Below are positions 1-44,308 of a stretch of DNA of 44,308 nt, one piece after another (positions within the stretch are counted from its first letter, which is position 1; each line of letters begins with the position of its first letter). The notes under the pieces were generated by a model. That model searched no databases. It was not told the DNA's origin and saw nothing but the letters and a program-made list of their open reading frames with translations. The stretch covers positions 1 through 44,308 of IMG/VR virus record IMGVR_UViG_3300031902_000015; one strand, written 5' to 3'. This stretch comes from a virus. Lineage: Duplodnaviria > Caudoviricetes. Both the position numbers and the translations under genes were made by a program.

Positions 1-18
1 CGAGCGGGTTCACCCATG

Positions 19-363
19 TCATGCCGTTCTCCCGTCTGGTGAGATCGAGAAGTGATTGCCATCGGGTCGGGTGGTGAAGTCGCCGCCCCATCGGTACATC
101 GGGCCGAGCGACTTCCACCATGCGCCAATGTCGCCGAGCTTTGACCCATCGCTGATGTACCGGCCCGCCTTGAAAAAGTTCAGATCGAGCGCGAGCCGTT
201 GTATGTGCAAGCTGTTCCGGATCCCGGTGCCGTGGAGTTCATCGAGCGCCGCCTGCTCCGGGGTTCGGTACGCCTCGCCGAGCGTGACGCCGTAGCCGAG
301 CTGCGCCGCCTGCAACAGCAGCAGCGCGACCGACTGCGCGAATTCCTCCTGTAGCGCGCTCAC
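19..363 (-). CDS. Endolysin, peptidase M15-like (~114 aa; start trimmed to GTG at 363)
   Basis: Motifs EAYRTPEQ, SLHIQRLALD (SxHxxxxAxD) and WGGDF..DGNHFS; GTGA overlap with the upstream gene; lies after the tail genes. Confidence 0.85.
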   Translation of the reverse strand: MSALQEEFAQSVALLLLQAAQLGYGVTLGEAYRTPEQAALDELHGTGIRNSLHIQRLALDLNFFKAGRYISDGSKLGDIGAWWKSLGPMYRWGGDFTTRPDGNHFSISPDGRTA

Positions 364-752
364 TTCAGTGCTGAAGTCGGGATGTGAGGGAGCAGCGCCA
401 GCACGAATTGCAGCGCCATGACGACGCCGATGCCGACGTACACGAGTTTGCTCAAGCCGCGCACCTGCCCATCGAACGCAATCCGGTCCCGGTCGTAGAT
501 CGCATTTGAGACGAGGCCGGTCTGCTGGACGCGCAGCAGCTCGTGCGCGAGCGTGATGTCTACGAGGCGGCGTTCGGTGTAGGCCGCTTGCAGCGCAAGC
601 GCACGCTGGTCGCTCGCGCGTCGCTCCAGCGCGAGTTCGCCGATGGAGCGGATGTCGTTCTGCAGAACAGCGATTGCGTTTTCCATCGCCATTCCCTTGA
701 TGGTCGTCACGGGCGGCAGAATCGGCACGGTTGCGTCCATGAGATCGTTCAT
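360..752 (-). CDS. Putative holin-like membrane protein
   Basis: Coiled N-terminus plus one C-terminal hydrophobic segment (LVYVGIGVVMALQFVLALL); directly upstream of the endolysin. Confidence 0.5.
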   Translation of the reverse strand: MNDLMDATVPILPPVTTIKGMAMENAIAVLQNDIRSIGELALERRASDQRALALQAAYTERRLVDITLAHELLRVQQTGLVSNAIYDRDRIAFDGQVRGLSKLVYVGIGVVMALQFVLALLPHIPTSALK

Positions 753-973
753 GTCGGCTCCTTCTCGTTGAACATCGCGCGCAGCGCAGCAATCTCATTC
801 TCCAAATCCTGCAGACGTTCTCTGGCCCCTTCGTGCCCTAGCACCATCTCGCGGATCATTCGATGCTGGCGCGCTTCGGCCGCATCAATCAGAAACTTCG
901 ATTGAGCGTGCCGCCATTTGCCCGTGTCTGTCGCCCACGTCAGGTTGTCGGCTGCTGTAGTGTGGTCAGTCAT
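749..973 (-). CDS. Small hypothetical protein (MTDHTTAAD..., 74 aa)
   Basis: ATG at 973 just after the tail fibre stop; ATGA overlap with the next gene. Confidence 0.55.
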   Translation of the reverse strand: MTDHTTAADNLTWATDTGKWRHAQSKFLIDAAEARQHRMIREMVLGHEGARERLQDLENEIAALRAMFNEKEPT

Positions 974-981
974 TGGGCGCC

Positions 982-2124
982 TCAGAGGTTGTCGTCCCAT
1001 CCGTAGCAGCGAAGCTGGTCGGCTGCGTTGTCGGTCGCGTAGTAGATAAAGTTCACACCCCACATCGCGATCTCCACGGGGGTCGCTGAGTAGGCTGTCC
1101 CATTGCTTGTGAACGGCGGCGGGTTCGTCGTGCTGGTGTAGCCGCCGTAATAGTTGGATTCCGCAAGGATCGTGTGCCCGCTACATATAGCGATCAGTTC
1201 AACCGACCGCGCCGTGCTTGGAATGACCGAAGCAAGGGACGTGGCTACCCACGTTGGCGTCGATGCGTTCCCGATCACACCCGAGCAGATTTGCGGTAGC
1301 GCAGTCAAGTTGCTCGCTGAATTGACGATGTACCGGGCCTTCGATCCGGTCCATCGCATTCCAAGTGGGTACTTGTTTGCGGTCGCGTCTGTGCGTAACC
1401 AGCCAATTCTGGCCGAGTGTGTGTATCCCGATGGCAGCGTTGGTGTTGACGCACTAAGTGACGCAAGCGTCGCGACGGTCGTGCCGTTCCAGATCACCCA
1501 CACCGAATACCAAGTCGAAGCGGCTACTGCCGTGGCAGAGTCCTGACCGTTCGCACCAACTGCTGCGGTATTAAGGGAGCAGGAGACGTTTCGCACGGTG
1601 ACGTAATTGTGGGATGCGTCCTCCAGCGATATCTCGTCGCATTGCACAGAAATCGAAGGAGAAGTCCCACCTGCCGTCAATACCAACTTGGTCGCCCCGC
1701 CCCGCACCTGCCCGCCGGTCGAGCCGGTCACATAGCCCGCGTCATTCGTGAATGCCGACACCACGGTCGGACGGCCGGAGATCGAAGTCCATACGAGACT
1801 CGCCGCAGTGAGCGCGTCCGAGATCGCGTAACCGGCGACCGTCGTCGGCTTCGATGTGATCCCCGACCACGGCACGGCCGATGCGGTCGCGGCGTTGCCG
1901 CTGATGCTGATCGCATAGACGGCAGCGAGGTCGCCCCACGCGGCTCCGCTCCACAGTTGCCACTTGGCGAGCGAGGCGTTCCATCGCTGCGTCCCAGTCG
2001 GCTGGTTCGTCAGCGTCACGATGATGGGTTCGTTGCCTACGGCAAGATCGTTCAGGCGCGCGTTGAAGTAGCCCGTGTAGTCGGCATACGGGTCCGTGTT
2101 TATAGGGTGGGACCAGTCAGACAT
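982..2124 (-). CDS. Tail fibre / receptor-binding protein
   Basis: Thr/Ser/Ala-rich, short repeats (WSGITSKPTT, WTSISGRPT), WYSVWVI..LPSGYT motif typical of fibre C-terminal domains; follows the tail tip gene. Confidence 0.75.
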   Translation of the reverse strand: MSDWSHPINTDPYADYTGYFNARLNDLAVGNEPIIVTLTNQPTGTQRWNASLAKWQLWSGAAWGDLAAVYAISISGNAATASAVPWSGITSKPTTVAGYAISDALTAASLVWTSISGRPTVVSAFTNDAGYVTGSTGGQVRGGATKLVLTAGGTSPSISVQCDEISLEDASHNYVTVRNVSCSLNTAAVGANGQDSATAVAASTWYSVWVIWNGTTVATLASLSASTPTLPSGYTHSARIGWLRTDATANKYPLGMRWTGSKARYIVNSASNLTALPQICSGVIGNASTPTWVATSLASVIPSTARSVELIAICSGHTILAESNYYGGYTSTTNPPPFTSNGTAYSATPVEIAMWGVNFIYYATDNAADQLRCYGWDDNL

Positions 2125-2125
2125 A

Positions 2126-5100
2126 TCAGTATCCTTTCGCGGCCCAGTTGACGGTTGCGTTCACGCGCGCACCAGCGGAGTCAAAGACCATCACTTGGAA
2201 TGTGGTCGGGTTCGGCGCACCGTCGAATATGAAGATCGGAGTGAGGCTCGCAGCGCCGCCGCTCGCCGCCTGCCCCGCCGTCAGAGTGATGGAAGTGATG
2301 GCGACGAACGGCATGTTGAAGGTCACATTGGTGCCCGCAGTATCGGCAGCGAGAGCCGCGATGGAACCTCCATCATTCTTGATCTTTGCGTCGAGCCGAA
2401 CCGACAGGTCTGAGATGCGAGCAAGATCGAGCCCGAGATCGCTGTTCGCAGAGAGCCGGATTTTCAGGTAGGCGAAGTTCGTCGCGTATGCGGAGGTGGT
2501 ATCCGACAACGTGTGCCACCCGGTTTCACCGTCCGACCACGAGATCGAACACCGCACCGCGGGGGTGCCGATATCTATCTCCGCCCACGACACCGTGACC
2601 TTCATTGCGGCGAGCATTGCGCCGATGACGATGTATTCCTCATACCAGCCGCTGTGGTCTCCGCTGCTGTCCGCAGGCTGGATGAAGATCGGGAAGCCAG
2701 CGGCAATCTGCGCGTCGGCATTGGCCCACGAATTCGTGTCGAAGTGGTCGGCGTAACTCATCGTGGTATCGACCGGCATCACCAGCCTTCCATCGACATC
2801 TATGATCGCCATTGCCTTTGTGCCAGCGAACGTCGATGCGATCACCCCGTGCAACACATAGTCGGGTGGTTGGTTGACGACCGTTGTTACGCTACCCGGC
2901 GTGCCGTAGTTGCCAGCAATGTCGATGCCGACGACCCAATAGGTGTAGGTGCCAGCGGTCGTTTCAAACACCGAGGTGAACAGTCCCGACTTCGTCCCGA
3001 TCACATGCGCGTCAACGAACATCGCGCCACGGCGAATCTCGTATGTCGCTATCGGCTGGGTTGCCGCAGCGATAGTCCATGACAGCAGGACGTTGTTATC
3101 GACCACCTGCTGGAACACTGTTGGCGCGCTCGGCGCGCTGACCGTCATGGTTACGGAGCAGGCAGCCATCGAGTAGATGCCCGTCTTGTTCAGGGCCTTG
3201 ACCCACCACGTCCACGATCCCGCTCCCTGCGGCGGGACCGCATACGAGGTTGACCGGCTACGCCCGAGATATTCCGCGGTATCCCACGTATCGCCCTGCC
3301 GCACTTCGTACTCGGACAAGTCCGGCGCGCTGACCGCGTTCCACGCAATCTGAATTCCGGCCAGCGTCGGACCTGCAGCAACGCCAGTCACATCCTGCGG
3401 TGCGCCGATGGGCCCGCCGATGGTGAACGCGTACGCCACCGTGTCGCTGATGTCATCGACCCCGCCGCCCCACGTATTGAAGCTCTGCAGCTTGAGGTAG
3501 ACGGTCTTGCCGATGAGGGCGGGATCGTATGCGTACTTGAACAGACCGGCGTCGAGCCTTGCGAACGATGCGCCGCTCGCGTGCGCCTTATTGGGGGTGC
3601 CGTAGATCCCGCGACGGGTGTAGGTCTGGAGCGTGTACCTGCTAAGGGCCGTGAGTGTCGCGGTCGAGTACGCGATCAGCTCGCCGTCCACCCAGCACAG
3701 CGTATTCGCATTGTCGGCATCTGCCGTGCTGCCGGTCGCGAGCCCAGCGCCCGAGATCATCAAATCGACCGGGAAGCTGTGGGATACGTCCGGATCCGTA
3801 CCGGCTGCAACCGAGGCGGTCAGCGAGCCGTAGCGAGCGGGACCGACGATGGTGCCGACTTGCTTGTAGGTCGCGCCGTCGAGCGAGAGCCACACGAGCG
3901 CCCCGCCCCACGGATTGCCGTCGATCCCTGCCGCTGCGATCCATACCTCGTAGCCGGTCTGCGTCATGCGCCCGGCCGCATCGAAGATGACGGGCACTGC
4001 GACCAGACCAGCGGCAATGTTGTAGTTGCCGACAAAGCCGCCGACATCCTGCTCGTTGTAGACCGCGTGCGAGGTGACGTTGCCGACCACGTCCTCGGCT
4101 TCCATGTCGAGCGTGCCGGAGTCGTTCTCCGTAATCGAGGTGATCCGGACAATCTGGTTCTGCAGCCCGCTCTCGGTCGCCTCGGTCAGCGTCACAAGAT
4201 CCATCGGGTCTAGCAGGATGTACCGATAGTTGACCGTGAACTTGTAGGTGTTGCGAATGTAGACCGAGCGCTGCAGCAGCAACTGGGCCGTTGCCCGCGC
4301 GACAAGTGCATCGCAGATCTCCGGGGCGCTAACCATTGGCGCAGGCTGTAATCCGTATGTCTCGATGTGCGCCTGATCCTTCGCCTCCGAAATTGAATCG
4401 GCGTAATCCAACAGACGGTTGCTGTACTGAACCTGAATCGCATTGAACGCCGTGATGGGCGTCGGTCGCTGCACCAGCACCGGATCGGTGGAGCCGTTAT
4501 CGAGAAAATCATCGTCGGTGAGTGAGTAGCGCGGAACGGCGAGAGCGCCGGGCGAGTAGGTGCGCGCGCCGAGCGCGGTGTACCCTTCCGCGAGTGTCAC
4601 GCCGGGGCCGCCCGTGACTTCATCGAGGCCGTATGGCACGAGCGTCAGCACGCCCCCGGACCACACCCACTGGCAATTCGTCAGCATCGCGAGCTGCGTG
4701 AGCATGTCCGCGGCTGGCGTCTGCTCGGTGTAGACCGGCGACAGCCACAAGCCGACGGCCCATAGATAGTTGCCAGTCCCGTCGATGACCCGCTCGGCCG
4801 GAAAGTTCGCACCGAATACTGGATTGGTCAGCAAGTCCTTGGCGATGAAAAACGGGTTGGCGTCATAGATGCCAGTGGCATCTGCGTTTGCGCCGAGGCC
4901 GATCACCTCGTACAGGGCTTGCGTCATCGAGGGGCTGTCGCCCAAGTCGTAGGCGCTGGACGCGACGTTCGCAAGGTACGGGTACGGCAGCGCCTCGCCC
5001 GGGTGCTTGGTCGTCACGTAGGGAAACGCGATCTGCGTGGCAGTGCCGAGCGCTATCGTCAGGTTCAACTGAGACGGCGTGAACTTCGACTGGTTCTGAT

Positions 5101-5461
5101 AGATCGTGCGGATGCCGCTATAACTGTGGGTCGTGGAGCCATAGCCATCCCGATCACCACGGCCGCCGTAGTTCCACTGCTTCTGGTTCCGTTCACTGAA
5201 AGCGCCCAGCGGGCCCTCGCACAACCCGAGGATGGCAGCGGCCTTGTAGGTGTAGCCCGTGACCTGACCGCCGCCACCGCCGCCCTTGCCTGCCTGCTGG
5301 GATTCAACCGGGGTGCTCTTGAAGTCGGAATACCAGATCAGGTTTCCAGCAAGTCGGTTGGTGCCGTAGCAGATCGGAATCGCACGTCCGTAATTCGACG
5401 TTTGGATCTGCATACTCGCCGCCGCCGGGGCGACGTTGCTGACTGATTCCCCGCCACCCAC
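2126..5461 (-). CDS. Tail tip / central fibre protein (GTA-type phage tail protein with FN3-like repeats)
   Basis: N-terminal QTSNYGRAIPICYGTNRLAGNLIWY and AAILGLCEGP; LLDPMDLVTL; RRGIYGT..AHASGASF; C-terminal beta repeats. Confidence 0.85.
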   Translation of the reverse strand: MGGGESVSNVAPAAASMQIQTSNYGRAIPICYGTNRLAGNLIWYSDFKSTPVESQQAGKGGGGGGQVTGYTYKAAAILGLCEGPLGAFSERNQKQWNYGGRGDRDGYGSTTHSYSGIRTIYQNQSKFTPSQLNLTIALGTATQIAFPYVTTKHPGEALPYPYLANVASSAYDLGDSPSMTQALYEVIGLGANADATGIYDANPFFIAKDLLTNPVFGANFPAERVIDGTGNYLWAVGLWLSPVYTEQTPAADMLTQLAMLTNCQWVWSGGVLTLVPYGLDEVTGGPGVTLAEGYTALGARTYSPGALAVPRYSLTDDDFLDNGSTDPVLVQRPTPITAFNAIQVQYSNRLLDYADSISEAKDQAHIETYGLQPAPMVSAPEICDALVARATAQLLLQRSVYIRNTYKFTVNYRYILLDPMDLVTLTEATESGLQNQIVRITSITENDSGTLDMEAEDVVGNVTSHAVYNEQDVGGFVGNYNIAAGLVAVPVIFDAAGRMTQTGYEVWIAAAGIDGNPWGGALVWLSLDGATYKQVGTIVGPARYGSLTASVAAGTDPDVSHSFPVDLMISGAGLATGSTADADNANTLCWVDGELIAYSTATLTALSRYTLQTYTRRGIYGTPNKAHASGASFARLDAGLFKYAYDPALIGKTVYLKLQSFNTWGGGVDDISDTVAYAFTIGGPIGAPQDVTGVAAGPTLAGIQIAWNAVSAPDLSEYEVRQGDTWDTAEYLGRSRSTSYAVPPQGAGSWTWWVKALNKTGIYSMAACSVTMTVSAPSAPTVFQQVVDNNVLLSWTIAAATQPIATYEIRRGAMFVDAHVIGTKSGLFTSVFETTAGTYTYWVVGIDIAGNYGTPGSVTTVVNQPPDYVLHGVIASTFAGTKAMAIIDVDGRLVMPVDTTMSYADHFDTNSWANADAQIAAGFPIFIQPADSSGDHSGWYEEYIVIGAMLAAMKVTVSWAEIDIGTPAVRCSISWSDGETGWHTLSDTTSAYATNFAYLKIRLSANSDLGLDLARISDLSVRLDAKIKNDGGSIAALAADTAGTNVTFNMPFVAITSITLTAGQAASGGAASLTPIFIFDGAPNPTTFQVMVFDSAGARVNATVNWAAKGY

Positions 5462-5462
5462 G

Positions 5463-5888
5463 TCAGACTCCCTTGACGCGGTAGAAGCCCGCCACGCGGT
5501 GCTCGATGGGCGAGCCCTCGACGTTGGTGATGCACACGCATCCCTCGTCCTTGTAGGCGTGGACGATCAGCGGCCACTCGATGACGATGGCTCCGTGCGC
5601 CGCGTGTCGGCCGAACTTGAACATGACGACATCCGCAGGCTGCGGCACATCGACGCGCTCGGCCTTGGACAGCACCATCTTGACGAACCGCGGCTCGTCG
5701 TGATGCTGGAACCAATCAGCCGGGTAGTATTCGGTGTCGAAGTCTTCGATCAGACCGGCCGCCGCGTACACGGCAACGAGGAATTGAGCGCAGTCCACCC
5801 CCGCGCCCTTGACGCGCGCGAGGTGGTGCCACGGCGTGCCAATCCACGAGCGCGCCTCGGCGATCACCTTGTCGGACATCTCAGACAT
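5463..5888 (-). CDS. NlpC/P60 tail-associated peptidase
   Basis: ARSWIGTPWHH..GVDCAQF with later His residues (AHGAI, IVHAY). Confidence 0.9.
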   Translation of the reverse strand: MSEMSDKVIAEARSWIGTPWHHLARVKGAGVDCAQFLVAVYAAAGLIEDFDTEYYPADWFQHHDEPRFVKMVLSKAERVDVPQPADVVMFKFGRHAAHGAIVIEWPLIVHAYKDEGCVCITNVEGSPIEHRVAGFYRVKGV

Positions 5889-6756
5889 TGACGACGCTCG
5901 TTATGGACGGGATATAGGGCTGGCCACGGAAGTGGGCGAGGTTCGAGAACTTGACCTTGCAGGTGTTCTGCGACTTGTCGCAACCCGGGCGCGCGGTGAA
6001 CGCATCGCCGAGGCCCGGCACGTACGGGAATGGCGACATGACCGAAATAGAACCGAGCATGTAGGCGCGGACAGTGCGCGTGAGTCCGGCATTCGGGCCT
6101 GAGGTGAATCTCACGATCCCCTGATCGAACCATCCCTTCGCGTTCCCAAGCGCGACGCTCAGCGTGCTCGCCGTGGATGCCGCGACTATCACCCCCGTCA
6201 CCTCCCACGTTGCTTTAACGAGCGCGCATTGCGCGTCGTATACGGTATTGATGCAGCCGGGCTGGTAGAAGTTGCGCGGTAGCTGCGTCTGCAGTCGCTG
6301 CAACAATGAATTGACGCGCACCGTCGCGCTGGTGCGTCCGGCCTCGATGTCACCGATGTCACCAAGGAACAGGATCACATCGCCGACGCCCGTCGCGTTG
6401 ACCGGCACGCCCGGCGCTGTGAAAAAGATTCGATTGAGCAGGACGCTCGCGCCATCGAACATTCCGCCGCGCAGCGCCGCGAGGAACGGCACACCATTCA
6501 CCAGCAACAAGGTCGACGCTGACATCTGCAAATCGAGCGTGTCTACCTCGACGCCAACAACGGAGCGGGCCTGTGAACGCACAATGATCGGGCCTGCGGC
6601 TGACCAGACGTTCCCGCCGAGCGTGAAGTCCGCCTGCGCGCTCGTCCATCGCAGGACCGTCCCGTCAATGAGCGTGAACGTGTACGCGTCCGCCATCATG
6701 AACTCGCTCGGAAAGGTCGCGAGGTAGTCGCTGATGGATGTTGCTACGACTTTCAC
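5881..6756 (-). CDS. Tail hub protein, BR0599/DUF2163-like
   Basis: QPGC..YDAQC and GCDKSQNTC..KFSNLAHFRGQPYIP cysteine pattern. Confidence 0.85.
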   Translation of the reverse strand: MKVVATSISDYLATFPSEFMMADAYTFTLIDGTVLRWTSAQADFTLGGNVWSAAGPIIVRSQARSVVGVEVDTLDLQMSASTLLLVNGVPFLAALRGGMFDGASVLLNRIFFTAPGVPVNATGVGDVILFLGDIGDIEAGRTSATVRVNSLLQRLQTQLPRNFYQPGCINTVYDAQCALVKATWEVTGVIVAASTASTLSVALGNAKGWFDQGIVRFTSGPNAGLTRTVRAYMLGSISVMSPFPYVPGLGDAFTARPGCDKSQNTCKVKFSNLAHFRGQPYIPSITSVVNV

Positions 6757-7373
6757 AGCACGTTCTGCAGGGAGCCGCGCATGAGCACCTTCTTCACTTC
6801 CCAGAACCCGGACATGATCCCTGTGAATTCAAGCGTGTCGTCGACGAAGCGGCAGCGATAGTAGTAGGCCCCGCTCCACGTCAACAGCGCGTCAATGGCA
6901 GGCGCGGATGCGAAGGTGACGACACCCGTGGCACTCACCGTGTAGTCAGTGGTCACGGTCTTGAGCACGCCGCCGACGTAGATCAGCGGCGCGCCATTGA
7001 GGTTCATCACGGGCTCAACGCCCGAAAAGCCACCCGCCCCAAACGCGCGAGTCAACTGGAAAGCCGTCGAAACACCATCGCCCGCGCCGAACCCTTGCAG
7101 CGTCACCACGCTGTCGGCCGGATCCGTGAACAGGAACGAGTCCCACGAGCCCCCGCGCGCGTTGTAGAAGCCGACGAGCTGAGCGAATTCGTTGCCGCTC
7201 GCGCCGTCCCGCAGGAACTCGTAGACCAGCGTGAAGTCGATCAGCGGATAGAAGCGATAGGTGCCGCGCACTTCGCGGCCGGATACCGACGCATGGGTCT
7301 GCGTCTTCCATACAGGCAGACGGCTGAAGTTGGGAGCGAGGCCCAGAAACGTCGGATAGATGATGTCGCTCAT
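6753..7373 (-). CDS. Distal tail protein, DUF2460-like
   Basis: SVSGREVR, FYNARGG..FLFTDP, GAGDGVSTAFQL and CRF.DD motifs; follows the tape measure gene. Confidence 0.85.
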   Translation of the reverse strand: MSDIIYPTFLGLAPNFSRLPVWKTQTHASVSGREVRGTYRFYPLIDFTLVYEFLRDGASGNEFAQLVGFYNARGGSWDSFLFTDPADSVVTLQGFGAGDGVSTAFQLTRAFGAGGFSGVEPVMNLNGAPLIYVGGVLKTVTTDYTVSATGVVTFASAPAIDALLTWSGAYYYRCRFVDDTLEFTGIMSGFWEVKKVLMRGSLQNVL

Positions 7374-10219
7374 CGGATCGCTCGCGCGAATCCACTCGCC
7401 GCGGCGCCGTTATTCCTGACTGCCTGACGCAGAGCGGGCGCGATAATGTGCGAGTTGCTCTTGAAGAACTTCGCGAAGTCGGCAGTCGATTGCGTGTGGA
7501 CGTGCATGTGCACGGCGCCGCCGCCACCGCTGTCGCCACCACCACCGCCACCACTACCACCGCCCCCCGCTGCCATGCCGCGAATGACATCAGCGTATGC
7601 GGCGGGCAGGATCATCTCGCGCGCGTGGGCCTGCACTATCGGATTCGTGCCGTATGGAATGTCATATCCGCGTTCGGCTATCGCGAACGACTGCGCTGCC
7701 AAAGCCATGGCCGCGCCGAAAGCGGGCGCCCCCATGTCGATTGGCCACGGCGCCGCGGCGAACGAGGCAACGCCAGCCGCTCCGGCCACGCCCGCCGACA
7801 TCGCGATCAAAGCCTGTGACTCAATCGCCTTGGCGGCCACCGTGGCCGTGCTCGCCGCCGTTTCTGCGGTCTCCTCTGCCATCAAGCCGAAGAACACCAA
7901 GATCTTGCGCAGCAGCGTGTGCCCCTTGGTCGCGCTGGTCTTCGCGAGTTCCATCGCGATGTGCCTGACGAGCATCCGGGCGCAGCCCTCGACGAACGAC
8001 GAGATCACCGACGAAAGCACCTGCTGAAACGCCTTCCTCCACGTCATCGTGCCTTGAATCAATCCATTGATGAGGCTCGTGAAGCCGTGCGAGATCGGCG
8101 TCAGGGCGTCCAGCCATTCCTTTCTCGTATCCCGTGAGGCTTTGCCCTGAATCTTCGATGTCTCAAGCGCTGCGAAATTGGCTGCCTTCGCAATATCAGC
8201 AGCGGCCTTCTTCTGCGCGTCCACGTCATTCGCGCGAAGCGCGGCGACGCCCTTGAAGAACGCCGTTTCGGCCGCCAATTTTCGCGCGACGAGGTCGATC
8301 TCGATTCGCAGCATGTCCGCTGCTGAAATGGTCTGGTTGAGTCGCGCCTCGTTGGCCTTCTCGCGGTCGATGGCGATCTCAGCCAACGCTGCCGCGCGGG
8401 CATCCGACAGCGCCCGCTCCTTGCTCTTGCGTTCCTCTTCCGTCGCGTCGGTGTCGAGCTTCATCTCCGATTTGGTGGCGTCGTCTTTGGCCCTGACCTT
8501 ATCCGAGTTGTTCTTGATCTCCGCGGCCTTGTCCTTGACCTGCAGCAGCTCAACCTTCTTGAAGTACGTGTTCTGAATGGCGAGCTTGTCCTCGATCAGC
8601 GCGCGCTCGCGCTCGCGACCCTCAGCAGCACTGATCCGGCCGGTCGCCATGTCGGCTTTGTTCCGCTCCATCGCCACGGAGTTGCCGCTCAGCGCGATGT
8701 CCTCTACCGACTTCGCCTCATCCATCTTGAGCTTGATGATCGCAGCGGAATAGGCGCGCGTTTCGTCGAGCACTCGCTTATGAGCCGCAATGGTCGCAGG
8801 CTTATCCGCGCCCTCGATCCTCTCGATCTCCTTTTCAAGCGCCTTAGCGGCCTCGACGCGCGCAGCGGAGTTGGGCTCGGCATCATCGAATTTCGCTTGC
8901 AGCTTCTGAACGCCCTTGGCCGAGCTGATCGCCTCGTCCTTAGCCTTCTTTTCCTCGGCAGCCTTCGCCTTTTTCGCGGGCTTGTCCTTCACGTCCTGAT
9001 CGAACTTCTCGACATCCTGCTGCTGCTTTGTCTTCGGGGTTGCCATCGCCTCATCGAACGCGTCCTTATTGGCGACCGCTTGATTTACGAGATTGTCGCC
9101 GCCGGTCTTCGCGTCGCTGACCAAACCATCCCATAGCTTTTTGAAGCCGTCCTTAACCGCCGTCCAGCTACCAGAGAAGAGCGAGACGATGGCGCCGCAG
9201 AAGTTCATGATCAGATTCAGCACGAGGTTCAGCGCGTCGCCGATCAGTTGCAGATCTTGTACGACCTGACCGAATAGAACGATGAGCTGACCCTTCAGGA
9301 AATTGCCGAGCTTTTCCCATACGCTCGTGCCAGCACTCGAATCACGCTGCGCCCCGGCCATCTTCTTGATGGCGTCCGCCAGACTCAACATCGAGGGCAC
9401 AGCCTGCGTAACGATATGCGCGGTGACCTTTTCCCACTGCATCCCGAACAGTTGCATCTTCTCGTGGTACTCCGTGAGGATGGCGGTCTCCTGCACGGTC
9501 TGCGCACCGATGGATTCAGCCGCAGCGCCAAGATCCCCGTGCGCCTGCGCTAATTCGCGCACGATGGGAATGTTCTTCATGAAGCGCGCGCCGAGCAGCG
9601 CCGTGATCTTCTCGTTCGAGTTGCTCTCGTCACCGATCAGGGCCAGCAGCTTCACGGCGGTCATGCCCGGCTCGTTGAGCTTATCCATCGTGATGCCGAG
9701 ATCGTTGAACGTGTACGCGAGCGCGCCTCCGTTCGTCTTGGCCTCCGCGGCCTTCATCGTGAGCTGGCCGATCACGGTCGTCAGGCGACCCATCTGGACA
9801 TGGGACTTGACCGCCATGACCTCCATGCCCTGCATCTCATACGTCGTGAGGCCGAACTGCTCGGCGAGACGCGTGACTTCTTCTGCCTTGTCGGCGAGCG
9901 TGCCGACGGCGTTCGCGACCTTCATGATCAGGTCGATCAGCAGCAGGATGCCGGTCGCCTGAAACGCGGTCTGGATCTTGTTCTTGACGTCGTCAAACGC
10001 CTTGCCGAGGTTCACCGTCGAGTCGGCGTGTTGCTTGGATTCCGCAGCGGCCTTCACATGCGAGGCTGAGAGCTGCTCCATCTGCGCAGACAGCTTGGCA
10101 GCCGACTCCTGCATCTTGGTGAAGGCGTTGTCGGTACTGTCGTAGACCTCGACCAACCCGGCTTTCAGGTCGTCGATCTGGGCTACGATTTTGATCGCAA
10201 TGGTGTTGTCGTTAGCCAT
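7370..10219 (-). CDS. Tape measure protein
   Basis: 949 aa helical Ala/Lys/Glu-rich protein; C-terminal AERGYDIP..QAHAREMILPA; position after tail chaperone. Confidence 0.9.
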   Translation of the reverse strand: MANDNTIAIKIVAQIDDLKAGLVEVYDSTDNAFTKMQESAAKLSAQMEQLSASHVKAAAESKQHADSTVNLGKAFDDVKNKIQTAFQATGILLLIDLIMKVANAVGTLADKAEEVTRLAEQFGLTTYEMQGMEVMAVKSHVQMGRLTTVIGQLTMKAAEAKTNGGALAYTFNDLGITMDKLNEPGMTAVKLLALIGDESNSNEKITALLGARFMKNIPIVRELAQAHGDLGAAAESIGAQTVQETAILTEYHEKMQLFGMQWEKVTAHIVTQAVPSMLSLADAIKKMAGAQRDSSAGTSVWEKLGNFLKGQLIVLFGQVVQDLQLIGDALNLVLNLIMNFCGAIVSLFSGSWTAVKDGFKKLWDGLVSDAKTGGDNLVNQAVANKDAFDEAMATPKTKQQQDVEKFDQDVKDKPAKKAKAAEEKKAKDEAISSAKGVQKLQAKFDDAEPNSAARVEAAKALEKEIERIEGADKPATIAAHKRVLDETRAYSAAIIKLKMDEAKSVEDIALSGNSVAMERNKADMATGRISAAEGRERERALIEDKLAIQNTYFKKVELLQVKDKAAEIKNNSDKVRAKDDATKSEMKLDTDATEEERKSKERALSDARAAALAEIAIDREKANEARLNQTISAADMLRIEIDLVARKLAAETAFFKGVAALRANDVDAQKKAAADIAKAANFAALETSKIQGKASRDTRKEWLDALTPISHGFTSLINGLIQGTMTWRKAFQQVLSSVISSFVEGCARMLVRHIAMELAKTSATKGHTLLRKILVFFGLMAEETAETAASTATVAAKAIESQALIAMSAGVAGAAGVASFAAAPWPIDMGAPAFGAAMALAAQSFAIAERGYDIPYGTNPIVQAHAREMILPAAYADVIRGMAAGGGGSGGGGGGDSGGGGAVHMHVHTQSTADFAKFFKSNSHIIAPALRQAVRNNGAAASGFARAIR

Positions 10220-10484
10220 GGGTCCCTAGCGCTGCCATCAGCTCTTCGGCGGATGTGTGCCGCTTGGGCGCGGACAGGGACTCGCGGCCTATCGGTGCCC
10301 CGCCCAGCCCTTCCGCGATTGCTTGAACAACGAACGCCATCGGCGGGTGCTCCTGCCAGAATGACTGCAGCGACCACAACTGCGGCAGCGTCAGCTCCCC
10401 GGTCTCAGCCCAAGTCCACCCTGTCGCGTGGATTACACCAGCGAAGATTCGCCCCCAATCTGGGGGCTCGTAGGGACCGCGGCT
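10212..10484 (-). CDS. Tail assembly chaperone, frameshifted C-terminal (T-like) segment
   Basis: Open -1 frame encoding DWGRIFAGVIHATGWTWAETGELTLPQLWSLQSFWQEHPP...; overlaps the end of the G gene; stop overlaps the tape measure ATG; absent from the ORF track. Confidence 0.75.
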   Translation of the reverse strand, partial: SRGPYEPPDWGRIFAGVIHATGWTWAETGELTLPQLWSLQSFWQEHPPMAFVVQAIAEGLGGAPIGRESLSAPKRHTSAEELMAALGTHG

Positions 10485-10780
10485 TCACCGTCCGACTGCA
10501 ACCCTGCCTGACCGAGCACGGCTTGCGAGACTTCGAGCATGTTGCCGAGATCGACCACGGCCCGGATGTCATCCTCGGTCACGCTCGGATCTCCTCGCTG
10601 CGCGCTCGCTGCGAACACGCGCACGAGCTTGGCGAAGCGAACCTTGTCGAACGGATCGTCTCCGGACTTCAGTCCTGTGAGCGCCTTGATCTCGTCTTCG
10701 AGATCGCACATCGTTCCGATGCTGAGCGCGTAGAACTTGACCCGTCGCGAGCCGAACGCAATTTCAGTGAACTTCGCCAA
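10433..10780 (-). CDS. Tail assembly chaperone (G-like)
   Basis: 115 aa gene between tail tube and tape measure genes. Confidence 0.75.
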   Translation of the reverse strand: MAKFTEIAFGSRRVKFYALSIGTMCDLEDEIKALTGLKSGDDPFDKVRFAKLVRVFAASAQRGDPSVTEDDIRAVVDLGNMLEVSQAVLGQAGLQSDGEAAVPTSPQIGGESSLV

Positions 10781-10802
10781 GACAATCTCCTGCTATGCCG
10801 AC

Positions 10803-11543
10803 TCAGTGGGTCGTCGTGATCTGGTAGACCTGACCGGCCGCATTCGCGAAGCACGAGAAGTCGAACTCTGGGACCGTGAAGTCCTCGTTCTTGAACGTCA
10901 TCGTCAGCTTCGAGCTGATGCACTGATAGAGCTTCAGGTTGAGCACCGTGTTCATCGAGGCATTCGGCACGTTGAGTTCGGCCATGAACACCGGAGCCGC
11001 GCCCATCAGTGGGTTCGTGATGATCGCGCTCTTGAGGCCGGTCGCTACGTTGGCCGAGTACGACACCGAGATGTTGTTGGTGCCGACATCCGTGACCGCG
11101 AAGCCGTAGACGCCGCCGCTCGTCACCGTGTACGAAACGCCTGCGACTGGGGTCGATGCGACGCACGTCATTGCGACACCCGTCGCAATCATCGTGACGC
11201 CGAGATCCTCGGCGAAGCCTGCTGCACCGAGGACGGTGTACGCGCTCGCGACGACGGATCCGATCTCGCCCGTGGTGATCGCAAGACCACCCGTTGCAAC
11301 CGCTGTGCCCGTGAAGATCGTGTTCATGGCAGCCGCACTGATCGTGGCGGCCTTCGCCTTGCCCGTGATCTTCGCGGCGCCGCGGCCGACCGCTACGGCG
11401 AACTGGTTCTGCCCATGCAGTTCCTTCAGCGAGAAGCTGATGTCAATCGAGCATTCCTGCAGCGTGCCGAACAGGACGGGGGACGGGTTCGCGCCGGGCG
11501 GGATGGCATACAGGTTCCCGGAGCCAAATGAAAATTGCGGCAT
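10803..11543 (-). CDS. Major tail tube protein
   Basis: FGTLQECSIDISFSLKELHGQNQFAVAVGRG and KNEDFTVPEFDFSCFAN; synteny. Confidence 0.85.
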   Translation of the reverse strand: MPQFSFGSGNLYAIPPGANPSPVLFGTLQECSIDISFSLKELHGQNQFAVAVGRGAAKITGKAKAATISAAAMNTIFTGTAVATGGLAITTGEIGSVVASAYTVLGAAGFAEDLGVTMIATGVAMTCVASTPVAGVSYTVTSGGVYGFAVTDVGTNNISVSYSANVATGLKSAIITNPLMGAAPVFMAELNVPNASMNTVLNLKLYQCISSKLTMTFKNEDFTVPEFDFSCFANAAGQVYQITTTH

Positions 11544-11557
11544 AAATCACCTCTCGA

Positions 11558-12004
11558 TCAGATCGCCAAGATTTCGACCGGGACTCGCGCCACGGTTTGG
11601 TCGCCGAGGAACCCAGCGGAAATCTCCACGGGTCCGGAAATCGTGCAGCGGAAGACCGCGCCATCGAGCGTGTTCGTGAACGCGCTCGCGGGGGTCGTCT
11701 CGACCGCTGGAGTTAGTATGGATTCGAGGGCGTCAAGGATCGGATTTAGCACTTGGACGCCAGCCTTGGATGGCGTCGATTTGACGTACACCCAGATCTC
11801 GGCGTGGATCCGCCACTTGATCGGCAGGCCCTGCTGATAGACCGCGTCTTCCTTGACCGGCACGACGAACACGGCGGGCTGGTTCGTCACCGAGGCCCAC
11901 GTCTTCCAATCGCGCCCGATGGTCTCGATCCCGAGCAGGTACGGCTCGGCGTTGAGCTGCAGGATGCGTTCTGCGAGCGCGGCGTAGATGGGCTCGCGCT
12001 TCAC
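11558..12004 (-). CDS. Tail terminator / completion protein
   Basis: REPIYAAL..QPAVF pattern; 148 aa upstream of the tail tube gene. Confidence 0.7.
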   Translation of the reverse strand: MKREPIYAALAERILQLNAEPYLLGIETIGRDWKTWASVTNQPAVFVVPVKEDAVYQQGLPIKWRIHAEIWVYVKSTPSKAGVQVLNPILDALESILTPAVETTPASAFTNTLDGAVFRCTISGPVEISAGFLGDQTVARVPVEILAI

Positions 12005-12453
12005 TTCAACGCCTCAATCGCGCCGTCCCGCAGCCGGTCGATGATTTCCTGACGCATCGCGTCGACCGCCGGGGCCAAGAACGGGCGCGCGGGGATCGTC
12101 ACTTCCTTGACCGACACCCAATGGCCATTGACCTGAAAGCGCAGGAACGGCGCATTCTTCGCCCTGATCACTGCGCCGAATTCGTGGACCGGCGCGTAGA
12201 TCATGTTCGAGCCGACGATTCCGGTGATCTCGGAGTCGGTCGCTGATGCCTCGCCGTGGATGCTGCTGCGCAGGTTATTGGTGCGATTGTGCAGCGGGTT
12301 CCCGGACAGGCGATGTTCCCGCGACCAGTCCGCAGTCCTCGTCATCTCGCGTTGCATCACGAGCTGGAGACGGCTGGACATTGTCGTGCGCGCGTTCTTG
12401 AACTTCGCGCGCAGCTCTTCCTTGCCGACGATGGTGAGCGAGATCCCAGTCAT
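12001..12453 (-). CDS. HK97 gp10-like neck / tail completion protein (start trimmed to MTGISL)
   Basis: RTNNLRSSI, VGSNMIYAPVHEFG and IPARPFLAPA motifs. Confidence 0.85.
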   Translation of the reverse strand: MTGISLTIVGKEELRAKFKNARTTMSSRLQLVMQREMTRTADWSREHRLSGNPLHNRTNNLRSSIHGEASATDSEITGIVGSNMIYAPVHEFGAVIRAKNAPFLRFQVNGHWVSVKEVTIPARPFLAPAVDAMRQEIIDRLRDGAIEALK

Positions 12454-13079
12454 CGCGGGCCCGCCGGGGGTACCATGTTCCGGTACGGCTGCAGCATCGC
12501 CGCGATGCGGCCCGACATGCCGAACTTGGTGAAGTCGTCGAAGACCTGATTCTCGCCACTGACGCCGCGGGACTTGTAGCCGAGCGACTGCGGCGAGCGG
12601 TACAGCTCGATCACCAGCATCCGCGCGGCGAGCGCGAGGCCGCCGGGGATGTCGGCCGGGGCATACCCTGCCGTGTAGGTCACGATCAGCGGCGCGACGG
12701 ATTGCAGCCACGGGGTGTTCAGGAACGACAGGGTCCGCCGGTCGTCTTGCAGGAATACCCCCGACACGGTCTCCGTCTCGACCGTCGTCAGGACGGGGAG
12801 ATCCCGTGTCCCGCTCACGGCCGAGGTGATCGTGACGGCCGGGTAGTGGTTGAGCAGCACGTTCGGGAACTTGAACGTCGTGACCCCGCTCGGCGGGCGC
12901 TGCCAGTAGGTCTCGGCGTAGGTGATCACCTCGCCCAAGTTGTCCCGGCTGCAGTACCGCCCGATCAGGTCGGAGGCCGACTCGATCAGGGAGGTCAGCA
13001 GCTCATCGTCAGCCGTCTCGATGTCCGCGATCTTGAGGATCCGCTTGACGGCTGGCAGGGTGGTGAGGTTCGCGTACAT
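12450..13079 (-). CDS. Head-tail adaptor (gp6-like)
   Basis: LTTLPAVK..DDELLTSLI..AS..I..YC, VTYTAGY..IP and LQPYR motifs. Confidence 0.85.
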   Translation of the reverse strand: MYANLTTLPAVKRILKIADIETADDELLTSLIESASDLIGRYCSRDNLGEVITYAETYWQRPPSGVTTFKFPNVLLNHYPAVTITSAVSGTRDLPVLTTVETETVSGVFLQDDRRTLSFLNTPWLQSVAPLIVTYTAGYAPADIPGGLALAARMLVIELYRSPQSLGYKSRGVSGENQVFDDFTKFGMSGRIAAMLQPYRNMVPPAGPR

Positions 13080-13085
13080 CGGGCC

Positions 13086-13295
13086 TCAGAGCCCCTTACG
13101 CGGGCGCTCGTGCCGGGGCTCGGGGATTGGGTCCGGATCGGGCTCAGGAGGCGCCTCGGGCACGACAACCCGGGTCAGCCCCAGTTCGCACGCCCGGCCG
13201 ACATGGCTCGGCCGGATGTCGAAGACGCCGTCGGTGGCCTCGTAGTCGACGCCCTCGATGACGATCTTCGTGAAATGTGTGTGCATCAGGTTCAC
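13086..13295 (-). CDS. Small Pro-rich hypothetical protein after the capsid gene (69 aa)
   Basis: GTG start with a GGAGG ribosome-binding site; C-terminal part of the 350 aa track ORF. Confidence 0.6.
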   Translation of the reverse strand: MNLMHTHFTKIVIEGVDYEATDGVFDIRPSHVGRACELGLTRVVVPEAPPEPDPDPIPEPRHERPRKGL

Positions 13296-13314
13296 GGCAG
13301 CCCCTCCTATGTGC

Positions 13315-13345
13315 AAAGGGCCGGGATCCTTGCGAATCCCGGCCC
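13315..13345 (-). terminator. Hairpin / weak intrinsic terminator downstream of the major capsid gene
   Basis: GGGCCGGGAT-TC-GCAA-GG-ATCCCGGCCC: 10 bp perfect stem with a GNRA loop, followed only by TTT. Confidence 0.6.
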
Positions 13346-13372
13346 CCCCGCGATTCATCACTCGCCGACGGC

Positions 13373-14854
13373 TCAGCCGTTGGCGATGTTCGTGATGAGG
13401 CCGAACGAGGGCGGGAAGTAGTTCTGCAGCACGCCGTCGAAGTAGATGCCGTACTCGTACTTGCGCGACACACGCGGCCATTCGATCTGCTCGTAGTCCT
13501 TGCGGAGCAGCATCTGCGTGACGTTCGACACGTTCGAGAGCGGGTACGGCAGCGTGCCCGTGTAGAACAGGATCGTGCCCGGCGGGAGGTTCGGGTGCAG
13601 GTGCACCGGGATCTCCTGAGCGCCAGCCATCGAGAACTTGTTCAGGTAGCTGCGGACCATCACGCCGCCAGCGACGACGCCCTGATCCGTGTACTGGAAC
13701 ACGAACCGCTGGGCCGCCGAGCTGTTGCCCGCGAGGATCTTCTTGCCGATGTTCGCCATCTCCTGCGAGGAGACGTAGATGTCGGTCGGCGAGAGTCGCA
13801 GCGCATCCCAGAAATACTGCAGGGCCTTGTCGATCTCGACGATGCCGCCAGCGTTGTCCGAGGTCAGCGTCGTGCCGGTGCCCGCCGTGCCAGTCGCGAG
13901 CGTCTGGACGTAGCCGCCGTAGTTCGAGCCGTAGCAGTGAGTCATCAGGCCGTCGAACACGAGCCCGTTCTTGCTCTGGTCGGACGCGGGCAGATCGGTC
14001 GCGTTCTGGGTGCCCGACGCGGCAGCCGTGATCAGAACCGAATTGATCGTGGTGATCGCACCGAGCAGCTCCGTGCCAGCGGTCGCGCCCCAGTACCATG
14101 CGTAGGCGACGGCGCCCTTGATGACCGGGACCGTGCACGCGAGCGAGCCGGTCGTGCCCGTCGTGGTCGCAGCCGCCGAGGCTGCCGACTTGCGACCGAC
14201 GCCGCCACCGAAGGTGTCCGAGCTGCCGTCGCGATTGGTCCGCGTGACCGACGCCGTGATGCCGCCCGCGACCGTGTAGGCGAGGTAGGCTTCGAGCGTG
14301 AGGCCCGTGACGATGACCGAATGCGTGGTCGACGCGGCGAGCGCGCCCGCCGAACCCGCCGTGACGGTCGGCGCGGTCGCAGTGCCAAGCAGGAGCGAGG
14401 CATTGCCGCCGAGGATCAGCGCCTCTTCCGCGATCATGGTCGAGCGCAGCAGGCCCTCGACCGCAAGCGCCTTCACGTCCTGAAAGCCGTTCGCGGCGTA
14501 GTCCGCCTCGAAGGTCGCGTAGTCCTCAAGGCCGATACCCGCGAAGGCTGCCGTGTAGTTCGCGACGGTCGTCTGAATGGAGCCACCGCGGTTACCCTGC
14601 GAGACGCCAGCCCGGGTGTTCCCCGAATTGATCGCCGTGATCGCGCGCCAGTTGGCCTGCGTACCACCGACGGCCTTCACGCGCGCGGTGCGATTGCGCA
14701 GCGGCGTGTGTACCGGGTAGAGCGTCTTGGCCGGGGCTTCAAGGTTGTAGTAATTGATGCCCTGCACGGCCGAACTGGGCTGGGTCCAGTCCTTGCGCAG
14801 GCCCGTCCCCATGGCGGCCTTGAGCGCGTCGATGATCTGCGAGTTTCCATTCAT
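13373..14854 (-). CDS. Major capsid protein with a Thr/Ala-rich inserted beta domain
   Basis: 493 aa downstream of the protease; YNLEAPAKTLYPVHTPLRN and HLHPNLPPGTI..YFPPSFGLITNI; hairpin downstream. Confidence 0.85.
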   Translation of the reverse strand: MNGNSQIIDALKAAMGTGLRKDWTQPSSAVQGINYYNLEAPAKTLYPVHTPLRNRTARVKAVGGTQANWRAITAINSGNTRAGVSQGNRGGSIQTTVANYTAAFAGIGLEDYATFEADYAANGFQDVKALAVEGLLRSTMIAEEALILGGNASLLLGTATAPTVTAGSAGALAASTTHSVIVTGLTLEAYLAYTVAGGITASVTRTNRDGSSDTFGGGVGRKSAASAAATTTGTTGSLACTVPVIKGAVAYAWYWGATAGTELLGAITTINSVLITAAASGTQNATDLPASDQSKNGLVFDGLMTHCYGSNYGGYVQTLATGTAGTGTTLTSDNAGGIVEIDKALQYFWDALRLSPTDIYVSSQEMANIGKKILAGNSSAAQRFVFQYTDQGVVAGGVMVRSYLNKFSMAGAQEIPVHLHPNLPPGTILFYTGTLPYPLSNVSNVTQMLLRKDYEQIEWPRVSRKYEYGIYFDGVLQNYFPPSFGLITNIANG

Positions 14855-14904
14855 GTTCGTCTCTCCGAAAGTTCGAGGCGGCGCGCGGCCGATTGGGGTT
14901 GGAG

Positions 14905-16374
14905 TCAGAGCAGCCGGTCAGGGCCGCGCGCGTGCACGGCTTTGATCAGGCTGGCCGTCTTGTTCACTTCCGCACCCGTATGGATCGGCTCTACGGACTT
15001 CATCAGCTCATCCGCGGCGCTGACCTTCGCGACGCTGCCGTCCTTCTCCACTGCAAGTAGCGCGGGCGCGGGCGCCGCGGCGGCGGCCGGTGCCACTTCG
15101 GAATTCGGTGCAAGCCCGAGGGCCTTGATGACGGCGGTGACCGTCTCGGCGATGAGCGCTGCGTTGGAATCAGCAGCGGTGTCCGCCTTCTTCGTCTCGG
15201 GCAGCGTCTGGCCGCACTTCGAGCACTTCGAGTCATCCGGCGGGAAAGCCTTGGCCACATCGGCGGCGGGATCGGCGGCCGGGGCGGTCTTCTCGACGAC
15301 GGCGGTGGTGTCACTCATGATTGATTCCTCGGTCGGTTGCCGTTTCCCTGCGCCGTCAGCCATTGCCATCTCGGGCATCGCCATCGGAGCCAGCGGGACT
15401 ACTAATTCGGTGCCTGCCACAAGTTCGGCGGCCTCTTCCTGCACAAGCGCGATGCCGACTTCCGCGAGATCTGCGATCCGCGCGCGGAGGTCCGCGGGAA
15501 TCGGCGAGACATCACCTTCAGCACTCGCTTCGTACTGCTGGCCCTGCGCAAACACTTCGAGGTCCCGCAGCAGTGCGAAAAATTCGACGACCCCGGCCAT
15601 GCCCTTCTTCAGCTCGGCCCCGCTGGTCGCCTTCCGGTTCGCCGCCTCATCGCGCGGCTCATCTGCGTTCATGCTGTCGCCGTCATCGGCGGGGGCCCCA
15701 GATTTCGGGGTGCGTTTGGCGCGCTTGGATTTGGGATCGCCAGTCCGATAGGCATTGATGCCCTCGGTGGCGCTTGCGGGCGCGACGAAGTCCTTGGCGA
15801 GCAGATCGGCGACGAGCGCCTTCGTGAACTCGGATGCCTTGACTGCGATTTCGTCGACGGTCGCCTTGAAGGGCACGATCAGCACGGAGCCGTCGGCCTT
15901 CTGGACGTTGAAGAATTTCGCCGTGGGAATGCACGGCCGATCCACGATTGAGATCTCGGTGGGCGCCGCGGTGTAGCGCTGCACCTTCGTGCCGTCGACC
16001 GTGTCGGTCCACTTGCGGACGTAGCGGCCACCGATGGAAAACCCGGTGTAGACGCCTTCGAGCACCTTCTGCCACTCGGCGTCGTCGACGATCTTTGCGG
16101 CTACGTCGATGGCTTTTTCGATGTCATCGAACGAGATCTCCGTGACCTTGCCCGCGGCCACCGAGCCGTGCATGGCGCGGACGTTGCCGAGCGACTTGCC
16201 CGCGCTGTCGGCGGACACCTCGGCGCTCCAGCTCTCGAACAGAGGCCGGGAGCTGGCGTAGTCGAAGATCTCGTCGGAGCGGTCGCGGACTTCCTGAGCG
16301 GCCCGGCCATAGACCGTGCGCTGGGGTTCGTCGACCTTGATGATGCGGGCGAAGATCGAGGCTTGATCCAACAT
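14905..16374 (-). CDS. Prohead protease (XkdF/HK97-like) fused to a scaffold region
   Basis: KVDEPQRTVYG, VRAMHG (His), YTGFSIGG (Ser) and EISIVDRP; acidic Ala-rich C-terminal half. Confidence 0.88.
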   Translation of the reverse strand: MLDQASIFARIIKVDEPQRTVYGRAAQEVRDRSDEIFDYASSRPLFESWSAEVSADSAGKSLGNVRAMHGSVAAGKVTEISFDDIEKAIDVAAKIVDDAEWQKVLEGVYTGFSIGGRYVRKWTDTVDGTKVQRYTAAPTEISIVDRPCIPTAKFFNVQKADGSVLIVPFKATVDEIAVKASEFTKALVADLLAKDFVAPASATEGINAYRTGDPKSKRAKRTPKSGAPADDGDSMNADEPRDEAANRKATSGAELKKGMAGVVEFFALLRDLEVFAQGQQYEASAEGDVSPIPADLRARIADLAEVGIALVQEEAAELVAGTELVVPLAPMAMPEMAMADGAGKRQPTEESIMSDTTAVVEKTAPAADPAADVAKAFPPDDSKCSKCGQTLPETKKADTAADSNAALIAETVTAVIKALGLAPNSEVAPAAAAAPAPALLAVEKDGSVAKVSAADELMKSVEPIHTGAEVNKTASLIKAVHARGPDRLL

Positions 16375-16433
16375 GGATCGAGTCTGGAACCGGGGTGCGC
16401 TACTCCCCGAAAATCGCCGCGCGCGCGAGCCCG

Positions 16434-19400
16434 CTAGTGGACGGTGTCGTCCTCTAAGTCAGCAGCCTCCGGATCGCCCGGGTATACGGTGACGAAATCA
16501 CACTTGCAGTTATGTACTACTATTGAGTCCGCGAGGAACCATCCGCTCACCGTTTCGAGGTTGAACACATGGCCCGAGTAACGCTTTCCCGCGATGACGT
16601 CCTTCACCTGCACGAGCGCTACGGCCGCGGGGAGTCGACTGTGGATCTCGCGAATGATCTCGGCTGCAGCAGCAGTACCCTCCGACACCGATTTGCCCGG
16701 CTGGGTCTGCTTATGCGAAGCCCCCACGAGTACCGGCTCGCCGCCGAGCGGCGCAAGACCCCCGAGCAGCGGCGAGTCGCGGCCAAGGGCGCCGCTCGGC
16801 GCGTCCGCAGCGCCAGCCTCGCCACCCGCTACAGCAACCGCCGAGCCGTCGGCATCGAGCGGCGCGGGCGGCCAATGACCCCGGCGGAAGCCCGGGTCTA
16901 TGCCGTGCTGATCGCCATCGGCGGCCACATCCGCCACGACCGGGCCTTCGGTTCTTACAATGTCGACTTCACCATCGACAACGCCGTCGCCGTGGAAGTC
17001 CAAGACTTCCGTCCTAGCGTTCGTCAACGTGCCACGCAGCGCAAGCGCGTCAAAAAGGTTTTCGCAGCGGGCCTCGACTTCGTAGTCCTCTACCTCCAAC
17101 GCCCGGACCAGAGCGGTTGGATCGTTGGTCTTGAAGATGTAATCGCCGCGTTTGATGTCCTTCGCAGCGACGAATCCTCGCTGCGTCAGTACCGGGTGGT
17201 GCGGGGTGACGGTAAGGTCGGGGTGGTTCGCGACGCGAATGGTGATGACTTCCCCTTCGTAGAAGCGCCGGTACGCGCCGCGAACGCCAGCGGCGGCAAC
17301 GCGGGTGCCTGAGATGACGCAGTTCGGGTGGAAGACCGGGAAGTTGTAGCCGTCGACGAACTCCTCGTCCCACCCGATCACGCCAGCATCGTGGGCGTCG
17401 TCGCACTCGTCGCTCTCGGGCACCTCGGTGTCGTGCTCGGATCCGAGCAGCGTGTACTTGCCGACAGCCCCCAGCTCCTCCGCCGTATGAACTCGCCCGC
17501 CGATATGCGCGAGGTTGAGTTCCGTGCGCGCGATCATGTCTGCGCGCTCTTCACTGAACGCCGTGTTCTCTAGGATCGAGTCGGCCAGCATCTTGGCCGA
17601 GTCGCCGTCGGTGACGGCTTGCTCGATGGTCGAGCGCAGCATGTCGCGGGTGCTCGATTGGATCGACCACTCCGGGTTCGGGTTCACCACCAGCTCGCCG
17701 TCGACCCACTTCATCCCGACCATCTCCGCGCTACGCGCGTCCGCGTAGGCAATGGCATGGACATCGGCCCAGTCGGTCGCGATGTCAACGGCCACGCGAC
17801 CGGCGTCGACGGCTTCGAGCTGCGCGCCGACCTTGAACTGCCGGACCATGTCGGCGTCCACGGCATCGGACACGGCCAGCCAGTTCGCGTCAGTCACGGC
17901 ATCGAGCACGCCGTCGACGATGTCGGCATCGGTCGTTGCCGTGGTGATTAGCGACAGGTAGGACGTGACCCCGGCGTCACTGATGTCCCTGCCGATGGCA
18001 TCGAGCGCCTCGTGGATCTTCACGCGCAGCGCCGCGACGTGTGCCTCGGTCATCGCTTCGAGCGGCGTGACGCCGGGACCCGGGCGATTGAGGACGGCCT
18101 TCGCGAGCTTGCCGATAGGGATTTCGCGCATCGTGCCACCGAGGTGCAGGACCGTCTTCGGCGCCCGCGTCATGACGTCCCATCCCTCGCCGCTGCCAAT
18201 GAATCCAGCTCGCCGATACCAATCGGCCAATGAGCTAGACGATGGACCGCGCTCGCCGTAGTGCTTCGGGATAAGGGTCAGGGTGACGCCATGCTTGTCT
18301 GCGAGATCCGTCAACAGCCCCAGCGCCTTCGATCCGGCGCCGGTCTTGTCTCCGGGCTTGAACGAACGGATGTCGGAAATGTGCGCGCTCGTGCCGTGCG
18401 CGTAGACCTCGATGGCGGCATTGCTTCCCGGGGCGACGCGCTCGCGCTCATTCAGTGGGTTCGTGCTGGTCTGCGCGTGCAGTTCATCCATGAACGACTT
18501 GATGCCACCCCCTCCCGTCCACTGATTGCCATGGAACTCATGCCCGGCAACGTCACCCTTCCTAACCTTGCCGAAGCGCGCGCGCATCGTCTCAAGATTG
18601 AAATGACCCGGGACGTTCTCGCTGCCCGCGCGATACCAAACCCGAACGGGCACGGTCTTGTGGCCGAACTCGGCGGCGAGCGCCAGACGATGATTCCCCT
18701 CGGCGACGTACGCTTCGCCGCGGTGGTTCACTTGGATTGAGATCGGGCTCGTGATGCCGTGCTCTTTCACGGAGTCGCGCAGCGGCGCTCCCTTATCGTC
18801 GTGCGTGATGTTCGGGATCAGGTGCTCGTTGTTCTCTCCGGGCAGCCCTTTCAGCTCATCGACGGGCAGACGGCCAGTGAACCCTGCCGTCACGGCACCT
18901 GAAACCTTCATCTTCGATGCTTCGGCTTTTGCCTTCTCGCCCTCCTCCCAACTGCCGCGCGGGTTGTCGAAGAAGACGCCTTTGACCTGTGCGGGTTGCG
19001 ATCCGGGCCCGTCTGCACCGCCGTCGGTGTATTGATTGCCGTGAAACGCATGACCCGGGACGTCACCCTTCTGCACGCTTTTCAGTACGCTCTTCAAGCG
19101 AAGCACGGATCCCGATGCGACCCGGTACTCACTCTCCCCGGCCACGTACTTGCCCTGTGATCCCGGCTTGGTCTCGAACTCAAGCAGCTTGATGTCGCTG
19201 CGTGGAGTTGCCGCGAACTTGTTCCAGTCATTGGTGAAGAACGCAGGATTGGCCGGGCCCCCGGCCACGTCTCGCCAGAACAGGGAGCGGTTGATCAACT
19301 CGGCCTTCTGGTGAACACGCTCCTCGCTCGTGGACGCGCGCTGCATGAATCCGCCAACGAGGTGCGCGTCACCCAGATCCTTCGCGTTCACGCCCTGAAA

Positions 19401-20198
19401 GGACAGCCGCAGGGCCACGCTCTCCGGTGGCGTGTCCTCGCCCACGAACCACGAGCGCGTGCCGTTCAGCGTGTCGTAGAGTTGCGAGGGCAGGCCGTCG
19501 ATGCTCCGTGCTGATTCGCGCGAATACGTGTCCAAGAGGTTCGAGTACGACGGCCCCTTCGCATCGGTACCGTCCTTCGCTTGCTGGACGAGATCCTCCG
19601 GTGTGATCTTGCCAGTCATCACGTCGTGTGCGAGGAGCATCCCATTCAGGTACTGATCGGCCATCGCACGATCACTGGTCAGGCTGATCGTGTCACTGGT
19701 GCCTCCACCGATACCGGAGGTGTTCCCGGACTCGTCCCGCGTCTTGAGCCCCTCGACCTGAACGGCGTCGCCTGCACTGGTGACGTGATAGAGCGTGTCG
19801 GGCAACGGCTGCCACGGATAGCCCTCGCTGTTAAAGAACCCGAGCGTGCGCGCGTCCTCCTGAGTAATGTCGCCTTGCGTCAGCGCCATCACCATCGAGC
19901 GATCCCAGTCGGCTTCCTTCTGCCGCCATGCTACAGCCTCCGGCGAGTTGTAGTCGCCGACGGCCGGGTACGGTCCCACGAATTCTTTCCTCGGCGTTTT
20001 CCACGCGTCGGACGTGGCTACGTTCGGCCACGATCCGCCGCCACCCGTCCACTGATTCCCTCGAAACTCATGTCCGGGTAGATCGCCCTTCTCCAGCGCT
20101 TCGTCTGACTCCACAAGATCAGCATCGAAGAGCGGCTCCTCATCGTTGAGGAACCCGCCGTCTAAGTGAGCGCCACCCTCAGCGCTTCTTGCGCGCAT
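16434..20198 (-). CDS. MuF (SPP1 gp7-like) minor head protein with three N-terminal tagged modules (ART-like, ParB-like, GNAT) and an intein
   Basis: MuF core from ~18131: RADMIARTELNLA..C..PVFHPN[intein]CKC; three tag copies upstream. Confidence 0.88.
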   Translation of the reverse strand: MRARSAEGGAHLDGGFLNDEEPLFDADLVESDEALEKGDLPGHEFRGNQWTGGGGSWPNVATSDAWKTPRKEFVGPYPAVGDYNSPEAVAWRQKEADWDRSMVMALTQGDITQEDARTLGFFNSEGYPWQPLPDTLYHVTSAGDAVQVEGLKTRDESGNTSGIGGGTSDTISLTSDRAMADQYLNGMLLAHDVMTGKITPEDLVQQAKDGTDAKGPSYSNLLDTYSRESARSIDGLPSQLYDTLNGTRSWFVGEDTPPESVALRLSFQGVNAKDLGDAHLVGGFMQRASTSEERVHQKAELINRSLFWRDVAGGPANPAFFTNDWNKFAATPRSDIKLLEFETKPGSQGKYVAGESEYRVASGSVLRLKSVLKSVQKGDVPGHAFHGNQYTDGGADGPGSQPAQVKGVFFDNPRGSWEEGEKAKAEASKMKVSGAVTAGFTGRLPVDELKGLPGENNEHLIPNITHDDKGAPLRDSVKEHGITSPISIQVNHRGEAYVAEGNHRLALAAEFGHKTVPVRVWYRAGSENVPGHFNLETMRARFGKVRKGDVAGHEFHGNQWTGGGGIKSFMDELHAQTSTNPLNERERVAPGSNAAIEVYAHGTSAHISDIRSFKPGDKTGAGSKALGLLTDLADKHGVTLTLIPKHYGERGPSSSSLADWYRRAGFIGSGEGWDVMTRAPKTVLHLGGTMREIPIGKLAKAVLNRPGPGVTPLEAMTEAHVAALRVKIHEALDAIGRDISDAGVTSYLSLITTATTDADIVDGVLDAVTDANWLAVSDAVDADMVRQFKVGAQLEAVDAGRVAVDIATDWADVHAIAYADARSAEMVGMKWVDGELVVNPNPEWSIQSSTRDMLRSTIEQAVTDGDSAKMLADSILENTAFSEERADMIARTELNLAHIGGRVHTAEELGAVGKYTLLGSEHDTEVPESDECDDAHDAGVIGWDEEFVDGYNFPVFHPNCVISGTRVAAAGVRGAYRRFYEGEVITIRVANHPDLTVTPHHPVLTQRGFVAAKDIKRGDYIFKTNDPTALVRALEVEDYEVEARCENLFDALALRGTLTNARTEVLDFHGDGVVDGEVDIVRTEGPVVADVAADGDQHGIDPGFRRGHWPPAPLDADGSAVAVAGGEAGAADAPSGALGRDSPLLGGLAPLGGEPVLVGASHKQTQPGKSVSEGTAAAAEIIREIHSRLPAAVALVQVKDVIAGKRYSGHVFNLETVSGWFLADSIVVHNCKCDFVTVYPGDPEAADLEDDTVH
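16509..17321 (-). mobile_element. Intein (271 aa) in the MuF HPN|CxC motif
   Basis: Begins CVISGTRV, block B LTVTPHHPVLT, block F VFNLET, ends VVHN followed by Cys; excision restores HPNCKC. Confidence 0.92.
16569..17312 (+). CDS. Antisense HTH plus DUF559/Vsr-like endonuclease inside the intein
   Basis: GAGG 8 nt before ATG; HTH GESTVDLANDLGCSSSTLRHRF; MTPAEARVY..FGSYNVDF..VAVEVQ PD-(D/E)xK-like pattern. Confidence 0.75.
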   Translation: MARVTLSRDDVLHLHERYGRGESTVDLANDLGCSSSTLRHRFARLGLLMRSPHEYRLAAERRKTPEQRRVAAKGAARRVRSASLATRYSNRRAVGIERRGRPMTPAEARVYAVLIAIGGHIRHDRAFGSYNVDFTIDNAVAVEVQDFRPSVRQRATQRKRVKKVFAAGLDFVVLYLQRPDQSGWIVGLEDVIAAFDVLRSDESSLRQYRVVRGDGKVGVVRDANGDDFPFVEAPVRAANASGGNAGA

Positions 20199-22551
20199 AG
20201 ATCAGCCCCAGTTCCTTGGACAGCCGCGTCAGCGCGACGTGCTCCGGTATAGGTTTCGAGCGGTCACGGCCCGCCCGGACGTTGTCCCTGCCGATCCCTT
20301 CCTGCATCGTGCGCAGCGCCCGGCCTACTTCGAGCTGCTGAGGCCAGCTTTCGCCGGGCCCGGGTCGCATGGTGTGCACGTACTTCGGCGTCACGGCGCG
20401 CAGCTCGCGCAGATCGAGCTGATACGCGAACTCCATGTCCGTCAGCGAGATCACGGAGCCGTTCGGATGGTTGTGTGTGTACGTCACGTCCTTGCCACGC
20501 ATCGCCGCCATCTGTTCAGCCGTGTGGTAGACGCTGGTCGCGTTGCCAACGACGCCGCGCTCGCCGAACATCGCCGTGCCGTCGGGTAGCAGCGCGAGCC
20601 CGTGCTCGATGTGATCGCCCGCGTGCGCGGCCTCGAAGTCCGTGAGCTTCTTCTGAACCTCGGCGCTGTGGCCGCCGGTCCATTGATTGCCCCTGAACTC
20701 GTGGCCGGGTAGATCGCCCTTCTCGACGATTGTCCTGACAGTCGTGATGCGGACCAGACCGTTGTGGCCGTTGTCCCACAGCACTCTTACCTGATGAAGA
20801 GAGCGATGCGGGAGGACGCGCTGGACAGTGCCCTTCATCCCACCAGACGAAACGACACGGTCACCGACCTTCGCCCATTCACTTCTTGGCGTTGACGTCC
20901 ACTGGTTTCCGCGGAATTCGTGCCCCGGCAAATCACCTTTACCGAAGCCCTCGCGGTCGCGCGTGACGAGGTCGCGAATCATCGCCGAGGTGACTGGCTT
21001 CGAGCCGACGACGCGTGATGCGGGCACCTTGCCGGATGACCGCACCCATGGGCCCTTCGAGTTCGCCTGCGTGAGCGGATCGGACGTGTCGATCTTCCAC
21101 TTGTCCCGCGCGCCCGTCTTCATCTCGACGATGGAGATCTTGCCAGTGCCCATGCCCTGATTGAATTCCCAATCCATCTTGCCAGCCCAGCGAACCGCGT
21201 CATCCTCGTGCGTGAACGCGAACACATCACCATCGCCGTAGCGCTCTTTGTTCCCAGCCTGTACCCAGTTCGTGTCCTGCATCGGCAGCAGACCGCGGGC
21301 CTCGATCTCTTTCGCCGTCTCGGTACGCGTGACGTGGTAGATCGAGGTGCCAGCGCCGGGCGTCCACTGGTTTCCGTGGAATTCGTGGCCCGGCAGATCG
21401 CCTTTCTTCACTGGCATCGGCGCATCACACACGACTAGATAGATGCGGCCATCCTTATCAGATTTCGCAAGGCGCTGCCACTTGCCGTCGACCACGCGCG
21501 AGCGCACATGAATCCAGCTCGCCGGGATGTCGCGATTGACCTCCAGCACCGTTGCGGGCTGGCCCTCTATGAAGTCCTTCGTCGCTCGAATGACCGTGTC
21601 GCGACGCGCCGACTCGGGTAGCTGAATCTCGAACACGACCGCGTTGTAGGGCGGGACTCCCGGCCTCGTGTCGTCGTGGCTGCCGCGGTCCTCGGCGTAG
21701 CGCTCCGCGAGACGCAGACTGCGCGTGGTGAACACCGGGTTCGGCATCTTCACGTCGGCGCGCTTCAATCCCTGCCGCGTGATCTGCGTCTCGAACTCCT
21801 GCGCGGTGCCATGGAACACGGTCGTGTCGCCGTGTCCGCCGTCGACCCACTGGTTCCCGCGGAAGTCATGGCCCGGCAGATCGCCCTTGCTGAAATCCGC
21901 GTGCTCGGCCAACCCGACGCGCTCATAACCCTTGAAGCGGCCGAGATTGCTGCCAACCGCATCCGCCAGATCCCCCGGACTGATCGCCGCGCCCTCGGTC
22001 AGTTTCCACTTCTTGCTGAATCCTGCCTTTTCGAGCGCGTCGTGCATGTCCTTGTGAAGGCCCGCGCCCGCCGGGAACGCGACGTCGACGTTCGGACCTT
22101 CGAGCGTGCGCAGATCGTAACCGCCTTCGCCGCCGTGATCGGCCTCGTACTCGCGGACCACATCGGCATAGCGCTGGGCATCTTCCACCGACACGGGCGA
22201 CACGAGGATCGGGATGTTGCCCTTCAGCAGCCCCGTCATCTGATTGCCCTGCGGGCCGCGGCCCTTGATGTCGTTTATGCCCGGCTGCAGCGCGTCGCCC
22301 TTGCCCTTGCGTTCCTTGCGCGCTTCGCGGATCGCATCCTTGATCGCGCTGTGATCGACAGAGGGCGACGACTCGGACGTCCCCTCGTCGCCGTCCCACC
22401 GGCCTTCTTCGTCGCGAGACTGGTCGGGATTGAACTCCTTCGCCAGATCGTCCGCGTCATCATCGAAGTAGTTCTCTGGCAGCCCGAAGCCGAGCGCCAT
22501 CGCATGGCGTTCTTCGCGAGTCTGCATCTCTGGCATCAGGTAGGAAGTCAC
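20179..22551 (-). CDS. Multi-domain tagged polyprotein: unknown, ART-like, ART-like, SH3-like, JAB
   Basis: VFHGT..GL..VFTT; IYHVT..GLLP; KVGDRV..KGTV..VLWDNG; THNHPNGSVISLTD; each domain follows a tag. Confidence 0.85.
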   Translation of the reverse strand: MTSYLMPEMQTREERHAMALGFGLPENYFDDDADDLAKEFNPDQSRDEEGRWDGDEGTSESSPSVDHSAIKDAIREARKERKGKGDALQPGINDIKGRGPQGNQMTGLLKGNIPILVSPVSVEDAQRYADVVREYEADHGGEGGYDLRTLEGPNVDVAFPAGAGLHKDMHDALEKAGFSKKWKLTEGAAISPGDLADAVGSNLGRFKGYERVGLAEHADFSKGDLPGHDFRGNQWVDGGHGDTTVFHGTAQEFETQITRQGLKRADVKMPNPVFTTRSLRLAERYAEDRGSHDDTRPGVPPYNAVVFEIQLPESARRDTVIRATKDFIEGQPATVLEVNRDIPASWIHVRSRVVDGKWQRLAKSDKDGRIYLVVCDAPMPVKKGDLPGHEFHGNQWTPGAGTSIYHVTRTETAKEIEARGLLPMQDTNWVQAGNKERYGDGDVFAFTHEDDAVRWAGKMDWEFNQGMGTGKISIVEMKTGARDKWKIDTSDPLTQANSKGPWVRSSGKVPASRVVGSKPVTSAMIRDLVTRDREGFGKGDLPGHEFRGNQWTSTPRSEWAKVGDRVVSSGGMKGTVQRVLPHRSLHQVRVLWDNGHNGLVRITTVRTIVEKGDLPGHEFRGNQWTGGHSAEVQKKLTDFEAAHAGDHIEHGLALLPDGTAMFGERGVVGNATSVYHTAEQMAAMRGKDVTYTHNHPNGSVISLTDMEFAYQLDLRELRAVTPKYVHTMRPGPGESWPQQLEVGRALRTMQEGIGRDNVRAGRDRSKPIPEHVALTRLSKELGLIYARKKR

Positions 22552-23063
22552 AGCTTCGGCCCTCCGAGGTCAGAGTAGACCCGCATCACGTCCGCATCGA
22601 AGCTGCGACCCGCGCGCGTGGCCGCGTAGACCTCCGCCACGTACTCCTGCCCGTTGGTGCCTGCATATCTGCTCACCTTTGCGGCAGTCGTCTTGAAGTA
22701 CGGGTTGCTGTTGCCATTCGTGTTGGTGCGGTACGAATCCTTGTCGATGCCACCGCCGCGCTTCGACAGCACATGGCCCAGCTCGTGGTAGACGATGTGA
22801 TTGGGGTCGGGCGATGACTGCCAACCTGCGTCGAACGCCTTCTGCTGATATTCGACCATGTTCTTCCACACGGCCGAGGACTTCCGGTTCGTGTTTACGA
22901 GGATCCCGTTCCCGTTGGCGATTGCTAGGACGTTGCTGTCCAGCGTGCGCTTCTCGATGGGCACGCCGTCGATCTCGCTCGGCATCGTCTTCAGCGAGCT
23001 GAAGTTGCCACCGCTATCCCAGCGTCCGTGATCATCGCGGGACTGGTCCGGGTTGAATTCCTT
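22396..23063 (-). repeat. Two copies of a second coding tag KEFNPDQSRDxxGRW
   Basis: 22396-22440 (KEFNPDQSRDEEGRW) and 23019-23063 (KEFNPDQSRDDHGRW). Confidence 0.9.
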
Positions 23064-25598
23064 GCGGACGTCATCGCGCTTCGTGACCTTCGCGCCGATG
23101 CTGTAGCGGATGCGGTAGTCATCCTTGAGCGTCGCCCAGTGCCCGGGATGGATCTCCCACGGCATCACGTCGACCGCGTACACGCGCATGTCGCGCTGCC
23201 GTAGCCCGCGGTCGTGCGCTGAAAAGCGCCGCGCCTCGCGCTCGGACGTCGCGAGCTGCGAGCCCGCGCGCAGCGAGTCGATCTGCATGTTTGGCGAGCC
23301 GTGATAGAAGTGATACGAGCCGTTCAGGTTCTGCGCGACCTTGCTGTTCGTGAGCCACTCGGTCGTGACTTGCTCTTCAGTCATCCCGCGCGCGAACGCG
23401 TTCGTGCTCGGCTGCGTCCATGAATCCGGCGGCGTCCTGCGAGAGTCCGAGATCCCGCCGCCCGTGTATTGGTTCCCGTGGAATTCGTGCCCAGCGACAT
23501 CGCCTTTCGTAACGTCCGGGGACGTCAGATCGTATGAGCCGACGTTCCCGACCGCGGACTTCACTTGGCGCGAGCTGAAAACGATGTAGTGCGTCGTGTC
23601 GCGGTTGACGCCGACCATCGGCTTCGTGCGACCGCTTTCAGAACCCCACTTCTTCGATACGGTATGGTCGATGATGCCGTCGTAGCCCGTTTTCACAAGT
23701 GCTTGGCGCACGACCTCGTTGCCGATCAGACGGCCGGTGCTCGAATCTTCAACATACTGCGCGGCTTCCTTGCCCATGGAGATCATCTTCTCGGCCGTGG
23801 CGCCACCATCGAAGGCCACATCCATCATGCTGCTGAGTTTGGCCCGCGCCTCTGTCTGCGACGCGTCGCTTGCATCCATCCCCGCGCGCACGGCCGCTAC
23901 GAATTTCAATCCCTGCTTCTCGTCCATGTACGTCGGATTGTCACCGCCAAGCACGACAGGATTCACCATGCGCGCGTAGAGCGGCATCACGTTCGCTTGC
24001 CGCCCGTTCAGTTCTGTTGACGCTTGATCCAACGCGCGCTGATCGCGGAAATCCCATTCGTTCTCCGACGCTATCTGCTCCGCACGCAATTCGATTCGAT
24101 TGGTTAGATCCGGGCCCTCCCCCGCATAGTTCGCGCTCGCGTCCTCCGGGTTGTCCGTGAGATAGATCCCGGCGCCGTGGTCCGCGTCCTGCTGTCCTTG
24201 CTTGGGCTGAAACTCGGCGATGTCGTGCGTCGTGCCGTGAAAGACGACCAGCGGATGGCCGATCTCATCGACCACTTTTGAATCGCCGAACCAAGCCTTG
24301 AACTCGGGCGACCCGGTGCCGCCAGTCCACTGGTTCCCTCTAAATTCGTGGCCCGGCAGATCGCCCTTCTGCACGGCCGAATCCATATCGACGATCACCT
24401 TCGCAGGGATCGACTTGTAGCCCATGCTGGCCAACGCGCGCAGCCGATGCTGGCCTTCGAGCACGGCCCAGTTCCCATTGGCGAAGAGCCCGACGTGCAA
24501 CGGCGCAATCTTGCCGCTCGCGCGAATGGCGACAGCAAGCGCCGAGATGCGCGCCTGCTCCTTCGCTCCTGAATAGAGCGGATCGTTGTAGGTCAGGGCC
24601 CCGTCATCCGCAGGGACGGGCTCGACCGGCATTTCACGCACGCCGGGAGCTACTTCGCTGTCCTCGAAGTTCGAGCTTGCGACCTCGTGTACGTCATCGG
24701 TCTCCGTAGTGAGTTCGAGATCTTGGAACTCCGAGATCCGCGGCATCGTATCGAGCACCGCTTGCTGATCCGGGGTCGCGTCCTGATACCACGCGCCTGT
24801 CGGCTTCGGCGGATCCGGCGGGTGCTCGATGTCGCCGCCATGCCAGCCGGGCTTCTCGCCGCCGGTCGATGCGAGGTCTTGCTGCCCGCCATTGCCGGTC
24901 CACTGATTCCCCCGGAAGTCGTGTCCGGGGAGGTCACCTTTCGTCACGGGCGGCGCGAACCAGTTCTTGCTGTGCCCCTTCAGGTCCGCGAGGATCTGCG
25001 CATCGGGCGTGCTCAGCGGCCACTTGCCCGCGCGACTCAATCGGGACGTGTCGTTGACCGCGATCTCTGTGCTGCCAATCGGCAGCGGCTCCGTGACGAA
25101 CGGGACCGTGTTCTTCTCGCGCTGATCCTGTGCCCATGACGTGCGCGGCAGCGCTGCGTACGCCGCGGACCGCTCGGGCCCGACCGGCAAGGCGTTGGCT
25201 GCTGCGTAACGGACCGACAACGCGCGGTCTTCGGGCATTCGCAAATTCTCGTTGAACATCTGGCCGAGCTGAAGCACGTCGCCCGGCTTCATCTCGACCT
25301 CGAAGGCATGGAGCGTTGGGTCGCTGCCTCCGTATTTCTCTGCGTAGATGCGCGCGTACGGGAGCGCGGCTTTCGCTTCTTCCTCGGTCGCGGCGACGTA
25401 GCCGTAGATGCCATTTCCCAGCGGTCGAAGAATCTGCGACGACCCGCCTCCCTCGCCTGTTCCGACGGAGAGCTTGTCTGGCACGTCGAAGTTGTGCCCG
25501 CCGTGGATGATGATGTACTTCTGGCTGTAGCCGCCGTCAGTCCACTGGTTGCCGTGAAACTCATGACCCGGAAGATCACCTTTCGCTAGATTCCGCAT
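22548..25598 (-). CDS. Multi-domain tagged polyprotein: ART-like, ParB-like, ART-PolyVal-like, ART-like, zincin metallopeptidase
   Basis: IHGG..GTGEG..GIY; EGQHR; WFGDSKVVD..VFHGT..GYDGII..VF..QVKSA; FYHGS; HELGH..SRYA..EYVAE; start trimmed to MRNLAK. Confidence 0.85.
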   Translation of the reverse strand: MRNLAKGDLPGHEFHGNQWTDGGYSQKYIIIHGGHNFDVPDKLSVGTGEGGGSSQILRPLGNGIYGYVAATEEEAKAALPYARIYAEKYGGSDPTLHAFEVEMKPGDVLQLGQMFNENLRMPEDRALSVRYAAANALPVGPERSAAYAALPRTSWAQDQREKNTVPFVTEPLPIGSTEIAVNDTSRLSRAGKWPLSTPDAQILADLKGHSKNWFAPPVTKGDLPGHDFRGNQWTGNGGQQDLASTGGEKPGWHGGDIEHPPDPPKPTGAWYQDATPDQQAVLDTMPRISEFQDLELTTETDDVHEVASSNFEDSEVAPGVREMPVEPVPADDGALTYNDPLYSGAKEQARISALAVAIRASGKIAPLHVGLFANGNWAVLEGQHRLRALASMGYKSIPAKVIVDMDSAVQKGDLPGHEFRGNQWTGGTGSPEFKAWFGDSKVVDEIGHPLVVFHGTTHDIAEFQPKQGQQDADHGAGIYLTDNPEDASANYAGEGPDLTNRIELRAEQIASENEWDFRDQRALDQASTELNGRQANVMPLYARMVNPVVLGGDNPTYMDEKQGLKFVAAVRAGMDASDASQTEARAKLSSMMDVAFDGGATAEKMISMGKEAAQYVEDSSTGRLIGNEVVRQALVKTGYDGIIDHTVSKKWGSESGRTKPMVGVNRDTTHYIVFSSRQVKSAVGNVGSYDLTSPDVTKGDVAGHEFHGNQYTGGGISDSRRTPPDSWTQPSTNAFARGMTEEQVTTEWLTNSKVAQNLNGSYHFYHGSPNMQIDSLRAGSQLATSEREARRFSAHDRGLRQRDMRVYAVDVMPWEIHPGHWATLKDDYRIRYSIGAKVTKRDDVRKEFNPDQSRDDHGRWDSGGNFSSLKTMPSEIDGVPIEKRTLDSNVLAIANGNGILVNTNRKSSAVWKNMVEYQQKAFDAGWQSSPDPNHIVYHELGHVLSKRGGGIDKDSYRTNTNGNSNPYFKTTAAKVSRYAGTNGQEYVAEVYAATRAGRSFDADVMRVYSDLGGPKL

Positions 25599-27037
25599 AC
25601 CAGCGCCTTGCCTACTGCGCGCTGCGCGATCCCCCACTTCGCGGCGAAGGCGTTCGCTTCCTTGAGTGCGGGAATGACCGTGGTCCCGGTGCGGTAGACC
25701 TTGATGCTCATCGACTTGCCGGAGGCGTACTCACTCGCCACGGCCGCCGCCCAGTAGTGGTGACCGTCGATGATGTAGTTGTCCTTGGTGACCCAGATGC
25801 GGCGATCCTTCATCTCGCCAGCCGCCATCTTCGCCATGATCGCCGCAACCTTCACGCCGTCCAGCTCGCGCTGCGATGGGCGCAGGTACGCGGGGTCTTC
25901 CTTCTCCTTGCTGACGCCGTCGTTCTTGCCCAAGTGATGGGCGAACTGATCATTGAGATCTATCTCGCCCTTCTTGTCCTTCGGCAGCGCGTCCCCGCGT
26001 GATCCCGGCGTCGGCTTGCCCGACAACTGCGGCATGTCGAGGCGCGCGATCCCCATGCTCCCGGCGCAGAACAGGTTCGTGTTTTGCACCGACACATGGC
26101 ACAGGTCATAGACCTTCTTCTCGCCGCTCTGCGCTTCCTTGCCGATGGCGGCCAAGCGATCCATGAAGACGGCAACTTCGCGCGGCTGGTCGAGCACGAC
26201 ATCCTTGCCCTCGCCCACGAGCTTCACGGCGAGATCGAGATTCCCTTCGACGTGGTAGCGGCCTTGAGCATCTGGCTTGCCATCGCCGCCGCCTTCGGTC
26301 CACTGATTGCCATGGAACTCATGACCGACGACGTCGCCCTTGGCTACTCCGTCTTCGGCTGCGTCGGCTGCAGCGCCATCAGTTCCGCGATCTCCTCCTC
26401 CGTCGCCGGGCGCCCCGAGATCTGCTCGAACAACTTCAGCACGTTTTCTGGCTTCTTCGCCTCCGCGCCCGTCATCAGCGTGAAGACCACCGGATTCTGA
26501 TCCGTCTTGTTTGACATAGCGGGCTCGCGCCTCCGGCTTGATTGAGACCTCGGACATCGTCTTGAAGCTGAACGCAGCAATCTGATTATGCTTCATGCCG
26601 ATCTTGATCGCACTCGCGCGCGACTTCGTGAGCACGACGACATCGAGGAAGATCCGGCCGCTAACCTTGTCGTGCCACGTCCCGAACGAATTCTTCGGGT
26701 CATCGAGCAGATCGGCATTCTTCTCGATGAACTTGTGCAGCATCGCCGGGGTCGTCTGCTTGACCGTGTGGTTCGTCCCGCGCTCAGGGTATGCGCTCAC
26801 CGAGAACACGTTGTCGCCGGGCTTCGGCGATTCGTGCGTGTGCGGCTGGTACGTCAGCCCCTGATTCTTGATCGTGCGCGCGAGCATCCCGCGGTCGGTC
26901 ATGCCACCGCCGCCGTCCTGCCACTGATTGCCGTGGAACTCGTGACCCGCGACGTCGCCCTTCTCGATGAGCGCCCTAATACCAGCCTGCAGACGTGGGC
27001 TTATAGGGCCAGTGAAAGGGACCCATGCTGCCCGCAT
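25586..27037 (-). CDS. Tagged polyprotein: SAM-lyase-like domain plus ParB/Srx-like domain
   Basis: GTWHD..IFLDV..AIKIG..HNQIAAF; LRPSQRE..IIDGHHYWAA; start at MRAAW uncertain. Confidence 0.8.
   Translation of the reverse strand: MRAAWVPFTGPISPRLQAGIRALIEKGDVAGHEFHGNQWQDGGGGMTDRGMLARTIKNQGLTYQPHTHESPKPGDNVFSVSAYPERGTNHTVKQTTPAMLHKFIEKNADLLDDPKNSFGTWHDKVSGRIFLDVVVLTKSRASAIKIGMKHNQIAAFSFKTMSEVSIKPEARARYVKQDGSESGGLHADDGRGGEEARKRAEVVRADLGAPGDGGGDRGTDGAAADAAEDGVAKGDVVGHEFHGNQWTEGGGDGKPDAQGRYHVEGNLDLAVKLVGEGKDVVLDQPREVAVFMDRLAAIGKEAQSGEKKVYDLCHVSVQNTNLFCAGSMGIARLDMPQLSGKPTPGSRGDALPKDKKGEIDLNDQFAHHLGKNDGVSKEKEDPAYLRPSQRELDGVKVAAIMAKMAAGEMKDRRIWVTKDNYIIDGHHYWAAAVASEYASGKSMSIKVYRTGTTVIPALKEANAFAAKWGIAQRAVGKALVCGI
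26344..26517 (-). CDS. Nested alternative-frame small protein (57 aa)
   Basis: MSNKTDQNPVVFTLMTGAEAKKPENVLKLFEQISGRPATEEEIAELMAL...; fills the low-complexity linker of the host ORF. Confidence 0.55.
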   Translation of the reverse strand: MSNKTDQNPVVFTLMTGAEAKKPENVLKLFEQISGRPATEEEIAELMALQPTQPKTE

Positions 27038-28904
27038 CGCCCTCCTGCGCGTCGGACTTGCGGGCTGTGGCATCGAGCCCGTGCTTGCCCTTCAGGTAGC
27101 CCTCGATGTGCTTCGCCCCGACATCTTGCGTCCGGCCGTCGGTGTCGGTGAGCCGGTAGTTCGTGGAGCGTGTCGAGGGGTCATAGCCCAGCGGCTTCAT
27201 CGTCAGCCCACGCTCGGCCAGCGCATGGATCGCCGTGACGATATTGACCTTCGCGCGCGCGTTGAGGGGCCGCCCCTCCTTGGTCTTGAGCGGGCCGCCG
27301 CTGCCGTTGACGAACTGATTGCCGCGGAAGTCGTGGCCCCCGAGATCGCCCTTTTTGGCGTCGTCGGCAGCTTTCTTCGGCGGAACCTTATCCCCGGGCT
27401 TGGCAGCCCCGCCAGCAGCCGGGGGCTTTCCACCCGGGGGCGTAGCATCGCCCGGGGGAGCGCCTCCCTTGGGCGGCTCTCCGGGCTTGGGCGGCTCCCC
27501 GCCCGGACCCATCGGCGGCGCGGGCTCCCGCAGTCCCGGGGCCGTGCCGTCCGCGAACTTCTCGACCGGGACCGGGCCCGACCCCGTCCAGATCATGTGG
27601 CCAACCCCGATGGGCTCCTGCCCCTTGCGCTCCCGGACCTCGTCGACCGACAGCACGCCCAGCTCGATGTACGTCTTGTCGATCCCCGACTGCGCCTCGG
27701 CCGAGATCTCCGTCTGCACGTTCCAGCGGAACTGCAGATCCGCCTCGCCGAGCTGCACATTGATGATCGCCGTGAACTCATCGCGCAGGTAGTTCATGAG
27801 AGGCAGCAGCCCCTCGGCCACCGCGGTCTCCTGCTGCGTGCTCGCCGTTGCGCGATTCACCATGCGCAGGAACGGCATCGGCGACAGGCTGAACGCGTAG
27901 CACATGATCCGGATGAGCCACTCGTCGAAGTCGCCCTTGAGCGTGTCTTCCCCAGTGCGGATCGGCAGCACCTTGAGGTTGCCCGGCACGAACTTGGCGT
28001 GACGACGCGCGGCGCTGTTGCCCTCCAGCATCGCGTCCCAGTACGTCTGGAACTGCGCAATCTGCTCGGGCAGCCAATCCTCAGGCACCGAGATCAGGGC
28101 CTCAGGGATGTTGCCCTCGGTGAAGAACTGCAACTGCGACAGCTCGCGGCGCAGCCCGATGTTCACCGTCATCATGATCTGCTCGACCGGGCTCAGGCCG
28201 TACAGCCGGAAGCTCGCGGGATTCCTGATCCGGTACTGCAGCTCCTCGCGCGTGTACGTGCTCGCGGGCACGCCCTTCAGCACTTGCCGATACGCAGGCA
28301 GCGGTGGCTGTGGCGTGCGGCCACTGATGTCGATCAGGCGCGTGATCGTCGCGGCGTCGACCTGTTCGAGCGCGACCAGCTTCTTGCCCTTGTAGACCGG
28401 CCAGTGCGCGACCGCATCGAGCACGAACATATCTTCGAGGTAGGAGCGCAGCCAGCCGTGCCAGTTCAGCTCGGTCGACGGCTGCTTGAAGAACGCCGTG
28501 ACCGCGTCGATCTTGGCCTTGGTCGCGGCATCGGTCTTGCGCTGGTCGGCCTCGTCCTTGGGAACGATTGACCACTCGTAGCCGCAGATCTCGTCCTTGC
28601 GCGTCTCGATGATGAGGCGCAGCAGATCGTAATTGCCCGCGAGCCCGCGCAGCTCTTGGAACGTGACGCCCGTCTCGCGACGCGGCTGGATATAGAGGTT
28701 CTGCCCTGCCATGTAGTCGAAGGCGCGGCCCGCGGTTTCCTGATGCGTCGCAGGGATCGGGTCTTCAGGCCCGAACCAGCCACCCGAGAGCGCGTAGCTC
28801 ACGGCTTGGCCGAGTCGCTTGAACACGCCCGGACGGTCGGCGCTCGGCGGCAGTTTCATGGGAACGAGGTTTTGGCTCATGGCGTCTTTCCAGTCATTCC
28901 GCAC
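26976..28904 (-). CDS. Portal protein with a Pro-rich linker and a tagged C-terminal extension
   Basis: LRGLAGNYDLLRLIIETRKD, YGLSPVEQI, FFTEGNIP and GVLSVDEVRE..G.EPI. Confidence 0.92.
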   Translation of the reverse strand: MRNDWKDAMSQNLVPMKLPPSADRPGVFKRLGQAVSYALSGGWFGPEDPIPATHQETAGRAFDYMAGQNLYIQPRRETGVTFQELRGLAGNYDLLRLIIETRKDEICGYEWSIVPKDEADQRKTDAATKAKIDAVTAFFKQPSTELNWHGWLRSYLEDMFVLDAVAHWPVYKGKKLVALEQVDAATITRLIDISGRTPQPPLPAYRQVLKGVPASTYTREELQYRIRNPASFRLYGLSPVEQIMMTVNIGLRRELSQLQFFTEGNIPEALISVPEDWLPEQIAQFQTYWDAMLEGNSAARRHAKFVPGNLKVLPIRTGEDTLKGDFDEWLIRIMCYAFSLSPMPFLRMVNRATASTQQETAVAEGLLPLMNYLRDEFTAIINVQLGEADLQFRWNVQTEISAEAQSGIDKTYIELGVLSVDEVRERKGQEPIGVGHMIWTGSGPVPVEKFADGTAPGLREPAPPMGPGGEPPKPGEPPKGGAPPGDATPPGGKPPAAGGAAKPGDKVPPKKAADDAKKGDLGGHDFRGNQFVNGSGGPLKTKEGRPLNARAKVNIVTAIHALAERGLTMKPLGYDPSTRSTNYRLTDTDGRTQDVGAKHIEGYLKGKHGLDATARKSDAQEGDAGSMGPFHWPYKPTSAGWY

Positions 28905-29208
28905 GAACCGGCAGGATGCCAGCGAGCGTAAGGATCTTGCCCGATGTGGAGGTCGTCACCCTCACCTTGATGTCGTAGTCCGTCTGATCGAGCCCGCCCG
29001 TGACGCCGACCAGCACCTTCGTATTGGTGGCGTCAATGGATTTGGAGCCGGTCAGGACCGCCGCGGGCGTGGCATCAGTGCCGAAGGCGACGAGGCAGGT
29101 GACGGTCGCGACCGCGAGCAGCGTCTCCCCAACTGCGAGCCCAAGCGCGAAGTCGAAAGTGAGCACGACGCTCTCGGCCGGATCCTTGATGTCGAATCTT
29201 GTTGTCAT
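28894..29208 (-). CDS. Putative fibre adaptor / virion structural protein (104 aa)
   Basis: KDPAESVVLTFDF..GETL..VTGG..Y.I..TS pattern; beta-rich; located in the fibre cluster. Confidence 0.6.
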   Translation of the reverse strand: MTTRFDIKDPAESVVLTFDFALGLAVGETLLAVATVTCLVAFGTDATPAAVLTGSKSIDATNTKVLVGVTGGLDQTDYDIKVRVTTSTSGKILTLAGILPVRAE

Positions 29209-29396
29209 CACGTCATCCGTCTGGTGAAGGCCCGCGCCTTGGCGGCGACCGAGAACAGCCGAACCTTGGCCGCGACCGTGAAATCCCTCGCCATCAGCGT
29301 CAACACGTAGCGGGCATCCGTGACGAGACGGATCGAGCCATCCCACAAATAGAAACGACTGCCGAACGAAACGCTGGTCTGCGAAAAATTCCACAT
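29208..29396 (-). CDS. Hypothetical protein (62 aa)
   Basis: Fills the operon gap; TGATG stop/start coupling with the next gene. Confidence 0.5.
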   Translation of the reverse strand: MWNFSQTSVSFGSRFYLWDGSIRLVTDARYVLTLMARDFTVAAKVRLFSVAAKARAFTRRMT

Positions 29397-29402
29397 GACG
29401 CG

Positions 29403-29537
29403 TTAGACCTTCTTGATGCCTTCGGCGACGGCGGCAAGCGCCGCGTCGATCTTCGTTGCGTTCTTGCGGAACACTAGCGCGCCAGCAACGAAGCCGACGA
29501 TGAGGCCAACTACCAAACCGTAAATCATATCTTCCAT
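29403..29537 (-). CDS. Small single-pass membrane protein (44 aa)
   Basis: AGGAGG RBS; MEDMIYGLVVGLIVGFVAGALVFRKN...; below the ORF-track length cutoff. Confidence 0.7.
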   Translation of the reverse strand: MEDMIYGLVVGLIVGFVAGALVFRKNATKIDAALAAVAEGIKKV

Positions 29538-29538
29538 T

Positions 29539-29910
29539 TCAATCCCTCCTGAATGGGCGAAAGCGAAGTTCCACATACCCGATGTGCGACCAATCGAGCT
29601 TGTCGTAGCTATGACCCGGCACCGGGAACATCGCCTGATAGCGATAGCCGATGTCGCACTCGACCCGCTCCGTTACATCGAACGACAGCCCGACGCCTAA
29701 GTGATAGCGCGGCTCAAGATGCCCGGTCGTCGCGTAGCCATCTTTCGGGTCCGGGCTGTAGTCGAGATTGCCGCCGCCCGACAGGTAGATCGCGCCGAGC
29801 AGGTTGTCCCAGATCGACGCCTCGGATGCCGCTGCGCGGCCGACGGTGCAAAAGAGCAGGCAGCCGAGCAGGAATCCGATCACACCGATGATCGCCTGCC
29901 TGCGGAGCAT
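29539..29910 (-). CDS. Secreted outer-membrane beta-strand protein (Lom/OmpA-like pattern)
   Basis: Signal peptide ending GRAAA; YHLGVGLSFDV..DIGYRY..YVELRFRPF. Confidence 0.55.
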   Translation of the reverse strand: MLRRQAIIGVIGFLLGCLLFCTVGRAAASEASIWDNLLGAIYLSGGGNLDYSPDPKDGYATTGHLEPRYHLGVGLSFDVTERVECDIGYRYQAMFPVPGHSYDKLDWSHIGYVELRFRPFRRD

Positions 29911-29911
29911 G

Positions 29912-30229
29912 TCAGCCCCAAGCCGGGGCGCGGGTCACGATGGGCGGGTTCGCCTGCCGCACGATGTCGGCGGCGAGATAGTCGATCACGGTCTGGTCTG
30001 TCCCGTGATCCGGTATCCACGCCAGCACCGCCGCCTCGGTCAGCGCATCGAACGCAGTGAAGCTCGCCGGGTCGGGCGGGCTTACCGTGTCCTCGAAAGT
30101 CTGCTGCGCCGAGTACGTGCCGTCAGTCACGACGACTTGCGAGCGCACGACGCTGACGATGTTCGTCAGCCCGTCCGCCGCTGGCACGGTGTCGAGCGCG
30201 ACGATCTTGAATGTGGTCGCGTTTGTCAT
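29912..30229 (-). CDS. Fibre-associated protein
   Basis: FTAFDALTEAAVLAWI...PAW motif, common downstream of phage fibre genes. Confidence 0.65.
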   Translation of the reverse strand: MTNATTFKIVALDTVPAADGLTNIVSVVRSQVVVTDGTYSAQQTFEDTVSPPDPASFTAFDALTEAAVLAWIPDHGTDQTVIDYLAADIVRQANPPIVTRAPAWG

Positions 30230-30414
30230 GCGGCCTCCGCGAGCAGTACGGGCGGCTCGACCGCCTGCGCGTCTGCGTCGGCCTTCGCCGCCGTCGCGAT
30301 GATCTTGGCAAGATGCACGGCCGCTTCCGCCGCCTGCATCCCTGCCGCTTTCACGGCGAGGTCGATCAGGTTGAGCAGGACCGCCGCTTCGTTCTGGTTG
30401 AGTTCAATTTTCAC
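30226..30414 (-). CDS. Small helical fibre-associated protein (62 aa)
   Basis: GTG start with AGAGG; KIELNQNEAAVLLNLIDLAVKAAG. Confidence 0.65.
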   Translation of the reverse strand: MKIELNQNEAAVLLNLIDLAVKAAGMQAAEAAVHLAKIIATAAKADADAQAVEPPVLLAEAA

Positions 30415-30439
30415 AATCTCTGTCCTCTGTTGGTGAAGG

Positions 30440-33124
30440 TCAGCCGATACGCCATGCCGTGCCGTCGGAATAGACCGGCACGAAGTTCGCGCCGCCTGCT
30501 GCGACGACCGCGCCGATGCCTGCTGTGTGCGTTGCGTTGGAGTCGGTGACATAGCACTCCGCCCCGGCCCCTGCCGTCGCTGCGGCAATAAGCCCCGCGA
30601 CCGTCGTCGAATATTTCTTGACCGGGCCTGCGGTGAAATCCGCTGCGAGCGCACCGGCCGCCGCTGCCACCCCGAGTGCGGTGCTGCTCGTCGGCGCGGC
30701 GATGGCGACGTTGCCCGCCGCACCGATAGTCAGGCGGGTAAGGTTGTTTGATACAAGAGCTAGAGCCGCGTTCGCTTGGGCGCCAAAGATAACGCCACCG
30801 CTGGCGCCGTTGATTTGCCAGTAGCTTGAGGACGCGCCAGCCTGCACGAAGAACTGCGTGTTGCCGGTTCCGTTGTTCTTGAAACTATAATTTAGGTAAC
30901 TGTCGGTATTGCCGTAGGCCGCCAGCCCCCATGATTGCGCACCGGTGACGGTGGCCGCTGTGAAGGTTGCACCGCTGGTCGAGTTAATCGAGAGCGCGGT
31001 TGCGAGCGCGTTCTGCGTAGAGCCAGTGAGTCCGGCCGGCGCGACTTGGAAGATGATCGACCCGCCCGCGCCGGTGCCAGTGCCCCGCGAGCCTTGGATC
31101 GTGAGCGCCGCGCCTGCGGTGTCGGTCGTGCCTGCGACGACGGACTGCACGCCGAGCGTCTGCGCGACGGGGGCGGCGGCGTCGGGTGCGCCTAACTGTA
31201 GTGACGCATTCGCCTTGACGAAGAACCGGACCGCACTCGTCTGCGTGCTGTTCGCGAACGTGATGTCGCCGTCCGCTTGACTAAGAATTCCGCTGCGGCC
31301 GGTGTAGGAATAGTAAGCCGACGCCGGAATAATGACCACGCCGCTCTTGCCGACTTTGAATTGACTGACGCCGCCGATTTGCAAGTCGATCAGGTTGGAC
31401 ACGCCAGCCGAAAGCGTGTCGGTGACGTTCAGCTTAAAGCCGGTGAACGTGACGCCCGAGCCGTTCCACGTCTGCGTCGCGCTGATGACCGGCTGGTTAG
31501 TCGTCTGCGTCGCGCCGGTCAGCGTCAGCGCGGAGCCGCCGACGGCTTCATTGACCAGTAGCGCCGAGCCGCTGGTCGGCGCAGCAATCGTGATGTTGCC
31601 TGCGGCGGCTATCGCCAGTCGCACCGTGCCTGCCGCCTGAAGGTAGAACGGATGTGCGCTAGTGGTCCCGGTCTTCGACCACGCGGTGCCCGTATAGGTC
31701 ATGCACTGAACCGTGCCTGCCGTCATCGAGACGCTAACGGCACCGGCACCGGAGTTTGTGATGCTGTGGTTCATGCTGCCGTCGGTGCTACCCGAGGCAG
31801 TGAAGACCGTCGGATTCGTACCGGTGCCAGTGCCCGCACCAATCGCGATACCGCCAGAACCGAACAGGGGATTGACCGTTAGCGCGACGCCGCTCGTCGG
31901 CGCGGCGATGGTGACATTGCCCGCCGCGGCCACAGTCAGCGCGGCGCCGCCGCCCGACTGGTTGACGAGGAGTGCGTTTCTGCCGGCGGCAGACTGCACG
32001 AGGAGCGAGTCCGCCCCCGTAACGGCAGAGATGACGACGCCGAGCGCATCCACCGTCAGCCGCGTGACAAAAGCGTTTTGCGCGGAACCCGTCGTGCTCG
32101 CGGGGGCGACCTTGAAAAGAATCCCGCCGGCCGCGCCCGTGCCCGTACCGGCCGAGCCGCGAATGATGAAGTTCGCGCCGCCGCTGTCGGTCGTGCCTGC
32201 GACGACGCACTGCACGCCGAGCGTCTGCACGACGGGGACGGCGGCGTCGGCGTTGCCGAGGCGCAATGATGCGGCGGCGGCGCGGCCGATGAATACGTCC
32301 GGAGAAGCGATAGACGGACCAATCGCAAAGCCGGTTAGCGCGTTGACTGACCCGGCAGTCGCCCAGACCTGTAGCCCGGCGTATGCCGCAGCCTGCGCGT
32401 GCGCCAGCGTGTCGTATTGCCCGAGCCATATCCCGCCGACGTACTGACCGGCAGCCATGCCATTTTTGCCGACGTTGAACTTGCTGACCCCGCCGACCTG
32501 TAGGTCGAGCAGCAACGACGTCGCCGCGCTCGCCGTGTCCGTGACGTTGAGCTTCAGCCCCGTGAACGCCACCGCGCCCGCGTTCCACGTCTGCGAGGCG
32601 TTGATGACCGGCGTCGAGACGGTCTGGGTCGCGCCCGTGAGCGTCAGCGCGGAGCCACCGACGGCTTCGGTTATCGTCAGGCTGCTGGCCGTGACCGACG
32701 TGAACGTGCCCGCCGCAGGCGTCGTGCTGCCGATGGCGGGAGGCGAGGCGAAGGCGGCTGTCGTGATGTACGCGCTGGGGTTCGTCGCGTTGTACGGCGT
32801 GAAGCCGAGCGCCGTCGTGATCTGCGCCGACAGCAGCGTGCCGCCGTACGAGGTCGAGAGCGAGGCGGCGCTGCCGCCGATGCTGAGGGCCGCAGCCGTG
32901 CCCGTCAGCCCAGTGCCCGGCCCCGCGAACTGCGTCGTCGCTGTGATCGTCGTGCCAGCGAGCGTGTTCGGCGTGACCGCACCGATGGCTGGCGGCGATC
33001 CGAACTCAAGCACGATGGCGGCGATGGCCGCATACAGTTCAGTGAAGTTGGCATTGATCTTGTCGGCGCCGCCGGGGGCATCGTCTGGTGTCGCGCCGGA
33101 GTTAATGAGCGGTTGCATGGTCAC
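30440..33124 (-). CDS. Long fibre protein with an internal duplication (start 33124 or 33118)
   Basis: N-terminal INSGATPDD..DKINANFTELY anchor motif; Gly/Ala/Thr-rich repeats; C-terminal VYSDGTAWRIG. Confidence 0.8.
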   Translation of the reverse strand: MTMQPLINSGATPDDAPGGADKINANFTELYAAIAAIVLEFGSPPAIGAVTPNTLAGTTITATTQFAGPGTGLTGTAAALSIGGSAASLSTSYGGTLLSAQITTALGFTPYNATNPSAYITTAAFASPPAIGSTTPAAGTFTSVTASSLTITEAVGGSALTLTGATQTVSTPVINASQTWNAGAVAFTGLKLNVTDTASAATSLLLDLQVGGVSKFNVGKNGMAAGQYVGGIWLGQYDTLAHAQAAAYAGLQVWATAGSVNALTGFAIGPSIASPDVFIGRAAAASLRLGNADAAVPVVQTLGVQCVVAGTTDSGGANFIIRGSAGTGTGAAGGILFKVAPASTTGSAQNAFVTRLTVDALGVVISAVTGADSLLVQSAAGRNALLVNQSGGGAALTVAAAGNVTIAAPTSGVALTVNPLFGSGGIAIGAGTGTGTNPTVFTASGSTDGSMNHSITNSGAGAVSVSMTAGTVQCMTYTGTAWSKTGTTSAHPFYLQAAGTVRLAIAAAGNITIAAPTSGSALLVNEAVGGSALTLTGATQTTNQPVISATQTWNGSGVTFTGFKLNVTDTLSAGVSNLIDLQIGGVSQFKVGKSGVVIIPASAYYSYTGRSGILSQADGDITFANSTQTSAVRFFVKANASLQLGAPDAAAPVAQTLGVQSVVAGTTDTAGAALTIQGSRGTGTGAGGSIIFQVAPAGLTGSTQNALATALSINSTSGATFTAATVTGAQSWGLAAYGNTDSYLNYSFKNNGTGNTQFFVQAGASSSYWQINGASGGVIFGAQANAALALVSNNLTRLTIGAAGNVAIAAPTSSTALGVAAAAGALAADFTAGPVKKYSTTVAGLIAAATAGAGAECYVTDSNATHTAGIGAVVAAGGANFVPVYSDGTAWRIG

Positions 33125-33293
33125 GCGGTCTATCTCCGGAAAAGCCAGTGCGGCAGCACGCGGTAATTCTGGGAGGGATGCACGCGAGTCAGGCAAATAC
33201 TCGCGCGCTCGAATCGACTGCCAGACGAGGGTGACGGCGCACGAGCGAACGTGCCGATGGCGTCACGCTTGCATGGATGTACTACCAATGCGG

Positions 33294-34643
33294 TCAGCCG
33301 TCCTTCCCGACGTGCCAATCGAGGGGCGTTTTGACTGTGCCCTTGCCGACCAGCGCCATCATCTTGGCCTTGTCCTCGGCAGCCTTGTCCTTGCTGAGCG
33401 TCGCGTAGTAATCGAGCATCCCAGTCGTGCCGCGCTTGATGAGCGGCGCAAGCGCATAGCGGATCGCGTCGATGATGTGGTTGTGGCGGTCGATCACTTC
33501 GGGGAGCACGTCGCCCGTCATGCGGTCCGTCTTGTACGCGTAGAGCCGCGCCTCTTGCGCTGCGTAGGTGCAGCGCGGGTGGATCACGATCCGCTTGTAC
33601 TGGCGCAGGTAGGCGATGCCGTCCTCTACGCTGCCCGACCACTTATCCGCCGCCATCATTCGCGGGTAGCCGTGCGCTTGCAGGTAGGAGATCGTCTCGG
33701 GCCGGGAGTTGTCGCCGCGCATGACGTACGCGCGCGCGCCCGGGAGGCACCGATCAAAGAGCGCCGCCGTCTTGTCGATGTCGCAGCCAATCGAATACGC
33801 CTCGTGCTCGATGTGCAGATCACCATCGTGCAGCCACAGCTTCACGCCCGCGGTTGGGTCCTGCGCGAAGCCCCAGTCGGCGCCGAAGTACGGGCCATCC
33901 CAGCCATCGCCGCCGCCCTCGAAATACTCGACCACCCACTTGCCCCTGAGCACTTGCGAGTCGCTCATCGCGCGGGTCTCGCCACCCCAGACCCATGCCG
34001 CGGCATCGGGATCGACGCGGTAGAGATGCTCCATCTCGGCGCGCAGCTCTTTCGTGAACCACGGGTTATCTGACCACGAGACCTTTTGCACGACGGCCCC
34101 GGGCATGGGCTTCAGCACGAAGCGCCGATATGTCGGGTCTGTTTCCTGATCGGGGTTGAACGAGATCCAGATCTCGGAGCGCGAGGCTCGAACGGTCGGA
34201 ACGAGCACGGCCCACGATTCTTCAGAGACGCGCTGCGCTTCTTCCACCCAGCAGATGTCGATGCCTTCCATCGACTTGACTTCAGTGATGTTGGTGCGGA
34301 TCCCCGAGAAGATAAACTCGGATCCTGTCACGCGGCTCGTGATCGCCGTGTTCGTGATGTCGTACCACTGCGCGAGGCCAAGCGCATTGATCTGATCGCC
34401 GATGAGCTTGTGTACGGATTCCTTGATCGACTTCTGCAGCTCGCGAGCGCACAAGACGCGCAGCTTCTTCCGGTGCGTCAACGCGATCAGTGCGCGCGCG
34501 AATGCCCATGACTTGGCGCCGCCGCGCCCGCCGTAGAAGACCTTGTAGCGCGCCGGTTTGAATAACGCCGCGAACGCGGGCGGTATATCAATCCGCGTCT
34601 GTGGCTGGGGCGGTCGGCTCTGCAGTCGTCGGGAAGTGGACAT
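33294..34643 (-). CDS. terL: Terminase large subunit (PBSX-like)
   Basis: Walker A YGGRGGAKS, Walker B CWVEEA, nuclease GADWGF..DP and NHIIDAIRYA. Confidence 0.95.
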   Translation of the reverse strand: MSTSRRLQSRPPQPQTRIDIPPAFAALFKPARYKVFYGGRGGAKSWAFARALIALTHRKKLRVLCARELQKSIKESVHKLIGDQINALGLAQWYDITNTAITSRVTGSEFIFSGIRTNITEVKSMEGIDICWVEEAQRVSEESWAVLVPTVRASRSEIWISFNPDQETDPTYRRFVLKPMPGAVVQKVSWSDNPWFTKELRAEMEHLYRVDPDAAAWVWGGETRAMSDSQVLRGKWVVEYFEGGGDGWDGPYFGADWGFAQDPTAGVKLWLHDGDLHIEHEAYSIGCDIDKTAALFDRCLPGARAYVMRGDNSRPETISYLQAHGYPRMMAADKWSGSVEDGIAYLRQYKRIVIHPRCTYAAQEARLYAYKTDRMTGDVLPEVIDRHNHIIDAIRYALAPLIKRGTTGMLDYYATLSKDKAAEDKAKMMALVGKGTVKTPLDWHVGKDG

Positions 34644-35037
34644 GGATTTCCGGTGGTGCCGCATTGCCCTGTGGATCGGTCATCGCGGTCTTGGACGGCG
34701 CATCGAGTCCGAGCAGGGAGGCCCTGCGATCCATGATCTTGAGCAGCGTGGCCGCGGCGCCGGGTACGTTCTTCTGCTTCCACAGTGCGAGCGTCATGGC
34801 ATCGAGGCGTTCAAGCTCCATCGTGCGGACCGCGTCGACGTTCTTCGCCAGATGCTGCCCGCGCTCTTCCATTGCTTGGCAGATCATCTGGTGCGCGGAC
34901 TGCTTCGTCATGTTCATCTTCTTGCCGATCTCGACGAACGTCTCGCCGCTCATCCTGAGCGCGATGGCTTTCTCGATCTGCGCCACGCGCGCGAACGTCT
35001 TCGGATGCGCAAGCTGTTTGTTCGGGCGAGTGCCCAC
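34588..35037 (-). CDS. terS: Terminase small subunit (HTH)
   Basis: ALRMSGETFVEIGKKM HTH; ELERLD..IMDRRASLLGLDAP; directly upstream of terL. Confidence 0.8.
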   Translation of the reverse strand: MGTRPNKQLAHPKTFARVAQIEKAIALRMSGETFVEIGKKMNMTKQSAHQMICQAMEERGQHLAKNVDAVRTMELERLDAMTLALWKQKNVPGAAATLLKIMDRRASLLGLDAPSKTAMTDPQGNAAPPEIHVHFPTTAEPTAPATDAD

Positions 35038-35103
35038 GGCTGATACCTCATGCCTCGATGGAACAAGCCTAGACCGACTATCGACGACGCTAGGAATTTC
35101 GGG

Positions 35104-35316
35104 TCAGTCCGCCCATGAGGTCAGGCATGGGTCGTAGGCTTCGATTTCTGCGGGCAATTCGCGCTCGGACTCTGCAGCGCGGAACGTGGCGTGAGCGGTC
35201 TGGCCCATGAGCACGGCGATCTGCTTCTTGAGTTCGGCGCAGAGGAGTTTCTGGCGCTTCACGAGTTCCTTGTGCGAGCGCCTGCCGTGATAGGGCCCGA
35301 CGTTTCTGCCGATCAT
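35104..35316 (-). CDS. Hypothetical protein (70 aa)
   Basis: GAGGAGG RBS; ATGA overlap with the RuvC-like gene. Confidence 0.6.
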   Translation of the reverse strand: MIGRNVGPYHGRRSHKELVKRQKLLCAELKKQIAVLMGQTAHATFRAAESERELPAEIEAYDPCLTSWAD

Positions 35317-35849
35317 GCGGCCTCCTCGGTGTAGAGCGATTTCTCGACGATGCGAGAGCCGCCGCGTGTCGAGCCGTAGTAGGCGATGAGCAGTGCTTCT
35401 GCGCGCCCGTGATCCTTGGCGCGTTCGAGTGGGGCGTTGGGGAACAGGAGGCGTGCCTTGCCGAGTGAGCGCTCCTTGCGTGCGCGGTCGCTCTCGCCCT
35501 TGGCTCCTCGCACGCCGAGTGCTGATTTCCAACCGATGGGCGTCACGAGCACGAGCGGGATTCCTGCGACTTCGATGGCAGCGACGATGGCGCCGAAGGT
35601 GCAGCCCTGACTGAATGCAGCGACCGAGCCGTTCTTGGGCATGGCGTGCACGCGTTCGAGGTAGGCGACTGCTGATTCGCCGCGGCGCAGGTTGCGGAGG
35701 ATGCCGATGAGATCGAGAGCGGCGATGTACTTGCCCGAGTCGAGCTGTGTGATGGGCAAGTCGTGCACCGCGAAGTCGGTGATTGAATTGCGTATGACCG
35801 CTATCGCGCCTGTAACTCCCGGGTCGATGCCGATGATGCAAGCCATCAT
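35313..35849 (-). CDS. RuvC-like Holliday junction resolvase
   Basis: IIGIDPGVTGAIA, YLERVHAMP, VTPIGWK and DHGRAEALLIA. Confidence 0.9.
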   Translation of the reverse strand: MMACIIGIDPGVTGAIAVIRNSITDFAVHDLPITQLDSGKYIAALDLIGILRNLRRGESAVAYLERVHAMPKNGSVAAFSQGCTFGAIVAAIEVAGIPLVLVTPIGWKSALGVRGAKGESDRARKERSLGKARLLFPNAPLERAKDHGRAEALLIAYYGSTRGGSRIVEKSLYTEEAA

Positions 35850-36121
35850 TCGCTCCCTAGTGCTGAGCCCGAGAGCGGACGGATGACAGCGACGGCATTG
35901 CCGCCCTGATCGACGCCTATGGTGAATCCGGCCATGGTGCATCGGTCGACCAGCTTCTGACCGAGGGCGAGCATCGAGGGGAGAGCAGCAGCCATGCCCA
36001 GCACCGGAGCGACGCGCCCGACAACCTGCAAGGCGCGCACCAATTCGGATGCTTCCTGTGGCGTCAGCTCGAAGGGGATTGTCGTGAGGATGTCGTGGCC
36101 ATTCAGGTTCGAGCGTTCCAT
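35846..36121 (-). CDS. Hypothetical protein
   Basis: Coupled ORF in the operon with a GGAG RBS. Confidence 0.6.
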   Translation of the reverse strand: MERSNLNGHDILTTIPFELTPQEASELVRALQVVGRVAPVLGMAAALPSMLALGQKLVDRCTMAGFTIGVDQGGNAVAVIRPLSGSALGSE

Positions 36122-36124
36122 GGA

Positions 36125-36430
36125 TTACTCCGGCTTGGGCTCAGTCAGGACGATCTTCCACGTCGCGATGAATCGCTCGCCGGGGGCTAAGCTGCGGGCG
36201 GGTTCATCCAGCTTGAGGCGTAGGTAGGGGAAGCCGTCGCGGTATACCCGTACGGAGTGCGGGGTGGTGGCTTTACCGTGTGCCCTGCAGACGACGGTCA
36301 TCAGGTGCAGGGTGCTGCCGGGTGGTGATGCGACTGCGGGATCCTGCTCTACGGATGTGATGCGTGCGAGCTGGGGCTTTTGGCCGCACCAGCGTCTGCC
36401 TGCGCGGTCGAGGGGTTGGACGGTGATCAC
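36125..36430 (-). CDS. Hypothetical protein (101 aa)
   Basis: GGAGG plus GTG start; GTGA overlap. Confidence 0.55.
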   Translation of the reverse strand: MITVQPLDRAGRRWCGQKPQLARITSVEQDPAVASPPGSTLHLMTVVCRAHGKATTPHSVRVYRDGFPYLRLKLDEPARSLAPGERFIATWKIVLTEPKPE

Positions 36431-36711
36431 AGTGCCTCCGGGGTGCCGACCCTGATCCGGTAGTAGTCCGGGTGGGTACGCATTAGGGTTTCTTTCTCGT
36501 GGATCAGTCGCACGAGATGTCGGTCGAGTGCGAGCACGGTGGAGTTCTGGCCTTCGACCAGCATTCGGAGCTGGTCGAGTTCGGCGCGGGTGATGGCCAG
36601 CGTCTTTTCGAGTTCGGTGCAGATCGAGTACAGGCCCCACAGTGCTTCTTGAGGGCGTGGCCGTGGCTTGGGCTTGGGCACTTCCCTGATCTTGACCTTG
36701 GCGGCGCTCAT
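36427..36711 (-). CDS. Hypothetical coiled-coil protein (94 aa)
   Basis: AGGAG RBS; ATGA overlap. Confidence 0.6.
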   Translation of the reverse strand: MSAAKVKIREVPKPKPRPRPQEALWGLYSICTELEKTLAITRAELDQLRMLVEGQNSTVLALDRHLVRLIHEKETLMRTHPDYYRIRVGTPEAL

Positions 36712-36950
36712 GCTGCGTTCTCCTGTGCGTCGACGGCTTGGATGAGGCGGCGCGCGGCTGCGATGGCTGCTTCCTCGGTGTAGTCGATGGCGCAGACGCC
36801 TTGGACTGAGCCCATGGCGTAGCGCCAAGCGCGTGGCTCGCGTTCGATGAACGAGTACGCGCGCTGGTCGCGTGGCTTGAAGATCAGCTCGGCGTCGTTG
36901 AGCTTGAAGACCCGGGTGCGTCCGACGGATGGAATGCGGACGAGGTACAT
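36708..36950 (-). CDS. Hypothetical protein
   Basis: GGAG RBS; tiles with its neighbours. Confidence 0.6.
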   Translation of the reverse strand: MYLVRIPSVGRTRVFKLNDAELIFKPRDQRAYSFIEREPRAWRYAMGSVQGVCAIDYTEEAAIAAARRLIQAVDAQENAA

Positions 36951-36951
36951 C

Positions 36952-37155
36952 TCAGGCTCCCTTGGCTGCGGCGTGCTTCTCGCAGATCGCCTTGGCTTCG
37001 TCGGGGCTCACGGACCAGCCGATGCACTTGGAGGGCTTGGCCTTGTCGACGGGGCGTGACCACGCTTCGTACCTGACGATGCCCATGACGATCACCTTGG
37101 CGACTGTGTAGTTCGGCGTTTCGATGTGGTACAGGCTTGCTCTGAACCACTTCAC
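36952..37155 (-). CDS. Hypothetical protein
   Basis: Tiles the operon; YEAW..IGW..DEAKAICEKH. Confidence 0.6.
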   Translation of the reverse strand: MKWFRASLYHIETPNYTVAKVIVMGIVRYEAWSRPVDKAKPSKCIGWSVSPDEAKAICEKHAAAKGA

Positions 37156-37158
37156 GGG

Positions 37159-37392
37159 TTAGGGCTTGACGTAGCCGCAGGCGATGCTGTGCCTGAGCCA
37201 TCGCGGTCGTTCTGGGTTTGCGCGGCACCAGACGGCGAGCTGTTCTGCGTAGGCTTCGCGGCGATGTGCTGGTGCGTACTCGGGCGCCATGATCTGGCCG
37301 TCGATGGTCGGCATGGTTCGCTCCATCTCGCGCTCCCACTTCAGGGCTTGGCAGGTGGGCAGGAAGTCGATTGCATCGTGTGCGGCGTTCAT
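37159..37392 (-). CDS. Hypothetical protein (77 aa)
   Basis: AAGGA RBS; ATGA overlap. Confidence 0.55.
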   Translation of the reverse strand: MNAAHDAIDFLPTCQALKWEREMERTMPTIDGQIMAPEYAPAHRREAYAEQLAVWCRANPERPRWLRHSIACGYVKP

Positions 37393-37895
37393 CGGCTGAT
37401 CCTTAGTGCGAGCGGGATCACTGGGCGCGTCAGGCCGGGCGCGCGTGCGACGTTGGGCAGCAGCGCGCGCGTCGTGCTCGTGTCCTGCTCGATCTCGTAG
37501 ATCTCGGCGAAGCGCCGTTCGAGGAAGTGCATTTTGTCGTTCTCGCACATCGCGATGGCGTTGTAGCCGCCGAGCGCTGTCACGACGCGGTCGATCAGCT
37601 CATTGCCGAGCGGGCCCTTGCGGTAGGCGCTGCTCGATGCGTGTCGTACTGCCTTGACCCACGATTCTGTCGCGGTCGGGCGTCCTGCCTTGCGCAGATC
37701 CTCGAAGTCCTTCGGGGTCAGCATGAACGGGCAGGTGCGGATCAGGTGCTGCGCCGCGTTGCGGAACTCGCCGATGTCCCAGTCCTGCATCGCGTGCCAG
37801 AACAGTTCGAGAGCTGGCGCCGAGAGACTCTTGCCCTTGAGTTCGGCGAAGCCGATGACGACTTCGAGGAACTGGGTGCGGTCGGATGTTTGCAT
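37389..37895 (-). CDS. Replication-associated protein, DUF6475-like (possible helicase-loader partner)
   Basis: LFWHAMQDWDIGEFRNA..FMLTPKD, ALGGY..C..F.ERRF..Y; follows the initiator. Confidence 0.7.
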   Translation of the reverse strand: MQTSDRTQFLEVVIGFAELKGKSLSAPALELFWHAMQDWDIGEFRNAAQHLIRTCPFMLTPKDFEDLRKAGRPTATESWVKAVRHASSSAYRKGPLGNELIDRVVTALGGYNAIAMCENDKMHFLERRFAEIYEIEQDTSTTRALLPNVARAPGLTRPVIPLALRISR

Positions 37896-38686
37896 TAGCC
37901 GTTCTCCGTTCGCCGCATGAACTCGTCACCGGCGGTTAGGTTGGACACGAGACGGATCTCTGCCTTGGTCGCGGGGGCATCCCACGTCTGCAGGAATGGT
38001 TTGTCGGGGCCGAGGAACGTGGCGGCCTGTTTGACGAACTCGGTGCGTTCCTTGTCGGCGCCGCGGATGAAGGCGGCATAGCGCCGGGCGCCTTCGATGA
38101 ACTCCTCCGGGGTATGTCCCTCGGCGATGCGGGCGTTCCCGGCTCGGATGGCTTTGGGCCATCCGGCGTCTCCGGCTCGCTTGGGGTACGTCGCCTTGAA
38201 CTCGACGAGCCAGCCGGGCGTGTCGGTCTTCCGACGCGCCGAAGGAGATCCCTTCCCATCCATTCCATGATCCATTCCGGATCCGGATCCGGATCCGTCA
38301 ATGAGTGCTCCTTGAGGACTCACTGAGGGCTCAGTGAGTGGTACGTGAGCACTCACTGAATATGGGGGGATTTTCGACGGCGTCGGGCGATTGATTCGCT
38401 GGTGTTTTGTGAACCCGGGGATGTCGAGATAGTCCCTTGAGTCAACGAGATACACGCGAATCAGTGAGTGCTCACGGAGTTCTCTGAACCACTCACTGAG
38501 CTGCGTGGCCGTTGCACTTCCACACGGGAAGATCTGCATACGGAGACGCGCGGGGCTGTAGTCGAGTCGCCCGTCGTCGTCGGCGAAACTGATGAGCCCG
38601 ATGAACAGTAGGCGAGCACTCAGTGAGCACTCACTGAGTCGTTCGTCCGACCAGAACTCGGGTTTGATGGTGCGGATTCGTGCCAA
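37895..38686 (-). CDS. Phage replication initiator (O-like); TTG start
   Basis: ARIRTIKPEFWSDE..ARLLFIGLISFADDDGR, FTKHQRI, YPKR and FVKQAATFLGP; internal iterons. Confidence 0.85.
   Translation of the reverse strand: MARIRTIKPEFWSDERLSECSLSARLLFIGLISFADDDGRLDYSPARLRMQIFPCGSATATQLSEWFRELREHSLIRVYLVDSRDYLDIPGFTKHQRINRPTPSKIPPYSVSAHVPLTEPSVSPQGALIDGSGSGSGMDHGMDGKGSPSARRKTDTPGWLVEFKATYPKRAGDAGWPKAIRAGNARIAEGHTPEEFIEGARRYAAFIRGADKERTEFVKQAATFLGPDKPFLQTWDAPATKAEIRLVSNLTAGDEFMRRTENG
38298..38639. repeat. Iteron-like repeats (ACTCACTGA / TCAGTGAGT), putative replication origin
   Basis: Copies at 38318, 38331(inv), 38351, 38461(inv), 38491, 38620(inv, 1 mismatch) and 38629. Confidence 0.8.
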
Positions 38687-38803
38687 AAGCTCCCCTCCCA
38701 CCGGCCCCCCACAGTGAAGGGGTCGGTAAAACGGGGCGCGGCGCTACTCCGGCCCAAGGTGATCGCCGGGCAAGGGACTAACCCCCCGGCGGCACAATTC
38801 GAT

Positions 38804-39268
38804 TCAGGTGCGCGTGGAGCGCACGAAATCCTTGATCGCTTCGAGCTGGCGGTCGCGGTCGACGAGCTGCTGGCGCAGCTCCTCGTTCTGGCGCTCGATG
38901 ACGGACTGGAGCAATTTCAGCTCATAGCCGCATCGCCTCGCGAGCCATCGCAGTGGGATGTGGTTCTCGCACAGCTCCATCAGGGCGATCAGCTTGTCCT
39001 GAGCGAAGTGAGCCTGACGGCTCATGATTCGCGAATAGGTGGGCGCGTCGATGCCGAGCGCCGTGTAGATGTCTTTGGGATCGAGGCCGGAAGTCGCAAT
39101 ACACAGGACAATCGCGGCCGTCAAGTCCCGCTGCGCGTGGACGATGTCATCGCCGACTTCGGTGCGCCGCCCCCGTGGGAAGCTGCCCTGCACTCTTGTC
39201 TGCGCCCTCTCCGTGGATACACTGCCTCTCGCGCCCCCGATGATTGAATCTATTGTGTTGCGTTGCAT
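38804..39268 (-). CDS. CII-like HTH transcriptional regulator
   Basis: SGLDPKDIYTALGIDAPTYSRI HTH; lies between cro and the initiator. Confidence 0.65.
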   Translation of the reverse strand: MQRNTIDSIIGGARGSVSTERAQTRVQGSFPRGRRTEVGDDIVHAQRDLTAAIVLCIATSGLDPKDIYTALGIDAPTYSRIMSRQAHFAQDKLIALMELCENHIPLRWLARRCGYELKLLQSVIERQNEELRQQLVDRDRQLEAIKDFVRSTRT

Positions 39269-39323
39269 CTCGGGCCCTTGCTGTACTCGATTTCGTGAGG
39301 AAAGATAAGCTATCCAAAGCCGA

Positions 39324-39599
39324 TCAGCGGGCCTTGAGCCGGGCCCGCCGTGTCGAGGCCGCACGGGTCAGGCGTCTGACGCGGGCGGGAGCCGGAGGGA
39401 ATGCGTGCGGGTTGAAGGCGGATCTGGGAACGCCGAAGAGCGATTCGAGCTGCAGCGCGCGGGCCGCGGGCACCAGCCCACTGGTCTTCCATTGGCTGAC
39501 CGCGCTTCTCTCAATGCCCAAGACTTCCGCCAACTTTGCCGCCGATCCCCGGGATCCGGGGCGCCCGAACAAGGCCAAGGCGCGGTCAATTCCCTTCAT
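39324..39599 (-). CDS. cro: Cro-like repressor (YdaS-type)
   Basis: AAKLAEVLGIERSAVSQW..VPAARALQLE; divergent from cI. Confidence 0.85.
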   Translation of the reverse strand: MKGIDRALALFGRPGSRGSAAKLAEVLGIERSAVSQWKTSGLVPAARALQLESLFGVPRSAFNPHAFPPAPARVRRLTRAASTRRARLKAR

Positions 39600-39658
39600 G
39601 AAACCCCCTCACTAGGCGTGACTAGTCCGTTTCCCGGCGCGTTTAGCCGGGCTCGCCG

Positions 39659-39687
39659 AGCTTACGCACAGCAGAACTTACTTGCAA
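39659..39687 (-). promoter_or_regulatory. PR-like sigma70 promoter with an operator in its spacer
   Basis: TTGCAA-17 nt-TAAGCT pointing to cro; GCACAG-N5-CTTAC at 39666-39681. Confidence 0.7.
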
Positions 39688-39730
39688 GCTGGCGCCACTA
39701 TGGCGCCGCAACATTCGATGAGCCACGTAT

Positions 39731-40435
39731 ATGAAGCCAAATAGTAAGCGCACCAGCACCATCGGCGAGCGGATCAAGCAGGCCCGCCGCGACGCGGGCA
39801 TGACCCAGTCCGATGTGGCCAAGCATCTTCACATCACCCGCAATGCGGTTACACTCTGGGAGACCGGCGAGACCGAACCCACGCGCGGACGCATTGAGGC
39901 GATGTGCGAGCTGTTCAGTTGCACCCTCGTGTGGCTGCAGACCGGGGTCGGGACTTTCGATGGAAGCCGCGTCAACGGGGCGCGCAAGGATGGCGACGAT
40001 GGAAGCCTTCAGCAAATCCTCAATGAGGATGACCCGGCACGGGTCCGCGTGCCGCGTTTTGCAGGCATTCCGACCAAGCGGTTCCGCATCAAGGGCGTGC
40101 TCGTCGCGCCCGACGTTGCAATCACCTACGACTTCGTGGAGCGTGCCATGACACAGAACTCCTACTCGATGCGCGTGCACGGCGATCAGATGTCCCCCAA
40201 GTTCAACGAGGGCGACCTGATCTTCATCGAGCCGCAGAGGCCGCCGATCTCCGGCGACTTCGTGGTCGTCGGCAAGAATGCAGGCGACCTCCCCGCCCTG
40301 CGCCAGCTCATGGTGGAGGGCACGAAGCGCCTCCTGAAGACGCTGAACCCGATCTACCCGGACCGGCAGATGGATCCGGCCGAGGAGATCATGGGCGTGG
40401 TCGTCGAACGCAAGTCGAACGAGCGCTTCTACTGA
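39731..40435 (+). CDS. cI: CI-like repressor (XRE HTH plus S24 peptidase domain)
   Basis: IGERIKQARRDAGMTQSDVA..VTLWETG; MRVHGDQMSPKFNEGDLIFIEP. Confidence 0.92.
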   Translation: MKPNSKRTSTIGERIKQARRDAGMTQSDVAKHLHITRNAVTLWETGETEPTRGRIEAMCELFSCTLVWLQTGVGTFDGSRVNGARKDGDDGSLQQILNEDDPARVRVPRFAGIPTKRFRIKGVLVAPDVAITYDFVERAMTQNSYSMRVHGDQMSPKFNEGDLIFIEPQRPPISGDFVVVGKNAGDLPALRQLMVEGTKRLLKTLNPIYPDRQMDPAEEIMGVVVERKSNERFY

Positions 40436-40668
40436 CCCGACCGGGGCTTCCCTCCCCCGGCTGAGCCGATTGCCTTACTGCGCATGGCGATTGCCTTGCG
40501 CTTTTCCCGCGCCATGCAGCGCGGGTGCGCGTGCGCCACGCAGCCCTGCAGCGGCACGTCATAGCCTAACCACCGCAATGCGCTGGTAAATCCATCGCCG
40601 CCGACCTTGCCGCAGATCCAGCAGCAGCGGACGGCGGGGTTCGTCTTCGGGTGTCTTTGCTTGTTCAT
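40429..40668 (-). CDS. Small Cys/His (zinc-finger-like) protein convergent with cI
   Basis: CWIC..HAHPRC; occupies the gap between cI and PL. Confidence 0.45.
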   Translation of the reverse strand: MNKQRHPKTNPAVRCCWICGKVGGDGFTSALRWLGYDVPLQGCVAHAHPRCMAREKRKAIAMRSKAIGSAGGGKPRSGQ

Positions 40669-40740
40669 GCGGGGATACCTGCAATCCCCGTGCCAGCCGG
40701 GTTGAGCCCCTCTTAACCGCCGATCCTGCCCACCGGGCAG

Positions 40741-40792
40741 GCAAAGCTGTTCTTACTTCGAGCTTGACACTCAGCAAAGTCGGGCTTACTTT
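40741..40792 (+). promoter_or_regulatory. PL-like promoter with two operators
   Basis: TTGACA(40764)-17 nt-TACTTT(40787); GCAAAG-N5-CTTAC at 40741 and 40774. Confidence 0.8.
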
Positions 40793-40838
40793 TGCACTCC
40801 ACCGTTCCGATTCCCGGGACGGCCCATGGAGTAGCGCC

Positions 40839-41072
40839 ATGATCTCCGATTCCCTCCCACGAGGCCGCACCGCGGCCGTCGTGCCCCTGCCGACCCTGCA
40901 CCGGGTGACGACCGTCGAGATCCTCGCGGACTCGATGACGCTGGCAGAGCTGAAGCGCGCCGTGCGCGTCCTGCCCTACTCCTACCTCTCGATCTACCCG
41001 GACGGTCGCGTCGTCGCGACGCACCGGGCCCGTCCCTATGTTTCCCATACCGAGGAGTGCACCGGCACATGA
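40839..41072 (+). CDS. First early gene, hypothetical (77 aa)
   Basis: GGAG RBS and ATG just downstream of PL; ATGA overlap. Confidence 0.6.
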   Translation: MISDSLPRGRTAAVVPLPTLHRVTTVEILADSMTLAELKRAVRVLPYSYLSIYPDGRVVATHRARPYVSHTEECTGT

Positions 41073-42085
41073 GCGCCCAAATCGAATCCCGCGAGCAGGT
41101 GGAGAATCCGTTCGCCCCTGTCGCCCGTACCGCAGCCGCCGCCAGCAATGCGATCAGCGAGGCCGCGAACCAGCGCGAGATCTCCGAGATCCAGTCGGCG
41201 ATGGTGATCGCCCAGAAGTTCCCGCGCGATCCGCGCAAGTCACTCGACCGCGTCCTGATGGCGTGCGCGCGACCCACTCTCGCCAACGCCGCGACCTATA
41301 ACTACAGCCGCGGCGGATCCGAGGTGACGGGCCCGAGCATCCGGCTTGCCGAGGCCCTCGCCCAGTCGTGGGGGAACCTGCAGTTCGGCGTGCGCGAACT
41401 CGATCAGCGCGAGGGCGAGAGCACGGTCGAGGCGTACGCGTGGGATCTCGAAACCAACACGCGGGCGTCGAAGGTCTTTCAGGTCCCGCACATCCGGTTC
41501 ACCAAGAACGGCAGCTATCCGCTGACGGATCCGCGCGACATCTATGAGACGGTCGCGAACAGCGGCTCGCGTCGGCTCCGTGCCTGCATCCTGAACGTGA
41601 TCCCGGGCGATGTGGTCGACGCTGCCGTCAAGCAGTGCGATCTCACGCTGAAGGCCACGGCGGAAGTCACGCCCGAGCGGCTGAAGAGCCTGCTCGACAA
41701 GTTCGGCGAGTTCAACGTCACGCGGGCGCAGATCGAGGCGCGCATCCAGCGCGGGCTCGATTCGATGACGCCGTCGCTGCTGATTCAGCTCGGCAAGATC
41801 TATAACTCGCTGCGCGATGGCATGAGCGCGACGTCCGACTGGTTCGGCGCGAGCGCGGCGCCGAGCGGCGGCACGGAAGCCGCGAAGCCTGAGGCGAAGC
41901 CGCTCACGGGCGCGGCGAACCTAAACGCGGCACAAGTCGTGACGCTGATGAAGGCTGCGGACAAGGAAGGCGTGCCGACCGCCGCCGTGTGCGAGAGGTT
42001 CAAGGTCGACTGTCTGGAGTCGCTGACCTTCCCGCAGCTCGCAGAGGCACTGTCCTACATCAAGCGCGCGGCAAGTGGCGGCTGA
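41069..42085 (+). CDS. Putative single-strand annealing / recombination protein
   Basis: AQKFPRD..GPSIRLAEALAQSWGN..AWDLETN family; paired with an exonuclease; function inferred from context. Confidence 0.6.
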   Translation: MSAQIESREQVENPFAPVARTAAAASNAISEAANQREISEIQSAMVIAQKFPRDPRKSLDRVLMACARPTLANAATYNYSRGGSEVTGPSIRLAEALAQSWGNLQFGVRELDQREGESTVEAYAWDLETNTRASKVFQVPHIRFTKNGSYPLTDPRDIYETVANSGSRRLRACILNVIPGDVVDAAVKQCDLTLKATAEVTPERLKSLLDKFGEFNVTRAQIEARIQRGLDSMTPSLLIQLGKIYNSLRDGMSATSDWFGASAAPSGGTEAAKPEAKPLTGAANLNAAQVVTLMKAADKEGVPTAAVCERFKVDCLESLTFPQLAEALSYIKRAASGG

Positions 42086-42716
42086 AGCGCTCGACGTAGT
42101 CGCTGCGGTCGAGGACGAATCCCTCGACGTGGAGTTCCGCGAGGACAACCACACCTATCATGTGATGGGCGTGGAAGTCCCCTCGGTCACTCGCATCCTG
42201 AAGTCGATCACCAACTTCGGCGGGATCCCCGGCCACATCTTGGAGAAGGCGCGGATCCGCGGCCAGAACGTGCACGCGGCCGTCGACCTGTACGACAGCG
42301 GCCAGCTCAACGAGGAGACGCTGCATCCCGAGATCGCCGCGTACCTCAAGGGCTACAAGAAGTTTCTGCACGAGTCCGCGGCGGTCGTCATCGCCTCCGA
42401 GCTGATCGTGCACAGCCCGACCTACAAGTTCGCGGGGCGTCTCGACAAGGTCTTCCTGCTTCGCGACAAGTACACCATCGTCGATGTGAAGGCCACTGCA
42501 GCGCTGCCAAAGACGGCGGGCGCGCAGACGGCCGCATACCGGCAAGCCTACGAGGAGTCCTCTGGTATCCGCGTGCCGAACCGGCACGTCGTACAGCTCC
42601 GTCCGAACGGCTACACGCTTTACCCGATGAAAGATGCTGCTGACTGGTCTTTGTTCCAGTCATGCCTAAACGTCTGGCACTTCAATTCCAAATTCAATCC
42701 GAGGATGCAACAGTGA
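42075..42716 (+). CDS. PD-(D/E)xK exonuclease (lambda-exo/RecB-like)
   Basis: PSVTRIL, RGQNVH, FAGRLD, IVDVKAT and QTAAY. Confidence 0.85.
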   Translation: MAAEALDVVAAVEDESLDVEFREDNHTYHVMGVEVPSVTRILKSITNFGGIPGHILEKARIRGQNVHAAVDLYDSGQLNEETLHPEIAAYLKGYKKFLHESAAVVIASELIVHSPTYKFAGRLDKVFLLRDKYTIVDVKATAALPKTAGAQTAAYRQAYEESSGIRVPNRHVVQLRPNGYTLYPMKDAADWSLFQSCLNVWHFNSKFNPRMQQ

Positions 42717-43375
42717 ACAATTCCCCCAAGCTCGAACAGCTCCAGCAAGAGATCGCGGTCATCGAAGGCGTCGCCGCGAACTACATCGTGACGACCCCCG
42801 AGCAGTACGCCGACGCGGGCGAGCAGCTCATGATCGTCAAGTCGCACCAGAAGGTGGTCGAGGAAGAGCGCACGAAGATCACCAAGCCGATGAACGATGG
42901 CTTGAAGGCCGCGAATGCGTTCTTCAAGAAGTTCAGCGAGCGCTTGGATTCGATTGAGTCCAAGTTCAAGACCGCGCTGATCGCGTACAAGACGGCCGAA
43001 GACCAGAAGCTGCGCGCCGATCAGGCTCGCGAGGAGGAGAAGGCCCGCAAGGAGCGCGAGAAGCTCGAAGCGCAGGCAGCCAAGGCCAGCGCCGCGGGCC
43101 GCGAGGAGCGCGCTGCGGAGCTGCTGCAGCGTGCCGCTGCCGTGGTCGCGCCCATCGTGATCGCCGATGCCCCGTCCAAGGTCACCGGGATCTCGATGCG
43201 CGACGCGTGGGAGTACGAGGTGATCGACCTCTCGCTCGTGCCGCGCGAGTTCATGATCCTGAACGAGAAGGCCGTCAACGCATGGGTCGGCTCGATGAAG
43301 GGCGACACGAAGATCCCCGGGATCCGCGTCTCGTGCCGCAAGGTCATGGCGGCCACCGCTCGCGCGGCGGGCTGA
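42713..43375 (+). CDS. Coiled-coil early protein
   Basis: EEERTKITKP..WEYEVIDLSLVPREF..IPGIRV family typical of recombination operons. Confidence 0.7.
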   Translation: MNNSPKLEQLQQEIAVIEGVAANYIVTTPEQYADAGEQLMIVKSHQKVVEEERTKITKPMNDGLKAANAFFKKFSERLDSIESKFKTALIAYKTAEDQKLRADQAREEEKARKEREKLEAQAAKASAAGREERAAELLQRAAAVVAPIVIADAPSKVTGISMRDAWEYEVIDLSLVPREFMILNEKAVNAWVGSMKGDTKIPGIRVSCRKVMAATARAAG

Positions 43376-43378
43376 TCC

Positions 43379-43780
43379 GTGTCGGCTCAGTACGACAATA
43401 CCAACTCGGGGTTGCTGGCGAAGAATGATCGCCGCAACTCCGAAACCCACCCCACCCATACGGGCAGCGTGCAGATCATCTGCCCGCACTGCGCGGCGCT
43501 CGGCGCGCACTTCATCAATGCGTGGGTCAACGAGGGCAAGCCGGGCTCGCACTTCGACGGCAAGAAATACTTCTCGCTGAAGTTCAAGCCCAAGGATCAG
43601 CAGCCCTCGCGGACGCAGCCCTCGGCTGCGCCGCGTCAAGCGCCCGTCACCGCCGCACAGGCGATGCGAACCCGGGAGGAAATGGCCGAGTTCGATGACT
43701 CCATTCCGTTCGCAATCCTGCTGCCCGCGGTGATGGCGACGCTCGCCGCCGCCACTACGATGACCAACTGGATCGCGTGA
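43379..43780 (+). CDS. ssDNA-binding protein-like
   Basis: YDNTNSGLL.KND..HP..TG..AW..KYFSL and an acidic FDDSIPF motif. Confidence 0.7.
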   Translation: MSAQYDNTNSGLLAKNDRRNSETHPTHTGSVQIICPHCAALGAHFINAWVNEGKPGSHFDGKKYFSLKFKPKDQQPSRTQPSAAPRQAPVTAAQAMRTREEMAEFDDSIPFAILLPAVMATLAAATTMTNWIA

Positions 43781-44238
43781 TGGCGCGCGCGACCGGAGAC
43801 ATCCTGAAACCGCTGATCGAGATTGATCGCGAGAGCGGCTGTTGGCTCTGGCTCGGGAAGATTAACGCCGGAACAGGCTATGGCCAGAAGCAATTCGACG
43901 GCCGAACAGTGCTAGCCCATCGCTGGGTTCTGCAGTGGTTCAAGGGATGGATCCCGGCCGAGGCGGTCGTCGATCACTTGTGCAGAAATCGGCGCTGCGT
44001 CAATCCAGACCATCTGGAAGTCACGACGCATACGGAGAACTGCCGACGCGGGCGCGCGACCCGATTGACGCCTGAGCAAGTTCTCGACATACGCAAGCGG
44101 CTATCCACTGCGCGATGGGGCGACCGCATCAAGATCGCGGCTGACTTCGGCATAAGCCTTGCGGCTGTCTCCGACATCAAACACGGCCGGGCATGGGCCG
44201 ACATTCAACTTGGCGGGACTTCGCAGCCGCCCACCTGA
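43777..44238 (+). CDS. HNH endonuclease with a C-terminal HTH
   Basis: CWLWLG..GYG..AHR..DHLCRNRRCVNPDHL..EN. Confidence 0.9.
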   Translation: MMARATGDILKPLIEIDRESGCWLWLGKINAGTGYGQKQFDGRTVLAHRWVLQWFKGWIPAEAVVDHLCRNRRCVNPDHLEVTTHTENCRRGRATRLTPEQVLDIRKRLSTARWGDRIKIAADFGISLAAVSDIKHGRAWADIQLGGTSQPPT

Positions 44239-44308
44239 AAGGAACTTCAGTCGTGACCACAGAAAAAAAAGATCCTGTCGATTTGGTGGAGGAGTCGGTC
44301 GGAACGTC

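Follow-up and report, generated by a model that had tools for sequence, protein, structure and literature searches.

Encapsulin cargo-loading peptides are short and portable, and occur on otherwise unrelated cargo proteins of a shell with the HK97 fold. The T4 prohead protease gp21 cuts after L/I-X-E, and the account of T4 describes internal proteins (IPI-III, Alt) with a capsid targeting sequence (CTS) that precedes the site and is removed on maturation, a scaffold that is cut at many sites, a capsid leader that is trimmed and an ADP-ribosyltransferase cargo (PMC9026906). In SPN3US maturation by gp245 follows a short motif (A-X-E) with many sites in the propeptides, head ejection proteins are processed and N-terminal propeptides are removed; chains of tagged modules are not described in the available part of that source (PMC10052503). 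Phage-type polyvalent proteins and effectors fused to MuF or portal proteins, which combine ART-PolyVal, ParB-like, metallopeptidase and MuF domains in multi-domain proteins of the head region, have been predicted to be packaged and injected (PMC5512222; PMC9503650). For these, Iyer et al. (2017, 2022) proposed metallopeptidase autoprocessing or a fused assemblin-like peptidase, with no junction tag or site named in the available parts of the two papers. Little is established on internal effector loading, processing and ejection in non-T4 phages, and hitherto it was a matter of conjecture how polyvalent head proteins are processed.

The window, i.e. the whole stretch of 44,308 nucleotides that was analysed, represents a 44-kb siphovirus-like genome of an uncultured phage with 16 tags, 14 of the form GDxxGHxFxGNQ[WYF] (A-type) and two of the form EFNPDQSRD (B-type), all on the minus strand and each directly preceded by Lys (Table 1). 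The 16 triplets before the tags that were listed in the original prediction were all recovered in place, and its claim that each is hydrophobic-X-K held for 15 of them ([VILF] at P3, background 0.20; binomial p 6e-10) and failed at the portal site AKK, which is without the hydrophobic residue. As judged from sequence and fold prediction, the locus shares with T4 the gp21 fold, the three-residue hydrophobic-x-P1 site, the many scaffold sites, the capsid leader and the ADP-ribosyltransferase cargo (PMC9026906). However, P1 is Glu in T4 and Lys here (16/16), with no P3 bias for Glu in the scaffold tails; the conserved tag follows the site and would stay, whereas the T4 CTS is lost; and the cargo is chained, with at most five modules per protein. 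In description the tags resemble encapsulin peptides, and unlike those peptides each comes with a protease site.

Table 1. Features of the tagged head region in the window
Feature	Position	Strand	Basis or remark
Portal protein	26976..28904	-	PF04860 E 8e-17, phrog_2662
Portal tagged module, C-terminal, 124 aa	after AKK518, Lys codon 27351-27353	-	module map
Cargo polyprotein 1, short leader + 2 tagged modules	25586..27073	-	start codon uncertain; overlaps portal end
Cargo polyprotein 1, modules 207 aa, 250 aa	after IEK (26960-26962), VAK (26339-26341)	-	250-aa module: phrog_2859
Cargo polyprotein 2, 5 tagged modules	22548..25637	-	after LAK, VTK, VQK, VTK, VRK
Cargo polyprotein 2 pre-tag Lys	25581, 24939, 24366, 23505, 23061	-	
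Module 1	Lys 25581	-	His-Gly motif
Module 2, ParB-like	Lys 24939	-	PF02195 E 5e-5, below cut-off
Module 3, ART-PolyVal	Lys 24366	-	PF18760 E 9e-20, above cut-off
Module 4, ART-like	Lys 23505	-	motif only (His motifs)
Module 5, HExxH metallopeptidase (M91-like), B-type tag	Lys 23061	-	PF14891 E 2e-4, below cut-off
Cargo polyprotein 3, 5 tagged modules	20179..22551	-	after LAK, FSK, VKK, FGK, VEK
Cargo polyprotein 3 pre-tag Lys	22438 (B-type tag), 21886, 21403, 20938, 20719	-	
MuF polyprotein, 3 tagged modules	16434..20198	-	after LEK, VQK, VRK
MuF polyprotein pre-tag Lys	20088, 19068, 18558	-	module 1 ART-like by motif, module 2 ParB-like (ParB matches)
LAK700, ahead of MuF	18099-18101	-	
MuF domain	aa 854-960 of MuF polyprotein		PF04233 E 1e-8
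Intein/HINT insert	aa 964-1230 of MuF polyprotein		PF14890 E 6e-6
Prohead serine protease domain, XkdF/S78_2-like, T4 gp21 fold	15850..16374	-	PF14550 E 3e-4, below cut-off; phrog_9427
Protease His69	16168-16170	-	putative catalytic residue
Protease Ser113, in GFSIGG	16036-16038	-	putative catalytic residue
VQK159 site, end of protease domain		-	
Scaffold tail of protease gene, dense in [VILF]-x-K	14905..15849	-	
HK97-fold major capsid protein	13373..14854	-	Foldseek E 7e-10 to phage capsids
Capsid leader, 21 residues, ends LRK21, then DWTQPS	14792-14794 (LRK21)	-	

The modules measure 73-340 aa. At least two effector-type domains, as in polyvalent proteins, occur in a single head-region polypeptide both in cargo polyprotein 2 (ART-PolyVal, ParB-like and M91-like) and in the MuF polyprotein (ParB-like and MuF), and in contrast to the proposals of Iyer et al. 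a tag, together with a site matching the prohead protease, accompanies every module. Two modules of cargo polyprotein 3 are ART-like by His motifs only and one 73-aa module is small-barrel-like; this protein gave no significant Pfam or NCBIfam match, and its Atlas leads were all below 0.9. The earlier designation of the modules as effectors has support from profile matches for some and lacks it for the remaining modules. The portal and MuF fusions suggest head packaging and injection for two of the five proteins.

The candidate enzyme is encoded between the portal and major capsid genes. Its predicted model (pLDDT 85.6) had T4 gp21 (5jbl) as the Foldseek top match (prob 1.00, TM 0.50, E 1.2e-3) and in all of the best three matches (prob 1.00, TM 0.48-0.51, E 1.2e-3 to 2.6e-3). 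It is XkdF-like and not a member of Pfam Peptidase_S78_2 (XkdF), as it missed the curated cut-off (21 bits vs 24). His69 and Ser113, which would be catalytic judging by their motif, are invariant in 121/121 protease sequences. All 11 sites that had been listed in the protease and scaffold exist, although IIK13-V lies within strand 7-15 of the modelled fold and is unlikely to be cut. In the protease/scaffold protein, 15 of 34 Lys stood in [VILF]xK (7.6 after shuffling, p 0.0025) and 10 of 34 in [VILF]xK[GADS] (3.0 expected from shuffling, p 0.001), and the scaffold (aa 150-489) had nine of the latter (2.2 shuffled, p 0.0003). The tails of 120 protease homologues held 824 motifs vs 290, with 118/120 tails above their shuffles, and the hydrophobic bias at P3 was specific to Lys (0.39, background 0.19; Arg 0.17, Glu 0.20).

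The capsid leader ends in the same motif: the last Lys before the conserved capsid core had L (106), I (5), V (1) or A (1) at P3 in the 113/113 scorable homologues, and A, D, S or T at P1' in every one of these. In the capsid model residues 2-14 of the leader form a helix and residues 18-36 are of low confidence. Both LRK-D at the capsid N terminus (K21) and LAK-A before MuF (K700), as originally proposed, were present. The predicted excess of [VILF]xK[GADS] in head over tail proteins was found (41/264 vs 10/165, p 0.003) and weakened when the tag lysines were taken out (28/248, p 0.08); it rests on tags and scaffold, and head proteins are not generally enriched. Without the P1' restriction head and tail did not differ significantly (73/264 vs 38/165), and the cargo bodies were at background for [VILF]xK[GADS] (11/164), neither enriched nor depleted. 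Against cleavage stands the shortness of the motif, with 14 untagged [VILF]xK[GADS] sites within the portal and cargo proteins that folding would have to shield if cleavage takes place as predicted.

A reading that takes Lys simply as part of a duplicated tag or recombination handle, at its first position, and explains the scaffold motif by amphipathic-helix composition draws on the homology of the 16 tags, which makes their Lys residues non-independent, and on the excess of [VILF]xK in both terminase subunits (11/27, p 0.013; 5/11, p 0.03; no P1' restriction). We regard it as barely credible: synonymous sites as well as P2 and P3 vary freely among the 14 A-type tags, which hence did not arise by recent copying of DNA; the P3 bias in scaffolds is present for Lys and absent for Arg and Glu; and the preceding residue is not fixed across the tag family. 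Covariation already largely refutes this reading.

This covariation was found with tag search patterns that left out the preceding residue, which by locus was K, L, A, D, N, F or M in other phages. In 124 of 142 proteins with several tags all copies had one and the same P1, compared with a mean of 41 and a maximum of 55 under permutation. P1 followed the protease family, being Asp in 38/38 with DUF2213, Lys in 52/52 with XkdF- and HK97-like proteases (35/35 in one group and 17/17 in the other) and Leu or Ala in 41/47 with divergent DUF2213. Tag-derived patterns from a first set of 30 loci were enriched in the scaffold of the same phage (mean 0.55; sd under permutation 0.10; p<1e-5), the permutation p-values being optimistic as the loci are phylogenetically related. 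In a blind test 17 of 26 clusters had a top scaffold motif that agreed with their tag class (chance 5.6, max 14) and nine did not; L216 had no K site within the scored region, and the R motif was most dense in E-class scaffolds. The E215 capsid has an Asp-rule site at A62-M63-D64-S65, at most one residue from the experimental boundary in E217, where capsid residues 66-382 are visible by cryo-EM and disorder was allowed by the authors as an alternative to cleavage (PMC10329688). That the residue before the tags covaries with protease family is the strongest evidence for the predicted prohead cleavage. This covariation also bears on whether another enzyme might cut the joints, i.e. the HExxH module of cargo polyprotein 2 or a host protease after ejection. 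The window does carry the metallopeptidase module (PF14891 E 2e-4), and metallopeptidase autoprocessing of polyvalent proteins has been proposed by Iyer et al. (PMC5512222), but such enzymes would not explain why P1 tracks the prohead protease and scaffold motif across phages. The motif also persists in the scaffold and the leader of the capsid protein of Brevundimonas phage Polewnik, a cultured relative that has no tags and belongs to the same protease and capsid families. We consider these other enzymes very improbable.

Together with the scaffold enrichment, the capsid L-x-K, the gp21-like fold and tags at start codons, this P1 switch supports the original proposal of a cut after Lys that makes the tag the new N terminus, and prohead cleavage at the tag junctions is predicted with high confidence. 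With almost the same confidence, we propose that the gp21-fold protease cuts after hydrophobic-x-Lys, shredding the scaffold, trimming the capsid leader and dividing the portal protein, the MuF polyprotein and the free cargo polyproteins into 16 modules, each with its tag first. Cargo would enter the prohead and be cut there, and the modules would stay in the head with the tag retained until they are ejected, possibly as host-takeover or counter-defence proteins. Trypsin-based N-terminomics is blind to a cut after Lys.

Could hydrophobic-x-Lys instead load the polyproteins by docking to protease or scaffold, with junction cuts rare or absent and cargo whole or in large pieces? Uncleaved polyvalent proteins are known (N4 vRNAP, ArdC, TraC1; PMC5512222), the T4 targeting sequence includes the cut site and is described to work without processing (PMC9026906), and in SPN3US cleavage is reported to be incomplete, with about 80% of head proteins uncleaved, which counts against cleavage here (PMC10052503). 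However, the capsid leader ends in this motif, the scaffold repeats it as degradation sites do, its register to A and C tags is exact and start-codon tags have no site; we consider this reading improbable. Eight of 418 tags lay within three codons of a start codon with an in-frame stop just upstream, and since these have no site, a site is not needed for the tag's job. The leaders ahead of the first site are mutually unrelated (shortest 6 residues), with the conserved part downstream of the site, and other phages carry the same cargo behind different tags and sites. The tag, a separate and portable element, appears to act at or near an N terminus, whether this is created by a cut or supplied by a start codon. 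Its likeliest function, which we put at an even chance, is docking of the module in the head interior so that it is loaded and retained; the main alternative, a DNA-binding or ejection-leader role, is rather doubtful.

Cleavage as proposed here builds on the logic known from T4; what is new is a portable tag that would be retained. Our literature search found no description of tagged protease-cut cargo, and the supplements of Iyer et al. (2017, 2022) may list such motifs. The locus yields exact predicted cut sites and N termini, and the predicted P1 specificities are Lys for XkdF-like, Asp for canonical DUF2213 and R/K-x-L/A or Asn for divergent DUF2213 proteases. The 13-residue tag, carried by 1,590 protein clusters, is fusable to a reporter and could serve for loading proteins into phage heads. 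More tentatively, there may be one small family of N-terminal address peptides common to tailed phages, interchangeable with each other, by which any cargo is directed into the head or leaves it along with the DNA. Each phage would expose them through the code of its prohead protease (K, D, N, R, E, F, L, R-x-A/L) or through a start codon. If so, they would be a protease-independent portable signal for capsid loading or ejection, and the specificity of uncharacterised proteases, DUF2213 among them, could be read from the residue ahead of the tag. The peptides that would belong to this family are GDxxGHxFxGNQW, FNPxQxRDxxGRW, GGPGSG... and WDExxHPR....

In the window (44,308 bases; record completeness 83%) all virion genes, those of the tail included, lie on the minus strand, and the portal and four polyproteins carry 16 tags. 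Fourteen belong to type A (GDxxGHxFxGNQ[WYF]) and two to type B (EFNPDQSRDxxGRW), and they divide the proteins into modules of 73-340 aa. As originally noted, every tag follows a Lys, in all but one case in a hydrophobic-X-K context: Lys precedes 16/16 tags and P3 is V, I, L or F at 15/16 (background 0.20, p 6e-10). The A tags vary freely at synonymous sites and at P2 and P3. Profile search identified one module as ART-PolyVal, an ADP-ribosyltransferase-type domain (E 9e-20); other profile matches in the cargo were two ParB-like, one HExxH metallopeptidase, MuF and an intein, and a His motif of the ART-PolyVal type was assigned by eye in five further modules; the remaining ones received no assignment. 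Each cargo gene overlaps the one before it in another frame at 26976-27073, 25586-25637 and 20179-20198, with leaders within the end of the preceding gene, which looks like split or coupled polyproteins.

Positions and strands of features in the window
Feature	Position	Strand	Remark
Terminase	33294-34664	-	
Portal	26976-28904	-	
Polyprotein 1	25586-27073	-	
Polyprotein 2	22548-25637	-	
Polyprotein 3	20179-22551	-	
MuF polyprotein	16434-20198	-	
Protease-scaffold	14905-16374	-	
Capsid-protein gene	13373-14854	-	493 aa; HK97-fold by model
SWTQPS	23405-23425	-	aa 738-744 of 22548-25637
Intein/HINT domain	16437-17309	-	
Antisense ORF	16569-17312	+	247 aa
Repressor-like and recombination-like genes	39731-44238	+	by eye

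The protease domain (aa 1-170) scored under the cut-off for Pfam XkdF; its model (pLDDT 85.6) had T4 gp21 as top structural match (prob 1.00, TM 0.50, E 1.2e-3), and His69 and Ser113 were invariant in 121/121 sequences. Modelling of the 493-aa protein gave a capsid protein of HK97 fold (pLDDT 83.4, Foldseek E 7e-10). Enrichment of the tag motif in the protease-scaffold, also noted originally, was confirmed: [VILF]xK occurred at 15/34 Lys vs 7.6 shuffled (p 0.0025) and [VILF]xK[GADS] at 10/34 vs 3.0 (p 0.001), with 9 of the latter vs 2.2 in the scaffold tail by itself. IIK13, listed originally among the scaffold-type sites, lies within a strand of the protease and is probably not a cut site. 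Cargo bodies were at background (30/164 [VILF]xK, 11/164 [VILF]xK[GADS]), and the expected excess of [VILF]xK[GADS] in head over tail proteins did not appear once tag lysines were left out (28/248 vs 10/165, p 0.08). Terminase subunits also showed an excess of [VILF]xK, and 14 [VILF]xK[GADS] sites inside portal and cargo carry no tag. Enrichment in one genome by itself is suggestive only.

Among the best 120 of 1,145 protease homologues, a set in which redundancy was kept, the tails contained 824 [VILF]xK[GADS] sites vs 290 shuffled, with 118/120 tails above expectation and 83/120 at p<=0.05. The hydrophobic bias in these 120 tails was strongest at P3 and was Lys-specific there (0.39 vs 0.17 for Arg, 0.20 for Glu and 0.19 for background). 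The anchor motif was present in 113 of the best 120 capsid matches, the window's own protein among them, and in 113/113 the last Lys of the leader before the core had L, I, V or A at P3 and was followed by A, D, S or T. Brevundimonas phage Polewnik, a cultured relative with both genes, has a capsid leader ending LAK-S and 9 sites vs 2.5 in its scaffold tail, and over the 24.5 kb examined it carries no tag; the motif is therefore a property of the protease family, with tags present or absent.

IMG/VR was scanned for tags A and B with DNA patterns in which the preceding residue was left out. In 272 distinct A contexts this residue was K 171, L 43, A 27, S 18 (mostly within a compound tag), M 3, D 3, N 2 and F 2 times, and it was consistent inside a locus. 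Two further tag types surfaced, beginning GGPGSG and WDExxHPR. In a first set of 30 loci with an identifiable protease or scaffold, the window included, the scaffold of a locus was enriched in the P3/P1 pattern derived from that locus's tags (mean 0.55, permutation sd 0.10, p<1e-5). With motif expressions picked after data inspection, the matching motif was densest in its own class in 7/7 groups, at, per 100 aa, 2.03 for K (13 loci), 1.46 for R (3), 1.21 for [RK]-x-[AL] (5), 2.58 for N (4), 1.92 for D (1), 2.74 for E (2) and 1.28 for F (2). The R motif was densest in the E-class scaffolds, and locus L216 had no K site. Five loci (L005, L013, L051, L307, L614) have pre-tag sites of a hydrophobic-x-Leu class and no protease was found within their fetched DNA. 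Large K-type loci (L001, L009, L036, L062, L068) contain as many as roughly 14 tagged modules per 20 kb, adjoining a transglycosylase and DNA methylases and distant from their own capsid genes.

For a blind set, motif expressions were fixed beforehand and proteases were called with purpose-built HMMs in three new scans; 95 loci with a protease gave 43 clusters at 70% identity, of which 26 were scored, 2 resembling the first set, 2 too short and 13 without an unambiguous tag class making up the 17 left out. In 17/26 clusters the top motif of the scaffold agreed with the tag class, and in 9/26 it did not (permuted mean 5.6, max 14, p 5e-5; p-values for covariation are inflated by kinship among loci). 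Counted on fixed-register tags without motif expressions, dereplicated by exact context only, P1 was D in 38/38 for canonical DUF2213 (16 loci), K in 35/35 for HK97-like (11 loci) and 17/17 for XkdF-like proteases (7 loci), and L/A in 41/47 for divergent DUF2213 (11 loci), with R/K at P3 in 33. The match is not a single inherited trait, since Lys occurs with at least two protease families and divergent DUF2213 with two codes. A tag A HMM matched 1,590 protein clusters at E<=0.001; in the best 150 of these, P1 was uniform in 124/142 multi-tag proteins with L and A counted as one (permuted mean 41, max 55; the profile favours Lys), and the median tag spacing was 210 aa. The Asp rule was derived from locus L041; in Pseudomonas phage E215 the relative of its capsid protein has the sequence A62-M63-D64-S65, and AQD-A, AMD-S and AQD-S occur in the protease-scaffold gene upstream (DUF2213-like by eye). 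The cryo-EM map of E217 lacks the first 65 capsid residues, cleaved or disordered according to its authors (PMC10329688).

Tagged head cargo is most likely processed by the prohead protease. The prohead would take in cargo chains, the protease would cut exposed hydrophobic-x-Lys sites, scaffold peptides would exit, and the tagged modules would remain in the head and later be ejected; we regard the cleavage part of this model as likely. Earlier work describes T4 gp21 cutting after L/I-X-E, degrading the scaffold and removing capsid targeting sequences (PMC9026906), SPN3US gp245 cutting after A-X-E, with about 80% of head proteins left uncut (PMC10052503), polyvalent and MuF-fused proteins with proposed metallopeptidase processing (PMC5512222, PMC9503650), and XkdF as a probable head-processing peptidase (PMC7824862). 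The window system is most likely a version of the theme known from T4 and from polyvalent proteins, set apart by a tag that would be retained; in the literature searched, mostly non-subscription papers, no description of these tags was found, six literal tag strings included.

The first two locus sets contained homologues of 9/16 window modules, and the ART-PolyVal module and others were preceded by tags of type A, B, C or D and by differing sites, so the tags are interchangeable. A start codon lay within three codons of the tag in 24/418 contexts, and 8 of these also had an in-frame stop within ten codons and therefore open their ORF; 13 of the 24 were judged true starts. In two loci with the tag at the start (L181, L212) a plain scaffolding gene immediately precedes the capsid gene, and the proteins scanned include no protease. 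Plain scaffolds of this type typically function without a protease. From the start-codon tags and these two loci, the tag seems to work at an N-terminus or close to one, and protease recognition is unlikely to involve it. Our first guess for its role is docking inside the head, because three polyproteins have neither MuF nor portal and one leader may have six residues. Portal, MuF and protease fusions need no loading signal yet are tagged, which points to a role after cutting too (retention or ejection).

Tagged cargo, often His/Ala-rich, directly follows the protease domain in several protease homologues (P0028, P0036, P0050, P0110, P0119; L026:6590-7525). Tag-bearing head clusters also include Acb1/2H phosphoesterases and topoisomerase IB fused to MuF or protease (L048:8906-13429; L033:7710-9554; L041:4937-6751). 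Capsids of divergent-DUF2213 phages (L158:2867-3919, L003:14623-15726) have type 1 encapsulins and the Sf11 capsid as their nearest sequence relatives. The intein of the window stands at the end of the MuF domain, and a tagged polyprotein of locus L064 has one too; the ORF antisense to the intein region of the window, without a match in Pfam or PHROG, looks like a genuine protein and may be endonuclease-like by eye. SWTQPS, soon after a tag in a cargo module, resembles DWTQPS, the predicted mature capsid N-terminus, which may be chance or mimicry. The repressor-like and recombination-like genes suggest a temperate lifestyle, and protease relatives occur in Paraburkholderia and Trinickia records.

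Follow-up and report, generated by a model that had tools for sequence, protein, structure and literature searches.

Tagged modules between portal and MuF of a peat-soil phage as candidate head cargo cut by the prohead protease

In the head operon of a peat-soil phage, represented by a contig of 44,308 nucleotides (the window), an array of ~9.3 kb, or 21% of the contig, lies between portal and MuF and consists of 16 modules, each of which starts with a conserved peptide tag placed directly behind a lysine. We propose, with a probability of roughly 0.55, that these modules are head cargo cut apart by the prohead protease after a hydrophobic-x-Lys motif, and that the exposed tag probably routes the domains out together with the DNA.

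Layout of the tagged array

A six-frame search of the whole window yields 14 copies of the main tag, GD(L/V)xGH(E/D/A)F(H/R)GNQ(W/Y/F), where 5e-5 are expected by composition, and two of a second tag, EFNPDQSRDxxGRW. These are exactly the counts of an earlier note made from the letters alone, whose five ORFs of lysine, tag, Gly linker and domain, and whose ~9 kb of head operon devoted to them, are likewise confirmed. All 16 tags lie in frame on the minus strand, confined to the five overlapping ORFs (one in the portal, two, five and five in polyproteins 1, 2 and 3, and three in MuF), and the remainder of the window, including the portal core, MuF core, protease and capsid protein, has none. 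Lysine, with a frequency of 0.051, precedes 16 of 16 tags, and Gly-rich linkers come after them. In addition, every stand-alone gene carries a leader before its first tag, a point that the earlier note missed.

26976..28904, minus: portal protein with a Pro/Gly-rich linker and one C-terminal tagged module (Phage_portal E 8e-17; phrog_2662 E 1e-62)
26979..27350, minus: module 1, 124 aa; tag 27312-27350 after DAKK
25586..27073, minus: polyprotein 1, 495 aa, leader and two modules; alternative start 27037 with a better SD
26339..26959, minus: module 2, 207 aa, candidate SAM-lyase-like; tag after LIEK
25589..26338, minus: module 3, 250 aa, ParB/sulfiredoxin fold, DGHH motif; tag after GVAK
22548..25637, minus: polyprotein 2, 1029 aa, five modules; possible start 25598
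24939..25580, minus: module 4, 214 aa, ART-like (motif only); tag after NLAK
24366..24938, minus: module 5, 191 aa, ParB-like (Pfam ParB_N E 5e-5, PHROGs); tag after PVTK
23505..24365, minus: module 6, 287 aa, ART-PolyVal ADP-ribosyltransferase (PF18760 E 9e-20); tag after AVQK
23061..23504, minus: module 7, 148 aa, ART-like (motif only); tag after DVTK
22551..23060, minus: module 8, 170 aa, zincin-like HExxH metallopeptidase (Peptidase_M91 E 2e-4); EFNPDQSRDxxGRW after DVRK
20179..22551, minus: polyprotein 3, 790 aa, leader and five modules
21886..22437, minus: module 9, 184 aa; second tag type after DLAK
21403..21885, minus: module 10, 161 aa, KptA-like ART; tag after DFSK
20938..21402, minus: module 11, 155 aa, ART-like; tag after PVKK
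20719..20937, minus: module 12, 73 aa, small beta domain (SH3-like by motif only); tag after GFGK
20182..20718, minus: module 13, 179 aa, JAB-like HxHxHP..S..D motif (motif only); tag after IVEK
16434..20198, minus: MuF protein, 1254 aa (Phage_Mu_F E 1e-8; Intein_splicing E 6e-6), in the order leader, three tagged modules, untagged LAK/A junction, MuF core with intein
19068..20087, minus: module 14, 340 aa, ART-like; tag after ALEK
18558..19067, minus: module 15, 170 aa, ParB-like (Pfam, PHROGs); tag after SVQK
18099..18557, minus: module 16, 153 aa, GNAT-like; tag after KVRK, end at the untagged LAK/A before the MuF core
16509..17321, minus: intein, 271 aa, in the HPN/CKC motif of MuF
16569..17312, plus: antisense ORF within the intein, HTH and DUF559-like nuclease
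14905..16374, minus: XkdF/S78-type prohead protease fused to scaffold (PHROG head maturation protease E 1e-9)
13373..14854, minus: probable major capsid protein (position and family phrog_13692)

The head module also contains a terminase (33294-34664), and the contig, which has no end repeat, encodes a CI-like repressor at 39731-40435. Pieces of the array in contigs of other runs are identical, the 22548/22551 junction included, and this comparison lists no indels inside the array; a search for an RNA holder listed none. The MuF intein, which the earlier note missed, is a passenger outside the tag system. Its antisense ORF is a candidate homing endonuclease, and a literature search found no paper on an antisense intein gene.

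The description of the modules as 16 unrelated domains stands in that a module-versus-module comparison gives no cross-hit at E<=1e-3, but the module types number about eight. The family labels originally given are well supported for modules 5, 6, 8 and 15, moderately for 3, 10, 11, 14 and 16, and motif-based for 4, 7, 12 and 13. Module 3 has its fold from Foldseek (E 0.03), modules 10, 11 and 14 are ART-like by our own, partly circular profile, with module 10 also matching the KptA model (E 0.01), and module 16 matches phrog_10691 (E 0.002), which also picks up a GNAT confirmed by Pfam. The JAB-like motif of module 13 has no library match. Module 2 is a candidate SAM-lyase-like domain by its motif: in the comparison with the T3/Svi3-3 SAM-lyase fold, a fold search places 6zm9 at rank 3 (E 0.31) and 7ock_L aligns over 93 residues (Z 2.8, rmsd 5.8), with no SAM-lyase sequence match and a single stand-alone homologue found. 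The chain at 22548-25637 combines ART, ParB-like and zincin-like domains, a mix of polyvalent type.

The residue before the tag and the head protease

The lysine preceding each tag, which the earlier note passed over, is probably a cut site of the head protease, and the tag is most likely only half of a two-part junction in which the preceding residue provides the cut. The gene starting 60 bases past the MuF stop encodes an XkdF/S78-type protease-scaffold with His69 and Ser113 motifs and eight [VILF]-x-K-[GAS] sites; its Pfam S78_2 match (E 0.003) is under the cut-off, and by sequence no relative of the protease domain with a solved structure is found. Among 113 of 120 relatives of this protease, [VILF]-x-X-[GAS] in the scaffold tails is enriched for X=K only (622 versus 189, z 29; next best z 1.8), and P3 is V, I, L or F at 15 of the 16 window junctions.

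The preceding residue also tracks the protease family. Lysine is the majority residue in 14/15 tag-bearing contig groups with an XkdF protease (Arg in the other), compared with 0/14 groups with a Mu-I-type protease, where Asn, Ala or Leu precede the tag, and 0/11 with a DUF2213-type protease, where Asp or Ala/Leu do. The resulting contrast of 14/15 versus 0/25 (Fisher 6e-10) ignores kinship, and since the protease families are clades, it represents few independent events. This table leaves aside 145 of 185 contig groups without a protease in the available DNA, and many assignments derive from our own HMMs, the proteases of L372 and L373 having no Pfam family. For contig L248, Asp before the tag predicted a DUF2213 protease, which was found. 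Similarly, profiling the three residues ahead of the tag recovers the matching class on the protease/scaffold ORF at 23 of 36 loci, where ~8 are expected as computed from the margins, and misses 13. A generic scaffold-motif scan is weak per locus, gives pooled z of 3.0 (K), 2.5 (N), 2.0 (D) and 1.9 (A), and returns nothing for the Leu classes. Within 144 independently found multi-tag proteins, the preceding residue agrees in 661/824 pairs (0.80), versus 0.39 when shuffled. Exceptions are L190, with an XkdF protease and Arg/Val before the tag, and L183, where Val precedes the tag and one tag is near a C-terminus. Some lysine sites of the same pattern fall inside modules, where cutting would need to be blocked by folding.

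It is very improbable that the chains are instead cut by the array's own zincin or enter the cell whole, the tag being part of that recognition. While module 8 is zincin-like, and the available text of Iyer et al. 2017 (PMC5512222) proposes autoproteolysis by MPTase domains, a zincin is present in only one of the five ORFs, the residue before the tag tracks the head-protease family and fills the scaffold, and the tag also exists directly behind a start codon. More improbable still is that the tag extends the recognition site of the head protease on the P-prime side, or that it is left over from former gene starts and has no function. The tag does start exactly at P1-prime, and stand-alone M-GD genes exist, but the candidate cut sites of scaffold, MuF core and capsid (ALK/A and LRK/D at the capsid N-terminus) have no tag, four or more protease families share the same tag, and in a sample of 60 tags seven residues never vary although the codons diverge.

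With the phage's own head protease as the likely cutter at the lysine, the modules would probably travel inside the head, come apart there and be injected with their tags; a cut before the tag leaves it on the freed domain.

Role and spread of the tag

The proposed course begins with what is observed, namely the tag directly behind the lysine at the start of each module and the leader at the head of each stand-alone gene. The chains would, quite probably, enter the prohead via the portal/MuF fusions and the leaders, and the XkdF-type protease would very probably cut all 16 junctions, as well as that before the MuF core, into pieces of 8-37 kDa. The exposed tag, predicted by AlphaFold to be disordered (pLDDT <50 at residues 1-4 and 9-18), might then, at even odds, act as a short linear motif that docks the pieces at the portal vertex or DNA end, an exit signal suggested by its position. 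Judging from the domain families, the modules of ART, GNAT, zincin and JAB type and the ParB-type nucleotide enzymes would work early, countering host defences or targeting host machinery.

The earlier note had proposed a universal tag that addresses effectors for loading or ejection. Modular tagged head cargo is retained from this proposal, but the tag is not universal, as at least three other peptides fill its position, and loading is better explained by the portal/MuF fusions and separate leaders, making a post-cut role (ejection or anchoring) likelier. We consider it unlikely that the tag is a capsid-targeting signal in prohead assembly only, with the cut just separating domains and exit being signal-free. 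Such loading signals are described for T4 (CTS) and the P1 DarB N-terminus in the available parts of PMC9026906 and PMC9024508, and the stand-alone genes of start-codon phages show no other visible signal. However, tags are retained on portal- or MuF-fused modules and on every inner module, protease-coding phages have a separate, often shared leader ahead of the first tag (L016 has five near-identical leaders), and the tag core sits at a fixed 4 residues past the lysine in 191/214 sites. First tags at codon 2 (12 of 115) all belong to four contigs without a detected protease, one with a contiguous MuF-scaffold-P22-type coat head module; since these contigs are 8-43% complete, the protease may be absent from the record. 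There, the tag alone may load too.

Less likely still is a tag that tethers or condenses freed domains in the head, on DNA, the inner shell or each other, as retained cargo with passive or no release. P1 DarA-Hdf bind the inner capsid and DNA (PMC12810830, available text), and the occurrence of the tag with at least three portal families, with or without MuF, would suit a universal partner such as DNA or the tag itself. Nevertheless, DNA-condensing peptides differ from the tags, which are neutral or acidic, and most of the cargo consists of enzymes with substrates (NAD+, acetyl-CoA, nucleotides) that would be in the host cell. MuF as a universal tag reader was rejected, there being no PF04233 match in the tag-bearing genomes Rb1 (complete), G006 (99% complete), G013 (91%) and G011 (76%); a further comparison of incomplete records was likewise mostly blank.

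The tag matches 1,872 protein clusters at 50% identity and is found in portal-, MuF-, protease- and DarA-type proteins. A head domain is present in 32 of the 150 best tag proteins by our own HMMs, the remainder having no context, and many of 60 contig matches without an in-frame W/Y/F after GNQ were excluded as probable chance. In many phages the tag heads swappable modules, as anticipated, but it is not restricted to portal-MuF loci; two portal relatives (L424, L429) have a portal-MuF fusion and no array. Depending on the phage, one cargo family follows a candidate K, L, F or A site or the start codon. Among the Pfam, PHROG, NCBIfam and PADLOC libraries, no model spans the tag, and short-peptide tblastn against cultured phages and plasmids gave no match for the main tag and one weak match for the second. 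With the neighbouring domain added, the query found only the cultured Xanthomonas phage Rb1 (PQ569993). The literature search turned up no publication in which the tags, or a tag behind a prohead-protease site, are named.

Modules are shuffled between phages, and variable tag positions are often alike within one phage, as expected if the tag were a DNA repeat anchoring recombination for cassette swapping. This idea is barely conceivable and for this window largely refuted, since synonymous agreement among the 14 tags is 0.47 versus 0.59 predicted from codon usage, with 99.9% of simulations higher; the codons indicate that the tag is kept as protein, not as DNA.

More speculatively, interchangeable N-terminal peptides that make up a small family (GDxxGHxFxGNQW, FNPxQxRDxxGRW, QPRxPAGxxxGGQW, GGxGSG...) could form a portable protein-export code common to tailed phages. 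The peptide would need unmasking by any head protease or a start codon, and a universal virion part would then pass any domain of 10-35 kDa out together with the genome; if true, this would be the phage counterpart of a secretion signal, graftable onto foreign proteins. The tag also offers a sequence handle for listing candidate virion-delivered anti-defence proteins among the 1,872 clusters, may mark domain boundaries in polyvalent proteins, and in context would predict head-protease cut specificity (Lys for XkdF, Asp or Ala/Leu for DUF2213, Asn/Ala/Leu for Mu-I-type). Rb1 provides a cultured carrier.

Relation to known systems

MuF polymorphic toxins of temperate phages were reportedly treated by Jamet et al. 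in 2017. As far as the available text of PMC12226406 goes, these comprise one toxin C-terminal to MuF and an immunity gene. The array likewise fuses enzymes to MuF next to the portal, but its three MuF-linked modules lie on the N-terminal side, preceded by predicted cut sites, and the gene after MuF encodes a protease instead of an immunity protein.

Polyvalent proteins are multidomain products of head operons for which packaging and injection have been put forward (Iyer et al. 2017, PMC5512222; Iyer et al. 2022, PMC9503650). The array shares with them ART-PolyVal, ParB, zincin and GNAT domains beside a terminase-portal head module, and its modules are here proposed to be injected as well. In the available text, processing by their own MPTase is proposed, and neither a junction tag nor a prohead-protease site per domain boundary is named.

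The P1 Dar system resembles the array in having head-borne anti-restriction cargo that is processed by the prohead protease (PMC9024508, PMC12810830, available text), a cut that is predicted here. The five array ORFs have no DarA, Hdf or DdrB Pfam match and the head differs from that of P1, but these domains are present in the relatives L217, L228, L383, L384, L408 and L415. DarA orthologues of other P1-like phages have the tag, following ALD or AFD, the acidic site class used by the P1 protease. P1 DarA itself has a single such site, LLE68/A69, aligned with LMD/AV and LLD/AV of the tag-bearing orthologues; its cryo-EM model begins at residue 70 (PMC12810830), and P1 gp23 is cleaved at E120/S121 (PMC9024508), according to the available text. 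DarA, DdrB and Hdf of E. coli P1 carry no tag, and thus head exit of cargo is possible without it.

The T4 internal proteins and Alt carry a CTS cut by gp21, and phiKZ and SPN3US use propeptides (PMC9026906, PMC10052503). In these systems, as described in the available text, loading depends on a leader, the prohead protease cleaves at a short P3-P1 motif common to head proteins, and the mature protein is ejected. Before first tags there are leaders that end in the phage's own predicted P1 residue and would be candidates for such removal. While the gp21-type protease cuts after Glu, the array phage has an XkdF/S78-type protease with a Lys motif. The known signals of T4 CTS and P1 DarB act in loading only, whereas the tag is a candidate post-maturation signal. 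The conserved T4 signal is cut off, whereas the array peptide lies C-terminal to the predicted cut and would be retained, and it repeats before every polyprotein domain and is common to unrelated heads and proteases.

The tagged array of the head operon

On the minus strand of the window, a virus record of 44,308 bases, the terminase gene is followed by those for the portal, three large ORFs, MuF, the protease-scaffold, the capsid protein and the tail. A six-frame search of the whole window locates 14 copies of the main tag (GDxxGHxFxGNQ[WYF]) and two of the second tag (EFNPDQSRDxxGRW) exclusively within five overlapping ORFs (16434-28904), reproducing the totals of the earlier note. Composition predicts only 5e-5 copies; the array is real, far above chance expectation. 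Lysine directly precedes all 16 tags. The modules that they head span 73-340 aa (8-37 kDa) and together occupy ~9.3 kb, in line with the ~9 kb noted previously. Pieces of the array, one gene junction included, recur without differences in contigs from four runs, of which three may stem from the source sample itself, and window DNA is present in peat metagenomes.

The modules had been described as unrelated domains, which holds insofar as no match was found among the 16, although several share a fold label (ARTs, ParB-like). The individual labels proposed earlier fare unevenly: family libraries firmly back the zincin, two ParB-like domains and one ART, and give moderate backing to three further ARTs, the GNAT and a third domain, of ParB/sulfiredoxin fold. 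Two further ARTs, the JAB and a small beta domain are labelled by motif only, the SAM lyase is a tentative label, and modules 1 and 9 found no library support. Other features of the window are as follows:

16509-17321, minus strand: intein in the HPN/CKC motif of MuF
16569-17312, plus strand: codon-aligned antisense ORF in the intein, with HTH plus DUF559-like nuclease resemblance (atlas rows 0.91-0.95)
28894-33196, minus strand: 918-aa fibre-like protein and gp77-like adaptor, in an unusual place between terminase and portal
2126-7373, minus strand: GTA-like baseplate genes (DUF2460, BR0599, Rcc01698)
39731-40435, plus strand: CI-like repressor

In the relatives L424 and L429, portal and MuF form one gene, and the window array lies exactly between both cores; judged from gene layout, the window arrangement looks as if a fused portal-MuF gene had been expanded and then split. 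The main tag is found in 0 of 14 loci with portal-MuF-fused relatives of the portal, where there is also no array, and structural cores carry no tag, which argues that the system is accessory.

The tag as a widespread motif

The exact degenerate pattern of the tag occurs in at least 188 IMG/VR stretches (~340 estimated), often many times per contig. The profile search advocated in the earlier note, run with a profile built from 60 tags, returned 1,872 matches at E<=0.001 among 1.84 billion cluster representatives, and phages that are not related to each other show the same cargo families after the tag. No model covering the tag was found in Pfam, PHROG, NCBIfam or PADLOC. Tagged modules have a median length of 244 aa (287 modules), and in AlphaFold predictions for 11 tag-plus-ParB sequences the tag stays unfolded while the domain folds with a mean pLDDT of 84. 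The recurrence of the tag might be read as that of a DNA repeat; however, codon agreement among the 14 main tags of the window (0.47) is lower than predicted from codon usage (0.59), indicating that selection acts on the peptide.

Three other peptide types, plus hybrids with the main tag, are found at the same junction position, namely GGxGSG(NFGHxGRPGExGGS), FNPxQxRDxxG[RQ]W and QPRxPAGxxxGGQW (loci L015, L155, L063, L380, L117 and L127, and the window-protease relatives P0003-P0122); the 120 relatives hold 27 GGxGSG sites. Small basic head-operon proteins of the cultured Nocardia phage P3.1 (L423:6487-7708) begin with RDxxGR[FW], resembling the second tag.

The residue before the tag and the head protease

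We strongly infer from sequence comparison that the residue before the tag, which is phage-specific, looks like a cut site of the head protease. Among the matches listed in a first scan, Lys leads with 163 of 251 contexts, followed by Leu (37), Ser (18), Ala (10), Phe (6) and Met (5); a second scan was deliberately enriched for non-Lys contexts. The preceding residue is concordant in 661 of 824 pairs within 144 multi-tag proteins, compared with 0.39 when shuffled. The next gene in the window (14905-16374, minus strand) encodes an XkdF/S78-type protease fused to the scaffold, with eight [VILF]-x-K-[GAS] sites, and in the scaffold tails of 113 of its 120 relatives, Lys is the only residue enriched within [VILF]-x-X-[GAS] (622 vs 189, z 29). 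A protease was detected in the examined DNA of 40 of the 185 contig groups with a GD-tag.

Contig groups with a Lys majority before the tag, by prohead protease family (Pfam confirms a subset of the protease calls)
XkdF: 14/15
Mu-I-type: 0/14
DUF2213-type: 0/11

The association is marked (Fisher 6e-10, inflated by kinship), with L190 and L183 as exceptions. A leave-own-group-out profile, applied to the protease/scaffold of 36 loci, picked the correct residue class in 23 of them; a cruder scaffold-motif scan gave a weak signal and no success for Leu classes. This fits the prohead proteases of T4, SPN3US and phiKZ, which recognise a short P3-P1 motif followed by a small residue at P1-prime and cleave shell, scaffold and internal proteins there (PMC9026906, PMC10052503). 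Self-cutting by the zincin, itself among the firmly supported modules, would be an alternative, but the correspondence with protease family points to the head protease.

In Mu-like prophages of Verrucomicrobia (L414:8570-10489, L398, L390, L372, L362), the tag follows Asn and the scaffolds repeat xAN/xVN; it lies in portal tails ahead of PBECR nuclease domains in L414 and L398, and within the protease in L362. One tag-bearing Verrucomicrobia prophage is located in an Akkermansia muciniphila genome.

DarA orthologues of P1-like phages, including cultured Rb1, bear the tag after xLD, xFD or xMD (L422:6808-10473 (Rb1, xLD), L383, L384, L228, L217, L415, L408), and most have an N-terminal InPase. 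In Rb1 and L383 the tag heads a His/Ala-rich helical module, which is also seen in L362, with similar repeats in L194 and L215; the predicted new N-terminus of the Rb1 protein XPA09464.1 is GDFSGHPFRGNQH, behind Asp735. DarA of phage P1 has no tag, and its sole site of the acidic class, LLE68/A69, aligns with LMD/AV and LLD/AV of tag-bearing orthologues. PMC12810830 reports that cryo-EM resolves P1 DarA from residue 70, the missing part being ascribed to the prohead protease, and PMC9024508 that P1 gp23 is cleaved after Glu120. These P1 data tie the cut indirectly to experiment; they do not do so for the tag.

Like the DarA orthologues, tags at start codons offer a natural control. A full scan found ATG immediately before the tag in 12 stretches on four contigs, where each tag begins at codon 2 of a gene of its own that is preceded by an SD sequence (L351/L354 of genome G001, L353/L356 of G002, L049, L355); removal of Met would yield the same Gly-Asp end. 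G001 encodes MuF, SPP1-type scaffold and P22-type coat in one contiguous block, and this type of head is not known to require a protease. Three of the four start-codon contigs, G001 included, were searched with four protease families and gave no match, these contigs being 8-43% complete. There are 0 cases of a tag after a start codon in the 40 groups with a detected protease; here a leader of 5-65 residues precedes the first tag, its last residue is the one typical of that phage, and such leaders often recur within one phage. Shared leaders of 11-25 residues (L016, L003, L076, L115, L246, L179 group) are candidate CTS-like loading propeptides.

Proposed mechanism and known systems

We propose that the portal fusion, the MuF fusion and the leaders would carry the chains into the prohead, where the protease would cut the 16 tagged junctions as well as an untagged LAK/A ahead of the MuF core, such that every freed piece would retain the tag as its N-terminus and use it as a signal to dock or exit, leaving the head together with the DNA. 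We assign this whole picture a probability of roughly 0.55; the exit or docking step alone stands at about even odds. The cut before the tag is strongly inferred, and a role in delivery is plausible. Less probably, the tag could serve loading only, or tether its module; since modules that are already loaded still each keep a tag, its job is most likely to come after the cut. Portal families vary among tag carriers, and MuF as the reader in all cases is ruled out, because some carriers have no MuF match.

Literature searches, which covered few subscription papers, yielded no account of these tags, nor of any tag that is kept after cleavage by a prohead protease; PMC7302621 notes MuF-ART fusions without a tag. 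The window proteins agree on the testable points with the phage polyvalent proteins of PMC5512222 and PMC9503650, and they do not belong to the MuF polymorphic toxins (PMC12226406). They would work much as the CTS cargo of T4 does, yet stand apart from it in a signal predicted to be retained and in a different protease. We read the array as a variant of protease-processed head cargo with a previously undescribed retained tag. To what is known of this tag, the analysis adds its distribution by protease family, its occurrence at start codons and, through P1 DarA, an anchor in experiment together with a cultured phage for tests.
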